From contig CAWCNY010000001.1 of assembly GCA_963797095.1 (NCBI GenBank), positions 416,001 through 480,000 on the forward strand: a stretch of DNA of 64,000 nucleotides, in the 5' to 3' direction. The stretch is from an uncultured Chloroflexia bacterium (GTDB lineage: Bacteria > Chloroflexota > Chloroflexia > QHBQ01 > JADMIH01). Position numbers and translations under genes: made by a program. Under the pieces are notes generated by a model. The model was not told the origin of the DNA. It ran no database searches and saw only the letters and a program-made list of their open reading frames with translations. Position 1 is the stretch's first letter. Every line of letters begins with the position of its first letter. This document shows, piece by piece, positions 1 to 64,000 of the stretch.

Positions 1-18
1 CTATCCTACTAACCATAC

Positions 19-513
19 TCAACTGACCAACTCATCTAGGGAAGCCTGGTCGTCTTTCTCAGGGTTCCACACAACTAGACCGCTTGCCTTAGCCGCAGTT
101 GCCATTCGATTGTCCGATGTCACTAACGCCAAATCGTCCCCGCCTTTCCGAAACGACTGGCTCAACTGCAAAGCGCAACTCAAGATGATGGCGTCTGTGG
201 CATTGAGCGAGTACTGCTCAATGAGAGGCAAAGATGCCAGCACCAAATCATCTGACACCGATTGGAGTGGGATCCCCGTGTTGCTAACCACTTCATTGTG
301 AAATTCCACGATTGCCTGCCGGTAAACGGCATCAGAAATCTGTCCGGCGTTTCTCCGGCGCACAAGGATGGATATTACTTCTCCAAGAGCGAGCACCAGT
401 GCGGTCATGCGCTCCTTTGAAACACTTTGGAATAAGTGGTTGACTAACGGTGTTCCGATCTCAGGAACGTATCGCTTGCCCAATGCACTGGCGTCAAGGA
501 AGAAATAATTCAC
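19..513 (-). CDS. PIN-domain (VapC-like) toxin
   Basis: N-terminal FFLDASAL.KRY, later E and L.A.DAI, and LVTSD: the acidic PIN motif set. Confidence 0.85.
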   Translation of the reverse strand: MNYFFLDASALGKRYVPEIGTPLVNHLFQSVSKERMTALVLALGEVISILVRRRNAGQISDAVYRQAIVEFHNEVVSNTGIPLQSVSDDLVLASLPLIEQYSLNATDAIILSCALQLSQSFRKGGDDLALVTSDNRMATAAKASGLVVWNPEKDDQASLDELVS

Positions 514-546
514 TCGTTGCTACCCTCTACTCCTCACTGCCCTTTA

Positions 547-912
547 CTACTCTTCCCGCATAGCAATTATGCCACTGCTCAACAGGTTCTCTTCCGGACG
601 CACACCCTCTCCCAGCATCATCGTTTGTAGCTTCTCAGCGCCAATCGGCTGAACGGTTATGCCTACTCGCGCAAACCACTCATCGAACCACTCTCCCCAG
701 TGTGCCTTGTTTACCTGTTGATCTGGTCTGGCAGTTCCAGCAGTTCCAGCAGTTCCAGCGGTCCTCCAATCTTGTAGAGTTGCATTATTCGTGTTGGAGC
801 TGGTGTTTGTACCGGTAAGTTTGTCCAAGACCAGATGCACCTCACTCAATTCCCGCTCAATCCGTTCGATCTTCTCCTGTAGATCATGCAAATCTTTCCT
901 AATAGCTGACAT
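547..912 (-). CDS. Putative cognate antitoxin
   Basis: Small ORF directly upstream of the PIN gene on the same strand; contains (GCAGTTCCA)x3 at 731-757. Confidence 0.55.
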   Translation of the reverse strand: MSAIRKDLHDLQEKIERIERELSEVHLVLDKLTGTNTSSNTNNATLQDWRTAGTAGTAGTARPDQQVNKAHWGEWFDEWFARVGITVQPIGAEKLQTMMLGEGVRPEENLLSSGIIAMREE

Positions 913-1123
913 GATATTACGCCTCCCAAGTGAAACGTCTGAGTGTTATGTTGTCATATTTGTTATACTCCAAGCTCTTTACTCTGTCCAAGTGCTAAAC
1001 ACGTAAGCGGCAAGCGGCCAGGTCTGAGTCTCTAAGTCTGAGTGCCAAAAAGGTCCCGATTTGGGCCATTGGACTGATCTACTCGCCTGCGTATGTGGGA
1101 GGCTGTGAAGTTGCGGATTCATT

Positions 1124-3003
1124 GGGATCTCCCGCGCTTTTGGTGAAGCAGCATGGCGGACCTCAAACATTGTAGAATCTAGTGAGCAGCCTTCCAATTT
1201 AATCCCCACTAACCCTCTGCTGCTCCTAGAAGACTATGCCGTGCTTGCTCAATTCTTATTGCCAGCGCCAGAAACCCTCGATTTGCGGGCCGTCCTTGCT
1301 GATGCCACTGGCCTCACCCTCGTGGTGGCTACAACTGCCCCCCACGTATCTTGTCCTACTTGCGAGGAACCGACCGCTCGGTGCCATAGCCGCTATCAGC
1401 GCATGCTTGCTGATGTTCCCTGGGCCAGCCTTGCCGTCCGTCTGCACCTGCAGACCCGCCGTTTCTTCTGTTCCAATCCCCTCTGTCCACGCCGTATCTT
1501 CACTGAACGCTTTCCAGCGCTTGCTGCCCCTTCCGCCCGACGTACCGCTCGCCTGACCACCCTGTTACACAGCGTGGGTCAGGCACTTGGTGGCGAACCT
1601 GGTGCTCGCCTCAGCCAACAGTTGAGCCTGCTTACTAGTCCAACCACCCTGCTACGTCTGGTACGCCAAACATCCGACCCGCACACCAGTGCACCCAGTA
1701 TCATAGGCATCGATGATTTCGCCTTTCGCAAGGGCCGTACATACGGCACCATCCTGGTCGATCATGAGCGCGGTCAGATTATTGACCTCCTGCCGGATCG
1801 CACTACGGAGAGTGTCGCCGCTTGGCTGCGTGCTCATCCCAGCGTCAACATCATTACCCGCGACCGCGCCGAGGCTTATGCCCAAGGAGCCGCACAGGGC
1901 GCCCCGCAGGCCACTCAGGTTGCCGACCGCTAGCACCTGCTGTGCAACCTCAGCGAGACCTTGGATGAAGTGCTCACCCGGCTCTACCCCGAATTGTGCC
2001 GGGCACTGACCGATAGCCCCGATGGCCCCGCGGCAACCTCAGACCTTACAGCCTCCCATACCACCAAGGTCTCAACCCAGCAACTCAGCGATCCTCCTGA
2101 GCAGGGAACCGCAGGGGCAACGCCTACCGCGCCGCTCAAGGATCACAACGGTCAAGCCGGCCTCAACTCGACAGGCCGAGTTAGTGCTCGTGTTCTCCAG
2201 TTGCAGCAACAGCGGCGGGAAGAACGCTTGGCTCGCTACGAGCAAGTCCACAGCCTCCGTCAGGCTGGCCAATCGATCCACCAGATTGCCTCTACCCTGG
2301 ACATGGGTGAGCGAACGGTGAACAGGTTCCTACGCGCAGCGGCCTTTCCCGAACGAAAACACCGGAGGCCTTCGGCACGTGAACTCGACATGTACAAGGA
2401 TTATCTGCGCCAACGCTGGGCGGGGGGCTGTCGAAATCGGGCGCGGCTATGGCGGGAGATAGAGGAGCTTGGATACAAGGGTGGTTCCTCCAGTGTATAT
2501 GCGTGGCTGTGTCAGTTGCATGGGTTGAAGCGCGATGAGCAGCGAGGCGGGGTCGATAGTCAACGGCGGCGGACGGTCAGCCTGCGGAAATGGAAGGTGC
2601 GTTTCGGGCAGCCAGCCGAGAAGTTGACGGTCGAGGAAGCGCAAGAGGTGGCACAAGTCTGTGCTGACAGCGCCGAACTGGGCAAAGTTTACAAACTGGC
2701 GCAGGAATTTGGGGCGATAGTGCGCGAGCACAAGCGGGTGGAGTTTGATGGTTGGCTCCAACAAGCACTGGACAGTGGAGTGGAGGAGATGGTACGGTTT
2801 GCCCGTGGATTGCAGGGGGACTATGCAGCGGTAGCCGCAGCAATCGAACTGGCTTTTAGCAATGGACCGACTGAAGGCCACGTCAACCGCCTGAAAGCCG
2901 TCAAACGGACCATGTTTGGGCGGGCTAAGTTCGACTTACTACGCAAGAGGGTGCTCTGTGCCAGTTGACAGCCAGCCCCTTCACCAAAAGCGCGGGAGAT
3001 CCC
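1124..3003 (+). mobile_element. ISL3-family insertion sequence
   Basis: Perfect 25-bp terminal IRs GGGATCTCCCGCGCTTTTGGTGAAG at 1124-1148 and 2979-3003; flanks are not duplicated. Confidence 0.9.
1241..2968 (+). pseudogene. ISL3 transposase with one in-frame stop
   Basis: Zn finger CPTC, IGIDDFAFRKG, DRAEAY, SNGPTEGHVNRLK; TAG at 1931-1933 falls in VADR[W]HL and the downstream ORF is in the same frame. Confidence 0.9.
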
Positions 3004-3031
3004 ACTTAATTTCCAACTTTACAGGTTTTGA

Positions 3032-3286
3032 ATGGCCTCCAACTACGGGGAGCGGTATCGCAATGGAGAGCGGATCAGCACCAGTTTCGCTGAATTGACT
3101 ATTAACCAGGTGATCAGTAAGCGGATGGCCAAGAAACAGCTGATGCAATGGACGCCAGAAGGAGCGCACCTACTGCTGCAAGTGCGGACTGCGGTAATCA
3201 ATGAAGATTGGGAAGACATATTCCGGACCTGGTATCCCCAGTTTCGGCTCGTGGCGTCAGACGAAGAGAACCGTGAAGCAGCCTGA
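3032..3286 (+). pseudogene. ISKra4-family transposase C-terminal remnant
   Basis: NYGERYRNGERIST.FAE..INQVISKRM.KKQ.MQWT..GAHLLLQVR; 5' part missing next to the ISL3 end. Confidence 0.8.
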
Positions 3287-3312
3287 TGCCCCCGACTTTT
3301 CACTGCTCTCCC

Positions 3313-3581
3313 TTATTGTAGCTGCGATAAGGATACCGGATAGATTACCTGAGCGCCAACTCTTGGTCCTGAGTTCTGCCGCTTCCCGTCAGTGCCGAGC
3401 TGCTCAAAACGGCTGAGCCACTTGCGGAGGGTAGGTCTGGAGATTCCGCACCGGCGGCAAACCAGACCAGCATCGCCCGTTCTTTGGAAGAGTCTTATCC
3501 ACCTCAATCTCTGCCTGATCTCGTCGTCCATGCGGCGATTGTATCATCAACCAATTGCAACCATGTCCCCGAACTTGAACA
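3313..3581 (-). pseudogene. IS481-family left end plus N-terminal transposase fragment
   Basis: HTH CRRCGISRPTLRKWLSRF; TGT-starting end (TGTTCAAGTTCGGGGACAT) at 3581. Confidence 0.7.
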
Positions 3582-3927
3582 CTTCTCGCATTGGGGACGA
3601 TTCTGTCCCGGGTACCCAGGATAGACGAGCCGCGATCCAAGAGTTGGCGACCGACGCCTTTGGGACCAGTGCCGATAACATCCAGATATTCGAAGGGCTA
3701 TTTCTGAGAAGCGAGCGGGTGTATCTCGCTTTAGTTCAAAAGCGTGACTCAGGAGATGTCTACGTAATCGGAACAGGTTTCGACCCTTACCATGTCCAGT
3801 TCCCCGAAGGATCGCGCTGGCGACAACTATCGCGGGCTGTCGGCCATTTGCTTCGGGCCGGAATGCTGAAAACTCCTGCGGAGAAGTGAGCCGACGCGGC
3901 CCTAGCTCTTACTGACAAGATCGCAGT

Positions 3928-4263
3928 ATGCCTCTGACAAAGATAACAGCTAGCTTTCTATACCTGATCTACATAGGCTCCAGTGGGTGGTGCCTGTTGG
4001 CAATATTGGAGCTTGTAGTTCGTATGGGTCATGGTTCTGGTATGTATTCCGATTACGGGAAAAATACTGGTGAGGTAGTTCTTGCTTTTGGATTTCTGGC
4101 CACACTCTTGTTATGGCTGGTAATTGGCACTGTTGTTGGTATCAAAGTGCTGCGTGGACAATTGAGTTCTGAGATGGCTCGGAACTGCAACACTTGGTGC
4201 TGTACTCATCATACTACCACCGACACTAGTATACCTCTTAGGCGTTGGGCACTCTTGAGGTAG
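3928..4263 (+). CDS. Small hypothetical membrane protein
   Basis: Two hydrophobic segments in a 111-aa ORF. Confidence 0.4.
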   Translation: MPLTKITASFLYLIYIGSSGWCLLAILELVVRMGHGSGMYSDYGKNTGEVVLAFGFLATLLLWLVIGTVVGIKVLRGQLSSEMARNCNTWCCTHHTTTDTSIPLRRWALLR

Positions 4264-4301
4264 CTACCTCGGCGCAGTGACGCAACTTCGGAGTAAAAAG
4301 C

Positions 4302-4769
4302 GTGGCAACTCTTCACCTAATGGTTGGACTTCCTTGCTCAGGGAAAACAACGCTTGCCAAGAAGCTTGAACAGGAACGCTCGGCACTCAGATTGACACCC
4401 GATGAGTGGCAGCTTGGTCTCTTTGGGCAAGATGCACAAGAGCCGGAACATGACGCCAGACATAGCTTTATCGAGGCCATGCTTTGGAATATCGCGAGCA
4501 GGGCGTTGGAATTGGGAGCGAACGTCATCCTCGATTTTGGCTTCTGGGCACGAGAAGAACGCGAAGATTTCCGGCAGCGGGCGAAACGAGTGGGAGCCAG
4601 CAGTGAGGTACATTTTCTTGATGTGCCAGCAGAGGAGCTACTGAGGCGGCTTGCTGTCAGGAACTCGCAACCCTCACAGGAGAGCTTCCACATTTCCGGA
4701 GAAAGCATGAAGCTTTGGATAGCGTTTTTCCAGAAGCCGACACCTGAAGAACTTGAACGGAGAGTATAA
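4302..4769 (+). CDS. AAA_33-type P-loop kinase/ATPase
   Basis: GLPCSGKTT Walker A; VILDFGFW..EER. Confidence 0.85.
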   Translation: MATLHLMVGLPCSGKTTLAKKLEQERSALRLTPDEWQLGLFGQDAQEPEHDARHSFIEAMLWNIASRALELGANVILDFGFWAREEREDFRQRAKRVGASSEVHFLDVPAEELLRRLAVRNSQPSQESFHISGESMKLWIAFFQKPTPEELERRV

Positions 4770-4772
4770 CCC

Positions 4773-5243
4773 ATGTTCAAACGGAAAGAAGCATCCAAAC
4801 CGAACCCAGCCCTTGAACCCTTCCATGTATTGATTGGAAGCTGGAGTACGACCGGAACACACGGTCAAGACCCAGGTACTATTCTCCATGGGCATACCTC
4901 GTTCGAATGGCTGGAGAACGGAGCATTTTTGCTGATGCGCTCGGAGATTGACGATCCGCGCTTTCCGAGCGCCGTCGCGATTATTGGCAGCGACGCTGCT
5001 AGAGACGATGCTGAAGGCGAATACTATATGCTCACCTTTGATGAGCGCGGTGTCTCAAGAAAGTATGAAGTTAGCCTGCGCGACAATATCTGGAAATGGT
5101 GGAGAGACGCGCCAGGTTTCCTCCAACGCTATGAGGGTATCATTGAAGACGGCGGTAATACTATAATCAGCAAAGGAGAGTTGTCGAAAGACGGCCTATC
5201 CTGGGAGCAGGATCTCAACTTGACGTACAAGCGGGTTGAGTGA
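4773..5243 (+). CDS. Hypothetical beta-rich protein (DUF1579-like)
   Basis: LIGSW.T.G...G.TSFEWL..G.FL and YYMLTFDERGVSR pattern; 3 nt after the previous gene. Confidence 0.6.
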   Translation: MFKRKEASKPNPALEPFHVLIGSWSTTGTHGQDPGTILHGHTSFEWLENGAFLLMRSEIDDPRFPSAVAIIGSDAARDDAEGEYYMLTFDERGVSRKYEVSLRDNIWKWWRDAPGFLQRYEGIIEDGGNTIISKGELSKDGLSWEQDLNLTYKRVE

Positions 5244-5312
5244 TGACTCCACGTCGGCTAAAGCCGAGCAGCTTCTACGGACTTTCACCGATGCATACTC
5301 ATCCATATGCAA
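5240..5312 (-). mobile_element. Orphan IS200/IS605 right end (omegaRNA-like)
   Basis: Reverse complement AGAAGCTGCTCGGCTTTAGCCGACGTGGAGTCATCAC aligns without gaps to the right end at 9654-9690. Confidence 0.75.
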
Positions 5313-5611
5313 CTAAGGTTTGCACTATAGGAGACACCTGAGATGCTTTTACATGACGCAAGGATTTCTACGTCACAACCCGCTAACATCTTGCATTATC
5401 AAAGTGCGGACTACTACCCGAAGGCAATAGTGGCGTGTAGCATTGGTTAGCTGCCACGCTACCCACATTATACCACAAAAGGAGAGACTATGAACGACCT
5501 TTTGTCCGCCTCACCGCAGCCCATAAATGGGCGTGGCTTTAGCAAAACCTCGGTAAGCAGCAATGAAGTGCGCGTAGGACCGGAGCGCACAACGTAAAGT
5601 AGAGCAACTCG

Positions 5612-6079
5612 ATGACAGACACGTTCGAGACCAAGTTACGTGCAGCACTTGGGAATAGTGGCTCAAGCAGCAGGAACCTTTCGGCCTTCGCGCTAGACAT
5701 CGAGCACTTTATGGAGAAAACGGGACTGTTCTCGCGCATTCAGCTCAAGAAGACCGGAGAACCCAAGCGTGCGCTGCTCATGACCTGTCAGCTCTCCGAC
5801 CCAACCACCCTACCAGACCTGGTAATTGAGAAACTGGCGCAGGTTTGGAACGAAACTCCACTGGGTTGTGGCGGAGAGTACGATGCATACGAGTTCCAGC
5901 ACAGCGCTGAGGACATCCCCATGAGGTTTGTTATTGTAGCGGTCCACGAAGCCCTTGTCACTGGAGAGGTTTTTGTCGCGGGCTTTGCTGAGCGCGAGTT
6001 TGGACCTACGGTGGCCGAGCGCGACGAGGCAGGCACCTTCGACCGTTGGGTATTCGACAAATGTGCATGCACCACCTGA
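5612..6079 (+). CDS. Hypothetical protein
   Basis: 155-aa ORF overlapping the start of the NUDIX gene. Confidence 0.45.
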   Translation: MTDTFETKLRAALGNSGSSSRNLSAFALDIEHFMEKTGLFSRIQLKKTGEPKRALLMTCQLSDPTTLPDLVIEKLAQVWNETPLGCGGEYDAYEFQHSAEDIPMRFVIVAVHEALVTGEVFVAGFAEREFGPTVAERDEAGTFDRWVFDKCACTT

Positions 6080-6558
6080 TCCACATCGAGCAGCCAGACG
6101 CGCCCATCTTCAACTTCAGAGCAGCAGCTATAATCCTTGACGGAGAGTGGGTGCTTCTGCACAGGGCTGAGATCGACGATTTCTGGGCACCGCCTGGTGG
6201 GCGCGTGGAGTTGGGCGAGGCAGCAGCAGAGGCGCTCGCTCGTGAGATGCGCGAAGAGACCGGCCTGCAAGTACGTGTCGGGCGGCTCCTCTGGGTGGCA
6301 GAGAGCTTTTTCACGTTCGAGGCTCGTGCCCAGCATGGTATATGCTTCTACTTCCTCGTCCACCTGCCGGAAGGCTCTTCCATCCTGGACAAAGATAAGC
6401 CGTTCGCCGGACAAGAAGAAGAAGGACTGAAGCTGGAGTTCTGCTGGTTCCACCGGAGGGACGTTGCCGATCTCGATGTTCGGCCTGCCTTCCTGAGGGC
6501 TGCATTGCAGGAGCTACCTGATACACTTGTACATATCCTCGATGTTGAAAGAAGATAG
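6046..6558 (+). CDS. NUDIX hydrolase
   Basis: Nudix box GGRVELGE...EALAREMREETG. Confidence 0.9.
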   Translation: MGIRQMCMHHLIHIEQPDAPIFNFRAAAIILDGEWVLLHRAEIDDFWAPPGGRVELGEAAAEALAREMREETGLQVRVGRLLWVAESFFTFEARAQHGICFYFLVHLPEGSSILDKDKPFAGQEEEGLKLEFCWFHRRDVADLDVRPAFLRAALQELPDTLVHILDVERR

Positions 6559-6618
6559 CATCTGACTTCTACCGGCTGCAGGCCAGACCGCCTGACCGCA
6601 GGCCTCACGACGCAACAG

Positions 6619-7641
6619 CTACCAGGCGAGGCTATCCAGATGGTTATGGCCCGAGAGCACGCGAGCAATTCGCTCCCGCGCCGCTGCGCGTACGTCAGGC
6701 GCAGGGTGGTGTGCGTAGAGCGCGAGCTCCCTCTGCATGTCATAGAAGAGCAACCGGTCGTGCAGACGCTCGCCCTCGAACAGTTCCGGATAGGCGCTCC
6801 GCAGCCATCCCGGGACCGCACTGAGAGTGGCCTCGTCGAGCCCTCGCTCGCCAGGTACAGGTGGGTACTCGCCCGCCTTCGCGCACCATCGCAGGATCGT
6901 GTCGAGTTCGACGTCCGCCGGCTGGGCCAACAACTCCGCGAAGTCGACAATGCCCGTGACGCGTCCTTCGTCGACGACCACGTTGGATCCGTGAACGTCG
7001 CCATGGACGAGCACGGGTTCGTCGCCAGCGAACAACGGTTGCCGTTGCTGGATCCAAGCAGTGACCTCCGAGAGGAGGCGTGCGTCGTGACCGGGTTGTC
7101 GCCGGGCGCTCTCGACCGAATGGAGCGCGGCATTCACCACGGGTGGGTGGAACGAGACCCGCGGCTTGCCGGTGAGCGCGTCGGCCAGCCAGGGTGGCAG
7201 CAGGTCCGCCGCGACCGGAACCCGGTGCAGCGCGCGCAGCGCAGTTCCGAGGCTCTCGATCATTGCTTGGCGTGTGGGCACGTCCGCCGCCGGCCACGCG
7301 TCGTGCAGACTTCGGCCGGGCAGACGTTCGCCGATGTACCACGGTCCGTCCGGGCCCTCGCCGTGGCCGAGGAGTTGGGCGTGTGGGACCTTGGTGCCGG
7401 CGAGCAGGTTGATCACGGTAGCCTCGTGCTGAAACGAGTCGCGAAACCGCACGTCGCTCAGTCGTACGACGATTTCGTCTCCTATCCACACGCGGTTAAC
7501 CCAACCGTGCTTCGCAACAAAGCGTCCGGTTGCTGGCAGACCAGCGGCCGCCAGCGTCCGACGTAGGGCCGGATCGTTGGCGGGCTCGTCGATGAACGAT
7601 ACTGACCGGCCGGTCACACCACGCATTCTCACACCACACAC
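6619..7641 (-). CDS. Aminoglycoside phosphotransferase (APH)-family kinase
   Basis: Brenner motif LVHGDVHGSNVVV and GIVDF. Confidence 0.85.
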   Translation of the reverse strand: MCGVRMRGVTGRSVSFIDEPANDPALRRTLAAAGLPATGRFVAKHGWVNRVWIGDEIVVRLSDVRFRDSFQHEATVINLLAGTKVPHAQLLGHGEGPDGPWYIGERLPGRSLHDAWPAADVPTRQAMIESLGTALRALHRVPVAADLLPPWLADALTGKPRVSFHPPVVNAALHSVESARRQPGHDARLLSEVTAWIQQRQPLFAGDEPVLVHGDVHGSNVVVDEGRVTGIVDFAELLAQPADVELDTILRWCAKAGEYPPVPGERGLDEATLSAVPGWLRSAYPELFEGERLHDRLLFYDMQRELALYAHHPAPDVRAAARERIARVLSGHNHLDSLAW

Positions 7642-8160
7642 GACCTAACCCGAATCCAAGCCACCTGCAGCCGTCGCCGGTAGAACCCGACGACCGCCTC
7701 CTCTGCTCAAGCGCCTACCCGGAGCGGCAGCTTGCCTGGCCCATCAGTCCGGATAACTTTTACTGTACCTGATGAGCACCCAAACGTCAACTTCCCTCTA
7801 TACGTACCTAGGGCTTACGCATCTAAATGAGAGGCAAACAGCCACGGCGCTCGCAGGCGGATTTGGTAAGATTGCGGTAGCCACATGCAAAGGAGCTATC
7901 ATGCAATCAAGTGATGACCAATGCGCGGCGCTTGAGCAAAGACTACGAGGTGAAGCCCGCCGTCAGGGAGAGTTGGATTCTGCTGACGATGTGTCATCTG
8001 ATGCTCCAGCGCCTCGGCCCAGCGAGCCACAAACGCCGCGCCCGCCAGCCTCGAGATTGTGACAAGGTTTCCTAACAGCCAATCATGGGCCTACGGCTCA
8101 CCACCAAGGATGAAAATGGGTGTATGCTTACAATCTACAGATTTGGTGCATACTTAGGGC

Positions 8161-8550
8161 ATGGAGTACCAACGAGACGAACACCAAGTCCACCTGATTG
8201 TGTACCACCTTATCTGGTGTCCTAAAAGGCGCAAAAAGGTGCTTGTCAAAGACGTTGCGAAGGACTGCAAGGCTCTCATTCAAGAAGTATGTGCCTCTCA
8301 GGACTGGCAGATATTGGAGCTTGCTATCATGCCGGACCACATTCACTTGTTTGTAAGGGCACGACCTACGGATAGTGCGGCTGATATAGTCGGCAGGATA
8401 AAGGGCAGAACGTCGCACGACCTTAGAGAGAAGTACCCGCACCTGCTGAAACTCCCTAGTCTGTGGACAAGGTCGTACTTTTCGAGCACAGCAGGCAATA
8501 TCTCGGCTGACACCATTCAGAGGTACATAGAGGAGGAGAAGGGTATTTAG
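8161..8550 (+). CDS. tnpA: IS200/IS605 HUH (Y1) transposase
   Basis: YHLIWCPK.R, MPDHIHLF (HUH), LWTRSYF, catalytic Tyr in IQRYIE. Confidence 0.95.
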   Translation: MEYQRDEHQVHLIVYHLIWCPKRRKKVLVKDVAKDCKALIQEVCASQDWQILELAIMPDHIHLFVRARPTDSAADIVGRIKGRTSHDLREKYPHLLKLPSLWTRSYFSSTAGNISADTIQRYIEEEKGI

Positions 8551-9624
8551 ATGCTGGTCCGCCGCACCTACAAGTACATCCTTCGTCCTACCAGCAGGCA
8601 AGCACGTCTGTTGCAGCACAACATTGATTTGTGCAGGGAGTTGTACAATGCCGCCCTGCAACACCGTAGGGATGCCTATCGCATGGCAGGAAAGAGCGTT
8701 AGCTTTGCTGAACAATCCTCTGCGCTTGTAGAGTGCAAAGAGCGGAGACCAGACCTTGCCGACGTGTACAGCCAGACGTTGCAGGATGTCCTTCACAGGG
8801 TAGACAAGACCTATAAGGCTTTCTACGCACGTGTGAAGCGTGGCGATAAGGCTGGCTTTCCCCGGTTCCGCTCCTATGACCGGTACGATAGCTTCACCTA
8901 CCCTCAGTTGGGTTGGTCTCTCCAAAACGATAGATTGACGCTCTCCAAGATTGGCACTATCAAGCTGAAGTTGCACTGGCCTGTGCAGGGCAAAGTCAAA
9001 ACCGTACAAGTCAAGCGGGAAGGCAGCAAGTGGTTCGTGTGCTTCTCTGTCGAAACTGAGATACAAGTCCCTATTCATACCGGGCCTGCTGTCGGTATAG
9101 ACGTTGGCTTGGAGCACCTTGCCAACCTTTCTACCGGAGAGCAGGTCGAAAACCCCCGCTACTACCGCCGAGGGCAGAAACGGCTTGCCAAAGCGCAGAG
9201 GCAACTTGCTAAAGCTATTAGTATTAGGATGCATCGGGGGCGTAGGGAGTATCGCAAGCGTGTGGTTAGCTGCCACCGCAAGGTGCGTAACCAACGTGCC
9301 AACTTCTTGCACAAGTTGTCTCTTCGGCTGGTACAGACCTACTCCCTGATTGCGATAGAGAAGTTGTCGGTCAAGGGGTTGGCAGGCGGGATGCTTGCCA
9401 AGGCTGTGAATGATGCAGCGTGGTCTATCTTCACCGCACAACTGAGGTACAAGGCAGAATGCGCCGGTACGCAGTTGGTAGAGGTAGACCCGTCCTACAC
9501 TTCGCAGACCTGCCCAAAGTGCGGCAGCATCCGAAAGAAGGAACTTTCGGAACGTTGGCACCATTGTGATTGTGGCTTTGAGTGTCATAGAGATGTTGCC
9601 GCCGCTATGGTCATTCTTGCATGA
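8551..9624 (+). CDS. tnpB: RNA-guided endonuclease TnpB
   Basis: RuvC residues GIDVG, IAIEKL and RDVAAA; Zn ribbon CPKC..CDC; all intact. Confidence 0.95.
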   Translation: MLVRRTYKYILRPTSRQARLLQHNIDLCRELYNAALQHRRDAYRMAGKSVSFAEQSSALVECKERRPDLADVYSQTLQDVLHRVDKTYKAFYARVKRGDKAGFPRFRSYDRYDSFTYPQLGWSLQNDRLTLSKIGTIKLKLHWPVQGKVKTVQVKREGSKWFVCFSVETEIQVPIHTGPAVGIDVGLEHLANLSTGEQVENPRYYRRGQKRLAKAQRQLAKAISIRMHRGRREYRKRVVSCHRKVRNQRANFLHKLSLRLVQTYSLIAIEKLSVKGLAGGMLAKAVNDAAWSIFTAQLRYKAECAGTQLVEVDPSYTSQTCPKCGSIRKKELSERWHHCDCGFECHRDVAAAMVILA

Positions 9625-9786
9625 GGACTATCGTGCATGGGTATCCAATCCCTAGAAGCTACCTGGCTTTAGCCGGTGTAGAGTAGTCACGCTTGTTAAG
9701 TGCCTTTCGATAGGCGTCGGTCTCCCTTGCATTGGTTAGCTATCTCTGCTGACTATCCCGGAACGTTGAGTTGGGGCTGGACATCG

Positions 9787-10782
9787 GGCAGTGTCAGAAG
9801 TGGCGGCACACAGTCTCCCCAGTGAGGCTTATAGCGTCTTGGCCAAGCCTTAGGCCAAGGCTATCGCTTGCCGTTATGCCGTCATCAGCAGATATTGCAG
9901 GGCACCAATCTCTGCCTGAATAGGCGGCGTTGTTCGGACAGGGGTACCGTTTGTTTCGGCCTGGTGCGGTACCGGAAATAGTCCCTCTGCTCATCATAAG
10001 CCCGGCAAAGGCGTGAGGCCGAATCGAACTTCCCGAATCCGCGCATAGGGTAGTAGCGCTGTTTGATGCCTCGATGGTCTTGCTCGAGGCGATTGTTCAA
10101 GTAGCGGTTCGTGCGATGAACCACTTTTCGTCCGAGTATCCGGCGTATGGCCCGCGGGTAAGAATCGTGTCCGTCAGTAGTCACCCGATCTGGTACGCAC
10201 CCAGTCACATCTTTGGCCCCCTTGAAGAACTTCTTGGCTGCATCCATATCTCGCTGCTCCGAGAGCATCGAGTCCACCAGATTGCCATCCCCATCTATGG
10301 CACGATACAAGTAACACCATTTGCCACCAACCTTGACGTATGTCTCGTCCGTGTACCAGGACCGACCAACCTTACCTTTGCGCCTGGCACGTAGTTGCTC
10401 GGTGATCAGAGGAGCAAATCTGGCTTCCCAATCGCGTACAGCTTCATGAGTGAACTCGAACCCTCGGACCAAGAACATCTCTGACAGGTCGCGAAAACTC
10501 AACTTGTACCGGAGCCTCCACAGGACAACCAATAGGACCACATCCTTGGGGAAATGAAGTTGATTGAAAAGAGTACCAGTACGCTCGTTGAACTTGCGTT
10601 TACACTGCGAGCAGCGGAAAGTAGAATAACCGAGGGAGGTTTTGCCTGCCAACTGAGTAGTCGCAGAAGATGAGCAGTAAGGACACTTCATCAGGATTCC
10701 TTGTCAGGATGATTCTATCTATGGCAAGGATACCCGATGAGTTGCCTCAATACCAGCCCACACCCTGATTTCTGCCACTTCC
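9787..10782 (-). mobile_element. IS6-family insertion sequence
   Basis: IRs GGAAGTGGCAGAA (10770-10782, reverse complement) and GGCAGTGTCAGAA (9787). Confidence 0.8.
9885..10691 (-). CDS. IS6-family transposase
   Basis: WYTDETYVKV, YLYRAID, TTDGH, NNRLEQDHR; probable 1-nt loss in the last codons compared with the remnant at 32352. Confidence 0.9.
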   Translation of the reverse strand: MKCPYCSSSATTQLAGKTSLGYSTFRCSQCKRKFNERTGTLFNQLHFPKDVVLLVVLWRLRYKLSFRDLSEMFLVRGFEFTHEAVRDWEARFAPLITEQLRARRKGKVGRSWYTDETYVKVGGKWCYLYRAIDGDGNLVDSMLSEQRDMDAAKKFFKGAKDVTGCVPDRVTTDGHDSYPRAIRRILGRKVVHRTNRYLNNRLEQDHRGIKQRYYPMRGFGKFDSASRLCRAYDEQRDYFRYRTRPKQTVPLSEQRRLFRQRLVPCNIC

Positions 10783-10845
10783 TCGCAACTTCGCACCTTC
10801 CGGTACAGGGAGCTGAACGGCGGGCAATAGACCCGCTCCGAAAGT

Positions 10846-10880
10846 GATCAAGATGGGCAGCGAGACTGCCCATCTTGATC
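10846..10880. terminator. Perfect 15-bp stem-loop after the YdcF-like gene
   Basis: GATCAAGATGGGCAG-CGAGA-CTGCCCATCTTGATC. Confidence 0.65.
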
Positions 10881-10881
10881 G

Positions 10882-11490
10882 TTAATTCCTCTGCCCAACA
10901 AGAAACTTGACCTGGTACAGCATCAGCGATAGGGCATCGCGGCTTACCGTAAATGTCTTTATGTAGAGGTTATTCCAGTTTTGTGAGTCGACCGCTGGGG
11001 ACGGGTAGACCGTGATCTCTTGTCCCCAGATGTCGTGGGCGATCAGCGTGCTGCGCTTGATATGGAAAGGCTCCGTGACCAGGATCGCGCTGTGCCATCC
11101 TTTCGACTGTATGATAGCCTGGCTGTGTTCGATGTTCTGGATAGTGTTGTACAAATCGCTCTCGCGCACAATGGCGTCCGAGGGCACGCCATCGTCTTCG
11201 AGCACACGACTCAACACCGAGCTTTCTGTGGGGTTGCCGGTGGCAATGACATTGCCCGCGTATCCCTCCTTATAGAGGTCGGCGGCGTGGCCCCCGCGTG
11301 CGACCATGCAGGCGCTTGGCCCGTTTTGCCCGATGGGATTGCACCCCAGCACCACGATCACATCCGCGTGGGCCACGTAATCCGTTTCAGCCCCGGCAGC
11401 CACATACGCCGCGTCAATCCCGAACCAGAGTGCGGGCAGCAGTAAAGCAAGTGCCGACCACTTCAAAACGCGCCGCATCCTGGATCTCAT
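10882..11490 (-). CDS. YdcF/DUF218 family protein
   Basis: N-terminal TM helix, ADVIVVLG, E...NT.QN, LVTEPFHIKRS. Confidence 0.85.
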   Translation of the reverse strand: MRSRMRRVLKWSALALLLPALWFGIDAAYVAAGAETDYVAHADVIVVLGCNPIGQNGPSACMVARGGHAADLYKEGYAGNVIATGNPTESSVLSRVLEDDGVPSDAIVRESDLYNTIQNIEHSQAIIQSKGWHSAILVTEPFHIKRSTLIAHDIWGQEITVYPSPAVDSQNWNNLYIKTFTVSRDALSLMLYQVKFLVGQRN

Positions 11491-11593
11491 AGTATTATTC
11501 TAGCACGAAGCCCCCTGCTGCTTGCTAATGGCTTCTCTTTGAGATAGAATTAGTACGTGATTTCGGATTATCCACCAATGAGGATATTATTCA

Positions 11594-12046
11594 ATGTCGA
11601 ATAAATCAACCACCATAGGGATTGTGGACGAGATAATTGACCTGGACGGTATGTTGCAGCAGATCCTGCGGAACAGCTGGCCTGAGACCTGGCTGCAAAT
11701 CAACCTGCCGGTCGGGTCGACACGTGCGCTGTTTGCAATCGAGAGCAAGGAAGCGCGCACGCCCGGCGGGGTGGCCGAGGCGCTTGGCGTGAGCCGTACC
11801 ACGGTCACAGGTATGCTCGACCGCCTTGAGGGTGAGGGCCTGCTTACCCGCTCCATCGACCCCAACGATAGGCGCTGCTTCATGCTTGAGCTTACGCCAA
11901 AGGCGCGCAGCCTGATCGAAGAGATAGAGGGGAGTCGTCGCGACCGCTTGAATGAGGCACTAACCTCTATGTCCCAGGAAGAGTTGCAAGCTCTCCGTAC
12001 AGGGCTTGGGGCGCTGCTCCACCAAATGCAACCGCCCAACTTATAA
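11594..12046 (+). CDS. MarR-family regulator
   Basis: wHTH VAEALGVSRTTVTGMLDRLE..GL..R..DPNDRR. Confidence 0.9.
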   Translation: MSNKSTTIGIVDEIIDLDGMLQQILRNSWPETWLQINLPVGSTRALFAIESKEARTPGGVAEALGVSRTTVTGMLDRLEGEGLLTRSIDPNDRRCFMLELTPKARSLIEEIEGSRRDRLNEALTSMSQEELQALRTGLGALLHQMQPPNL

Positions 12047-12141
12047 AGCATAGTCCATAGAAGAGTTATCAGGAGACATATTACATGGCGAACAGCAAAT
12101 TGCATCACATCCACTATAAGGGGTAAACCCAACATTCGTGA

Positions 12142-12201
12142 GTTGAACTAAGCCGCTCCCTCGCGAGAACGACTCGTCTTCAAAACCGGACATGAACCGT
12201 T
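12142..12201 (-). ncRNA. 3' remnant of a second group II intron (half of domain V plus domain VI)
   Basis: Minus strand TCATGTCCGGTTTTGAAGACGAGTCGTTCTCGCGAGGGAGCGGCTTAGTTCAAC resembles the DV/DVI at 12405-12480; cut off at the IS3 end. Confidence 0.7.
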
Positions 12202-12404
12202 TGGGCTTACCCCGATACAAATGACTCGGTGATATTGGATTGGTGAGTGCGCTCGAAGGCCTCAGGGCTCATGTAGCCGATGGCCGAATGCCGCCTCTTT
12301 CGATTGTACCAAACTTCGATATATTCGAAGATGCTCTGCCTGGCTTCCGAGCGCGAGGCGTAAACGCCGGTTGCGCATTCGGCCTTGAGCGTCGACCAAA
12401 AGCT

Positions 12405-14934
12405 GGTGGCTAAGGTTCTACGGTCGCCCGCAGAACCTCGCCTTCAAATCCGGACGTGAGGGTTTCCCACTCATCCGGCTCCTCAGCTATACGGTCCTTG
12501 TCCTGGATACCTCGTACGGTAGACTTATCGCCTGCCGTTTTTACGTCGTGACAATGCCGATGGAGTAATTGCCAGTTCGCGTATGTTTCTCGTCCTCCCC
12601 GACTTTGTGGGGTTATGTGGTCCACTTCGCGTAGCTCTTCTCCACCTCTAAAGTACATCTTGCACCAGGCGCACCTGCCGGCCTGCCGTTTGAGCAGTAC
12701 TGCTGCTCTCGTTGTCAGACCTGGATAGCGCCCTAGCCTGCTTGCCCAGTAAACCCAGTCGCCGTTGTATGGGCTTTGTCGTCCCTCGACTTTGATATGC
12801 CGTCTGATTGCGGTACTTGCGTGCCTTATCAGCGCAGGTCCATTGTCGGAAACGAATAGCCAGCCTTTCTCGCCAGATCGTTTGTGACCCTCGATGTTGA
12901 AGTACTTGCGTACTACCCACTGACTGCCTTTCTTCGGATGGCGATATTTTGCCCAGCGCATCAACTTGTTCCAGACCAGGTGGTCTAGCTTGTTGAACGC
13001 TTTCGACGCTACGACTGTGCGATAATACCCACTCCAACCCCGGATTTTGGGGTTCAGTGTTGCTATCACGGTGCTTTGTGGCGCCGCTTTTAGCCTAGCA
13101 ATTACCTCACTCAGCGATGCATAGTGCCGTTGCAACGCTGTTTTGCTGGGTTTAATGATGGTTTTGAAGTCCACCCTTTCGTTAGTTCGTCCTCTTGTCC
13201 TACCTCCTGTTTTCACAAAGTGCGTTTTACCTACCTGGTAATGCCGCACATTGAAACCCAGAAAGTCGAACCCTGCGCCTCCCGCTTCACCCGCTTCCCC
13301 TGTTTCACCTTCAACTGCTTGCAGTGTGTGGGTTATGCGAGTCTTGCTTGGCTTCAACTCCAGACCCATGTGTTTCAGCCATTCCGCTACCACTTCCTTG
13401 CTCCGCTGGATTACTGCCTGGTCACGATGCAGGATGACCAGATCGTCGGCATAGCGAATGATCTGGGGTTTCCAGTTCTGTATCCTGTGGCCGTGTACCA
13501 TCTGGTTGGCAGGAAAGGCATCACGCACGGCTGTTTCCAGTCCATGCAGCGCCACATTGGCGAGCAGAGGAGAGATAACACCCCCTTGCTGTGTACCTTC
13601 TTCCGTCGGGAACAGTTCGTCGCCTTCCATCACCCCTGCTTTTAGCCAGCCTCTAATGACCCGCCTTAGCATTGGGGTGGTGTCCAGTTTCTCAAGCATT
13701 GCCTCCTGGTCGATTCTATCGAAGCATTTGGCAATGTCAGCATCAAGCACATATTTTTGCATGTACTTGATGCTGTCGAAGATAGCAGCGATGGCATCAT
13801 GGGCAGAGCGTCCTGGGCGAAAGCCATAGCTATTGGGTTCGAATTTGGCTTCCCATTCGGGTTCAAGTGCCAGTTTGACCAATGCTTGTGCTGCTCGGTC
13901 ATGCATCACGGGAATACCGAGGGGTCGTTTGTCCGGTGTGCCAGGCTTGGGTATCCAGACCCGTCGCACCGGTTGTGGCTTACCTCGCAGGTCCAGAGAT
14001 TGTACAAGCTCCATGCGTTGTTGAGGAGTTAGAGATTTCACCCCGTCAATTCCGGCGGTTTTCTTGCCCTGGTTATCCTGTGTTACCCGTCTTACCGCCA
14101 AGCATCTGGCTGCCCAGGACCTAACCATCAGGTGTTGCAATCTGTGTACAGTTTTTCTTTCGTCACGTTGTGAGGCTTGGTAAATGCGCTTTTGGAGCTT
14201 GAAAACCGCCTGTTCGATTACTCGCCAGGGGAGGGTTTTCCATTCATACACTGGCATTTGCGCTTGAGCTTGCGCTAACGCTGATACCGTGCTCATGACA
14301 TTTTTTACTCCTATTCGTGCCCTTACCATCCGTATGCCGTGCCCACGTCTGCCTGTTTGGGCTTCTTGGGCAATCCCTACACTCAGTGGTTTGCGGCTGA
14401 CGACCTGCTCCACATGAGGAACTTGATGCTCCTCATGTGGAGAACCAACTGAGTGGTTACCCCGTTCCTGGTATTCGTTTTGCGTAGTTTTAGGACCGTA
14501 CTATCCGCCGGGTTTAGTGGGAATGAAAACTGGTCGGATAGAAAACCGCCAGCCCCTATCCTTGTCCTTTTGGACCAGGCCATAGAACCTGCGTAGGCCT
14601 GTTCGCGCTAACGACGGTTCAGCTGTACGTTCACTTTCGTTGTCCATGACTGCCTGCTGGCAAGTTGTCGGCATCAGGTTTGTCGTTGGCTTGCGTTCCA
14701 CCCATGCACCGCACAGATTTGATGGTCAGTCGCACCCATGTGGGTGGGGCATTTCCTTGTTCATTTCAAGGGTGGGGAATTGGACTAGACCGCACCTAAA
14801 CCTCACCCCACATCGAATACCAAGTTATCAAGGGAGAATGGTCGGCATCCATCCTCCCCAGTCTCACATTCGAGTCGCTATTGTCCCCCATTGCAAGGCA
14901 ACAAAGTTGACAATTATATGAGAACGGGTCGCAC
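12405..14934 (-). mobile_element. Complete group II intron (2530 nt)
   Basis: 5' end GTGCGACCCG at 14934; domain V GAGCCGGATGAGTGGGAAACCCTCACGTCCGGATTTG; 3' end TTAGCCACC at 12405; removal restores DNAVME|SFWSTLKAE. Confidence 0.92.
12410..14296 (-). CDS. ltrA: Group II intron reverse transcriptase/maturase with HNH endonuclease
   Basis: KTAGIDG, RPLGIP, QGGVISPLLAN, YADD, X domain LNPKIRGW, C-terminal CAWC..VDHI..HRHCH; start placed at MSTVSA. Confidence 0.93.
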   Translation of the reverse strand: MSTVSALAQAQAQMPVYEWKTLPWRVIEQAVFKLQKRIYQASQRDERKTVHRLQHLMVRSWAARCLAVRRVTQDNQGKKTAGIDGVKSLTPQQRMELVQSLDLRGKPQPVRRVWIPKPGTPDKRPLGIPVMHDRAAQALVKLALEPEWEAKFEPNSYGFRPGRSAHDAIAAIFDSIKYMQKYVLDADIAKCFDRIDQEAMLEKLDTTPMLRRVIRGWLKAGVMEGDELFPTEEGTQQGGVISPLLANVALHGLETAVRDAFPANQMVHGHRIQNWKPQIIRYADDLVILHRDQAVIQRSKEVVAEWLKHMGLELKPSKTRITHTLQAVEGETGEAGEAGGAGFDFLGFNVRHYQVGKTHFVKTGGRTRGRTNERVDFKTIIKPSKTALQRHYASLSEVIARLKAAPQSTVIATLNPKIRGWSGYYRTVVASKAFNKLDHLVWNKLMRWAKYRHPKKGSQWVVRKYFNIEGHKRSGEKGWLFVSDNGPALIRHASTAIRRHIKVEGRQSPYNGDWVYWASRLGRYPGLTTRAAVLLKRQAGRCAWCKMYFRGGEELREVDHITPQSRGGRETYANWQLLHRHCHDVKTAGDKSTVRGIQDKDRIAEEPDEWETLTSGFEGEVLRATVEP

Positions 14935-15640
14935 CTCCATTACTGCGTTGTCATAGCAATCCCCCTTTCTGCTCATACTCACCTGCATGTGATGAGCACT
15001 GAGTAACTGCTGGTAGCTGTGCGAAGCGTATTGACTGCCCCTATTGGAGTGATGCAGTACCCCTTTGCATGGCCGCCGCCCGGCGGCGGCCATGCAAAGG
15101 GCGGATTCTACCAGGTTGGTTTCCATTGTCTTGTCCATAGCCCACCCCACCACACGGCGGGAGTAGATGTCGAGCATCGCGGCCAGGTAGAGCCAGCCCT
15201 CTCGGGTTTCGATATAGGTGATATCTCCAACCCACTTTTCGTTAGGTCCTTGTGCCCAGAACTGGCGGTTGAGCGTGTTCGGGGCGACTGGGTAGTTGTG
15301 ACGAGAATTGGTAGTAGTCACCTTGTACGCCCGATGCTTTCTTGCTTGTATACCTGTCTTGCGCATGAGACGAGCCACGCGGTTGAGGCTGCACGTCATT
15401 CCACTTTCCTTTAGCTCGGCATGGATGCGTGGTGCTCCGTACGTGCCTCGGCTCCGCTTGAACTCAGTCTGTATGGCCGCTGTTAGCTGTTGATTAGCAT
15501 CTCTCTCCTCGAAGGTGGCTCTTCTAGGCGTTTCACCCAGTTGTAGTATCCGCCTCTCGATACTCCAAGCACTCGGCACATGATTTTGACTTCGTACTCC
15601 TGCTGGTGCTTGTGGATAAAGGCGAACTTTACTCTTGGTT
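14935..15640 (-). pseudogene. IS3 orfB, exon 1 (exon 2 starts at 12404)
   Basis: YGAPRI, WVGDITYI, HSNRGSQY (Asn in place of the catalytic Asp), frameshift near the GA run at about 15500. Confidence 0.8.
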
Positions 15641-15991
15641 TGGCGTCTTGGAGAAGATGGCGAGCGCTTTTTTTAGTATGTCCCTCTCTTGGCGCAGGAT
15701 TTCGTTCTCTCGCTTCAGCCTGCTCAGCTCAGCTTCCGCCTCGTTCTGGTGTCCAATGCCTGGAAACGCTTGCTGCAAATTGCCCCCTTCCTTATTGAAT
15801 GCCTTTTCCCACAGGTGCAACTGCCCTTGATACAGACCTAGTTCTCGCTCTAATTCAGTCTTGGTCCTGCCGCTGCTCTTGAGGAGACGCAGCGCTTCTA
15901 GCTTGAACTCTCGGCTGTATACTTTCTTCGGTGGCATCGCAGGTCTTACTGGTCCTGTCTGCTGGAGTGTTTGGGACCTGTTAGGCATCAT
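15629..15991 (-). CDS. IS3 orfA
   Basis: YSREFKLEAL HTH, EILRQERDILKKA with an A7G slippery run. Confidence 0.85.
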   Translation of the reverse strand: MMPNRSQTLQQTGPVRPAMPPKKVYSREFKLEALRLLKSSGRTKTELERELGLYQGQLHLWEKAFNKEGGNLQQAFPGIGHQNEAEAELSRLKRENEILRQERDILKKALAIFSKTPNQE

Positions 15992-16055
15992 TTAGTTCTT
16001 CCTCCATATTGTGGACCAGAGTCTTTCTCTTGTCCACTTTTCTGGGGGAAGCCCA

Positions 16056-16743
16056 CTCGCAGAGTCGCATCGACTGCTGTGCTGACGAAATCGTCCAACA
16101 AGGCTCGCGGTGCTGGGGCCTGCGTCGGGTCGTCGGTAACAGCCCTGACCAGCGGGGGGAGCGCGTTCGCCAGCGCGGCCATCTTCTGCGTTCGCTCAGG
16201 AGCGAGGCGCAAGCGCCAGAGCGCGCGTAGCCGGTAGCCATCGCGCACCAGCGCCGGCATTACCTCCTGAGCGGCCACCACTTCCATCGCCAGCAGCGCT
16301 GCCAGGTGCCAGACCCGTAGGTCGGCGCCCAGCCCCCTGGCTGACCCGACCGATCCCGCCGACCCAAGTACCAGCAGCAGATCGATGGCAGGCCCAAGTG
16401 GGCAGGCAAACCCCGTTACCTGCCAGGCACGCAGCTCTATCTCGCCTTCAGGTGGTGTTACCGCGCCACCGGATAGAAGCTCAGGGGAGAGTACGGGGCC
16501 ATTTCCGGCGGATGGTAGCCAGATAGTGCGAGCCTGTTCTTCGAGATCCGTTGCGGGCACCGGTAGTGAGTGGCGCTCCAGGTACTCGCGGAGCTGTGCT
16601 GGCGTGCTGCCAAAGGGGTGCCGCGGTATGGCAGGTAACTTCGGATGGCGGCCCTTGTGCGAAATGGAGTGGGCGCTCTCGCCCCATAGGAAGAACCGCC
16701 TCGTGCCCGGCAGCCAGGTGCCGTGCAGAACTTCAGTGCTCAT
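16056..16743 (-). pseudogene. SNF2-family helicase N-terminal fragment truncated by IS3
   Basis: VLHGTW...FLWGE...HPF, ADLR.W, MP.L...RA.W typical of the N-terminus of bacterial SNF2 proteins; frame runs into the IS3 IR. Confidence 0.7.
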
Positions 16744-16786
16744 GTTAGTGTGCTTATGCCCTTGATAGTTCGATGGTTCTTTAATG

Positions 16787-17248
16787 CTATGGTTCTTTTG
16801 GGAACCAGCCGCCCGGGGTCACATGCACCTCGCGGTATCCTTTGAAATCATGTACTGCTTCTAGCATTTCTTCAATGGATTGGGGTTGGCGCATCCCCTC
16901 ACGCCAGGTCTTCCTCTCCACGGTGCCGAGCACAAGGTAATCGTCTTCGGTAACATCAGCAGCGCGCTTGCCAAGAAAGGCCGCCAGCACTCCCTCAACC
17001 TCGTCCTGGTGGGCTATCAAGAGATCGCAGGTCGGGCAGTAGCGGCAGGTCTTGTTCAGCGCAAGTAGTTGAATGGGTTCGATGTGGATCAGCAATGGCA
17101 GCTTGCGCTGCCTGGTCTTGCCGCCGCATCCTGGACAGGTGGAGAAGCGAACATCCTGGTATGGGTTCAGGACGAAATCGTAGAGGGGCGGCAGCTTGCC
17201 GAAGTGTCTGTCTTGTCTCTTCTTAGCACGCTTGTTAGCACCCATCAC
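16787..17248 (-). CDS. Hypothetical Zn-binding protein
   Basis: CPGC and CRYCPTC motifs; co-oriented upstream of SNF2. Confidence 0.6.
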   Translation of the reverse strand: MMGANKRAKKRQDRHFGKLPPLYDFVLNPYQDVRFSTCPGCGGKTRQRKLPLLIHIEPIQLLALNKTCRYCPTCDLLIAHQDEVEGVLAAFLGKRAADVTEDDYLVLGTVERKTWREGMRQPQSIEEMLEAVHDFKGYREVHVTPGGWFPKEP

Positions 17249-17272
17249 GCATCACGCATCGCACACCGCACA

Positions 17273-17719
17273 TCATAGTTCAAGGTTGTCAAGTACCAGA
17301 ATACGCAGTTCAACGACACGACCCAATTTGGTGTCATTCGTCAGAAATGCTTGGCAACCGGAAAGCAAAGCCGCCGCAATTTGCAGGGCATCTGGTGTTC
17401 GCAATCCGTAGCGAGAGCGCAAATCGGCAGCGCGCTCTGCGATGGTCATGTCTATGCTTGTGACCTCGAAATGGTCGCTATGGAGCAGCAGATCGCGGTA
17501 TTCTTGTTGAAGCTGGGTATTGTTATGCAGGAGGGGCTGCACGAGCACTTCTGTAACAGTAATAGCTGATGTTATGCCGGTGAGGCTCCCGCGCGCAATA
17601 AGGTCGAATATATGCTCAACCAGCGCCTCATAGCGAGGGTGAGCCTCGATGTAGTAGATAATGGGAGCGGTGTCGAGGCCCAGACGCGCAACTCCTGCCA
17701 GGGCGTCATCGAGCTTCAT
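17273..17719 (-). CDS. PIN-domain (VapC-like) toxin
   Basis: LDTAPIIY, TEVLV, LRTPDALQIA, FLTND. Confidence 0.9.
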   Translation of the reverse strand: MKLDDALAGVARLGLDTAPIIYYIEAHPRYEALVEHIFDLIARGSLTGITSAITVTEVLVQPLLHNNTQLQQEYRDLLLHSDHFEVTSIDMTIAERAADLRSRYGLRTPDALQIAAALLSGCQAFLTNDTKLGRVVELRILVLDNLEL

Positions 17720-18026
17720 CGGAGTTGTTGGAGTTGTCGGAGGGAGATGGGTATTCTCCCTGTTCCTGCTGTTCCCGATGTTCCCACTCATCGCGCAGTT
17801 GATCTACATAGTTTTGGGCGTCAACTCCTTCCCAGATTTCCTTGCCCAGCCCATGCAGTTCGGTAATGCTGCGCCTAGGTAGAGTAGGTAGCCCGGCAGG
17901 TAATCCGGCAGCCGAAGGTTCAGCTGCTAACCTCTGTGCAAGCATGGCAAGGAGTCGCAGCTGCTCCGGTACAGGTAGCGAACTCACATAGCGTTCATAG
18001 ATTTCTTGTGCGCTTGCCGTTCTCAT
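17706..18026 (-). CDS. Putative antitoxin
   Basis: Overlaps the PIN gene start; ITELHGLGKEIW..DAQ.YV..LR.EW C-terminal motif. Confidence 0.7.
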   Translation of the reverse strand: MRTASAQEIYERYVSSLPVPEQLRLLAMLAQRLAAEPSAAGLPAGLPTLPRRSITELHGLGKEIWEGVDAQNYVDQLRDEWEHREQQEQGEYPSPSDNSNNSDEAR

Positions 18027-18387
18027 GCATCATACCCCTCACGCCTCATGCCTCACTGGAGATCCTATCGAAAGCATATCAGAACTCCGTGCTTTATTCA
18101 ATGCTCTTCAGGCTTCCGGGCTTCTCGCAGGGCTCATGTATGCTAAACCAAAAGGTCTGACAAGACCAAGTCCGCACGCTGCTTGGGCGACCAAGCAACT
18201 CTCTGTGGGTGTCCGCTTCGCCAGCGTGGGGCAGCGAGCTAGCATACATGAACCCTTCTTGACAGAACCTTTTGACAGGAATGGTACACTGATATCGCTT
18301 CGTGCTTAGCATACCAAAACACTGTGCAGAATGTCCCTTCTGTATACCGTTTTGTATATACTCCTGCAAAACCTGTAGGAGAAACGC

Positions 18388-18854
18388 ATGGAAAAGACCC
18401 CTGCCAACACCCCTTATCCCGACAAATTCGCTTTACGAAAGATGGAGGACCCGTCGCCCCCGACGATCGTGGGCATCCTCAATAGCATTCACGTCACCGG
18501 TGTCACGGCAACCATCCCTGATAGCTTGGAGAGTTGGATCAATGGCTATTTGCAACTCGCTGTTGAGGGCATACGGTCTGAAGCGGTTGCCCAGAAGATA
18601 GCTTTGCACTTACGCCGCTTCCTCAACTTCTTCATTGAGGGTTACGGCCATGACCGCATCTCCACTTGTCTGCGCCGTGATGTAATCGCCTGGCAACGCT
18701 CCCTCCTCGATGGTGGACTGGCCCACTCCACTGTCAACAACCATCTGGCTTCGCTCTCCACCTTCACCACCTGGGTACACGCTCAGGCTCCTCACCTGTT
18801 TGCAGCGGGCGATCCAACCAAGGGGGTCGGGGAATTGGGGCTGCCACCGTTGGA
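18388..18854 (+). pseudogene. Tyrosine integrase N-terminal (SAM-like) fragment truncated by IS6
   Basis: GLAHSTVNNHLASLS.F..W, DPTKGV; IS6 IR starts at 18855. Confidence 0.7.
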
Positions 18855-19270
18855 GGAAGTGGCAGAACTCAGGGCGCGGGTTGATATGGGGGCAACTCAT
18901 TGGGTATCCTTGCCATAAATAAATCATCCTGCAAGGAATCCTGATGAATTGTCCTTACTGCTCATCTTCTGCGACTACCCAACTGGCTGGCAATACCTCC
19001 CTCGGTTATCACACGTTCCGCTGCTCGCAGTGTAAGCGCAAGTTCAACGAGCGAACCGGCACTCCATTCAATTTCCTGGAGTACCCAACAGACGTTGTGC
19101 TTCTCGTCGTCCTGTGGCGGCTACGCTATAAGTTGAGCCTTCGCGACCTGGCAGAAATGTTTCTGGTGCGCGGCTTCGAGTTCACGCATGAAGCAGTTAG
19201 GAACTGGGAAGCTCGCTTTGCTCCCCTAATCACTGCGCAATTGCGTACCAGACGAAAGGGCAAGGCTGGC
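18855..19270 (+). mobile_element. IS6 left half, truncated by IS3
   Basis: IR GGAAGTGGCAGAA; ORF from 18944 nearly matches the N-terminus of the 9885-10691 transposase. Confidence 0.85.
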
Positions 19271-19349
19271 TGTAGTGCGCCCCGGGACTTGGACACAGCG
19301 GATAATCAATGTCGTATGATGGTCCAAGAACGGAAAGGAGCGCAACAAG

Positions 19350-19679
19350 ATGCCTCAGATGCAAAATCGGCGGAGTTTCAGCGCCGAGTTCAAAGCGCAG
19401 GTAGTGCTGGAAATCCTCACAGGAGCCAAGAGTGTAGCTCAGGCCTCTCGCGAGTACTCCATCAAGCCCGAATTGCTGTCCAGATGGAAAGCCGATTTCG
19501 TGGCAAGTGCCCCCAAGCTCTTCGAGAACGGCCCTTCCGGACGAGTGGCCGACCCACAAGCAGAACGGATAGCCGAGTTGGAGAGGCTGGTTGGACGCAT
19601 GACTCTGGAGATGGAAATCCTAAAAAAGGGGTCTGCGATCTTGAATGCAGAGCTGAGCAGAAAAGGCGGGCAGTCGTGA
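19350..19679 (+). CDS. IS3 orfA
   Basis: RRSFSAEFKAQVV HTH; ELERLVG..TLE.EILKK. Confidence 0.88.
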   Translation: MPQMQNRRSFSAEFKAQVVLEILTGAKSVAQASREYSIKPELLSRWKADFVASAPKLFENGPSGRVADPQAERIAELERLVGRMTLEMEILKKGSAILNAELSRKGGQS

Positions 19680-20632
19680 AGCTCGTTCAAGAGGAGAGCT
19701 ACCCGGTACAGCTGGTTTGCCGTCTGCTGGACTACCCTCGCAGCAGCTACTACCATTACACTCAAGCTCAGACCACGTCTCGGGTCCAGAGTGCGCCAGA
19801 CCAAGAGGTAAAAGAGGCCATCCAAGCGGTTGCTGACCGCTGGTCTACCTATGGATACAGGCGCATCACCCATCAGCTACGCAGAAGCAAGGAAGCGGGT
19901 GGGTACGAGCTTCGGGCCAACCACAAGCGAGTGCGGCGGTTGATGCGTGAGATGGGCCTGCAAGGACGCATCCCTCGCCGTAAGAAGCGCACGACCAATA
20001 GTGCCCACTCGTTCCCACGCTACCCCAACCTGGTAGAGGGGCTGGCGGTGGTGCGACCAGAGCAGCTTTGGGTCGGGGACATCACCTACGTGCGCCTCGG
20101 GAGCGAGTTTGTCTACTTGGCTGTGGTCATGGATGTGTTCACTCGCTCAATCCGTGGGTGGCACCTCTCGCGGTGGCTGGATGCTGACCTTACTGAAACG
20201 GCACTGCGGCGGGCACTGCTCGTTGGCACTCCTCAAATCCACCACTCCGACCAGGGAGTACAGTACGCGGCGGGTGGCTACGTGCAGATGCTGGTGGGAG
20301 CGGGAGTTGCCATCAGCATGGCTGAGGTGGGGCAGGCGTGGCAGAACGGGTACGCGGAACGGGTGATTCGAACCATCAAGGAAGAGGAGGTAGATTTATC
20401 GGAATACATCGACTACAATGATGCTTACCAGCAGATCGGGCGGTTCCTGGACGAGGTGTACCAGCACAAGCGGATACACTCATCGCTGGGGTACATGACC
20501 CCTGCTGAGTTCGAGGCGCAGTGGGTTCAGCGCAACCAGAGCTGCAACCAGGTATATCTGGGTGGTGGCGTGGGGAGCCAGGACGCACTCGCCGCTAGCC
20601 GGTCAGCCCAGCCGGTCGGGGCTATTGACTAA
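19676..20632 (+). CDS. IS3 orfB (DDE integrase core)
   Basis: WVGDITY, HHSDQGVQY, NGYAER: intact DDE. Confidence 0.88.
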   Translation: MKLVQEESYPVQLVCRLLDYPRSSYYHYTQAQTTSRVQSAPDQEVKEAIQAVADRWSTYGYRRITHQLRRSKEAGGYELRANHKRVRRLMREMGLQGRIPRRKKRTTNSAHSFPRYPNLVEGLAVVRPEQLWVGDITYVRLGSEFVYLAVVMDVFTRSIRGWHLSRWLDADLTETALRRALLVGTPQIHHSDQGVQYAAGGYVQMLVGAGVAISMAEVGQAWQNGYAERVIRTIKEEEVDLSEYIDYNDAYQQIGRFLDEVYQHKRIHSSLGYMTPAEFEAQWVQRNQSCNQVYLGGGVGSQDALAASRSAQPVGAID

Positions 20633-20793
20633 CCTAAGCCCCATTTGTGTCCAACACCAAGGGCGCAGTACAGCATCCGCTGTGCCCGTGCGCTTGGACA
20701 TGAGTGGCGCCCGGAGATTTCTCGTGCTATGGATCTTGCGATTTTGCATGGCCCTGCTCATTTTGCTTGTTTACCCTACTATGATACATGTTA

Positions 20794-21100
20794 CTAACTC
20801 GCGACATCTGGCGATTCACGTCCCAGTTCGGGACGAACTGTATCTATCTTGGACCGCGAGTCGGATATCTTCTTGATTACCACCCCAATGACCGTATAGT
20901 AACTCACTGGGCCCCAGGAAAGTGAGTCATACCCTCCCGGTAAGTTGTCACTCAGAACGAAAATATGTCCGGGAGGAATATGCCATGTGCGCTTACCCTC
21001 CCTATCATGTTCTAGGCGGTACTTGTCCTGGAACTTGGGTGCCACGTCGGCAAGCGATGTGATGATGGTGTCACCGGCAACAACAGAGGCAATCAGGCGG
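20794..21100 (-). pseudogene. S26 signal peptidase C-terminal remnant
   Basis: GDTIIT..., RTWHIPPGHIFVLSDN.PGG.DSL.WGP, closely paralogous to 37756-38427; no Ser/Lys boxes visible. Confidence 0.7.
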
Positions 21101-21371
21101 GCTATGGCCTCGGAGGGCGGACCCGTGGCTGCACATTCGGCTGTGCCAGTGTTCGCTCACAATACGCAGGCGCAACCCGACTGACCCACCTTGCAGATGA
21201 AGATTCACTAAAACCATGAGCAGCCTCAATCTTCGATTCGTGCGTAAAACAGATTGGGAACACTCAACGACCCCACCCCAACCCCTCCCCAAATTTTAGC
21301 ATATTTTAGAACCAGATTGCACGGTTGCGAATCCGAACCCAAAATTCGCGATGTTTCATGTTCTAAAAATC

Positions 21372-22343
21372 CTACGCGTGATGGCGCAGCAAGGCTTTGC
21401 CTCGCCTGAGCGCGCTCCCCAGCGGGCTTATCCTCAGCTTGAACCTGTTCAGCGAAAGGCCCGCCGTCGCGCCTATCCTGTGCATCATATATGGGTCTGT
21501 CTTGCCCGGCGTGTTATACCCTGCCATCATTGTGAAAGCCCCTATCAACCCGGCGCTCCGTACGGCTTGTGAACTTGTTTCGCCGATCGCGTAAGATTGA
21601 CCGTTCGGGTAGGCGAACAGGGGCAATGGCCTCTTGAGGTGGGCGTTGAGGTCGGCCAATGAGCCTTCTATCTCGTCGCGCATGCGCTGGGGATTCGTGC
21701 GCGAAAGGATGGGATGCCGCCGAGTGTGCGGGCCGATTGCCACATCTCCGGTCTCGCTCAGGGCGATCAACTCTGTCCAATCGAGACGCTGCTTCTCGCT
21801 GCTCGGTTTTATGCCGCACGCCTGCGCGATCATCTCCACAAGGCGCTCGGCTTCGTCCGCATCTGAATGCTCGACTGCTACCACCAGCGTTTTATAAGCC
21901 GTGCCTCTCTGTTCCTTTGTGCCAAGCGCGAGCCGTCCCACGCCCGGCACTTCGATTTCTCGATTCTCTGTTCGCTCAATTACCCTGTGTAGAGTGTCCC
22001 ACCAGAACGGTTCGCACGGATTGGACGTGTAGCCTGTCGCCACAAACAGCGTTGAGGGGAGTCCGTAGCGGCGCATTATTGGTGCCGCCGTGTCCATGAA
22101 GCAGCTATTTCCATCGTCGAAAGTGATCATCAGGGCACGCGGCGGCAAGGGCTTGCCATCGCGCAGGCTTTCGACCAGTTGCCACCCCGAAATGACGTTA
22201 TACCTGCCCGCGATCCACCTCATCTGCGCCTCGAACTCGTCGGGATACGCATCTATGAGCGCAGGCGACAGGTCGCGATTGGCTGTGTTGTCCGGAGTAT
22301 CGATCCTGTGGTACGCCAGGGTTGTCAATGTGCCGCCTGCCAC
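21372..22343 (-). CDS. Polysaccharide deacetylase (CE4/NodB)
   Basis: LAYHRI, ITFDDG, HT..HP, FAYPNG; GTG start next to the upstream stop. Confidence 0.9.
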   Translation of the reverse strand: MAGGTLTTLAYHRIDTPDNTANRDLSPALIDAYPDEFEAQMRWIAGRYNVISGWQLVESLRDGKPLPPRALMITFDDGNSCFMDTAAPIMRRYGLPSTLFVATGYTSNPCEPFWWDTLHRVIERTENREIEVPGVGRLALGTKEQRGTAYKTLVVAVEHSDADEAERLVEMIAQACGIKPSSEKQRLDWTELIALSETGDVAIGPHTRRHPILSRTNPQRMRDEIEGSLADLNAHLKRPLPLFAYPNGQSYAIGETSSQAVRSAGLIGAFTMMAGYNTPGKTDPYMMHRIGATAGLSLNRFKLRISPLGSALRRGKALLRHHA

Positions 22344-22344
22344 C

Positions 22345-24891
22345 TCATTGCCCCACCTTCTGCCCGTACTTGCTCTCGAAAACGACCGCGCCCAACTGGG
22401 ATACCTGCACCCCGTACACGGTGTCGGCCAAGCGCGGGTGGTATTCCAGTGCTGCTTTCTTGAAGTATTGTACCCACACATCTTTACCGTTGGCGTTGGT
22501 ATCCAGCAACACGTGGCTGATAGGCGCTCCGAAAACGTGCGGCCCGCCGTTGGCTACCCAGAAGTCGAAGAACTTTTGCGGAACCTCCATCCCATCCTCA
22601 AAGATCACCTGCTCACCGTCCAGGCCGCGAGGCAATTTCGCTACAGGCGACCCGCTGCCGGTGATGGGCATCTCAAGCCCCAGGTTGCCACACTGCACAT
22701 CGTCGGGCGTGCCGGCCAGCTTCGGATAGTATTCCAGCCTGGCTTTCTCGAAGTATTGCACATCGATCAACTCTCCCTGCGTGCTGATTTCGTAGAATCG
22801 CGGGGTGATCGGGTAGCCGAACACAGGCACTCCACCATTCGTATGCCAGAACCCGAACATCTTCTCGTAGACATCGTGCATTGGCCGCTCGGCATTCCAG
22901 GCCACGAACTTGCCGGGCCTTGTCCTTACCTCGCCGTTCAGTCGTATGCGCAAGTCCATATCCCAGGCCATGAGGTTATAGGGGTCGCGCTCAAGTGCCA
23001 ATTCGACCATAACCCTCGCCACTTTGAGGTCGCCTCTGCTCAGCGCGGCCTCTCCGGTCGATAGCCATGTTTCCAACCTGGCAACCTGCGCCGTGCTCTT
23101 CGTTCCCAGCCTGCGCACATATGCAGAGCGCTCGTTCCAGGCTGCGGTATCCGGTTTCTTCTGGCCCGGCTCTTCAGCCAGGATCACGGTCGAGAACAGA
23201 TGCTCGACCTGTGGCGATTCCATGCTCTCGACTACCTCCCCGTATGTAGATGTTGCCATCGTCTTGTTCCTCCCAAACCATCCTCGAAGACCTGTTCGTC
23301 TGATCCGCTTGTTGTTCGATCCTTGATTCACCTGCCCAACTGTCACTGTTGCCATGGGCAAAACGGGCACATAGCTCCTGGCGATAAGGCGTAGTGCCGC
23401 TATTAGCGAAATGATCATCCACAACATATACAAGAATGCGCCGTGTAACGACATGGCAGTGACCAAGTAGCCAATAAACACAATAGCTAACCACCCAGCA
23501 AGCTGGTGTTCCCTGGTCGCCCCTGCGAACTTGAACCGCCTGCGAGCATCTATAAGAGCGAGCCACGCCGTTACTAGCAGGCCCCCGAACACGATGATGC
23601 CCATAACGCCATGCTCTGCCGCTACTTCGAGATAGAGGTTGTGGGGTGGAATGCCCGTAGACACCCTCGCGAACTCCGTCCCCTCCAGGTAGTCCAACTG
23701 GTAAAGAGGATAGTTCTCCCTTCCCACGCCAATGAGGGGGTGGTCGGCGAACATCTCGATTGCCGCCTGTGTCGCGCCAGCTCGCCCCCTGATCGAGTCC
23801 TCTCCGATAATGGTCAACTGGTTGCCCTGTGCTACGTCAACGATAGTTGTAAGGCGCTCCATGTAATTAGATGGCAGGAGCGGCACAGCCAACAGCAGCG
23901 CCACCACACCACCCACTAACAAGAGCGGATTGGGGCGCTTGAATATCACCACTGCGATGGCGATAACCCCAAGTGCCAGCGCGTCGCCTCGTGAATAGGT
24001 GAGGATCACAGCTACCAACAGTATCCCGGAGCAGACAAGGCCCGCCAGCCTCGCCAGAGCGCCCCGCGCCTCAAACAGCAGATAGAGCGCAATGGGCACT
24101 ACTATCAACAGCAATTGCCCGTAGTAGTTGGCGTCGCCAATAGTCCCGCCGGGCCGCGCGCCTTCGGTGTCGCCCGCGATATCGCTCACGCGGTACTGCG
24201 CCAGCCCACCGAAATCCTGATCATAGCGCCCGGTTACGGCCTGGAAGATCGTCAACGAGGCCAGAAACACCCCCGCTGCCATCACCGCATACAGGGCAAC
24301 GTGCATCCTGCGTATGGTCGTAAGGGAGTTGATCACTATCAGATAGGTGAAGAAATCGCGGAGGAACTCGATCATGTTGTCCACGACCAGGCTGGAATTA
24401 CGAGCGTAGACCACGCCAAGGGCAACCATCAGGCCGTATGCTATGAGCCACCACGTCAGCCGGTCGCCCGCCGGCCTTTCATGCTGCACGAAGACCCGGT
24501 AGCCAAGCACGGCGGTTACCAGTGCCATGCCTATGAAGCGTGCCAGCGACGGGAAATCGTGATACCTGACGAGGATGCTCAGGAGGTCTGTGTAGACAAG
24601 CACCAGGTAGATGATAGATGCCCAATGCGGTCGCGCCAGCACCACCAGCAACCCGAAGGGAGCGAGCAGGCCGAGCACCAGCATTACAGTGCTAAGGCCA
24701 AGCCCCACGCCCAAGCCGAGACCCAGGCCCGCCACCAGGGCCGCCACCAGGGCCGCCAGCACGACCGGCCATGACCAGCGCGATTGTCCAGGCTGCGGGG
24801 CAGCACCGGGCTGATAAGCCTGTGAGCCGGGCAAATGGAACCCGCCCTCGCGGGCTAGCCCTCCCAATACTCTTGTCTCCGTGAGGCTCAT
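22345..24891 (-). CDS. O-antigen ligase/Wzy-family protein with a C-terminal repeat extension
   Basis: Multi-TM, GDANYYG, TYSRG, PHNLYLEVAAEHG; two FW..NGG..VFG.PI...VQYF..A.LE repeats. Confidence 0.85.
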   Translation of the reverse strand: MSLTETRVLGGLAREGGFHLPGSQAYQPGAAPQPGQSRWSWPVVLAALVAALVAGLGLGLGVGLGLSTVMLVLGLLAPFGLLVVLARPHWASIIYLVLVYTDLLSILVRYHDFPSLARFIGMALVTAVLGYRVFVQHERPAGDRLTWWLIAYGLMVALGVVYARNSSLVVDNMIEFLRDFFTYLIVINSLTTIRRMHVALYAVMAAGVFLASLTIFQAVTGRYDQDFGGLAQYRVSDIAGDTEGARPGGTIGDANYYGQLLLIVVPIALYLLFEARGALARLAGLVCSGILLVAVILTYSRGDALALGVIAIAVVIFKRPNPLLLVGGVVALLLAVPLLPSNYMERLTTIVDVAQGNQLTIIGEDSIRGRAGATQAAIEMFADHPLIGVGRENYPLYQLDYLEGTEFARVSTGIPPHNLYLEVAAEHGVMGIIVFGGLLVTAWLALIDARRRFKFAGATREHQLAGWLAIVFIGYLVTAMSLHGAFLYMLWMIISLIAALRLIARSYVPVLPMATVTVGQVNQGSNNKRIRRTGLRGWFGRNKTMATSTYGEVVESMESPQVEHLFSTVILAEEPGQKKPDTAAWNERSAYVRRLGTKSTAQVARLETWLSTGEAALSRGDLKVARVMVELALERDPYNLMAWDMDLRIRLNGEVRTRPGKFVAWNAERPMHDVYEKMFGFWHTNGGVPVFGYPITPRFYEISTQGELIDVQYFEKARLEYYPKLAGTPDDVQCGNLGLEMPITGSGSPVAKLPRGLDGEQVIFEDGMEVPQKFFDFWVANGGPHVFGAPISHVLLDTNANGKDVWVQYFKKAALEYHPRLADTVYGVQVSQLGAVVFESKYGQKVGQ

Positions 24892-24898
24892 TGCCGTC

Positions 24899-25765
24899 CT
24901 AACCTGGGTACGAGTTGTCTTTGCGGGTCGGTTGGAGCGCATCGCCGTGCTGTGGCTCTGCATCGGCGTCGTTCGGCCAGCTTCCCACGCGGGGCTGTCG
25001 CCCAGGCAGCAGGTATCCGGTTGTGAGCCGCCCGCCATTGATCACCGTCATATCGTCGTGTCCGATCTGTTGAGCATTGGGCGGCGGCGGGGCCAGCGAA
25101 GGCATCGCCGATGGCAGGGCCTGCACGCCATTGGGGACCAGAGAGCGTATCTGCGGCTCGTATGCGACCCGGCGCGGCATCCTGAGGTACTCGATTGCCA
25201 GTGCCAGCAGTATGCCGAGCGCCAGTCCAAGCCCTGCGCCTATCGGTATATCTCTGCTTGGCACCGGTGAGGTCGGCGCTGTCGGCACGACAGCCATCTC
25301 GATTGGCGCAAGCTCTATCACTCTGTACAGTTCAAGCCCGCTTGCTACCGAGGCATTCACGGTGGCGTTCACGTAGTTAGTCAGCAGTTGCGGGTCGCGG
25401 CCTTTCGCGGTCAGCTCGATAACGGTTGTGTCGGGCAGCACATTGGCCTCGATTGGATAGTCTTTGGCGGTTGTTGGGTTAAGGCCGACTTCGTCTTGTG
25501 CCTGTTTCTGCACATCGGCTGAGGTGAATAGCTGCGCGAACGTTCCGATCACCGACTTCATACCGAGCTGGCTGATCATATTTACCAGGTCTCGTGTATC
25601 GGTGAGCACGCCGGTCGCGGGCCTGGCCACCACCCGCGCCTGCACGCTGTATGTGGGCGACTTCGTGAACGAGATAGCCGCCGCGACCCCTGTAGAGATG
25701 AGCGCCGTCAGCAGCACGACCCACCAGTAGCGGCCTATGATCTTTAGATAAGTAACTACTTCCAT
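24899..25765 (-). CDS. Wzz/CapA-like chain-length determinant
   Basis: YL..I.RYWW, N-terminal TM, PTY, Pro-rich segment then second TM GLGLALG..LA..IEYL. Confidence 0.8.
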   Translation of the reverse strand: MEVVTYLKIIGRYWWVVLLTALISTGVAAAISFTKSPTYSVQARVVARPATGVLTDTRDLVNMISQLGMKSVIGTFAQLFTSADVQKQAQDEVGLNPTTAKDYPIEANVLPDTTVIELTAKGRDPQLLTNYVNATVNASVASGLELYRVIELAPIEMAVVPTAPTSPVPSRDIPIGAGLGLALGILLALAIEYLRMPRRVAYEPQIRSLVPNGVQALPSAMPSLAPPPPNAQQIGHDDMTVINGGRLTTGYLLPGRQPRVGSWPNDADAEPQHGDALQPTRKDNSYPG

Positions 25766-25774
25766 ACCAGTCTC

Positions 25775-28195
25775 CTATGACGAATGGCGAGTGACGAGTG
25801 TGGCGCGTCGTCTTTCGCCGACCTTACGCGCGTAAAGCTCTCTGTAGATTTCGTCCACGCGGCTTACCATGTGCTCAGTCGTGTATGCTTTGCGCACCCG
25901 CGCCAGTCCGGCTTCTCCCAGCCTGTGGCGCAACGATGCATCGCTTGCCAATCGCTCAAGTGCTAATACGAGCCTGGATTCATCCCCGGGCCGCACCAGC
26001 AAGCCGTTCACGTCGTCTTCCACTATCTCAGGCACGCCTCCGACCTGCGTCGCTACCAGGGGCAGACCCACCGCCATAGCTTCCAGCAGGACGATTGGAA
26101 GCGCCTCGTTATTCGACGGAAGCACGAAGAGGTCCATCGCGCCCAGCAGGCGTGGGGTGTCCTGTCGCGTGCCCACAAATTGCACTCTGTCTGTCTGCCC
26201 TTGTGCCAACTCGGTGTTCAATCTTTCCAAATCGGGTCGCAACTGACCATCACCAACGATCAGAAGGCGAACCTGCTCATTCTTAGGTTTGTAGATAGCC
26301 CTGATAAGGTGGTCAACGCCTCCCTTCTCCGGGCTAAGCCTTCCCACCAGCCCGGCCAGCAAAGTATCGCCCGATATACCGAGTTCGCGCCTCGCGCCCA
26401 CTCTCTCCTCAGGGGTGGGTGGTCTGAATGTGGCCGTATCTACCCCATTGTAAAGCACACCAATCGTCTGTAGAGGCACCCCCTCGACCTTGCTGACCAG
26501 TCGCTTGCTGGCCTCGGAGGGCACAAGCACGCGGTCGCTAAGCCGGTGGAGCAGGCGGTTGACCAGTGCTTCGCGCACCGAGATGGTAGACCAATGCTCG
26601 TGCGCGATGATTACGGGCACACCTGCCAGCTTACCCAGCAATCGGCCCAGCGTGTTCGAGCCGAACAGGTGTGTATGGAGTATATCCACCCGCTCGCGCT
26701 TCATCAATCTTACCAGTTTCAGCCATTGGCCCACGTCCCAGCGGCTCGTGCGCCCCTGTACGAAGGTACGCACGCTTGCAGCATCCAGCATCGGCTGGTA
26801 GTTGCCAGCGCTCCTGGTCGCGCACACCGCCACGTTGTACCTGCTTCTGTCCAGGTGGATTGCAATATCGGCCAGGGCTTTTTCGGCCCCGCCCCGCCCG
26901 GTAACATCCGTCAGTTGCATGACGTTCAATTTGGGAGCGCGCACGGCAAGACGTGGAGCCGCAGTTGTGCCACCACGAACCGATTCAGGCAGGTTCCGCA
27001 CTCCCTGTTCAGCGCCTCGCATCTCGTACAACTCGGTCAGCTTGCTTGCGTGCTCCTCCCACCTGAACTGGCTTTCCACGTAGGCACGCGCTACTCCGGC
27101 CAGTTCCGCACGCCTTCCGGGGTTGTCAATGAGCACCCTGATCGCTTCGGCGAAATCGCGTGCGGTGTCGGCCACCAGCAATTGGCGACCGTGCTCGGCT
27201 CCCACACCGCGATTGCCTATGGAAGTGGTCACCACCGGAGCGCCCGCCGACATAGCCTCAAGCACCTTGTTCTGGATGCCAGAACCGGATCGCATCGGAG
27301 CGACCGCGACGGTTGCTTTTGCCAGCCATGCGCCCAGGTCATGCACCTTGCCGAGCACCTCCACAGCCGGGGTGCGCAGTCCCATAGCTCGCACGCGCTC
27401 GCTTGGACTTGTCCCCACCACCAGGAAGCGCAGGTTGGGGCGCACTCCTCGGAGTAAAGGCCACACCTTGTCTAAGAACCACAGCACCGCCTCTTCGTTC
27501 GGCCCATATGCCATGTTGCCTGTGAAGATCAATGTGGCAGTGTCCCGTGCCTCGGCCGGCCTGAAAGGGAAGCGGTTCAAGTCCACGCCGTTGGGGATGA
27601 CCACGATCTTATCTTCGCCACCGAGCGCTTCCTTATCGGCGGGTGACGACACTGCCAGCGCGAGAAACCGCTCCACGCTCTCCTGCTCATACCGGCGCAC
27701 CCGCCTGTACTCCATCTCGTAGGCAAGCCTCACCGGGCCATGCGCGCTCTTGCGCCTGGCCTCAAGATTGAGAGCCAGCGAATCGATCAGGTCCGCGACC
27801 ACCGGCGGGCGCGAAGTGGCTCTATCCCACACGTAGGGCAGCATCCTGATCAGGGCAACGTGCACCGCGTCGAATTTGTCCTCCGCCATGCGCCGGGCCA
27901 ACAGATCGCGGAACCTGCCCGACATATAGTGGCTTACCTGCAGAGGCCTGGTCCCGAACACTCCCAACGCCATGTTCAGCATGGCACGCGATTTAGGCAA
28001 ACGGACCACTGCTACATCGTCGCACAGGCGCTCTATATGGGCGCGGTCGTGCTCGCTTACGGGAGCATCGGCGATGCTGAGCAGGGTAATGCTGTGCCCG
28101 GCCTCATGGAGCGCGCTGATCTGGTGGTACGCACGTAGCGTATCGCCTTTGATCGGAGGATATGGGAACCTGGGAGTAAGAAATAGGATTCGCAC
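25775..28195 (-). CDS. Tandem GT4-GT4 glycosyltransferase
   Basis: Two GT-B signatures: QNKVLEAMSAG and EALPIVLLEAMAVG. Confidence 0.9.
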   Translation of the reverse strand: MRILFLTPRFPYPPIKGDTLRAYHQISALHEAGHSITLLSIADAPVSEHDRAHIERLCDDVAVVRLPKSRAMLNMALGVFGTRPLQVSHYMSGRFRDLLARRMAEDKFDAVHVALIRMLPYVWDRATSRPPVVADLIDSLALNLEARRKSAHGPVRLAYEMEYRRVRRYEQESVERFLALAVSSPADKEALGGEDKIVVIPNGVDLNRFPFRPAEARDTATLIFTGNMAYGPNEEAVLWFLDKVWPLLRGVRPNLRFLVVGTSPSERVRAMGLRTPAVEVLGKVHDLGAWLAKATVAVAPMRSGSGIQNKVLEAMSAGAPVVTTSIGNRGVGAEHGRQLLVADTARDFAEAIRVLIDNPGRRAELAGVARAYVESQFRWEEHASKLTELYEMRGAEQGVRNLPESVRGGTTAAPRLAVRAPKLNVMQLTDVTGRGGAEKALADIAIHLDRSRYNVAVCATRSAGNYQPMLDAASVRTFVQGRTSRWDVGQWLKLVRLMKRERVDILHTHLFGSNTLGRLLGKLAGVPVIIAHEHWSTISVREALVNRLLHRLSDRVLVPSEASKRLVSKVEGVPLQTIGVLYNGVDTATFRPPTPEERVGARRELGISGDTLLAGLVGRLSPEKGGVDHLIRAIYKPKNEQVRLLIVGDGQLRPDLERLNTELAQGQTDRVQFVGTRQDTPRLLGAMDLFVLPSNNEALPIVLLEAMAVGLPLVATQVGGVPEIVEDDVNGLLVRPGDESRLVLALERLASDASLRHRLGEAGLARVRKAYTTEHMVSRVDEIYRELYARKVGERRRATLVTRHSS

Positions 28196-28588
28196 GGTGG
28201 CAGCGTCGGGTGATACCAGGGCCACACACGAGGCGACGATCCGGCACAACTCAGGCAGCCGTTCCTGTCCAAAAAAAAGTAGGCCGCCTATCGCTATGCG
28301 ACGCCGGTGACTATAAAACTAACGTTCAATCAGCAGCATGCTGCTGCGCTTGTGGCAAGCCAGAGGCCGGTCCCACATCGTGTGCCTCGTGCTTCACACG
28401 ATGTGAGTGTGAGCATATTGCCTTTCGGCGCGTTGTGCGGTCACGGTCTTTGAGAGATAAAGTAATCGCCGCTCGCCTCGATAATGTGCTCACCGGGATA
28501 TTCTTTGGTGCTTGCTACCATATTGTAACCCAGCCCCCATGCGTGCACAATTACCCATTAGCGGTATATTTCTACTACCCTCCGGCCT

Positions 28589-29458
28589 TCAGAGGCGCGA
28601 TTCACCACGCGCGTGTAAGCGCCGCTCGATGTCGTCCGCCATCAACTTTACTGCCTCCGGCGAGAACTGAAAGAACAATGACGGCTCGATTAACTCAAGC
28701 TCCATCAGCCTGAGCCTCCCTTGATCGTCGGGTGCTATGTCTATGCGAGCATAAAGTGGAATCTCTATAAGCACGTCCAGCACACCCACCGCGAAGTCGA
28801 TCTCCTCCGGCATGGCCTGGGCGGGTCGGCTTGCGTGTTCCATTTCGTCGCCCATGAACGGCTCTGGCCGCCGCACCGCATGGGTGTATGCGCCGTCGAT
28901 GAAAATGAGCGATCTCTCACCGTAATCGTGTACAGATCGCATGAACGGCTGCACCATCAATTCTCTCGTGGGAAGCAGCCTCTCTATATGCGCCTCAGCC
29001 TTCTCAATCTCATTGGCCGGAAAAAGCGCGGTCTCGAAACTCGACGCCGACACCGAAGGCTTGATGACGAACCTGTCCCAATCTCTTTCCGATATTAGCG
29101 CGCCAATATTGACCTGCGTGCCGGCTTTCAGCCACTGTGTAGGTACCGTGTCTATCCCGCGCCTTTCAAGATCTCGTAAGTAGCACTTTTGAGAGTTCCA
29201 CCGAACCAACTCAGGCGCGTTCAATACTCGCGATTGCTCTTCAGCGCGGCTCAACCATGCCAGATACTCATCCAGCCGCAAGTGATAATCCCAGGTCTCC
29301 CTTATCAGGCAAAGGGAAGGTTTGGACCAATCCACCATGGGGTCATCCCATACCAGAGGCGCGACCGCGACCCCGCGCGCCTGCAACTCCCTGAGCAGGA
29401 GCAAATCGTCCTCTACAAGATCGGGGAGTGCGGCACAAGTTACAAATGCGACATCCAT
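28589..29458 (-). CDS. RimK/DcsG-like ATP-grasp ligase
   Basis: WDYH, N..K.YL..L, VIKP..SA, YARID, LMELELIEPSLF. Confidence 0.85.
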   Translation of the reverse strand: MDVAFVTCAALPDLVEDDLLLLRELQARGVAVAPLVWDDPMVDWSKPSLCLIRETWDYHLRLDEYLAWLSRAEEQSRVLNAPELVRWNSQKCYLRDLERRGIDTVPTQWLKAGTQVNIGALISERDWDRFVIKPSVSASSFETALFPANEIEKAEAHIERLLPTRELMVQPFMRSVHDYGERSLIFIDGAYTHAVRRPEPFMGDEMEHASRPAQAMPEEIDFAVGVLDVLIEIPLYARIDIAPDDQGRLRLMELELIEPSLFFQFSPEAVKLMADDIERRLHARGESRL

Positions 29459-29539
29459 CTCCCACCGTTCTCCCACCGCTACCGCAACATATATATCCGT
29501 CGTTTATCTTTCGTCTTTCGTAGTCCGTCTCGCAGACAA

Positions 29540-29658
29540 ACAGAAACCCCAGACGGTCCTGACGGATCTTCTGGGGGCCTGTTAGTCTTTAGAAACAGAC
29601 CCGAAAGCCTAATTCCTTCGACTGATTTGAGTATATGGCAGTGGGGCGTGCGTGTCAA
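29540..29658 (-). promoter_or_regulatory. Sigma70 promoter with a structured, terminator-containing leader
   Basis: TTGACA(29658-29653)-N17-TATACT(29635-29630); CCCCAGA...TCTGGGG-TTTCTGTTT hairpin. Confidence 0.6.
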
Positions 29659-29748
29659 CGACTAATCGCGATAGTTTTCCCCAATGCCGTCATTGTTGGA
29701 AGGGGCTACGCATCTACCCGCAACCACCAATCGCCAACCGGCAACTGA

Positions 29749-31578
29749 CTACCGGCTGACGCTCTTCATCATCCCGGCAACCCGGTCGCGTTCGTGCTTG
29801 GAAAGGAGACGCTTGCGAATGCGGAAGGTCTTGGGTGTGACCTCCAGCAGCTCGTCGTCGGCAAGGAACTCGATGGCGTCGTCCAGGGAGAGAACGCGGG
29901 GCGGCTCAAGCCTGATAGCCTCCTCGGCTGTGCTGTTCCGCATATTGGTCAGGTGCTTCTTCTTACAGACGTTCACCTCAAGGTCGCGCTCGCGGATATG
30001 CTGGCCCACGACCATCCCCTCGTACACGTCAACACCAGAACCCAGGAACAACTGGCCTCTCTCCTGCGCGGTGTTGAGGCCGTAGCTTGACGTTAGGCCG
30101 GTCTCCCAGGCGATCAGCGAGCCAAGTTCGCGAGTAGTGACCGGCCCGGACAAAGGCCCGTAGCCCGCGAACAGCGTGTTGACGATCCCCTGGCCGCGAG
30201 TGCGCGTCAGGAACGACTGCCGGAAGCCCAGCAGACCTCTCGTGGGCACTTTGTAGACGTAGTGCACCGAGCCATCGTCTCGGTACTTCATGTCGATCAA
30301 GGTGCCCCGGCGCTGGCCCATCATCTCGACCACCACGCCCGCCGCCTCCTGAGCTACCTCGATCTCGGCCTGCTCGTAAGGCTCCAGCTTGTGGCCGTCC
30401 TCTTCGTGAAAGATCACTTCTGGCTTGGATACCTGGAACTCGTAGCCTTCGCGACGCATGGTCTCAACCAGGATCGCCAGGTGCAATTCGCCTCTACCGC
30501 TTACCAGGAAGGTGTCGGCGCTGTCGGTGTCGGCCACGCGAAGCGCCACGTCACGCTGTAGCTCGTTGTACAGTCGCTCGCGAATCTGGCGGCTGGTAAC
30601 GAATTTACCGTCGCGCCCGGCGAAGGGGCTGTTGTTCACGCCGAAGCTCATCCTGACAGTCGGCTCTTCAACCTTGATAGGTGGGAGGGCCTGGGGGTCA
30701 CTCGCGTCTGCTATCGTTTCACCGATATTGATGTCGGTTATTCCTGCCACCGCCACAATATCACCGGCCTGAACCTCGTCCACCTCGGTGCGGGTCAGCC
30801 CCTGGAACGTGAAAACCTGTGTGACCTTCGCTAGCGACATATCCCCCTGATGGTCAACTCGCATAACAGACTGAGCCCTGTGCAACTTACCCGCATGCAG
30901 GCGGCCTACCGCGATCTTCCCCTTGTATTCGTCGTATATAGTTGCCGTTACAAGCATCTGGGCGGGGTCGTCGGGCCGCACTTCGGGGGCGGGTATGGTC
31001 TCCAGGATCGCCTCGAACAGCGGTTCGAGGGTCGGCCCCATGTGATTGTGGTCCGTGCCGGACTCGCCGGTGAGGGCATTTGTATAGATCACGGCGAACT
31101 CGGCCTGTTCCTCACTCGCGCCCAGGTCGAGAAACAGATCAAACGTTTCGTTGAGCACATGGTTAGGCCGGGCATTGGCCCTGTCTATCTTGTTGATCAC
31201 CAGGATCGCCCTGTGGCCTCGCTGTAGCGCCTGCCTCAACACAAATTTGGTCTGCGGCATTGGCCCCTCGACCGCATCAACCAGCAGAAGCACACCGTCC
31301 ACCATGTTCATCACGCGCTCTACCTCGCCTCCGAAGTCGGCATGGCCCGGCGTGTCCACGATGTTGATTTTGCGACCATGGTAAACGACGGCGGTGTTCT
31401 TCGCCATGATAGTGATGCCGCGCTCGCGTTCGAGGGCGTTGGAGTCCATAACCCGCTCGGCCACCTGCTGGTTCTCGCGGAAGATGTGGCTCTGCTTGAG
31501 CATGGCATCAACCAGGGTGGTCTTGCCGTGGTCTACGTGCGCTATTATCGCTATATTTCTGATATCGTCTCTTCGCAT
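29749..31578 (-). CDS. typA: Translational GTPase TypA/BipA
   Basis: [45 protein letters not shown]. Confidence 0.97.
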
Positions 31579-31597
31579 TCTCTTTTTCTTACCCCAC

Positions 31598-31621
31598 AAA
31601 AAAGCCCCGTTCCGACGGGGC
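31598..31621 (-). terminator. Terminator-like hairpin in the typA leader
   Basis: GCCCCGT-CGGA-ACGGGGC-TTTTTT, 19 nt before the ATG. Confidence 0.55.
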
Positions 31622-31816
31622 ACTGATTCCTGTCATCCTGTAATTATACCAGATTCGGTTGTTTGTCGTGAAAGGATCGATGTCTGGAGTGTTTGCGCTA
31701 CATATCCCTTAGAATACAATAAGTGAAAACCACCCACACAACGGCAAATCTAGACGAACAAGCCTGCCTACTGTAAAGTGTTGTGTAGTGTGTGCATAAT
31801 GCAAAGGAGGCAGGAA

Positions 31817-32332
31817 ATGACAACATCGGCAGCGGACCTGCGGGAATACGATGTAACAGCAGATACTACCGCTACACCGGGGCGCGTGCTTTGCAGCGTG
31901 CGCAATCACCATGTGATCATTGATGGTCCAGTGCAGAACGGTTTTCCGGGTGAGGAAATGACCCCGCCTGAGCAATTTTTGTCGGCTGTGGCGGCCTGCG
32001 GTGTTGAACTGGTGCAAATGCTCGCGATCAAGCAGGAGTTACCACCTCCAAACATAAGTGTCAAGATCCATGCCATTTTGGATCGCGCCAACCCGGTGCG
32101 CCAGGACTATACAGTGTTCAATCATGTGCAGGTGGATTGCCACCTGAGAGGCGTCACCCAGGAGTTGGCCGATGAACTGGTGGAAGGGTTCACACGTCGC
32201 TGCCCACTGTTCGGCTCAGTGAGGGTGTCCTGTCCGGACGTAAAGGTGAGCGTGACGGTGGATAGGGAAGTGTCAGAACCAAGGGCTCCCAATCTCTCCT
32301 TTAGCGCTCAAAACGTTTCAGCCAAGCCTTAG
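31817..32332 (+). CDS. OsmC/Ohr-family protein; C-terminus runs into an IS6 end
   Basis: TPPEQFLSAVAAC and CPL Cys pair; AGGAGG RBS. Confidence 0.8.
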   Translation: MTTSAADLREYDVTADTTATPGRVLCSVRNHHVIIDGPVQNGFPGEEMTPPEQFLSAVAACGVELVQMLAIKQELPPPNISVKIHAILDRANPVRQDYTVFNHVQVDCHLRGVTQELADELVEGFTRRCPLFGSVRVSCPDVKVSVTVDREVSEPRAPNLSFSAQNVSAKP

Positions 32333-32487
32333 ACGCAAATATGATTTGCTGTTAGGCTGCAATCAGCGAGTTTTGCAGAGCACCAAACCGCTGCCGGAAT
32401 AGCCGGCGTTGTTCAGACAGCGGCACCTGATCCAAAACCTCGCATCGGATAGTAGCGCTGCTTGATCCCTCGGTGGTCTTGCTCATA
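32266..32487 (-). mobile_element. IS6 right-end remnant with internal deletion
   Basis: IR GGAAGTGTCAGAA; pieces encoding EQDHRGIKQRYYPMRGFG and VPLSEQRRLFRQRF. Confidence 0.75.
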
Positions 32488-32571
32488 GGGTCGAAGAGCG
32501 GCGCGCCACAGTCTTGCAACTGCACGTTTCCGCCCAGCGCCCTCAGAACTGGGCGGGCAACTCGTCGCTGC

Positions 32572-33839
32572 TGTAGTGTGTAAATACCCGTCCGACGCCT
32601 GGATCTCCCTTGTGTACGGGTCAGAGTCGGTTTATGCTTTTGCATGCCCACCCATTTCTACCTGCTGGTGCAGCTTCTCAGACTGCTCTTGGATCTGCTC
32701 GCCACCCGCCGTTTGTCTGACCAGCACAAGGACCTTGAGATCCTCCTGCTTCGCCACCAGCTCCGTATCCTGCAGCGCAGACTCCCCAACTCCCGGCCAC
32801 CCCGCGTCTCTGTCTGGGAGAAAGGCATTCTCGCGCTGCTCGCTGCCCAATTCAGAAGGTACACCGAAGGCACGCGTCGCACCCTGGATGAAGTCGTCTT
32901 GCTGTTCAAGCCCGACACAGTCCTTCACTGGCACCGACAACTGGTCAGACGAAAATGGACCTTTCGACGGGTTGGCAGACCATGCGTTGCAATTGAGTTG
33001 GCAGAGCTCATAGTTCGGCTGGCCCAAGAGAACCCAAGATGGGGTTACAGCAAGATCCAGGGGGAGTTGCTCAAGCTTGGTTACTCGGTCAGCCGATCTA
33101 GCGTGAGAAACGTCCTCAGAAGCCATCGGATCCCGCCCGCTCCACAGCGTAAGAAGAGTGGCACCACTTGGCGGAGCTTTCTTGGGCACTATGCCCACCA
33201 GATGTTAGCCGCTGATTTCTTCACGGTAGAAACCGCACGCTTGAGGACATTGTATGTCTTGTTCTTTATCGAGCTGAGCACTCGCCGAGTGCATCTATCC
33301 GGTTGCACTACCCATCCGACGTCTGCGTGGGTGACACAGCAAGCGCGAAATCTCGCCTGGGAGTTGGGCGACATGCAGGATATCCAGGATGTGGGAGATC
33401 GAAAGTTGCCAATACGCTTCCTGATCCACGACCGAGACGCCAAGTTCACCTTCCGTTTCGATGTCGTGTTTGCTTCAGAGAGCATCGAGACGATACTCAC
33501 TCCGTACCGGTGCCCTAAAGCGAATGCGTTTGCTGAGCGCTGGGTTCGGACAGCGAGGGAGGAATGCCTGGATCAACTGCTCATAATCAGCGAGGGGCAC
33601 CTACACCGAGTGCTAGCCGAGTATGTGGAGTATTACAACCAAAGAAGGCCGCACCAAGGTATCGGCCAGCGTATTCTGGTGCCCGTTTCAGTGAGAAGGG
33701 CAGCCAAGCCAGCAGTCGGAAGTGTTGTTAGCCTTGGTCGCCGGGATGTGCTTGGAGGGGTCATCCACGACTACGATTGGGTCATTATCGATGCTGCATA
33801 AGCCCCTTCCTGTGCACGGACGAGTTATTGCACACTACA
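32572..33839 (+). mobile_element. IS481-like element
   Basis: IRs TGTAGTGTGTAAATACCCGTCC and (reverse complement) TGTAGTGTGCAATAACTCGTCC. Confidence 0.85.
32644..33801 (+). CDS. Integrase-core (rve) transposase
   Basis: AADFFTVET, HDRDAKF, NAFAERWV, YYNQRRPHQG. Confidence 0.9.
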   Translation: MPTHFYLLVQLLRLLLDLLATRRLSDQHKDLEILLLRHQLRILQRRLPNSRPPRVSVWEKGILALLAAQFRRYTEGTRRTLDEVVLLFKPDTVLHWHRQLVRRKWTFRRVGRPCVAIELAELIVRLAQENPRWGYSKIQGELLKLGYSVSRSSVRNVLRSHRIPPAPQRKKSGTTWRSFLGHYAHQMLAADFFTVETARLRTLYVLFFIELSTRRVHLSGCTTHPTSAWVTQQARNLAWELGDMQDIQDVGDRKLPIRFLIHDRDAKFTFRFDVVFASESIETILTPYRCPKANAFAERWVRTAREECLDQLLIISEGHLHRVLAEYVEYYNQRRPHQGIGQRILVPVSVRRAAKPAVGSVVSLGRRDVLGGVIHDYDWVIIDAA

Positions 33840-35166
33840 GGCCCCCCTTTTTGGTGCCAGTGCCATCTTGGCCATCTTGGCCATCTTGGCCATCTTGATC
33901 AGTGGCATTGGGGGCACTCACTGCAGAAGCAGCAGGCGCTGCAGAAGCATTGGTACGGATGACTTCGAGGTAGGCATGTGCAAACATAGCCAGCGTGATA
34001 TGACGGTACCATGCATTCCAACGCCGCACTTCATATTGATCCAGCCCCACATTCCCTTTGGCTGCCTCAAAGCTTTCCTCAATCGCCCACCTCACACCTG
34101 CTACCCGCACCAACTCCTCAACAGGTGTAGCGTCTGGACCAAAAGCAAGATAGTAAGCAAGTTCCGTAGGGTCGCTCAAACTGCGCCGAGCCAGTAGCCA
34201 ACGGGCCATGTGAGCCGTACCAGCTCTGTGCTGGTGAGGGAGTTGAATACAAGCCCACTCATAGAGCCGCTCTCCTTGGCTCCCTTCCCCTGCGGAGAGT
34301 GTGGCCCATGCCTGCGCCTCCAGTTCGCCGATCAAGGTATCTGCTCGTTGCTGGTGACCGGCGCGCCAGATAGCGTGATCACAGGAGACCGCCAACACGT
34401 AGGAGTGTTGATTAGTTTCTAACCAGTGCCGTAATTCGCTGTCGTCCCCGTAAACTGCATCTCCCGTCACCCACCCAGCCGGAGTTGGAACCTGACCCCC
34501 AAACGCCCGCGCTAGCATCTGCTGAGCAAGCTGTGGTTTGGTAGCAAACACTACCTCGTCCGGTACGCCTGCCTCCTTGCGGCGCTGCTCATCAAGTGCC
34601 CACTCTTTTGGCAGATACAGTTCTCGGTCCAAGAAGGTATGTCCGTTAGGGCTTGCATAGGCGAGAAAGACGCCAATTTGGCAGTTCTCGATGCGCCCTG
34701 CTGTTCCACTGTACTGCCTCTGCACGCCGACCGACTTGGTACCCTTCTTGATGAAGCCGGTCTCATCCACGATTAGCACTCCCCGTCCCCGAGGATCGCC
34801 AAGATGCTCGACCACGTAGGAGCGCAGGTCGTCGCGGACAGCATCAGCATCCCAGTGAGCGGCATTGAGCAGGCGCTGTACTCCTTGTGGCCCAGCTTCG
34901 CCCAGGTGCTCAGCCAATTGCCAGCCATTCTTGCGCTCGACACGATCCAGGAGTGCTGCCAGATACCGCAGGGCTCGATCCCGGACTTCAGATCGGCGGA
35001 ACCGGCTACTGATACGAACATGCAAGGCATCCAATCCCCCTCGCCAGCCCTCAATGTCCTCTCGCCATATACGTTCTTGCTCTGTCTGCTGCGTTTGCAC
35101 TCTTCTCTCACTCGTCATCATCTGGTATCCTCCCTCCATTTCCATTCTAATCAGGATACCATACAT
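33835..35166 (-). CDS. IS701-family transposase, 3' end clipped by IS481
   Basis: [42 protein letters not shown]. Confidence 0.9.
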
Positions 35167-35190
35167 TTGGATATAAGTGTCGCTGTAGTA

Positions 35191-35270
35191 TTAGCAGGCT
35201 GCTGGTCACGGCGTATCAATGACGAGCACCGCCTCGTGTACCAGGTACTCGAAGACAAGATCCGCATCCT
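35191..35270 (+). pseudogene. yoeB: Txe/YoeB toxin fragment before the transposon
   Basis: LAGCWSRRINDEHRLVY...IRIL; N-terminus lost at the IS701 end. Confidence 0.85.
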
Positions 35271-35579
35271 GGGGATCCGACCTCATCCGGACAAAAAACA
35301 ACGGTACAATTCGGTTAGGCTGGGGCTATTTGCCATAAGATGTATTCTCTTTCTCGATGTCGTTCGCTAAGGGCAGATTGTGAGGTGAATAACAAAAGGG
35401 GCGATATCCTGAGCCTGACCGATCCTAGAGAACTTCGGCAAACATTACAGTACTTCCACGCGATCAGTAGCTACAAAATCGAGATACGGGCGATTGTAGC
35501 TATCACATAGCTCAAGTACTAGTACTTAAGGATTAGTACGAATGCTGTACATTGTGAACTATACTACTTGCCGAAAGTA

Positions 35580-35608
35580 TTGACATAGCATTTTAGTCGA
35601 TCTATAAT
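35580..35608 (+). promoter_or_regulatory. Consensus sigma70 promoter of the cargo operon
   Basis: TTGACA-N17-TATAAT exact; upstream palindrome AAGTACTAGTACTT at 35514-35527. Confidence 0.75.
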
Positions 35609-35874
35609 CTGGTTCTCAGCCTCGGCAAATTGCCTAACTTACAAGAAACCTAGCGAACAAGCGGGGGTAGTCCGTTACTTTTACCTCGGCATTTGAGCCT
35701 CAGTTGTACAACCCCTTATTGGTAAGGGACAGGACCATATCTGTTTGGCACAAACATCACTCCGCAGTTTCTACCCTCAATGTCTTGTCTTCGACTAGGT
35801 GATTCTCTTTCTCATCGTTTTAGGCTTTTCCACGATCCTCCAAGGTCGATAGACCGCTAGATAGCGGAGGTCAT

Positions 35875-36423
35875 ATGGATCCGGCCCTTACTCAAGCTAT
35901 TGCTTATGTGTCTATGGTTGCACAGGTCACTCTTGGCCTTGTATTTGCAACCTCCGCCATCGGTAAAGTTCTGAATATGGCCGAATTTGCGCGAACGATT
36001 GTCCAATTCAAACTCTTGCCACCTAGAATTACGAGAGTGGCCGCTACTCTCGTCGTTGTTGGCGAGTCATCAATAGTCGTCCTACTTATGGCTGGAGGTA
36101 TCATGACCTGCCTAGCCGCAATAATGGCTCTGATGCTCCTGCTGATCTTCTCTGGCGCCATCAGTTCGGCTCTCGCCAGGAATCTGGATACCGCATGTAG
36201 TTGTTTTGGGTCCAATCGGGAGCGCATTTCGCCATACGAGCTATGGAGGAATGGTGTTTTGATCCTTTGTTGCTTGTTGGTGCTAGCTCCTCTTGTCATA
36301 GGTACGTCCATCCCTCGCGAAAACGAACTTGCTACCTGGCTTCTGATCGGAACAACGGCAGGGATTCTTACGATTGTCCTAACCAATCTGCATAGAATTG
36401 GTCGGCTGGTACGCATGAGCTAA
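35875..36423 (+). CDS. MauE/DoxX-family membrane protein
   Basis: VF..SA.GK, F...I..F.LLP, ACSCFG (CxCFG), LWRN; GGAGG RBS. Confidence 0.88.
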   Translation: MDPALTQAIAYVSMVAQVTLGLVFATSAIGKVLNMAEFARTIVQFKLLPPRITRVAATLVVVGESSIVVLLMAGGIMTCLAAIMALMLLLIFSGAISSALARNLDTACSCFGSNRERISPYELWRNGVLILCCLLVLAPLVIGTSIPRENELATWLLIGTTAGILTIVLTNLHRIGRLVRMS

Positions 36424-36440
36424 ATACGGAGCGTGGAGTT

Positions 36441-37022
36441 ATGGAATCAATTCTCATATTCAGCAATGTAGCTCTTTGGGTGTTCGTCCTCTTCAACTTC
36501 ATCTTGACGCTTGCCTTAATACAACGATTGGGCTCTGGGCCTGTTTCCGCCGCCACACAGCAAGGTTTGCCAGCAGGAGAGCAGGCACCCCCATTTACAG
36601 CCGAAACACTGGCTGGTGAACAAATCACCCTTTCATCCTTTGCGGGTAGGAATGTGGCATTCATCCTTTTCGGGCTTGACTGCGCACCATGCCTGGAGGC
36701 TCTACCTGACTACGAGGCGCTTTCTCCAAAGGCTAAGCGCAAAGGCACAGAGATTGTGTTAGTAAGTCTGAACACTTTGGAGAACACCCGAGCATTTGCG
36801 GATGAACACAAGGTTCAGTGCCCAGTGATTATCGGGAACAAATCTTTTATGACAGACTACAAGGCGCGTGGCACGCCATTTTACACTCTCGTAGATGGTC
36901 AGGGCAAAGTTATCTCATCAGGGCCACCAAGCCGTAATGTGAAAGGCTGGCGCGAGTTAGCAAGTTCCTGGGAGGCGGTGGAAGATATTGTGCTTGAACC
37001 CGCTGGCGCCGCCGGCAATTGA
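36441..37022 (+). CDS. Membrane-anchored TlpA/MauD-like thioredoxin-fold protein
   Basis: N-terminal TM LW..V.FN..L.LAL.QRL, G..AP.F, CAPC, cis-Pro motif GTPF. Confidence 0.88.
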   Translation: MESILIFSNVALWVFVLFNFILTLALIQRLGSGPVSAATQQGLPAGEQAPPFTAETLAGEQITLSSFAGRNVAFILFGLDCAPCLEALPDYEALSPKAKRKGTEIVLVSLNTLENTRAFADEHKVQCPVIIGNKSFMTDYKARGTPFYTLVDGQGKVISSGPPSRNVKGWRELASSWEAVEDIVLEPAGAAGN

Positions 37023-37125
37023 GATGGGAAAGGAGGTGCTTGCGTAACTATAAGGATTTCGATTAGCAGGTTTGGATTGATGTGAAGACTCATGAGTAGA
37101 GGAAGGTACCTCAAAGGAGAAGGAT

Positions 37126-37446
37126 ATGGACAGCCTTGCAACTACGCTACCTATCACGAATACCTTGCTCGCCGTTGTTGACCAGCTAGGTAAGCGCGTT
37201 CGGATCCTTGATGTTCTGGTCAAGATGGCCGCAGATCGTATTACGCCCATCAGGAGTGCATCTGCAGCCTGTGATGGTGCGGTATGCTACACTCAATGTG
37301 AGCAGACCGAAGACTGTTGCACATGCGGCATCAATCAGCATGTACAGCTTATTAGGTACAAAGCAGTGGAAGTGTTTGGCTGCGACGGTGCAGACTATTG
37401 CCCGGGACCATGCTCTTCCAGTTGCCCGTTCTGTAACGGCTGCTAG
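37126..37446 (+). CDS. Cys-rich precursor peptide (leader plus 12-Cys core)
   Basis: AAGGAGAAGGAT RBS; residues 1-47 have no Cys and end ITPIRSASA; residues 48-106 have 12 Cys. Confidence 0.75.
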   Translation: MDSLATTLPITNTLLAVVDQLGKRVRILDVLVKMAADRITPIRSASAACDGAVCYTQCEQTEDCCTCGINQHVQLIRYKAVEVFGCDGADYCPGPCSSSCPFCNGC

Positions 37447-37755
37447 AAACAGGTTGAGCGATTACGCTGGGCCGCAAAGATTACCGCATGATAGCTCCTG
37501 ATAGCTCTCAAATACATGTCAGCCCAGGAGCGCGCAGGTTACCGTGAGCGGCTGTTGTGCAGTCACAGGCGGGGCAAGTAGTCAGAATGGGATCAATTCA
37601 GCTAATCTGCCATTCCAAGAAGTATGGCCTTTGTCAGCTTGGATGGGTTCCAATCAGTTAGGAAGAGCGCACGACCTGGCGAATCTAACTCGTCAGGTCG
37701 TGCGCGCACACTTCGACGCGGCTTCACCTGCTCATCTCGTAAGTAGCTAAGCAGG

Positions 37756-38427
37756 GTGGAGCCAGCTAGCGCACAACCCGAGTTGACGCAGGTTTTGTAC
37801 TTATTGGACCTGGAGGGTATTGCTTACTTGGAAAGGGTGTCGGTAGAGTTCATTGGCTGTCTCATGCTCGTTCTGTCGATCCTTCTGGCGGGCGGCTGTG
37901 TCGTGCTGTGGTTTTCCTTTGTCATCGTCAGAGTTGAAAACAATAGTATGGAGCCAACTCTCAAACACGGTGAGCGCGTGCTGATGTTCCGCCTCTGGCC
38001 CGACAGGTGGCTACGAAGGGGACAAGTTGTCATCATCTTGCCCTTGTTGCGCAATCGACCTGAGACACATCTGAGCCGCACGGTCAAGCCAGGGCGCAAG
38101 CCATTTATTAAGCGCATCGTTGGTTTGCAAGGAGACATCATCACAGCCCGAATCGCTGACCGGAATTCGCCGCATGAAGCGTACGATCCGACCTATAATA
38201 GCAACGGTCAACGAACTTGGCATATACCTCCCCGCCATATCTTTGTGCTTGGAGATAATTACCCTCGGGGCGAGGATTCTCTCGTCTGGGGACCGATCCC
38301 TGAGTGGAATGTTCTGGGTATTGCCTTACTCAAGTTGCCAATAGGGAGGTTAGGACTGAGAGAACGTGCGCGGTATGCAGATACCCTTACTTGCACCAAG
38401 ATGAGCGAGTTTCGGAGAGGCGGCTAG
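37756..38427 (+). CDS. S26-family signal peptidase (true start possibly ATG 37864)
   Basis: TM then NSMEPTL (Ser), FIKRIVGL.GD (Lys), FVLGDN...DS..WGP. Confidence 0.9.
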   Translation: MEPASAQPELTQVLYLLDLEGIAYLERVSVEFIGCLMLVLSILLAGGCVVLWFSFVIVRVENNSMEPTLKHGERVLMFRLWPDRWLRRGQVVIILPLLRNRPETHLSRTVKPGRKPFIKRIVGLQGDIITARIADRNSPHEAYDPTYNSNGQRTWHIPPRHIFVLGDNYPRGEDSLVWGPIPEWNVLGIALLKLPIGRLGLRERARYADTLTCTKMSEFRRGG

Positions 38428-38584
38428 GTGTTGCCTTCCAGACTACAGAGGTTAACTTGGTCATTCCATGCCAACATTATCGAGCTTCAGTGGATAGAGT
38501 TTATGGAGAGATCGACCAGAAGTCTTCTTGCACACCAAACAGGTGTACGATATTTAACGCCAGTTCCAAGGTCACTAATCCAAC

Positions 38585-39592
38585 ATGGCCGAAGTAATAG
38601 CTACATCTCACACACATGAGCAAGAACTACTAGCTGCGTCTCTCAGGATGGAGAGCCCGTTCCGAATCGTCTGGCGGCGATTTCGCAAGAAGAAAGCGGG
38701 CGTCTTAGGGGTCATTTTGCTGGTTCTGCTGTCCATTGCGTGCATTGTGCTGCCCATGTTGTCAACATTTGATATCCAGCAAGTGAATGCAGTTCAAGGT
38801 TACGCCACATTTGGACAGACAGACCTGCTTGTGGGTGGTACGCATTGGCTAGGCACCGACTGGCTGGGCCGCGACTTTATGGTTCGCCTGTTCGTTGCTG
38901 GACGCACCACTCTGTTTGTGGCACTGATTTCTACATTGCTGGTGGTAATTATTGGTTCCATAGTTGGCGGGATAGCCGGTTATTACGGCGGGTGGATAGA
39001 TACGGTGCTGATGCGCTTCATTGACTTCTTACTAGCGCTCCCATTGCTGCCGCTCTTCCTACTTGCTGTCAGATTTCTACGCCAGACCCCAATCCTAAAG
39101 CCGTTATGGCTTGACCCAAACGCAAACTCGTATCTAACACTGGCTGTGATCAGCGGAGTGTTCATTTTGTTTAGTTGGATGGGGTTGGCGCGCCTGGTTC
39201 GGGGCTCAGTGCTGTCTTTGCGTACACTGACTTACGTGGAGGCGGCGCGTGCCCTTGGGTCGAGCAATCGGCGCATTGTCGTCCGCCACTTGCTCCCAAA
39301 TAGCATCGCGCCTATTCTTGTATCCGCCACCTTCGCCGTGGGTGATTTTATCATTCTGGAATCGGTTTTAGCATACTTCAATCAGGGAATCTACGACCCA
39401 CCGCTTCTGTCATGGGGTAATCTGCTAGTCGCCAATCTGACGCTGGCCTATAGCATTACCGAGCCTAACCCCTTCGTGAGCGTGCGCGGATGGCTCTTTT
39501 TCCTGCCTGGCCTCCTGGTGATTGCTACTGTGCTTTCCATCAACTACATTGGCGATGGGCTTCGAAACGCACTCGACCCGCACAGACGATGA
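38585..39592 (+). CDS. OppC/DppC-type ABC permease
   Basis: HWLGTD.LGRD, YVEAARALG, HLLPN, GDGLR.ALDP. Confidence 0.9.
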   Translation: MAEVIATSHTHEQELLAASLRMESPFRIVWRRFRKKKAGVLGVILLVLLSIACIVLPMLSTFDIQQVNAVQGYATFGQTDLLVGGTHWLGTDWLGRDFMVRLFVAGRTTLFVALISTLLVVIIGSIVGGIAGYYGGWIDTVLMRFIDFLLALPLLPLFLLAVRFLRQTPILKPLWLDPNANSYLTLAVISGVFILFSWMGLARLVRGSVLSLRTLTYVEAARALGSSNRRIVVRHLLPNSIAPILVSATFAVGDFIILESVLAYFNQGIYDPPLLSWGNLLVANLTLAYSITEPNPFVSVRGWLFFLPGLLVIATVLSINYIGDGLRNALDPHRR

Positions 39593-39677
39593 AATAAGCC
39601 AATGGAGAATTACACGATTGTAACCCTCATGTCTCCACCATGTCGTGACCGTCAAATGCACGAATAAGTAGGACGCG

Positions 39678-40871
39678 ATGCTAACATACCTGATACGCCA
39701 ATTCATTCAGACACTAATCTTCATCTTGCTTGCGTGGCTAGTGCTTTATACCGTGCTGATTTATCTCATGCCAGGGGGGCCAGCGAACCGTTACAGTGCG
39801 GTAACGCAAGATCGTGCATTCCGTAATACACAGCGCCTCCTGGAGCAGCAGTATAGCCTCGATAAGCCCTGGCCACTCAGTTTCCTGGGGTGGCTCTACA
39901 ATCCTGATGAAATGACCGACACAGTCCTCGATGAAAACGACAAGCCAATTGAGATCACGAAGGGTATTGATTTTACAGTCGGCCCTATTCACCTCAGAGG
40001 GTCCGGTATGCTGACGGGAGATTTCGGTCGTCAAGAGCGCGTTCTAGGAGCACGCTTTATACCTTCGCAGCCGGTTGCAGACGCTATCGGTGCACGCTGG
40101 GTCAACACGGTCACGATGATAGGTTTGGCCTTCATAATAGCCGTGCTAGCGGCCATCCCCATAGGAATCATAGCAGCAGTAAGGCAAGGAACCTTGCTGG
40201 ACAATACGCTGACTTTCGCCACTTTTACGGGATTCTCTATACCCCCTTTTATGCTTGGTCTACTAATGGCGATCATTTTTGGGATACTGCCCTATCAGTT
40301 CAGAGCACGCTTTGGTTGGGAGTGGCTCCCCTATTTCCCAGGAGCGCTTGCATCAAGTAGTCTAGATTTGTCCAATAACCTCGCTGATCGCCTGTACCAT
40401 CTGGTGCTGCCAGTCGCCACTCTGGCCTTGCCCCAGATAGCGCTGTTATCCAGGCATGTGCGCTTCTCCATGCTTGAGATTATTGGGCAGGACTACATAC
40501 GAACCGCCTGGGCTAAAGGGTTATCCGCCAGACGAGTGATATTAAGGCACACGTTTCGTAATGCCCTAATACCCATAATTACAACAGTGGGGCTGATTAT
40601 GCCCGTCTTGCTAACAGGGGCAGTCATGGTGGAATCAGTTTTCGGTTACCCAGGCATGGGACAGCTTTATTTCAAGGCGCTCGGCGGGTGCCTCGCAACC
40701 GGTACAACGGGCGAGGGATTATGTCCTCCGGGCCAAGCTCTACTTCCCTTGGACTATCCGATGACCCTTGCGCTTACCATTATGATGATTGCGGCGGTCG
40801 CCTTCGCCAATATGATTGCGGATATCTTCTACACTTTCGCCGATCCAAGGATCAACTACAAGACTCTTTAG
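39678..40871 (+). CDS. OppB/DppB-type ABC permease
   Basis: QDYIRTA.AKGL, H..RNALIP, ESVF.YPGMG, DPRI. Confidence 0.9.
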   Translation: MLTYLIRQFIQTLIFILLAWLVLYTVLIYLMPGGPANRYSAVTQDRAFRNTQRLLEQQYSLDKPWPLSFLGWLYNPDEMTDTVLDENDKPIEITKGIDFTVGPIHLRGSGMLTGDFGRQERVLGARFIPSQPVADAIGARWVNTVTMIGLAFIIAVLAAIPIGIIAAVRQGTLLDNTLTFATFTGFSIPPFMLGLLMAIIFGILPYQFRARFGWEWLPYFPGALASSSLDLSNNLADRLYHLVLPVATLALPQIALLSRHVRFSMLEIIGQDYIRTAWAKGLSARRVILRHTFRNALIPIITTVGLIMPVLLTGAVMVESVFGYPGMGQLYFKALGGCLATGTTGEGLCPPGQALLPLDYPMTLALTIMMIAAVAFANMIADIFYTFADPRINYKTL

Positions 40872-40932
40872 GTCGAGTTTTCAAGCATAGAAGGCTTCTA
40901 GACAATTCCATTTCGATAGTTCCCAACCACCA

Positions 40933-41030
40933 ACATCCGATAATATTGATTATCTGCTGGTTTCCCTGTGGTATACTGCTGATAACGCGCAAAATCTGGG
41001 GTGCTAATCCGCCTAAAGTACATCCGATAA
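40933..41030. promoter_or_regulatory. Candidate resolution site for the tyrosine recombinase
   Basis: Inverted GATAAT-ATTG-ATTATC core (40939-40954); ACATCCGATAA repeated at 40933 and 41020; another GATAAC at 40981. Confidence 0.55.
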
Positions 41031-41045
41031 CAGGGAGAGTGGGTT

Positions 41046-42047
41046 ATGGGTGCCAGCAATGCCAGGACAAGAGCCACTAGGAGTACCGATGCTACGACTG
41101 CTACCACTACCAAGAACTCATCTACTCCTCTGGCGCCCTCTGTAGCCCTGGTCACCTATCTGGAGTGGCTCAACAAGCAGCCTCTGGCCGGTAACACCCG
41201 GCGCACTTACCGTGTTCGTGTAACCCAGTACTGCGACTTCCTGGCGAGCTACCCCACTCGCTATGGTGACTATGGTGACCCCCTGCGGGAACGGTCCGCC
41301 CGCGACTACGCCGTCCGTGACTACAAAGCACATCTGCAAACTGTTCGCCATGCCAAACCCAGCTCAGTCAATCTCACCCTGGCAGCCCTGGATCACTTCT
41401 ACCGCTTCCTGAGCCTTGGCCCTCCCCGTGTTGATCGAGAGGACCTGCCTCAGCAGGCTCCGAAGGCGTTAGAACAAGACGAGCAAGTGCGCTTCTTGCG
41501 TGCAGTGGAGCGCAGCGCCTCGGTACGTGATCGAGCCATTGCTCTGTTGCTATTTTACACCGGTCTACGAATCGGTGAAGTTGCCGCCCTTGATGTCGAC
41601 GATGCCCCCGTGTCTGCCCGCAAAGGCAAGGTCATCGTCCGGTTGGGGAAAGGCCAGACCTACCGTGAAGTGCCACTGAACGTCGAAGTTCGCAATGCTC
41701 TCACCGCATGGGTGGAGGATCGAAGCAAGGACTTTCCTCAACATGGTTATGGTCAATACGATACCAAGGTCGGTAATGATGCTTTGTTCTTGAATCGCTC
41801 AGGTGGTAGGCTCTCATCCCGCGCCATTGACTCGCTGCTGCGTCGTCTAGCCACCGAAGCTGGATTGAGCCTGTCCGCCCATACCTTACGCCACACCTGC
41901 CTTACCAACCTTGTGCGGCAGGGTACGGACCTGGTGCTGGTGGCGGAACTTGCCGGACACAAACGCCTTGAGACCACTCGTCGCTACAGCCTGCCGAGCG
42001 CAAGCGAGCGGGAAGCTGCTATGGAAAAGCTGAAGGTACGCTACTAA
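41046..42047 (+). CDS. Tyrosine recombinase (TnpI-like resolvase)
   Basis: TGLRIGE (R), GKG (K), HTLRH (HxxR), AGH, RY (Y); directly upstream of tnpA. Confidence 0.9.
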   Translation: MGASNARTRATRSTDATTATTTKNSSTPLAPSVALVTYLEWLNKQPLAGNTRRTYRVRVTQYCDFLASYPTRYGDYGDPLRERSARDYAVRDYKAHLQTVRHAKPSSVNLTLAALDHFYRFLSLGPPRVDREDLPQQAPKALEQDEQVRFLRAVERSASVRDRAIALLLFYTGLRIGEVAALDVDDAPVSARKGKVIVRLGKGQTYREVPLNVEVRNALTAWVEDRSKDFPQHGYGQYDTKVGNDALFLNRSGGRLSSRAIDSLLRRLATEAGLSLSAHTLRHTCLTNLVRQGTDLVLVAELAGHKRLETTRRYSLPSASEREAAMEKLKVRY

Positions 42048-42197
42048 GGCCACTAGCGCCACTAGCGCCACTAGCGCTACAAACGCCACTAAGACTGCTG
42101 AGCTTGAGCTACTAATGTCCTCCGGTTCGAACCAGGGGTTCAATTAACGTGCCGTTTATTAATTCATTCTTGAATACATAATTGAGGTGAGCCACTA

Positions 42198-45100
42198 ATG
42201 CCTGGCCAGTTTCTCACGGAGGCGGAGCGCGCTCGTTTGAACCGCTTTCCAGACGAGATTGCACCCGACGATCTGAATACATATTTCACACTTAGCCCAT
42301 CGGATCGCCAGTACATCCAGCTTCATCACCGGCCCGCGACTCAGCTGGGCGTCGCCCTTCAGCTCTGTGCCCTGCGCTACCTTGGCTTCTCTCCCGCCAA
42401 CTTGAAGGCGGCTCCCAAAGATGTGGTCCACTTCCTCTCCCAGCAACTTGCAGTGTCAGATGATACTCTGACCAGCTATGGGCAAAGAGCGCAAACTCGC
42501 ACCGAGCAGTGGCAACTGGTGCAGGAATACCTGGGTTACATGGGAGCAACGTCAGCAGACCTGGAGATGCTTACCACCTGGCTCATTGAGCGGGCACAAG
42601 AACACGATAAGCCTACTGTGCTCTTCCAATTGGCAGCCGAAAAGCTGCACACCGACAAGATCGTGCGGCCGGGAGTAACTGTCCTGGAACGGATAGTCGC
42701 TCGTGCTCGAGATCGAGCTTACAAGGAAACTCTACACAAACTTCAACCATTGTGCTGAGTGCGGAGCGTGGAGAGCGTGGAGAGCGTGGAGAGCGCGGAG
42801 AGCGACGAGCGTGGTTGGACAGCTTGCTGGTGCCCGATGAGAGTTTGGGCCGCACCCGCTTCGACTGGCTCAAGAGGCGAGCGAGAGGCAACACCCCTAA
42901 AGCTGTGCTGTCGGCTATCGCTCGCATTACCTATCTGCGAGAGCAAGGGGTCGACAACTGGGATTTGTCCGCTATAAACCTGAACCGGCGCAAGTTCCTG
43001 GCGCGGTTGGGCAGGAAAACCTCCAGTTGGGCGCTTGGACGGGCACCTGGGTACCGCCGTTATCCGATCCTGGTGGCCTTTCTGCAGCAGACGCTCGAGG
43101 AGTTGATAGATGAAATCCTCGATCTGTTCGACCGCTACCTGGCTGATGCCGATAGCACCGCTCGCCAGAAACTGGACGAGTTCCGACGCACCACGGCAAG
43201 GGCAGCCAATGAGAAAGTGGTCCTCTTTGAAGAAGTGGGCGAGATCGTGTTGAACCCGGAAATCGCAGATGGGCAGTTGCGCCGATCCATTCACGAGCAG
43301 ATCTCTCCCGAAAAGATGAGAGTGGCGGTGGAGGAATGCAAGCGCCTACGCCGACCGCTTGACGACAACTACTACGACTTCCTGGCCGACTGCTACCCTA
43401 CGCTGCGCCAGTTCACGCCTGCTCTTCTTTCTACTCTCACTTTCCGGTCTAATCGAGCAACCAGTGCCTTGCTTGAAGCCGTCGACTTCGTGCGACAGTT
43501 GAACGAGGAGCGTAAGCGCAAGGTATACACTACCGCTCCAATGGGGTTCGTGCCGTCTCGTTGGCACTCCTACCTCCGCCCAATCAGCCCCATCAGTAAA
43601 GTAACCAGTCGGGATACGAATAAGGATACAAAGAGATACCGCAACACGCACAAGATGAACAACAAAGGGGAGAAGGATCATGGAGAGATCTCCCGCCGTT
43701 ATTACGAGTTGTGCGTGTTGTGGGAGTTGAGGGTAGCGTTGCGAGCAGGCAATATCTGGGTGGAGGGCAGCCGCCGCTATGCCGACCCGGAGAGCTACCT
43801 TATGTCACAAGCGGAGTGGAAGACCAGGCGGGCTGAATTCTGCACGCTGATGGGTGCTCCTATTGACGGTGCCGAACGCCTGGGCGAGCATAAGCAGGCG
43901 CTGACTGAGCACATGAACGAACTTGGCGAGGTGTTGGACCGCGACGAGCATGAGGATGGGCACGGGCACGGCTATGGGTATGAACAAGTGAGGCTGGAAG
44001 ATGGGGAGTTGGTGATTTCGCCTTTGGAAGCTGAGGAGTTACCGGACAGCATGCATTTGTTGGAGGGTCAGGTAGCGGCACGTCTGCCGAGGCTGGAACT
44101 GGCTGACCTGGTGGTTGAGGTAGATGGCTGGACCCACTTTACTGACCATTTCACCCATGCGGCAGGGAGCGAACCCAGAACACAAACAAACCTGGGTCTG
44201 CATGACATGGAGCACATCACCGAGTTCTCGCCCAAGGAGTTGGCCTGGTGTTCGAATTGGTACTTGAGGGACGATACCCTTCGCCCGGCAATCGCCACGT
44301 TGGTGAACCACCAACACCGCCAACCTCTGAGCCAGCTGTGGGGTGGAGGCACACTCTCCTCCTCGGACGGTCAGCGCTTTCCAGTGGGAGTGCCCTCGCG
44401 TCACGCACGTCCCCTGCCTCGATACTTTGCCTACCGGGACGAAGGGGTGACGTTTTACACCTGGACGGGTGACCAATGGCCACAGTACGGTACGAAGGTG
44501 ACACCGGTGACAGCCCGTGATGCCGCTTATGTGCTGGATGAGATTCTCGGCAATGAGAGTGAGTTGGAGATTGCCGAGCATACTACAGATACTTCGGGCT
44601 ATACCGAAATGCTGTTTGCCGCGTTCGCGCTTCTGGGACTGCAATTCGCGCCACGCATCCGCGACCTCCAAGATCAGCGCCTCTACCGCCTGCCTGGGAT
44701 GGTAGTGAGTCCCGACGTAGCTCCCCTCTTCAAAGGCACGATCAACACGGGCTTAATCCTGGAGAACTGGGACGAAATGCTGAGGCTAGCGGGGTCTCTG
44801 AAACTGGGCTTGGTCACAGCCTCGCTGACGTTAGGGAAGTTGCAGACGGTGCCCCGCAAGAATGTATTGGCAAAGGCTCTGCAAGAATATGGGCGGCTCG
44901 TAAAGACGTTGTTCATCCTGCGCTACCTGAAAAGCCCTGAGTATCGCCATCAGATAGAGCGGCAACTGAACAAGGGAGAGTCTCTGCATGCACTGCGACG
45001 CTTTCTGTTCTTCGGCAATTTGGGTCGGTTGCGCAAGGGAGAGGAAGAAGAGCACACGACACAGGCGCAAGTGCTGACGCTGGTCACAAATACCGTGGTG

Positions 45101-45319
45101 GTGTGGAACACAGTGTATATGATGGCGGTACTTGATGAACTACGAGCGGGAGGCTATGAGGTACGGGACGAAGATGCGAAACACCTCTCGCCAGCACGCC
45201 ACGAGCACATCAACCCACATGGCAAGTATCACTTCGATTTGGAGCGGGAGTTGGGGCGGCAAGGATTGCGACCATTGCGCAAACCTTCATCAGTACCTAT
45301 GAAACGACAACCCAACTAA
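42198..45319 (+). pseudogene. tnpA: Tn3-family transposase, frameshifted at about 42752
   Basis: N-terminal LG.ALQL..LRYLG, SSDGQRF, TDTSGYT, LNKGE.LH.L, SP...EHIN..G.Y; split into two ORFs. Confidence 0.9.
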
Positions 45320-45358
45320 TCCAACCGTTGTTTTTTGTCCGGATGAGGTCGGATCCCC

Positions 45359-45385
45359 ATCCTCGCGTGCCGGTACCATTATTGA
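45359..45385 (+). pseudogene. yoeB: yoeB C-terminal end after the transposon
   Basis: ATC CTC GCG TGC CGG TAC CAT TAT TGA = ILACRYHY*, the YoeB C-terminus. Confidence 0.85.
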
Positions 45386-45570
45386 ACCGTCATTTATTGA
45401 ACCGTCATTGAACGACTTATCGTCGAACCCACATTGAGTGAGCCGGTCCCCAGGCTCCCCTGGGCTCTCGCTGCCGACCCAGGTCAGACTGGAAACCGCC
45501 CGATTACCCTTCACAGATACCCTGTCGGACCGTTTTAGTGCGTAACCTAAGTTTGGCTAACAGCAACCCC

Positions 45571-47097
45571 TTACCTGCCCAGTCTGCCCGTAAGCAGGTA
45601 ATAAGCATCATTCCACTGCACTTCCTTTTTGAAACCTGATAGCCGAGTATCTGCATCTATCAGGAGGAACTCCAGGCCTGCGATCTCGGCAAAATCCGCA
45701 AGGTGCTGCGACGTTAGCGAGAAGCTAAAGCCTGTGTGGTGGGCGCCGCCCGCCAGGATCCAGGCAGTGGTCGCGGTCTTGAAGTCGGGCCTGGGCAACC
45801 ATAGAGCTCGCGCCGTTGGCAGCTTGGGCATTGCCTCTTCTCGCTCCACCGCGTCTACCTCATTCACAATCATGCGGAAGCGGTTGCCCAAGTCAACGAT
45901 CGAGGTGGCCACTGCAGGCCCCGTCCGCGCGTCGAACACCACACGCACGGGGTCCGCCTTGCCGCCGATGGAGAGGGGGTGCACCTCAAGCCGGGGCCTG
46001 CTGCCGCTCACGGCTATAGTCTCGCACACTTCGAGCATGTGCGAGCCGAGTATCTTTGTGTCGCCCTTGCCGAAGTGATAGGTGTAGTCCTCCATGAAAG
46101 AGGTGCCACCTTCGAGCCCTGCGTCCATGACCTTCATGGCGCGCACCAGCGCCGCGGTCTTCCAGTCGCCCTCTGCTCCGTACCCGTAGCCGTCTGCCAT
46201 CAGTCGCTGCGCAGCCAGGCCTGGTAACTGGTCTATCCCGTGCAGATTCTCGAAGGTGGTGGTGAAGCCCTTGAAGTTGCCCTCCTCAAGGAAGCGTCGT
46301 ATACCCGCCTCCAACCGTGCTCCCGCCCGGAGGCGCTCATGTCTCTCGCCGTTCTTGCCAAGCTCTGCGGCCACGTCGTACTGGTCGTTGTACGCCTCTA
46401 CCAAGTTATCTATCTCCAGCTCGGGTACTGCCTCTACGTACTCGACCAGATCGCCCAAGCCGTAGCCGTTGACCGAATAGCCGAAGCGCAGTTGCGCCTC
46501 TACCTTATCTCCCTCAGTGACCGCCACCTCTCGCATGTTATCGCCGATGCGGGCGAAGCGAGCGCCCTGCGCATCGGCCCACGCGCATGCCGCTCTTGCC
46601 CACGTGCCAAGCTCCTTCTGCACGTCTTCGTCCTGCCAGTGGCCCACGACCACCTTGCGGTGCAGGCGAAGGCGCGAGCCGATGAAGCCGAACTCGCGGT
46701 CTCCATGGGCTGACTGGTTCAGGTTCATGAAGTCCATGTCGATGTCGGCCCACGGGATCTCGCGGTTGTACTGGGTGTCCAGGTGCGCCAGCGGCTTCTG
46801 CAGCAGCGACAATCCCGCGATCCACATCTTGGCGGGCGAGAAGGTGTGCATCCACGCCACTAATCCCACGCACTTCTCGGTGGAGTTGGCCTCGAGGCAC
46901 AAACGACGGATCTCGTCAGGGCCAGTTAGCACAGGTTTAACCACTACTCTCACCGGTATAGCTACCACCCTGTCCAGCGCATCGCCAATCTCCTTGGAGT
47001 GCTCAGCCACTTTCTCCAGCGTCTCGGGACCATAGAGGTGCTGGCTGCCTGTGATGAACCAGGCCTCGTATTGCTTCAGGTCAATTGCAGAAGGCAT
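45571..47097 (-). CDS. araA: L-arabinose isomerase
   Basis: [38 protein letters not shown]. Confidence 0.97.
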
Positions 47098-47153
47098 GCT
47101 CGTTTCTTCTCCTTTTGTCCTAGTGTCGTCGTGTCCTCATGCCGCCTACCCAC

Positions 47154-47795
47154 CTACTGGCCATAGACATTCTTATACCTATAGTGCAACTTGGCAACGT
47201 CCTCAGCCGGGATATTGTCAGGGGTGCCGAGTTGGAGGGCCAGCCAGACGGATGCGGCCACATCTTCAGTCATCACTGCGGCTTTGACCGCGGCATGGGC
47301 ATTCTTGCCAATCGTAAACACACCATGGTTCTTCAGTAGTACCGCTGGGGAGTTGCCTATGCTCTCGACCACCAGCTTACCGATTGACTCGTCACCGATC
47401 AGCGAGAAGCCGCCGCACGGTATCTCGCCGCCGAACTCATCGGCGATTGCCGTGAGCACCACAGGGATCGGCCTCCCTACTGCAGCGAAAGCAGTTGCGT
47501 AGCGGGAATGGGTATGTACCACGCCACCCACATCGGGGCGATGCCGGTAGATATATAGGTGGCTATAGGTATCGGAGGACGGCTTGAGGTCACCTTCAAC
47601 AATATTCCCCTCCAGGTCAAGCACCACCATATGCTCGGGACGCAGATGCTCGTAGCGTATGCCTGAAGGCTTTATAGCCACAAGCCCGGTTGCCGGGTCG
47701 CGGCAGCTGACGTTGCCCCCGGTCCAGGACACCAACTGGTTTTTCGGTAGCTCCAGGTGCAACTGGTAAAGTTCTTCTTTCAGTTCCTCTAGCAT
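47154..47795 (-). CDS. araD: L-ribulose-5-phosphate 4-epimerase
   Basis: WT.GNVS, IKPSG, PSSDT..H, VVHTHS, NHG, VYGQ. Confidence 0.92.
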   Translation of the reverse strand: MLEELKEELYQLHLELPKNQLVSWTGGNVSCRDPATGLVAIKPSGIRYEHLRPEHMVVLDLEGNIVEGDLKPSSDTYSHLYIYRHRPDVGGVVHTHSRYATAFAAVGRPIPVVLTAIADEFGGEIPCGGFSLIGDESIGKLVVESIGNSPAVLLKNHGVFTIGKNAHAAVKAAVMTEDVAASVWLALQLGTPDNIPAEDVAKLHYRYKNVYGQ

Positions 47796-47921
47796 AGTTT
47801 CTCCATTATTGTAGGACGGGTACCGCAGCTTTCAAGCTGTAACGTGATTTCGACTGCTAGCGACACCATGAATAGTGTAGTCCCCAAGTTATACCACGAG
47901 CGGTGTGGCACTAAATGCCTT

Positions 47922-49523
47922 CTACCTGAGGGTATCCACTGCGGCTCGTTCGATAACAAGTCCCTTCTTGTAGCGTTCCATGAACGCCGCAAAACCCTCG
48001 ACATCCCTCTGATCGGAAGCTATCGTCGTGCCGTGTTCCCCGGCAAAGACCTTGTTGTCGAGATAGGCTTCCAAGGGCTCATTCGTCGCCTTGCGGAGCA
48101 TATAGGCGGCAAGCAGTGCAATCCCCCAGGCGCCGCCCTCGCCTGCGGTCTCCATCACAGAAACGGGAACATTCATCGCTGCTGCCATGATCCTCTGCCC
48201 CACTTCCGCGGTTTTGAAGAAGCCGCCGTGACCGAGAACTTGCTCGAGTTGCACCTTTTCTTGTTCGAAGAGGATGTCCAATCCGATCTTCAAGGCGCCG
48301 AGTGCCGAGAACAGATGCACACGCATGAAGTTTGGTAGTGTGAAACGGCTTTGGGGCGTGCGAACGAATAGTGGGCGCCCTTCTTCAAGGTGGGTGATGT
48401 GCTCACCAGAAATATAATTATAAGCAAGGAGACCACCGCAATCTGCGTCGCCTGCCAGTGCCTCTTTATATAACACTTCAAACAGCTTGGCTTCACTCAT
48501 CTCCACACCAAGCGCACTGGCAAATTCCTCGAACAGATCGACCCATGCATTGAGATCGGACGTGCAGTTATTGCTATGCACCATGGCGACAGGCTTGCCT
48601 GTGGGCGTGGTCACCATGTCAATCTCGGGATATACTCTCGACAGAGCCTTCTCCAGAACGATCATGGCAAAGACTGATGTTCCTGCGGATACATTGCCGG
48701 TTCGCTCTGCAACGCTGTTCGTCGCGACCATGCCTGTGCCGGCGTCACCCTCAGGAGGACAGAGCGGGATACCCACCCGCAGTCGTCCGGTGGGGTCAAG
48801 CAACTTTGCGCCTTCTTCAGAGAGCACACCCGCGGCATCCCCGGCTACAAGCACCCTGGGCAGGATATCCTGGAGTTTCCACGGGAGCCCTTCCACTGCT
48901 AGATGTTCGTTGAACAGTTCTATCATGTGCTCATTGTAGTCGTTGGTCTGGCTATTTATGGGGAACATGCCTGATGCTTCGCCAACGCCCAATACCTTTT
49001 GCCCCGTCAGCTTCCAATGGACACAGCCTGCCAGCGTGGTCAGATAGTTGATGTCCTTGATATGAGGTTCGTTATTCAATACCGCCTGGTAGAGGTGTGC
49101 AATGCTCCAACGCTGGGGGATGTTAAATTGGAGGAGATCGGTGAGCTTCTCTGCTGCCTGGGCGGTGATTGTATTTCGCCATGTGCGAAACGGGGCGAGT
49201 AGATTCCCATTCTTATCGAATGCCATATAACCGTGCATCATTGCGCTGAAGCCGATGGCGCCAACAGTCTGGAGAGGGGTGTTATACCTCTCAAGCACTT
49301 CGTTGCTGAGCTTCCGAAAGCTGTGCTGCAGCCCTGTCCAAACATGGTCCAGGCTGTATGTCCAGATGCCGTCTTCGTACCGGTTCTCCCACTCATAGCT
49401 TCCTGATGCAATGGGTGCATGATCCTTGCCGATCAACACTGCCTTGATGCGCGTCGAACCGAACTCCACACCAAGAACGGTCTTTCCACTCTCAATTGCT
49501 TTCCCGGTAGCGTTTTGATCCAT
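47922..49523 (-). CDS. araB: FGGY-family sugar kinase, probable L-ribulokinase
   Basis: [23 protein letters not shown]; context with araA and araD. Confidence 0.8.
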
Positions 49524-49786
49524 GTTTCTGCATCCTATTTCTTGAAATCGTTAGTTCGCACGTATAGCACCTACCGCGCTGCACAAGCGTGAGCCTGTCT
49601 CGGGACGAAATGGGGAAGCAGGCGCTGGTAAAGGCTGTAAAATTCGTCGTCCCATATCTACCATATGTCAGACTTGCTGCTTTCAGTCTGATCAGTTATA
49701 TCACTCATGTGGTGGCACTCTCTGTTTGAGGGTAGCTTACCGCGTGGTCCGAAGAAGCGTCACTGTAATACTAGAAGAGTAGAGGC

Positions 49787-51790
49787 TTATTGAGGGGCCT
49801 CCAGCAGGAGCACATCACGAGCTGCTATAGTGGCCCTCCCGGCAGAAACTATGCTACCGTGCAGTAGGTCGACGTAAGTTCCAGGTAAGCTCACCTCACG
49901 GGGGGCAGGTGTATGATTGAGGACAAACAACAGCCTATGGCCATTCCCTTCCCGTGTGACCACCTCGACTCCTTGCGGTGCCGATTCGGCTGTAGCAAGA
50001 CCCGCCTCAGGCAGAAGCCAGCGCAGCAGCATCTCGCGGGCGGCAACATCAAGTGCCGCACCCACGTACATCGCCTTCCCATTACCGTATCGGTTTCTGG
50101 TGATGGCGGGCTGACCCGAGTAGAACTCCTGAGCGTACCGCGCAATAACCTCCGCCGTAGTGGGAGCAAGAATGTCAGCCCAGGCGTATGCGGCGCCACG
50201 AACCGCTCTTTCCAGCCCTGGAACGTGCCACTCGATATCGTTCGTCACGCCCGCAGGTAGGGAATCGTACTCGGCCACCTCTATACCGCACACCTCGGCC
50301 AGAAGGCCGGGTAGCCGCCGGTTCACGACAGCATTAGCTTCGTCTTTGACACCACTTCGGAAGAAGCAAACTAGGGTACCGCCGCCCCTCACATAAGATT
50401 GCAAGTTTGCCGCCACGTCGCTCGAGAGAACGTACAGCGGCAGCGCCACCACGAGCCTGTACGCGCTGAGGTCGTCGGTCGGAGAGATTACGTCGATACC
50501 TAAGTTGCTATCGTGGAAAGCGCGGTAAACGTCATGGAAATGCTTAGGGTAATCATAGCCCGGGTTATTGGCCTGCACCTGAAAGGCGAAACGTGAGTCG
50601 TATGAAAGGATCATGGCAACCTGAGCGTGAGGGCGCGTGCCGAGGAGGGTGTCGCCAACCTGCTTCAGCTCGGATCCCATGCGTGCCGCCTCCTCATAGC
50701 GCCGCCCGGGCGTGCCGGCGTGGTCCAGCAACCCGTGCCAGTATTGCTCGGTCCCGTGTCGTGCAGTTCTCCACCGGAAGAAGATAATGGCGTCGGCACC
50801 GTGCGCAATCTGCTGGTAGGCCCAGAGACGCAACTCGCCGGGGCGCGGCACAACGCTTACCAGGTCCCAACCGCCTGGCCCGGCTTGCTCCTCCATGACC
50901 CAGAAGTTCTTCTGCTTCAACCCCCTCATGGTCGTGGCAGCCAAGGCAGGAGCGCTCGGATCCACGTCGGCTTCGAGGCTCCATTGCGTGCGGGGGTAAT
51001 TGTCCCAGGAGACGAAGTCGAGATCCCTTGCCAGATCAAAGTAGTTGATCTGGTTGTAAATGAAGCCCATCAGATTGTGCGTGATGAACTGTGACGACGT
51101 GTGGCGGCGCAGGATGTCAATCTGCATCTTCTGGTAGTCGACGTAAGTGTCGGAGGTGAAACGACGGTAATCTAGAGCAAGCCCGGGGTTTGGAACCCCG
51201 CCCGACTTCAGAGGCACCGGGATCTGTGACCAGTCCGTATAAACATGGCTCCAGAAGATGGTGCCCCAGGCCGAGTTGAGCGTCTCCAGCGTGCGGTAGC
51301 GGTCTTGCAGCCACTGCTGAAAATGCGCCTGGCAAACCGGGCAATAACAGCGATCTCCGAACTCGTTGTCGATCTGCCAGCCAACAACGTTGGCGTTACC
51401 AGCGTAGTGTTCGGCCATTGCTGTAACGATTGCTCTGGAGTGCTCACGGTAGAGCGGGTGACTGGGGCAATACTCCCGGCGGTTACCGAAAGTGCGCCGC
51501 AACCCAGTCTCATCCACGAGAAAGAGCTCGGGGTGAGCTTGCATCAGCCATGGCGGAGGGGACGCCGTCGGGGTGCCGAGGATAACACGGATGCCTTGCT
51601 CGGCGAGAATATCCATCGCGCGGTCGAGCCAGGAGAAATCGAAGGTGCCTTCGCGCGGCTCAAGATAAGACCAGGCGAACTCCGCCAGCCGAGTGATGTT
51701 GAACCCTGCTTTGGCCATCAAATCCGCATCGATGGGCCAACGCTCTTCAGGCCAGTGCTCAGGATAGTAGTCGACTCCGTACGTGAACAT
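49787..51790 (-). CDS. GH42 beta-galactosidase
   Basis: YYPEHW, EFAWS..EP, WQIDNE, WVMEEQ, FFRWR. Confidence 0.92.
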   Translation of the reverse strand: MFTYGVDYYPEHWPEERWPIDADLMAKAGFNITRLAEFAWSYLEPREGTFDFSWLDRAMDILAEQGIRVILGTPTASPPPWLMQAHPELFLVDETGLRRTFGNRREYCPSHPLYREHSRAIVTAMAEHYAGNANVVGWQIDNEFGDRCYCPVCQAHFQQWLQDRYRTLETLNSAWGTIFWSHVYTDWSQIPVPLKSGGVPNPGLALDYRRFTSDTYVDYQKMQIDILRRHTSSQFITHNLMGFIYNQINYFDLARDLDFVSWDNYPRTQWSLEADVDPSAPALAATTMRGLKQKNFWVMEEQAGPGGWDLVSVVPRPGELRLWAYQQIAHGADAIIFFRWRTARHGTEQYWHGLLDHAGTPGRRYEEAARMGSELKQVGDTLLGTRPHAQVAMILSYDSRFAFQVQANNPGYDYPKHFHDVYRAFHDSNLGIDVISPTDDLSAYRLVVALPLYVLSSDVAANLQSYVRGGGTLVCFFRSGVKDEANAVVNRRLPGLLAEVCGIEVAEYDSLPAGVTNDIEWHVPGLERAVRGAAYAWADILAPTTAEVIARYAQEFYSGQPAITRNRYGNGKAMYVGAALDVAAREMLLRWLLPEAGLATAESAPQGVEVVTREGNGHRLLFVLNHTPAPREVSLPGTYVDLLHGSIVSAGRATIAARDVLLLEAPQ

Positions 51791-51799
51791 GGACTTCCC

Positions 51800-52909
51800 C
51801 TAATTAGTGGGTGCTTGACGGCCCGTGTCAACATTCACGGGGTTGTGCTCTAGGGTGATAACCCGGGAACTGCTTGATCGGATTACGAGTTCAGGCTCGA
51901 GGCTGTAAGGCTCGGCAGGCGTCAAGCTGCCTGTCCTATGCCTTGCATCGACGAGACCGTTCAGCACGCGAACGGCAGATCGGCCTATCTCCTCAGAAGG
52001 CTGTCGCACAGTTGTGAGGGGTGGGATGAAATATGACGCCTCAGGAATGTCATCGAAGCCCACGATTGCCAAGTCATCTGGAACTCGAAGACCTGAGATC
52101 CAGGCACCATGCAACACGCCTTGTGCCATCTGGTCATTCGACGCGAAGAGGGCATCCATCTCCGGAAATCTCTCGCAAAGTTTGATGAAGGCCTGCTCGC
52201 CACTGGCCGCGCCCCAATCTCCCTCGAAAATCTGGCGATCGTCATATTGGATACCTGCGGTGGATAGAGCGTCCTCCCAGCCTAGCTTTCGCTCTCGTGC
52301 CTCCCACCAGTCCAGCGGCCCCGTAATGAGGCCGATTTGTCTATACCCTTGCTCCACCAAGTGCTCGGTCGCGAGGCGCCCACCTGCTCGGTTGTCAAGA
52401 GCCACCACGGACAACTCGGATCGTGGCTGCATGGTGAGGAAGACGATAGGCACGGCGATCTGGGGCACTTGATGCTGGACCCAACTGCGGTTGTTGCCGA
52501 TCTCCGGAACGGCCCATACGATGCCCTCCACCTGCCGTGACAGCAGGTTGGTAAGAATGGGGTCTATTTCTTCTGTACTTGGCTCGTGAACGATGCTCAG
52601 TAGTACGGAGTAGCCCAACGCGTTCGCCTGACGTTCAATGCCAACCACGGTCCGCGAGGGGCCGTAGAACTCGGGCGCGGTTCCAACTACGCCTAGAGTT
52701 TGGCTGCGACGGGAGACCAGCCCACGGGCAATTGCGTTGGGGCGGTAATCCAGCCGCGCGATGACCTCCAGCACGCGGTCGCGCGTTTCTTCCGAAACAT
52801 CGGGGCGGTCATTGATGACTCTTGATACAGTCTGAATAGAGACCTGCGCCTCTTTGGCCACTTGCTTGATGGTTGTGTGGCTATTCAACCTGTGACGGGC
52901 GATTCTCAA
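51800..52909 (-). CDS. LacI-family regulator
   Basis: TIKQVAKEA.VS..TVSRVIN, VGFDD, PPLTTV. Confidence 0.93.
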   Translation of the reverse strand: MRIARHRLNSHTTIKQVAKEAQVSIQTVSRVINDRPDVSEETRDRVLEVIARLDYRPNAIARGLVSRRSQTLGVVGTAPEFYGPSRTVVGIERQANALGYSVLLSIVHEPSTEEIDPILTNLLSRQVEGIVWAVPEIGNNRSWVQHQVPQIAVPIVFLTMQPRSELSVVALDNRAGGRLATEHLVEQGYRQIGLITGPLDWWEARERKLGWEDALSTAGIQYDDRQIFEGDWGAASGEQAFIKLCERFPEMDALFASNDQMAQGVLHGAWISGLRVPDDLAIVGFDDIPEASYFIPPLTTVRQPSEEIGRSAVRVLNGLVDARHRTGSLTPAEPYSLEPELVIRSSSSRVITLEHNPVNVDTGRQAPTN

Positions 52910-52958
52910 GCCTTACGCTCCTTCTCAGGATCTGCACCCTCCAGCAGCTTTGAAAGAC

Positions 52959-54113
52959 CTAGACGTTCTGTTCTGCTGGGTCGAGCGGCAAGCGAATGGG
53001 TCGTCCGCCCTGCATAGCAGACATTCTGATAGCCAGTGTTATCTCCTGATCCAGCCTGGCCTGCTGCGCCCCGTAGGTCGGCTCAGTATCCTTACGCACG
53101 GCGTCGACCAGACTCATTATGCTGCCCGCGATGCCGATCTCATCGTCATGCCACTGCTGGTTGCGTTTCTTCTGCATGGTAAAGAGTGGATTATCCCAGC
53201 GGACTATAGGGGTTTGGGGGTCGCCGGTGTGGGCGACCATCGCTTCGAGTATTCCGCCGTCTACTCGCTCCCAACGGCGCTCAACACTGATGAAGCGCGG
53301 CCCTTCTCCGCCTGGGGCAAGCAAACTGAGCCACTCCTGCACTTCCAGGCCCCGGCCCACCGTTATGCCCATGCCCCTTTCTGCCAGGAAACGGCTACTG
53401 CGCCACCACCGGAGGGCGGAGTCGTAACCCACATCGGTCCAGTGGAAAATGCCGAGCCGGCCGTCCTCATACTCGATGAGACCATGTTCTTGGGTCTCGG
53501 TTCTTGGGCCTCTGCTGTTATCAAGTTTTGACCAATGAGGCGCCAAATCGTAAGAGTGGACGGAGCCTGTCACCTGCGCTGGCCGCGCGTCGAACCCCAG
53601 GTAGCTCCGCATCACGCTCACCCCATGGTAACCGTGGCCTGCGAAGTCGTTGAACGAGGAATAAACGCGGCCGAAAAGCCCCGACTCGATCAACTTAAGC
53701 TTTATCTGCTCGAGCGGGCGGCGGTGAAACTGCTCGTCGACCTCGATCTTGAGCCTCTGCCGCGCTGCGCACTCGATGATAGCGTCGGCCTCGCTCAACT
53801 TATGTGCTATCGGCGTAGCCAGCAATACGTGAAGGCCATGCTCGACCGCCATCAGGCCGACCTGTCCGTTAGCCATGTGGGTCACCGATACAACAGCCAT
53901 GGTAGGCTGCGTCTCCCGTACAAGAGCATCCAGATCCGTGTAGAAAGGAACGCCCAAAACCTGTCCCAGACGTGAGGCAGACTCCTCCCTGCGGCCCCAG
54001 ACCGAGACAAGCTTAACTTCGCCGGGCAACGCCTTGAGGATCGGCCCGTAGACGTTCGCTGATCTCGGGGTCGCCCCGAGGAGCGTCACTCTTATTGGTT
54101 GGTTCTTAGGCAT
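52959..54113 (-). CDS. Gfo/Idh/MocA oxidoreductase
   Basis: Rossmann-like N-terminus; HVLLATPIA where the family has HV..E(K/T)P. Confidence 0.75.
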   Translation of the reverse strand: MPKNQPIRVTLLGATPRSANVYGPILKALPGEVKLVSVWGRREESASRLGQVLGVPFYTDLDALVRETQPTMAVVSVTHMANGQVGLMAVEHGLHVLLATPIAHKLSEADAIIECAARQRLKIEVDEQFHRRPLEQIKLKLIESGLFGRVYSSFNDFAGHGYHGVSVMRSYLGFDARPAQVTGSVHSYDLAPHWSKLDNSRGPRTETQEHGLIEYEDGRLGIFHWTDVGYDSALRWWRSSRFLAERGMGITVGRGLEVQEWLSLLAPGGEGPRFISVERRWERVDGGILEAMVAHTGDPQTPIVRWDNPLFTMQKKRNQQWHDDEIGIAGSIMSLVDAVRKDTEPTYGAQQARLDQEITLAIRMSAMQGGRPIRLPLDPAEQNV

Positions 54114-54166
54114 TTACATTCTCCTTCCAGCCACCTAGTTCGTGCAATGACAGGTTCGCGATGCAA

Positions 54167-55033
54167 CTAGGCAGCCAGTAAGCGCTTCATCTCCAGCAGG
54201 TGGTCCAGACCGATAGCCAGCTCCGCGTCCAGCGTGGCGGCAGGGATGTTGCCCTCCCGTGCGTCATACGGCGCCTTGCCTTTGGGGAGCGGCTCCAGAG
54301 AGATCCCGCCCTCAAAGTCGATGTCATGCAGAGCCCGCACGATCTCTTTCCAATGCATTGTGCCTATGCCCGGCGCCTGGCGGGTATTGTCCGCAACGTG
54401 CAAATGCTGGAACCAGTAGTGACCTGCTCGCCTTACGGCGTTCGGAATGCCATCAGCTTCTTCGATCTGCATGTGGAAGGTATCGCCCATAACCCTACAC
54501 GCTGGGTGATCAATCCGTTTTGCCAGATCTATAGCATCCTCTACGCTGTTGACGAGCCCGACCTCGTAGCGGTTGATAGGCTCAATTGTCAGGAGTATAT
54601 TCGCCTGCCCGGCGTACTCCGCCGCTCGCCGCATCGGCTCGATCGCGGTGTCAAGGTCCACCTCCTTCGAGACCAACGGCACTGGCTTACCTACTAGGCT
54701 CGGCACTATCAGGACGCTGCGCGCCCCCACAGCAGCTGCCAGATCGACACAAGCCTTTGCGTAATCCACGGCCTTCTCGCGCTCGCCTGAATCGGGGTGG
54801 GAGAAGAGCCGCAGGTCATTCGGAGCAGGGCCGGGGTGCATGCCACATATGGACTGGACTGTCAGCCCAGCGTCTTTAACCAGTTCATTGACACTGTTAC
54901 CGTTGTAGATAGCAGGCTCGCCGACAAGTTCGATGCCATGGAAGCCGATGGACGCTGCGCGGCTCACTACCTCGGGCAGCGGGCAGGCACCAAATATCCA
55001 GGTGTTGACAACTATCTTTATGTCGCGATTTAC
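54167..55033 (-). CDS. Sugar isomerase/epimerase (ketose 3-epimerase-like TIM barrel)
   Basis: EPINRYE, DTFHMQIEE, HVADNTR, SLE; start uncertain (GTA after an SD at 55033, or GTG at 54967). Confidence 0.85.
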   Translation of the reverse strand, partial: VNRDIKIVVNTWIFGACPLPEVVSRAASIGFHGIELVGEPAIYNGNSVNELVKDAGLTVQSICGMHPGPAPNDLRLFSHPDSGEREKAVDYAKACVDLAAAVGARSVLIVPSLVGKPVPLVSKEVDLDTAIEPMRRAAEYAGQANILLTIEPINRYEVGLVNSVEDAIDLAKRIDHPACRVMGDTFHMQIEEADGIPNAVRRAGHYWFQHLHVADNTRQAPGIGTMHWKEIVRALHDIDFEGGISLEPLPKGKAPYDAREGNIPAATLDAELAIGLDHLLEMKRLLAA

Positions 55034-55072
55034 GGAAACCTCCTTTCCGAGGTCACTCTTATTGCTATCAAA

Positions 55073-56302
55073 TTATCCGCCCCAGCCCTGGGCGGTGCCA
55101 ACCCTTTCGGCAGCAGCACGCTCTCCGTACCCGGTACGCGCATACTCCGCAAGGGGATCTTCCGCCCCACCTAACCCCGCTCGCACCCTGGCTGTCAACG
55201 GGCTTACGTCGGTATCGAACGCCTCGCGCAGAACCAGATAGGCTCCGAGTATATCGCCCTCCTCCTGTTGGGTTCTCAGGCGCTCACGGTTCACCAACAG
55301 CGCCTTTGCGTACGCTTGCTGTACAGCCAGGACTGAAAGGATCATGGCTGGAATCTTGGGCTCTATGTTGTGCGACTGGTCAATCATGTACGCGACGCTA
55401 CGCGCTGTTCTTGCCACCAGCGGATCCGTATCCTGTTCGCCACCCGTCAGTTCGTGGAAGATGAGGAAGAGCGCGAACGGGTTGATGCTCCCGACTATTA
55501 GGTCGTCATCGGCATACTGGCGGTCGTTGAAATGGAAGCCGCCGAGCAGACCTTCGGCGAGGAGCCCGGCCACTATGGCAGCCACGTTTGTCCCTTGTGC
55601 GTGATGCCCTGTGTCCACCAGCACCTGAGCCTGTGGGCCCAGCCCCCGGGCCAGCAGCGCAGCCGTTCCCCAGTCAGCTAGATCCGTGTGCCAGAACGCG
55701 GGCTCAAAGAACTTGTACTCGATGAGCATACGGCTGCCCTCAGGGAGAGCAGCGTAGACCTCCTCTAGAGTCTCGCGAAGGTATTGCCTTCGACGACGGA
55801 TATCGTCCTGCCCCGGGTAGTTCGTCCCGTCGGCGAACCACAGGCTCAAGATATCCGAGCCGGTCTCGCGCATCACTACTATGCAGTCAAGCATGTGCTG
55901 CACGGCCTGCCGCCGAACTCTCGCATCCGGGTGGGTGACACTCCCCAGCTTGTATTCGTCCTCTTGGAAGAGGTTGGGGTTGATTGCACCAATGCTTATC
56001 CCTTCGCGCTCAGCATGGTCGCGAAGTGCTCTGTAGTCATCGACCTGATCCCAGGGAATGTGTAGGGCCACTGTCGGCGCAATTCGCGTGAGCCTTTGCA
56101 CGAGGGCGGCATCTGAGATCTTCTCGAAGGCGGTGCGTGGTACTCCCGGCGCCTTGAACACTTTGAAGCGCGTTCCCGAATTGCCGTAGCCCCACGAGGG
56201 TGTTTCAATGCGTTGCTGTTTCAGCCGGGCCTCAACGCCAGCCACGTCCACCCCACGATCTCTTAGATCCCTGACCAGGCGCTCGTACCTGTTCTCGTCC
56301 AT
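55073..56302 (-). CDS. rhaI: L-rhamnose isomerase (RhaI type)
   Basis: ETPSWG.GNSGTRF, LHIPWD, DGTNYPGQ, EYK.FEP, DQSHN. Confidence 0.88.
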   Translation of the reverse strand: MDENRYERLVRDLRDRGVDVAGVEARLKQQRIETPSWGYGNSGTRFKVFKAPGVPRTAFEKISDAALVQRLTRIAPTVALHIPWDQVDDYRALRDHAEREGISIGAINPNLFQEDEYKLGSVTHPDARVRRQAVQHMLDCIVVMRETGSDILSLWFADGTNYPGQDDIRRRRQYLRETLEEVYAALPEGSRMLIEYKFFEPAFWHTDLADWGTAALLARGLGPQAQVLVDTGHHAQGTNVAAIVAGLLAEGLLGGFHFNDRQYADDDLIVGSINPFALFLIFHELTGGEQDTDPLVARTARSVAYMIDQSHNIEPKIPAMILSVLAVQQAYAKALLVNRERLRTQQEEGDILGAYLVLREAFDTDVSPLTARVRAGLGGAEDPLAEYARTGYGERAAAERVGTAQGWGG

Positions 56303-56374
56303 GGAACTACTCCCATCAAGCTATTAGCGCGAGTTGCCGACTAGGCAGCTGCGGCCAAACAACACTTCGCCAAC

Positions 56375-57769
56375 TCAATTGCAGGCTGCACTTACGATCT
56401 CAGCGAGGCCCCGCTTCGGCGTGCAATTCTCGAAGGAAAACGACTGCATCATACGGTCGATCTCCTTTTCTCCCATCCCTCTAAACTGCTCCGCGAACGC
56501 GGGCAGAAGCGCCTGTGAGAGTGTCTCCTGGCATATAGAGCCATAAAGGTTCTCCAGGAGTAGCTCCCACTCCTCGCCCTCTATCTTAATCTCCCGGCGA
56601 ACGGCCGCCGCAAGCGCGTCAATCCGTTGGCTGACGTCTGTCCGCCCTCGTTCGATCCAATAATCGCAGCGCAGGCTGGTCTTGAAGGCTCGCACGCCCC
56701 TCGTCCGCTCCATCCACTCTGAGCGCGGATCGACATTCAGCACGCCCATCGGGCCGATGTCCTTATAGTGCCAGAGCGTCCAGTGGTGTCCTTCTCGATT
56801 CATGATCTCAAGCATATCGGAGAGGACGGCCAGTCCGGCCGAGTCCGTCGCTCCGCCGTTAAAGATGGCTCCGAACTCGCCTGCCCACGCAGGCACCCCG
56901 TTGGAGCGCATGTAGGCAGAGCGCTCCAACAGCACGCCCTCTAGCCAATCGCGACCGCATAGAGTGTCGTCCAACTCGACCGGGTAGCTGCCTGTTTCCA
57001 GGACGGGCTCGGGATAGAAGTGATAGCTGTAGACGGCATTGCCATCAAAGGGCAGCTCAAGCTCGTGGCACCGCTGGGCGTAATGGTTCCCGTCCAGGAA
57101 GATGATGTGATGCCGGTCGATCTCACGAATAGCCTCCGTAGCTCGACGGTAGAATCGGTGCAGCCATGGAAGCTCGCGCTTCGAGGCGACCGGCTCATTC
57201 ATCAGGTTGTATCCCGCGACCGTCGGCTCGTCCTTGAAGTGCGTGGCGAGATCGCGCCAGACCGCGAGAGCCATCCCCTCAAACGCCTCGTAGCTCCAGA
57301 ACAGAGCCTGGCGACCGGGATTGTCGCAATGCCAGCCGGGGCTTTGCCAGCCGGGCAGGGTATGCAAATCCAACACGACGTGCAGGCCATGCTTCCTTGC
57401 CCAGCCAACCAACTGATCCAGACGCTTCAACCCGTCGGCCGTGTACTCGGAGAGCCGCTCGTCCCGTACAAAGTGCCTGTAGTTGAACGCCACCCGGACG
57501 GCAGTCGCGCCCAGCGAGGCGACGTAGTGCAGATCAGCCTCGCTCAGGAAGTAGTCGAGGAACCGGTCAAAGAAGAAGCGTGCCTTCTCCTGTCCAAGCA
57601 CCTCGGCCACGGCCTGCCGCTGCCGGGTTTCGTTGCCCGGGTAGCCGGTGATCGAATTCTCCATGTTGAGCCAGCCGCCGAGACAGACACCCTTGAGCCG
57701 CACGGGGGCATCTTGCTCGTCGACTATCTTACTTCCCTTGACACGCCACCAGATTGGAGTCTGCATCAT
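56375..57769 (-). CDS. GH5 glycoside hydrolase
   Basis: LGGWLNME, LDLH, NEP (acid/base), H.Y, GEFG (nucleophile). Confidence 0.9.
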   Translation of the reverse strand: MMQTPIWWRVKGSKIVDEQDAPVRLKGVCLGGWLNMENSITGYPGNETRQRQAVAEVLGQEKARFFFDRFLDYFLSEADLHYVASLGATAVRVAFNYRHFVRDERLSEYTADGLKRLDQLVGWARKHGLHVVLDLHTLPGWQSPGWHCDNPGRQALFWSYEAFEGMALAVWRDLATHFKDEPTVAGYNLMNEPVASKRELPWLHRFYRRATEAIREIDRHHIIFLDGNHYAQRCHELELPFDGNAVYSYHFYPEPVLETGSYPVELDDTLCGRDWLEGVLLERSAYMRSNGVPAWAGEFGAIFNGGATDSAGLAVLSDMLEIMNREGHHWTLWHYKDIGPMGVLNVDPRSEWMERTRGVRAFKTSLRCDYWIERGRTDVSQRIDALAAAVRREIKIEGEEWELLLENLYGSICQETLSQALLPAFAEQFRGMGEKEIDRMMQSFSFENCTPKRGLAEIVSAACN

Positions 57770-57780
57770 CTAAGCTGGTC

Positions 57781-58797
57781 CTAAAGCTGAACCGGGCGGC
57801 CGGTGCGAGCCGACTCGAGGATAGCGAGGGCGCTCTTCAGGAGCTCGCGGCTGAGGCTGAGCGGGACGACCGGCTGCGCGCCATCGAGCACACAGGCCTC
57901 CATCGCCTCGACTTCCTTCTCCCATGGGTTGGAAGCCGGTACGACGATCTGCTCTTCGTTCCCGTCCATGTCGGCAAGCCTAATGATGGTGTCGGTACCG
58001 TGCTGGCTGCGCGTGTTCATACCGGGGATTATGGTTTTGTCGAGGCGAATGACACCTTCGCTGCCGATGATTTGAGCGCCCTCCACAAATGGTGAGCGCC
58101 AGCCCGAGTAAATCTGCGCGAATGCGCCGGTGTCAAAGCGCATCTGGCTGGCCGTGATAAGGTCCACTCCGGTCGACCCCATCTCGCTGGTGGCCCACAC
58201 CTCAACGGGCGCTTTCCCGCCCGCCAAGGTGATCGCGAGGCTGTTCGGGTAGACGCCTACGTCCCACAACGAGCCGCCGTGCAGTTCGGCGCTGAGGCGG
58301 ATATTTTCGATTTCGTCGAGCGGCAAATTGTAGCTGAACCAGGCGTTGAACAGGCGCAGTTCGCCGATTCGCCCGTCCTGGATCAGTTGGAGCACCTGGC
58401 GATTCTGTGGGGCATGCAGGGCCATGAAGGCCTCAAAGATGACGACATTGTGCTCGCGCGCCGCGGCCTCTACGGCCTCCATGCCCGCCACCGTCGTGAC
58501 GAGCGGTTTCTCCACAAGCGCGTGTTTGCCGGCCTGTGCAGCCTTGACTGCCCACTCTCCATGCATCGTGTTCGGCACGGGCATATAGACAGCATCGATC
58601 TGAGGGTCCGCTAGGAGCTCATCATAGCTGCCGTATGCTGTTGGGATGCCCTGCTCGTCGGCGAACTTTCGGGCTTTGCCTGGATCTCGGCTAGCGACCG
58701 CCACGAGCTCGCTGCGTGGGGCTTCGCGAAGCGCGAAGATCAGCGCCTCTGTTATTGCCGCAGTCGAAAGAATACCCCAGCGAAGATGTTGTGCCAT
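57781..58797 (-). CDS. Gfo/Idh/MocA oxidoreductase
   Basis: RWGILST, GKHALVEKP, GGSLWDVGVY. Confidence 0.9.
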   Translation of the reverse strand: MAQHLRWGILSTAAITEALIFALREAPRSELVAVASRDPGKARKFADEQGIPTAYGSYDELLADPQIDAVYMPVPNTMHGEWAVKAAQAGKHALVEKPLVTTVAGMEAVEAAAREHNVVIFEAFMALHAPQNRQVLQLIQDGRIGELRLFNAWFSYNLPLDEIENIRLSAELHGGSLWDVGVYPNSLAITLAGGKAPVEVWATSEMGSTGVDLITASQMRFDTGAFAQIYSGWRSPFVEGAQIIGSEGVIRLDKTIIPGMNTRSQHGTDTIIRLADMDGNEEQIVVPASNPWEKEVEAMEACVLDGAQPVVPLSLSRELLKSALAILESARTGRPVQL

Positions 58798-58807
58798 GGT
58801 AGCCTCC

Positions 58808-59854
58808 TTATTTATGCTCTTGCGTGCCGGCAACCGGAACTTTGGCCTGCGCGAAGATGGTGTCCATTTGATCTCGGGGAACGGCCTCTACCCCACTGTA
58901 AAGCATGCAGGCTGCTACTCTATGCTCGTCCGTTCTGAACAAGGGTGGGGGCGCAGGCAAACAGACCGGCATCGCGAACGGACAGCGGTCGGCGAATTTG
59001 CAGCCATGATAGGGCTGGCCGAGGGTGATCGCGGACGAAGGTGCGGGTTCGCCGCCCCACTGCTTCTCCGGGTCGGGCTGTGGGATCGAGTTGATTAGTT
59101 GCTGAGTGTACGGGTGCTTCGGAGAGAGGACGATCTGCTCAACGTCTCCTGCCTCGGCGACCGAGCCGTGATACAGCACTATCATATTGTCAGAGAGCTG
59201 GAAAGCGGTCGCCAGGTCGTGGGTAATGTATAAGATAGATATGCCGAACTCCTTGTTCAGCTGCTGCAAGTTGCCCAGGATCGTCGCTCTTAGCGAGGCG
59301 TCGACCATGGAAACGGGCTCGTCGGCTATTATCAGCTTGGGCCGGATGAGAAGGGCGCGGGCGATGGCAACCCTCTGCCTCTGCCCGCCACTCAGTTGGT
59401 GCGGGTAGCGGCCGAGGGTCTCACTTGGATCAAGGCCGACGGTTGTCAGCACCGTTTCTATCAACTTCGTGCGTTCGGCCCGCGACGCCGCAAGCTTGAA
59501 CTTGTCGATAGCGACGGTGAGGAGGTGGTCGACCCTGTAGAAGGGGTTGTAAACTTCGAAGGGGTCCTGAAAGATGATCTGCACGTCCCGCCGGAACTGC
59601 TGCCGCTCGGCAGAGGTGAGGCGCTGCAGGCTCTTGCCCATGTACAGCACATCACCTGACGTGGGTGCGATCAGCCCCAGGAAAAGGCGAGCCACCGTGG
59701 TCTTGCCGCTACCACTCTCACCGACTAGAGCGGTGATGGAAGGTGGCTGCCCCTCGATAGTGAGCGAGAAGTCCTCGATAGCGTAGTTGGTGTTCTTGCT
59801 CGACACTCTGCCAAAGGCTTTGGTGACGTCGCGGGCCTGCAAGAGTGGTGGCAT
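58808..59854 (-). CDS. ABC ATPase (OppF-like)
   Basis: GESGSGKT, LSGGQRQR, DEP, HPYT. Confidence 0.92.
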   Translation of the reverse strand: MPPLLQARDVTKAFGRVSSKNTNYAIEDFSLTIEGQPPSITALVGESGSGKTTVARLFLGLIAPTSGDVLYMGKSLQRLTSAERQQFRRDVQIIFQDPFEVYNPFYRVDHLLTVAIDKFKLAASRAERTKLIETVLTTVGLDPSETLGRYPHQLSGGQRQRVAIARALLIRPKLIIADEPVSMVDASLRATILGNLQQLNKEFGISILYITHDLATAFQLSDNMIVLYHGSVAEAGDVEQIVLSPKHPYTQQLINSIPQPDPEKQWGGEPAPSSAITLGQPYHGCKFADRCPFAMPVCLPAPPPLFRTDEHRVAACMLYSGVEAVPRDQMDTIFAQAKVPVAGTQEHK

Positions 59855-60729
59855 CAGGCGCTCTCCCCTACAACCGCCGGTGCCTCTTTCCTCTCAAGAG
59901 AGGGCAAGCTCGAGATCAACATGCGGGTGTAATTGTGCTGCGGCCTGAGCAGCACTGCCTCGACCGAGCCAAGCTCGACTATCTCGCCTGCACGCATGAC
60001 GGCCAACGTGTGGACCGACTGTGCCATCAGCCCCATATCATGCCCGATAAGCAGTACCGCCGCCTGAATCGCCTCTTGAGCGTGGCGTAGCGTCTCGATC
60101 ACTTGCCGCTGGACGATGACATCCAGAGCGCTGGTGGGCTCGTCAGCAATGATCAACTTGGGTCGCATCGATATGCCGATGGCGGTAACCACCCGTTGCT
60201 TCATGCCCCCGCTCAACTCGTGCGGGTACATGTTAGCCACTTGCCGGTTGAGCCCAACGGACTCCAGAAGCTCTTGAACTTTCATTTCCTGCTCACGCCG
60301 CGACAGGTGGACGCCGTGATCCCGCAGCCCGTCGAGTAGTTGAGTGTGGATGCGATTGACGGGATTCAAGGAGTTCATAGCGCCCTGGGCGATAAGCGAC
60401 ACCCCCGCAAGGCGCAACTGCCGCATCTGCTCGTCGCTGATTTTGAGTAGGTTCACCGCTTGCCCGTTACCGTTGGGCCGCGCTCGGCGGTTTAGGAGAC
60501 CAGATGCTCCGTCCAGCCAGATCTCGCCGCCAGTAATCCGGCCGGGCCGCTTGATCAGGCGCAGAATGGCCATAGCGATCGTGGACTTGCCCGAGCCGGA
60601 TTCTCCCACCAGTCCGAAGCGCTCGCCCGGCTGAATATCGAAGCTGACACCATCTACGGCCTTTACCAAGCGATTAGGCGTCGGGTAGTAGACGCGAAGG
60701 TCTTTAACCTGCAGGACGGGTGCGCTCAT
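59854..60729 (-). CDS. ABC ATPase (OppD-like)
   Basis: GESGSGKS, YPHELSGGMKQR, DEPT. Confidence 0.92.
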   Translation of the reverse strand: MSAPVLQVKDLRVYYPTPNRLVKAVDGVSFDIQPGERFGLVGESGSGKSTIAMAILRLIKRPGRITGGEIWLDGASGLLNRRARPNGNGQAVNLLKISDEQMRQLRLAGVSLIAQGAMNSLNPVNRIHTQLLDGLRDHGVHLSRREQEMKVQELLESVGLNRQVANMYPHELSGGMKQRVVTAIGISMRPKLIIADEPTSALDVIVQRQVIETLRHAQEAIQAAVLLIGHDMGLMAQSVHTLAVMRAGEIVELGSVEAVLLRPQHNYTRMLISSLPSLERKEAPAVVGESA

Positions 60730-61646
60730 ACTCCCCTCCGCAGGCGTGGGTTTGTTACGTAGTCCATACCCACGGAGAGCAGGTACAGGCCGAGGAAAAG
60801 TATCACGATTACCACTATTGGCGGCGCCCAGACCCACCATGCCCCGTGTAGAAGGGAAGAGTTGTAAATTGCCCAGTAAATGCTCATGCCCAGCGTAGGC
60901 GTACTCAGGGATCCGAGGCCTAGCGCTTCGAGCCCAATCGAAGCGAGCACGGCCTGGGCGATGGAGTTCACAAGGCTGGCCGCGATGAAGGGCAGCAGGT
61001 TGGGCATCATCTCCCGGAAGATTATTTCGGGGCCACCCATTCCCGATAGCCTGGCCACCTGCACATAGGTGCGTTCTCGCATCGAGAGGACCTGCGAACG
61101 CATGCTGCGTGTTGGCCAGAGCCAGGCTGTCGATGCCACGATCAGACCGACTTGCGCTACCGAGAGGCTTCCCCTGACCGATACGGCGATGATGATCAAG
61201 ATGACCAGGCTCGGCACCGTGAGGCCGACGTCGACCATCGTGCGTATGAAAGCATCGACGAACCCGCGATAGTAGCCTGCAACAAAGGCCAGGATCGTGC
61301 CCGCACCGGTGCCGATAACTCCGGCAATTAAGCCGATCTGCAGAGTGAGCGGCGTGCCCGCAATCATCATCGCCAGGACGTCACGCCCCTGTAAGTCGGT
61401 GCCCAGCGGATATTCGGCCGAGGGGGAGAGGTCGGTCGGCACGGAGAGGGGTGAAGCCTTGTCGGTTCCATAGGTGAGAGCCCCGATCACGGCAAATAGC
61501 ACCAGAGCGAGGAGAAGGAGCAGCCCAAAGGTGAGCGCGGGGGTGCGGCGCATGTACTTCGCTGTGAGCGAGAGCACTCTCCATTGCGGTGCGAGCGCCC
61601 TGGATGTGTAGCCGGGTTGTTCGGGTGCTGCGGTAGCGTTGGCCAT
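60726..61646 (-). CDS. ABC permease (OppC-like)
   Basis: PLGTD..GRD, YV..ARLSG, NPRLR. Confidence 0.9.
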   Translation of the reverse strand: MANATAAPEQPGYTSRALAPQWRVLSLTAKYMRRTPALTFGLLLLLALVLFAVIGALTYGTDKASPLSVPTDLSPSAEYPLGTDLQGRDVLAMMIAGTPLTLQIGLIAGVIGTGAGTILAFVAGYYRGFVDAFIRTMVDVGLTVPSLVILIIIAVSVRGSLSVAQVGLIVASTAWLWPTRSMRSQVLSMRERTYVQVARLSGMGGPEIIFREMMPNLLPFIAASLVNSIAQAVLASIGLEALGLGSLSTPTLGMSIYWAIYNSSLLHGAWWVWAPPIVVIVILFLGLYLLSVGMDYVTNPRLRRGV

Positions 61647-62650
61647 TAGGCCCTCCCGTAGCGGATGCGCGGGTCAAGTAGAGGCAAGATCAGGTCGAGA
61701 ATCAATGCGCCGAGCGCGATAGCCACCACGACCGTGAAGACTATGCCTTGGATGAGGAAGTAGTCGAAGCCTCGGATGGCATGATAGAGTACCGACCCGA
61801 TCCCTGGGTAGCCGAAGATGACCTCAACAAGCACCGATCCGGACAGAATGTAGCCTAGTGAGAGGACGAGGGAGGTGGTTTGGGGCAGGATGGCGTTGCG
61901 CATACCGTAGCGGAAGAAGAGCGTCCTCTGCTTCAGCCCCTTGGCTTCCGCTAGCACCATGTAGTCCTCGCCCTGCACCGTGAGCATCATCCCGCGCATC
62001 GAAAGCGCCCAGAAGCCCAGCCCGGATAAGACTATTGACGCCGCAGGGAGGATCCCGTGCTGGAGCACGTCCAGAATGAAGGGCCAAGACCACTGCTTGA
62101 CCATCGTGGGCGAGTAACCCCCAAAGAGGGGCAGTATCTGAGAACGAAACGCAAAGAGGTAAACGAGTATGAGGCCTAGCAAATAGTAGGGAATGGCGGA
62201 CAGGATGACAAAGGGCGTATTCAGAGCCTGAGCAAAGCGCGGTGCGCGCTCCCAGGCGACGAATGCTCCCAGTAAGCTGCCGAGAACGAACATGAGAATG
62301 GTGGACAACCCGAGGAGCCCGATAGTCCAGGGGATGGAATCTGTGAGTATCTGTGTTACCTTGGCAGGGTAGTCGCTGATAGAGTAGTTGAAGTTGAACT
62401 GGCTGACATCGCCAAGGTAGGTGAGGTATTGCTTCCACAGTGGCTGATCGAGGCCGAACTTGCGGTTGTATTCGGCGACCATCTCCTGCATGCCGGTCTC
62501 GACGGAGCCGCCGCTGACGGCGCGCTCCATCAGCCTCTGTTCGATAGGATTTTGCCCGGACAGGCGTGGGATGAAGAAGTTGATAGTCGCCGCTACCCAG
62601 ACAGTAAGCAGAAATAAGCCAAAGCGGCGCGCCACGTAACTCCAGGACAT
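61646..62650 (-). CDS. ABC permease (OppB-like)
   Basis: FGLDQPLW.QY, EDY..LAEAKGL, DPRIR. Confidence 0.9.
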   Translation of the reverse strand: MSWSYVARRFGLFLLTVWVAATINFFIPRLSGQNPIEQRLMERAVSGGSVETGMQEMVAEYNRKFGLDQPLWKQYLTYLGDVSQFNFNYSISDYPAKVTQILTDSIPWTIGLLGLSTILMFVLGSLLGAFVAWERAPRFAQALNTPFVILSAIPYYLLGLILVYLFAFRSQILPLFGGYSPTMVKQWSWPFILDVLQHGILPAASIVLSGLGFWALSMRGMMLTVQGEDYMVLAEAKGLKQRTLFFRYGMRNAILPQTTSLVLSLGYILSGSVLVEVIFGYPGIGSVLYHAIRGFDYFLIQGIVFTVVVAIALGALILDLILPLLDPRIRYGRA

Positions 62651-62678
62651 TGGGTACTCCAGGTTCTAAGGGGGCATG

Positions 62679-62707
62679 GGGGAGTTGAGCGCGCGGCTCA
62701 ACTCCCC
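62679..62707. terminator. 12-bp stem-loop between the SBP and permease genes
   Basis: GGGGAGTTGAGC-GCGCG-GCTCAACTCCCC; no U-tract, probably mRNA-stabilising. Confidence 0.6.
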
Positions 62708-62728
62708 AGCACGGTTTGGTCCGTCTAG

Positions 62729-64000
62729 CTACTGTGCAGGCTTGAGGTGCATCAGCACGAGGTTCCAGGTGAGTGAGTACGAATGCTCGTTCACGTAGTT
62801 ATCCTCGTTGGACGGCCAGCCGGTCCAGTAGGTCGTGTTCAGGGCGATGTTGTGTATATCCTCCACGAGCTGGATATCGGGAAGGTTAGGCAGCCAGATC
62901 GCCATGGCCTGGTGGTACAGGTCCTTCAACTTTGCCTGATCGTCCATAGGCGTAGCATACACCTGGTCGACGATTTTGTCATAATCCGCGTTCGACCACA
63001 GGGAGAAGTTGGCGCCGTTGACGCCCGGTACGGAAGTAGAACTGGACTGGTAGAGGCGCAGGGTCTCATATGGATCCTTGACGCTACCACCGTGACCGAA
63101 GATTGCCGCAGTATAAGTCCCCTTCTGGATCTGGGTGAAATTGTCGGGCGGCATAGAGAACGTAGCGTCAACGCCCTGCTTTTTCAACTGCTCTGCGACC
63201 ACGGGGGCAATCGACTGGATGAAGCTGAAGCTCAGGATGTCCATTTTTAGCTTGTTGCCGCTGGCATCAGCCCAGATACCGTCACTGCCCTTCGTCCAGC
63301 CCTTCTTCGTCAGGAGCGCGGCGCCCTTCTCGGGGTTGAACTCGTTCGTCGGGTATTTCTCGAGCAGGTCGTTTATGTTGTCAATGAACGGCTTGAGGCC
63401 GGGATACGGCGGCATAGGCAGCGGGGAAGCCACGCCGGCGCCCTGGTAGGCAACGTCCACAAGCTGCTTGCGGTCGATGAAGTAGCTCAGCGCCCAGCGC
63501 ACATCCGGATCGTCGAATGGCGGCTTGGTGTTATTTACGTAGAGGGAGATGGGCCACCAGTCTACGTACCCATACGGGAGCTCGCGCCCGCTGTGCGATG
63601 TGGCCTTGGGATTGCCCTCGAGGACCGACTTCATGTTTTGCACAGAGATACGGGCGTGATCCGCCTGGTTGCTCAAGACCGCCTGCGCAGCCTGGTCGGA
63701 GTCACCGAAAGGTAGGAGAATCAAGCGCTCGGGACCCGGCAGAGACTTGACTAGGCCGGTCTTGTAGGCCCACCAATCATCGCGTCGATCCCAGACTTTC
63801 TGCTCAGGAGATCCAAGAACGACCTTGTAAGGTCCAGTAGTTACAGGCCAGCCCTTGGCGAGGTCGTAGTCAGTGAAGCTAGTCCAGTCCTGGCCCTCGA
63901 AGATGTGCTTCGGTACGATGTAGACGCCGTTGTCCATCTTGAATTCCATGAAGAAGAAGAAGCGCGGGGCAGGGACGTTGAAGGTGATATCCACGGTTAG
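62729..64000 (-). CDS. Family 5 ABC substrate-binding protein, 5' end beyond the window
   Basis: PV.TGPY, N....PFDD..VR.AL...IDR, WTGWP; likely oligosaccharide-binding from context. Confidence 0.88.
   Translation of the reverse strand, partial: LTVDITFNVPAPRFFFFMEFKMDNGVYIVPKHIFEGQDWTSFTDYDLAKGWPVTTGPYKVVLGSPEQKVWDRRDDWWAYKTGLVKSLPGPERLILLPFGDSDQAAQAVLSNQADHARISVQNMKSVLEGNPKATSHSGRELPYGYVDWWPISLYVNNTKPPFDDPDVRWALSYFIDRKQLVDVAYQGAGVASPLPMPPYPGLKPFIDNINDLLEKYPTNEFNPEKGAALLTKKGWTKGSDGIWADASGNKLKMDILSFSFIQSIAPVVAEQLKKQGVDATFSMPPDNFTQIQKGTYTAAIFGHGGSVKDPYETLRLYQSSSTSVPGVNGANFSLWSNADYDKIVDQVYATPMDDQAKLKDLYHQAMAIWLPNLPDIQLVEDIHNIALNTTYWTGWPSNEDNYVNEHSYSLTWNLVLMHLKPAQ

Follow-up and report, generated by a model that had tools for sequence, protein, structure and literature searches.

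A probable Tn3-family transposon with a putative TnpI-type module, a broken tnpA and a peptide cluster as passenger

Did the genes for a cysteine-rich peptide in this Chloroflexia genome arrive on a transposon that moved as one unit, and do the ends of this transposon also mark the extent of the peptide system? A sequence-only reading of the window (the whole stretch of 64 kb that was analysed) had affirmed both and had placed the element close to Tn4430 and Tn5401. In our analysis the locus is very probably a unit transposon of the Tn3 family that has a TnpI-type module, carries the peptide cluster as a passenger, inserted into a yoeB gene and is now defective.

Ends, insertion site and content

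Among the lengths of 3–11 that we tried for flanking repeats, a match was found for the 5-mer ATCCT only, exactly the duplication that had been proposed to enclose the element. Target duplications of 5 bp are the norm in the Tn3 family. From IRL to IRR the element measures 10,088 bp (Table 1), and its two inverted repeats (IRs) are identical in 35 of 35 bases from the terminal GGGG, as the sequence-only reading had stated; beyond this they diverge (positions 36–38 differ), while the norm for Tn3-family IRs is 38 bp (PMC9579193). Apart from a single 21/35 match, no further IR copies were found in the 64-kb window. The left flank matches 861 plasmid records, with a Txe/YoeB annotation in seven of the ten matches listed, and the right flank translates in the same frame to ILACRYHY followed by a stop, i.e. 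the C-terminus of reference YoeBs. As the yoeB sequence of the left flank continues directly in the right flank, the insertion is a true one. The 5′ part of this gene is missing, an IS701 element adjoins, and a search of the rest of the window did not find the lost part. Taken together, the IRs, the target site duplication (TSD) and the split yoeB indicate that the whole 10 kb entered the site together, so that movement as one unit can be upheld. The promoter, the peptide cluster, two permeases, the tyrosine recombinase and tnpA, all listed in the sequence-only reading, are indeed present between the IRs. The G/C content is 50–53% in the cargo versus 58–59% in the flanks. A composite of two elements was considered as well, but is unsupported, since no internal IR remnant was found in the element.

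Table 1. Features of the element and its flanks (positions within the window)
Feature	Position	Strand	Basis
Left flank, 3′ part of yoeB (Txe/YoeB), insertion target	35191..35270	+	Pfam 5.5e-9
Left TSD copy ATCCT	35266..35270	.	flank comparison
IRL, GGGG-starting, 35 bp	35271..35305	+	comparison with IRR
Sigma-70 promoter, TTGACA-17-TATAAT, upstream of cargo	35580..35608	+	12/12 consensus match
MauE-family membrane protein, 182 aa, CxC motif	35875..36423	+	PF07291 3.6e-26
Membrane-anchored TlpA/ResA/MauD-like thioredoxin, 193 aa, CAPC motif	36441..37022	+	profile matches
Precursor peptide, 106 aa	37126..37446	+	family alignment
16-bp stem-loop after precursor gene	37667..37705	+	intergenic z = -3.2, 0/100 shuffles
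S26 (signal peptidase I-type) peptidase, start codon uncertain	37756..38427	+	PF10502 5.3e-19
OppC-like ABC permease	38585..39592	+	profile; 29% to host permease 60726-61646
OppB-like ABC permease	39678..40871	+	profile; 30% to host permease 61646-62650
Predicted irs	40930..41035	+	motif search
Tyrosine recombinase (TnpI-type resolvase), 333 aa	41046..42047	+	profile match, family alignment
Tn3 tnpA pseudogene	42198..45319	+	two lesions, DDE residues retained
IRR, 35 bp	45324..45358	-	comparison with IRL
Right TSD (45359-45363) with last codons and stop of interrupted yoeB	45359..45385	+	translation, reference YoeBs

The resolution module and its relatives

The colinear order irs, recombinase, tnpA is that of the TnpI type. 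The recombinase gene is intact, and residues R175, H279-x-x-R282, H305 and Y314 are invariant across the family alignment. In the predicted irs, an inverted core (40938-40955, with a 6-bp spacer) is followed by two direct motif copies (near 40972-40986 and 41023-41031); four of the 11 GATAAY hexamers in the element fall within 120 bp at this site, and the symmetric TAA-N6-TTA core occurs in the element a single time, at 40938. Upstream of the recombinase this core is found in 56 of 74 loci versus 38 of 3349 control windows, an enrichment that is partly circular for the window and the four relatives from which the pattern was designed. The recombinase, the irs-like site and the gene order thus support a TnpI-type resolution module, as had been suggested from the sequence. 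The TnpS/TnpT type of Tn4651, in which rst separates divergent tnpS and tnpT genes, does not fit, as no divergent helper ORF lies upstream of the recombinase, only short ORFs overlapping its gene. TnpA contains the domains DUF4158 and DDE_Tnp_Tn3 (PF13700, 2.9e-51; PF01526, 1.4e-126) and reaches 736 bits against NF033527 (cut-off 500). These DDE transposase profiles, together with the IRs, the 5-bp TSD and the resolvase with its irs-like site, argue for the proposed membership of the Tn3 family.

To place TnpA we used a FastTree tree with nine named references, from which nine TnpAs of <800 aa were excluded, and an IQ-TREE tree of 21 chosen rows with eight named references. In the latter, the element's TnpA belongs to a separate clade of 10 rows (support 100/100), which is sister to the Tn3-subgroup rows (94/94, unstarred); in both trees each subgroup is represented by one or two references. 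Grouping with the TnpA of Tn4430 was rejected with an AU p of 0.002, where the Tn4430 side consisted of one named reference and one relative and the element's clade had been defined after an earlier tree; for grouping with the TnpA of TnBth4 the AU p was 3e-45. L051 sits on an aberrant long branch in the FastTree tree.

The likeness to Tn4430 is mainly one of architecture: both have colinear irs, tyrosine recombinase and tnpA as well as GGGG IRs, the DDE triad aligns, and the IRS of Tn4430, as given in the available part of PMC2847244, has the same four motifs as the predicted irs (an inverted core and two direct copies). However, the IRs of Tn4430 are 38 bp long instead of 35 bp, and Tn4430 is without known passengers, whereas the element carries 5.6 kb of cargo and a broken tnpA. 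Compared with a Tn4430-like copy on pBMB126, the recombinase is 25% and TnpA 35% identical. In Tn5401/TnBth4 (Tn3 subgroup), tnpI precedes tnpA and the passengers lie upstream of the irs, as in the element, but the element has no TA pair inside; recombinase and TnpA are each 29% identical in a comparison made with TnBth4, not with Tn5401 itself. ISNpu13/TnNpu13 of Nostoc (Tn4651 subgroup) likewise has a RefSeq tyrosine recombinase directly upstream of tnpA, with identities of 25% (recombinase) and 24% (TnpA). Tn4430 and Tn5401 themselves belong to different TnpA subgroups (PMC7157771 Table S1), and the proposed kinship with them had to be given up: the recombinase is only 25–29% identical, and TnpA falls outside both groups in the AU tests.

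Relatives of the recombinase were found at 80 GTDB loci with seven phylum labels, many of them on short contigs. A colinear tnpA lies directly downstream in 58 of these loci (with its N-terminus ≤200 nt from the recombinase in 52) and is missing in 22, of which 17 are without any tnpA; across the loci, the recombinase family is found alongside TnpAs of several subgroups. At the DNA level, the three closest loci resemble the element in irs-int-tnpA only, and one locus, L005, is a cargo-less sibling of 4.2 kb with a similar IR. Sibling elements with other cargo, as envisaged in the sequence-only reading, were found: their cargo is unrelated or absent, which makes the peptide cluster a passenger. 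Searching the 80 sibling loci by tblastn for mauE or the precursor gave no match. IR pairs called for L052 and L060 were apparently spurious and were left out.

The peptide cluster

The promoter is followed by a leader of ~260 nt. A riboswitch in this leader is unsupported, as its fold has a z of -1.4 and an Rfam search returned two chance-level matches only. The precursor comprises a ~48-aa leader with an ASAA end and a 58-aa core holding 12 Cys; leader and Cys pattern are conserved in a family of eight (seven relatives), aligned after removal of P0004 and P0008 as repetitive and non-homologous. Possibly, the stem-loop behind the precursor gene stabilises or attenuates the mRNA. We propose that the TlpA-like protein and MauE would act at the membrane to fold the 12-Cys core and oxidise its cysteines, that the S26 peptidase would cut off the leader after the A-x-A motif, and that export would be supplied from outside the element. 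A word-index search with the precursor returned itself alone (one of two candidates), the Atlas gave no match and the PDB nothing convincing (best E 0.038). As the AlphaFold model is also poor (pLDDT 48), product and activity are without structural support. A secreted six-disulfide peptide for competition is the likeliest product, though this can only be proposed tentatively; a metal-binding product appears rather unlikely, and a role in signalling slightly more so. At E≤1e-10, MauE found only itself among 607 candidates, with no match among plasmids; S26 and the thioredoxin matched generic signal peptidases and ResA/TlpA on plasmids, with no cluster among the matches listed.

A related cluster at L021 (Anaerolineae) has the same trx-peptide-S26 core, next to a transposon whose recombinase is 59% and whose TnpA is 39% identical to those of the element. 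Its thioredoxin and S26 homologs are 41% and 39% identical to the element's, which score 37.6 against the MauD equivalog (cut-off 188.6) and above the cut-off of TIGR02227, respectively; the precursors are weakly similar (30% over 40 aa, E 0.012). An ABC exporter and a substrate-binding protein (SBP) are present at L021, and oppB/C were not found in the sequence examined. The cluster lies outside the 4.6-kb IR pair of the adjoining transposon, where no TSD was seen, and a second precursor gene is cut short by the degenerate IRL of this transposon.

Among the ORFs of the element we found neither an exporter nor an ATPase or a binding protein. That the gene content of the system is set by the IRs is therefore not supported, as they enclose no such transporter component and the transporters at L021 differ; the IRs delimit what moved, not the whole peptide pathway. 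The oppC and oppB genes were probably co-captured or form an incomplete import or immunity module.

MauE and a MauD-like thioredoxin-fold protein also occur in methylamine dehydrogenase maturation (mauBEDA), where, according to the available part of PMC7794033, MauE and the thioredoxin-fold MauD act on a Cys-rich substrate; mauA, mauB and mauG were found neither in the element nor in the scanned ORFs of the window. The same text describes, for Streptomyces, candidate RiPP families detected with decRiPPter by mauE/mauD and a precursor with ≥8 Cys in the absence of other mau genes, and the element, with mauE and a mauD-like gene beside a 12-Cys precursor, is by its sequence a candidate of this kind. 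In the families that this part of PMC7794033 presents, mauE, once with mauD, lies beside the precursor as in the element, and two of three listed precursors have, by eye, a similar leader with an A-x-A-like end before the Cys-rich core; no product is described there. The element differs from them in its longer core (12 Cys), its location on a transposon, the pairing with oppC/oppB and, likely, the phylum.

The broken tnpA, the history of the element and its wider meaning

Although tnpA is present, as had been claimed, it is broken by a frameshift and a deletion. It is split over two ORFs (42198-42758 and 42752-45319) at a 9-bp tandem array (near 42750-42805), a region with a 38-nt net insertion relative to L004, the closest relative, in which tnpA is likewise interrupted. 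The second lesion is an in-frame loss of ~14 conserved codons near 44183, seen in 0 of 42 other TnpAs. With both lesions the element is non-autonomous, and the present copy is fixed or mobile only with TnpA supplied in trans. Its history would then have been as follows: a transposon gained ~5.6 kb of passenger DNA between IRL and irs and inserted into the 3′ end of yoeB with a 5-bp duplication. Judging from the family, TnpA would have generated a replicative cointegrate, which the tyrosine recombinase would resolve at the core of the irs, the two direct repeats serving as accessory sites.

A variant that we consider possible, if doubtful, is that the element was already non-autonomous on arrival and was moved as a mobile cassette by an intact TnpA encoded at another site of the genome. 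Perfect IRs and TSD next to a tnpA with two lesions, the intact recombinase and the interrupted tnpA of L004 would fit; however, the 64-kb window contains neither a second IR copy nor a helper tnpA, and two lesions can appear after insertion before any IR mutation. It is unlikely that this transposon group is recurrently linked to MauE/TlpA/S26 peptide clusters and is a main route of their spread: the distant element at L021 does adjoin a cluster of this kind, whose second precursor gene it truncates, but this is one of 80 loci, many of them short contigs, the cluster there is outside the IR pair with no TSD seen, and other bounded siblings carry unrelated genes. That sequencing or assembly errors account for the frameshift, as its position in a short tandem array might suggest, we regard as very improbable, given a 38-nt net insertion instead of a homopolymer slip, the independent second deletion absent from all 42 other TnpAs and the full-length adjoining host genes. 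Hardly tenable, finally, is an autonomous transposon of the Tn4430/Tn5401 type with IRs bounding a complete peptide system including the permeases, for which the gene order and the co-oriented cargo genes of similar G/C content behind one strong promoter speak, but which conflicts with the two tnpA lesions, the 25% and 29% identity to TnpIs, the AU tests against both groupings, the lack of an enclosed ATPase, SBP or exporter and the different transporter set of L021.

The unit transposon with its passenger cluster is no new kind of system; Tn3 elements with cargo are ordinary, and the present copy is defective. In a reference set of 190 elements, TnpI is used by three Tn3 members only, all from Bacillus (PMC7157771). 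The recombinase studied here, which ranges over Actinomycetota of soil and sediment, Chloroflexota and at least four other phyla, rather likely marks a large, widespread and uncatalogued TnpI-like resolvase/irs module. If so, TnpI-type resolution would be common and no longer a three-member exception of Bacillus. With at least 58 more loci from other phyla, in which the resolution site can be predicted, irs architecture and resolvase shuffling become testable outside Bacillus. The still wider reading, in which this module is swapped among TnpA subgroups and MauE/TlpA/S26 genes are captured repeatedly in Chloroflexota, is more speculative and at present improbable. The subgroups involved in such swapping are Tn3, Tn4651 and an unnamed clade; the basis of the recurrent-capture half is two loci. 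If true, the 10-kb unit would provide a RiPP class that is as yet uncharacterised with a ready-made expression cassette. The element is a compact, promoter-bearing example of the genome-mined MauE/MauD Cys-rich clusters and shows their horizontal movement.

Boundaries and gene content of the element

The sequence-only reading had described the peptide cluster as cargo of a precisely bounded Tn3-family transposon that moved as one unit, and both points are borne out for the element as a whole. Counted from the terminal GGGG, its ends are exactly identical over 35 bases, and among flank repeats of 3 to 11 bp only the 5-bp ATCCT duplication matched (see table). On its left the element is bordered by the 3' third of a yoeB gene; the right flank translates in the same frame to ILACRYHY-stop, the ending of two reference YoeBs. 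This split gene is proof of insertion independent of the inverted repeats (IRs) and the target-site duplication (TSD). The element is real, exactly delimited and entered the site as a single unit; misassembly is an unlikely source of this pattern. The 5' part of yoeB is missing where the remnant adjoins an IS701 transposase, and it did not turn up in the rest of the window.

Behind a sigma-70 promoter (12/12 consensus match), all genes lie on the + strand in the order mauE, membrane-anchored TlpA/MauD-like thioredoxin, a 106-aa precursor ORF with 12 Cys within residues 49-106, a strong hairpin, S26 peptidase, the permease-type genes oppC and oppB, tyrosine recombinase and tnpA. The G/C content is 50-53% in the cargo genes, 57-58% in recombinase and tnpA and 58-59% in the flanks. 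The recombinase retains its catalytic residues and TnpA its DDE triad. The element is defective, with two separate lesions in tnpA: a 9-bp tandem array, a 38-nt insertion relative to the closest relative, divides the frame into ORFs of 186 and 855 aa, and ~14 residues present in 42/42 other TnpAs are missing ~20 residues ahead of the position aligned to Tn4430 R635, which contacts the IR according to PMC9579193. Such arrays recur in the window, and low-complexity extensions also occur at the N-terminus of close Chloroflexia recombinases; both are perhaps a lineage trait.

Features of the window and of relatives' loci
Feature	Position	Remarks
Tn3-family element	35271-45358	10,088 bp
ATCCT duplication	35266-35270 and 45359-45363	
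TAA-N6-TTA core	40938	single occurrence in the 10-kb element; two direct motif copies follow
9-bp tandem arrays	731-759, 33862-33897, 42049-42091, 42764-42804	in or near mobile genes
Dense mobile-element region	1-20700	includes split ISL3, IS6, two IS3-type elements, PIN toxins
Several 100-300-aa ORFs	28589-29476 (-) and 3392-6453	no Pfam match
IS605-family TnpB	8551-9624	
Group II intron RT with HNH	12410-14413	
Nested insertions left of element	32340-35194	short stretch resembling IS6 gene near 9.9-10.1 kb
IS481/IS3-like element	about 32572-33839	putative TGT...ACA ends; adjoins IS701 transposase end
IS701 junction with yoeB remnant	35191	IS end putative
Ordinary host genes	45571-63994 (-)	araA/araD/kinase (arabinose catabolism), GH42, LacI regulator, complete opp-type ABC system
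L021 peptide cluster		thioredoxin, Cys-rich precursor, double solute-binding protein (SBP), S26, ABC exporter, second precursor
L021 869-aa protein	966-3575	within peptide cluster; two solute-binding domains; possible immunity or sensing role
L001 ger-operon element	about 10044-18928	53-bp IRs; nested in the following
L001 Tn4430-like element	6622-29181	22.5 kb; 38/38 IRs, 5-bp duplication
ISNpu13 (L089)	11698-15778	Nostoc pNPUN04

Recombinase family, predicted resolution site and kinship

Among 8000 candidates scored, 2118 recombinase relatives reached E<=1e-60, and a GTDB scan confirmed 157 loci. In the best 80 of these 157, a same-strand Tn3 tnpA follows the recombinase at 58 (44 Actinomycetota, 8 Chloroflexota, 2 Myxococcota and one each of Thermomicrobiota, Ignavibacteriota, Bacillota and Verrucomicrobiota), lies elsewhere at 5 and is absent at 17; at 52 the TnpA N-terminus starts within 200 nt of the recombinase. 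The closest recombinases in this set are from Chloroflexia (89% and 71%); going by the element alone, a Chloroflexota host is probable. Five of the 17 tnpA-less loci (L011, L013, L014, L015, L019) form one well-supported clade; some of these recombinases may therefore function in elements of another type.

A symmetric TAA-N6-TTA core, derived from the window and four relatives and then counted across loci, lies 5' of the recombinase gene at 56 of the 74 loci with sufficient sequence, mostly 116-195 nt ahead of the recombinase match, compared with 38/3349 control windows; a stricter pattern gives 13/74 versus 8/3349. The element's predicted internal resolution site (irs) has the same layout, IR1-IR2-DR1-DR2, as that described for Tn4430 (PMC2847244). 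Together with the catalytic residues and the downstream tnpA, this upholds the proposed TnpI-type resolution module, yet the proposed kinship with a Tn4430/Tn5401 subgroup is not supported. Identity to TnBth4 is 29% for the recombinase and 29% for TnpA, and 25% and 35%, respectively, to a Tn4430-like copy on pBMB126, our stand-in for Tn4430, whose DDE numbering it matches. In an IQ-TREE tree of 21 TnpA rows with one or two references per subgroup, the element falls outside the Tn4430-like and TnBth4 groupings, in a 10-row clade (support 100/100) that contains no named reference and is sister to the Tn3 subgroup (94/94). AU tests rejected forcing this clade, named after a tree was seen, with the Tn4430-like copy (p 0.002) or with TnBth4 (p 3e-45, at one or two references per subgroup). 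Of the 190 elements in PMC7157771, only Tn4430, Tn5401 and TnBth4 are named as using TnpI; Table S1 there assigns the first two to different subgroups. The element is outside the named TnpI lineages; it would work like Tn4430 but falls outside its subgroup.

Recombinases of the same family also accompany TnpAs that cluster with the Tn3 (L025, L008, L039, L041, L048) and Tn4651 (L020, L023, L029) subgroups, and no tyrosine recombinase adjoins a Rubrobacter TnpA of the element's clade (~11 kb upstream of it is a 'recombinase family' gene), which points to swapping of recombinase modules between TnpA lineages. In titles and abstract starts we found no paper on this group; TnCentral, ISfinder, subscription papers and most supplements lay outside this scope, and the group may have been named earlier elsewhere. 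In the available text of a tyrosine-recombinase classification (PMC8138268), TnpI occurs only in the references and Tn3 is absent. For ISNpu13, Table S1 of PMC7157771 gives resolvase type R, but in RefSeq the gene directly upstream of its tnpA is annotated as a tyrosine recombinase.

Sibling elements and the peptide cargo

Where the sequence reached the end of tnpA (34 loci), an IR pair was detected at 14, two of them doubtful, and 5-bp duplications were observed at L048 and L082. The interval from the left IR (IRL) to the recombinase ranges from 0.1 to 7.3 kb in eleven bounded siblings, and the four of their 22 ORFs with Pfam matches (NmrA, fasciclin, GGDEF, Uma2) are unlike the element's cargo. 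Because these siblings vary there, and because L005, a 4.2-kb sibling with a similar IR and essentially no cargo, resembles the window in DNA only from the irs onward, passenger DNA lies between IRL and irs. Siblings with other cargo, as sought, are present: an Alicyclobacillus plasmid element (L001, recombinase 61% identical) carries a spore-germination (ger) operon.

Seven of nine phmmer hits are credible relatives of the precursor, with conserved helical leader and Cys pattern; structure prediction of the precursor gave no usable model. Clusters of mauE with a Cys-rich precursor are already flagged as candidate RiPPs: decRiPPter reported three mauE-containing families in Streptomyces, with precursors of at least 8 Cys (PMC7794033). 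Our literature searches found no characterised product of such clusters and none reported on a Tn3 element. Only one of the best 80 of 157 loci, L021 from Anaerolineae, has a related cluster, its contig beginning at the thioredoxin. Its thioredoxin and S26 are 41% and 39% identical to those of the element, and the locus supports the four-gene core as a real pathway. In L021 a 4.6-kb element from the same group, at which no TSD was seen, cuts the second precursor with its degenerate IRL; the cluster therefore lies outside the IR pair.

That the IRs define the gene content of the system is not sustained. No exporter lies within them, oppC/oppB have neither ATPase nor SBP in the element, and these absences, with the L021 cluster, argue that the IRs do not define the peptide pathway. 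The element's oppC/oppB share only some 30% identity with the host opp genes in the window; at L047, oppB/oppC lie ~9 kb upstream of the recombinase, perhaps not within an element. From family knowledge, the TlpA-like protein and MauE would fold the precursor oxidatively, the S26 peptidase would remove the leader, and the host would supply export.

The element is thus defective, beyond the named TnpI lineages and an incomplete definition of the peptide system. Carrying cargo is ordinary for a Tn3 element. The value of this one lies in exposing a broad TnpI-like group and in offering a compact test case for a class of peptides that is uncharacterised.
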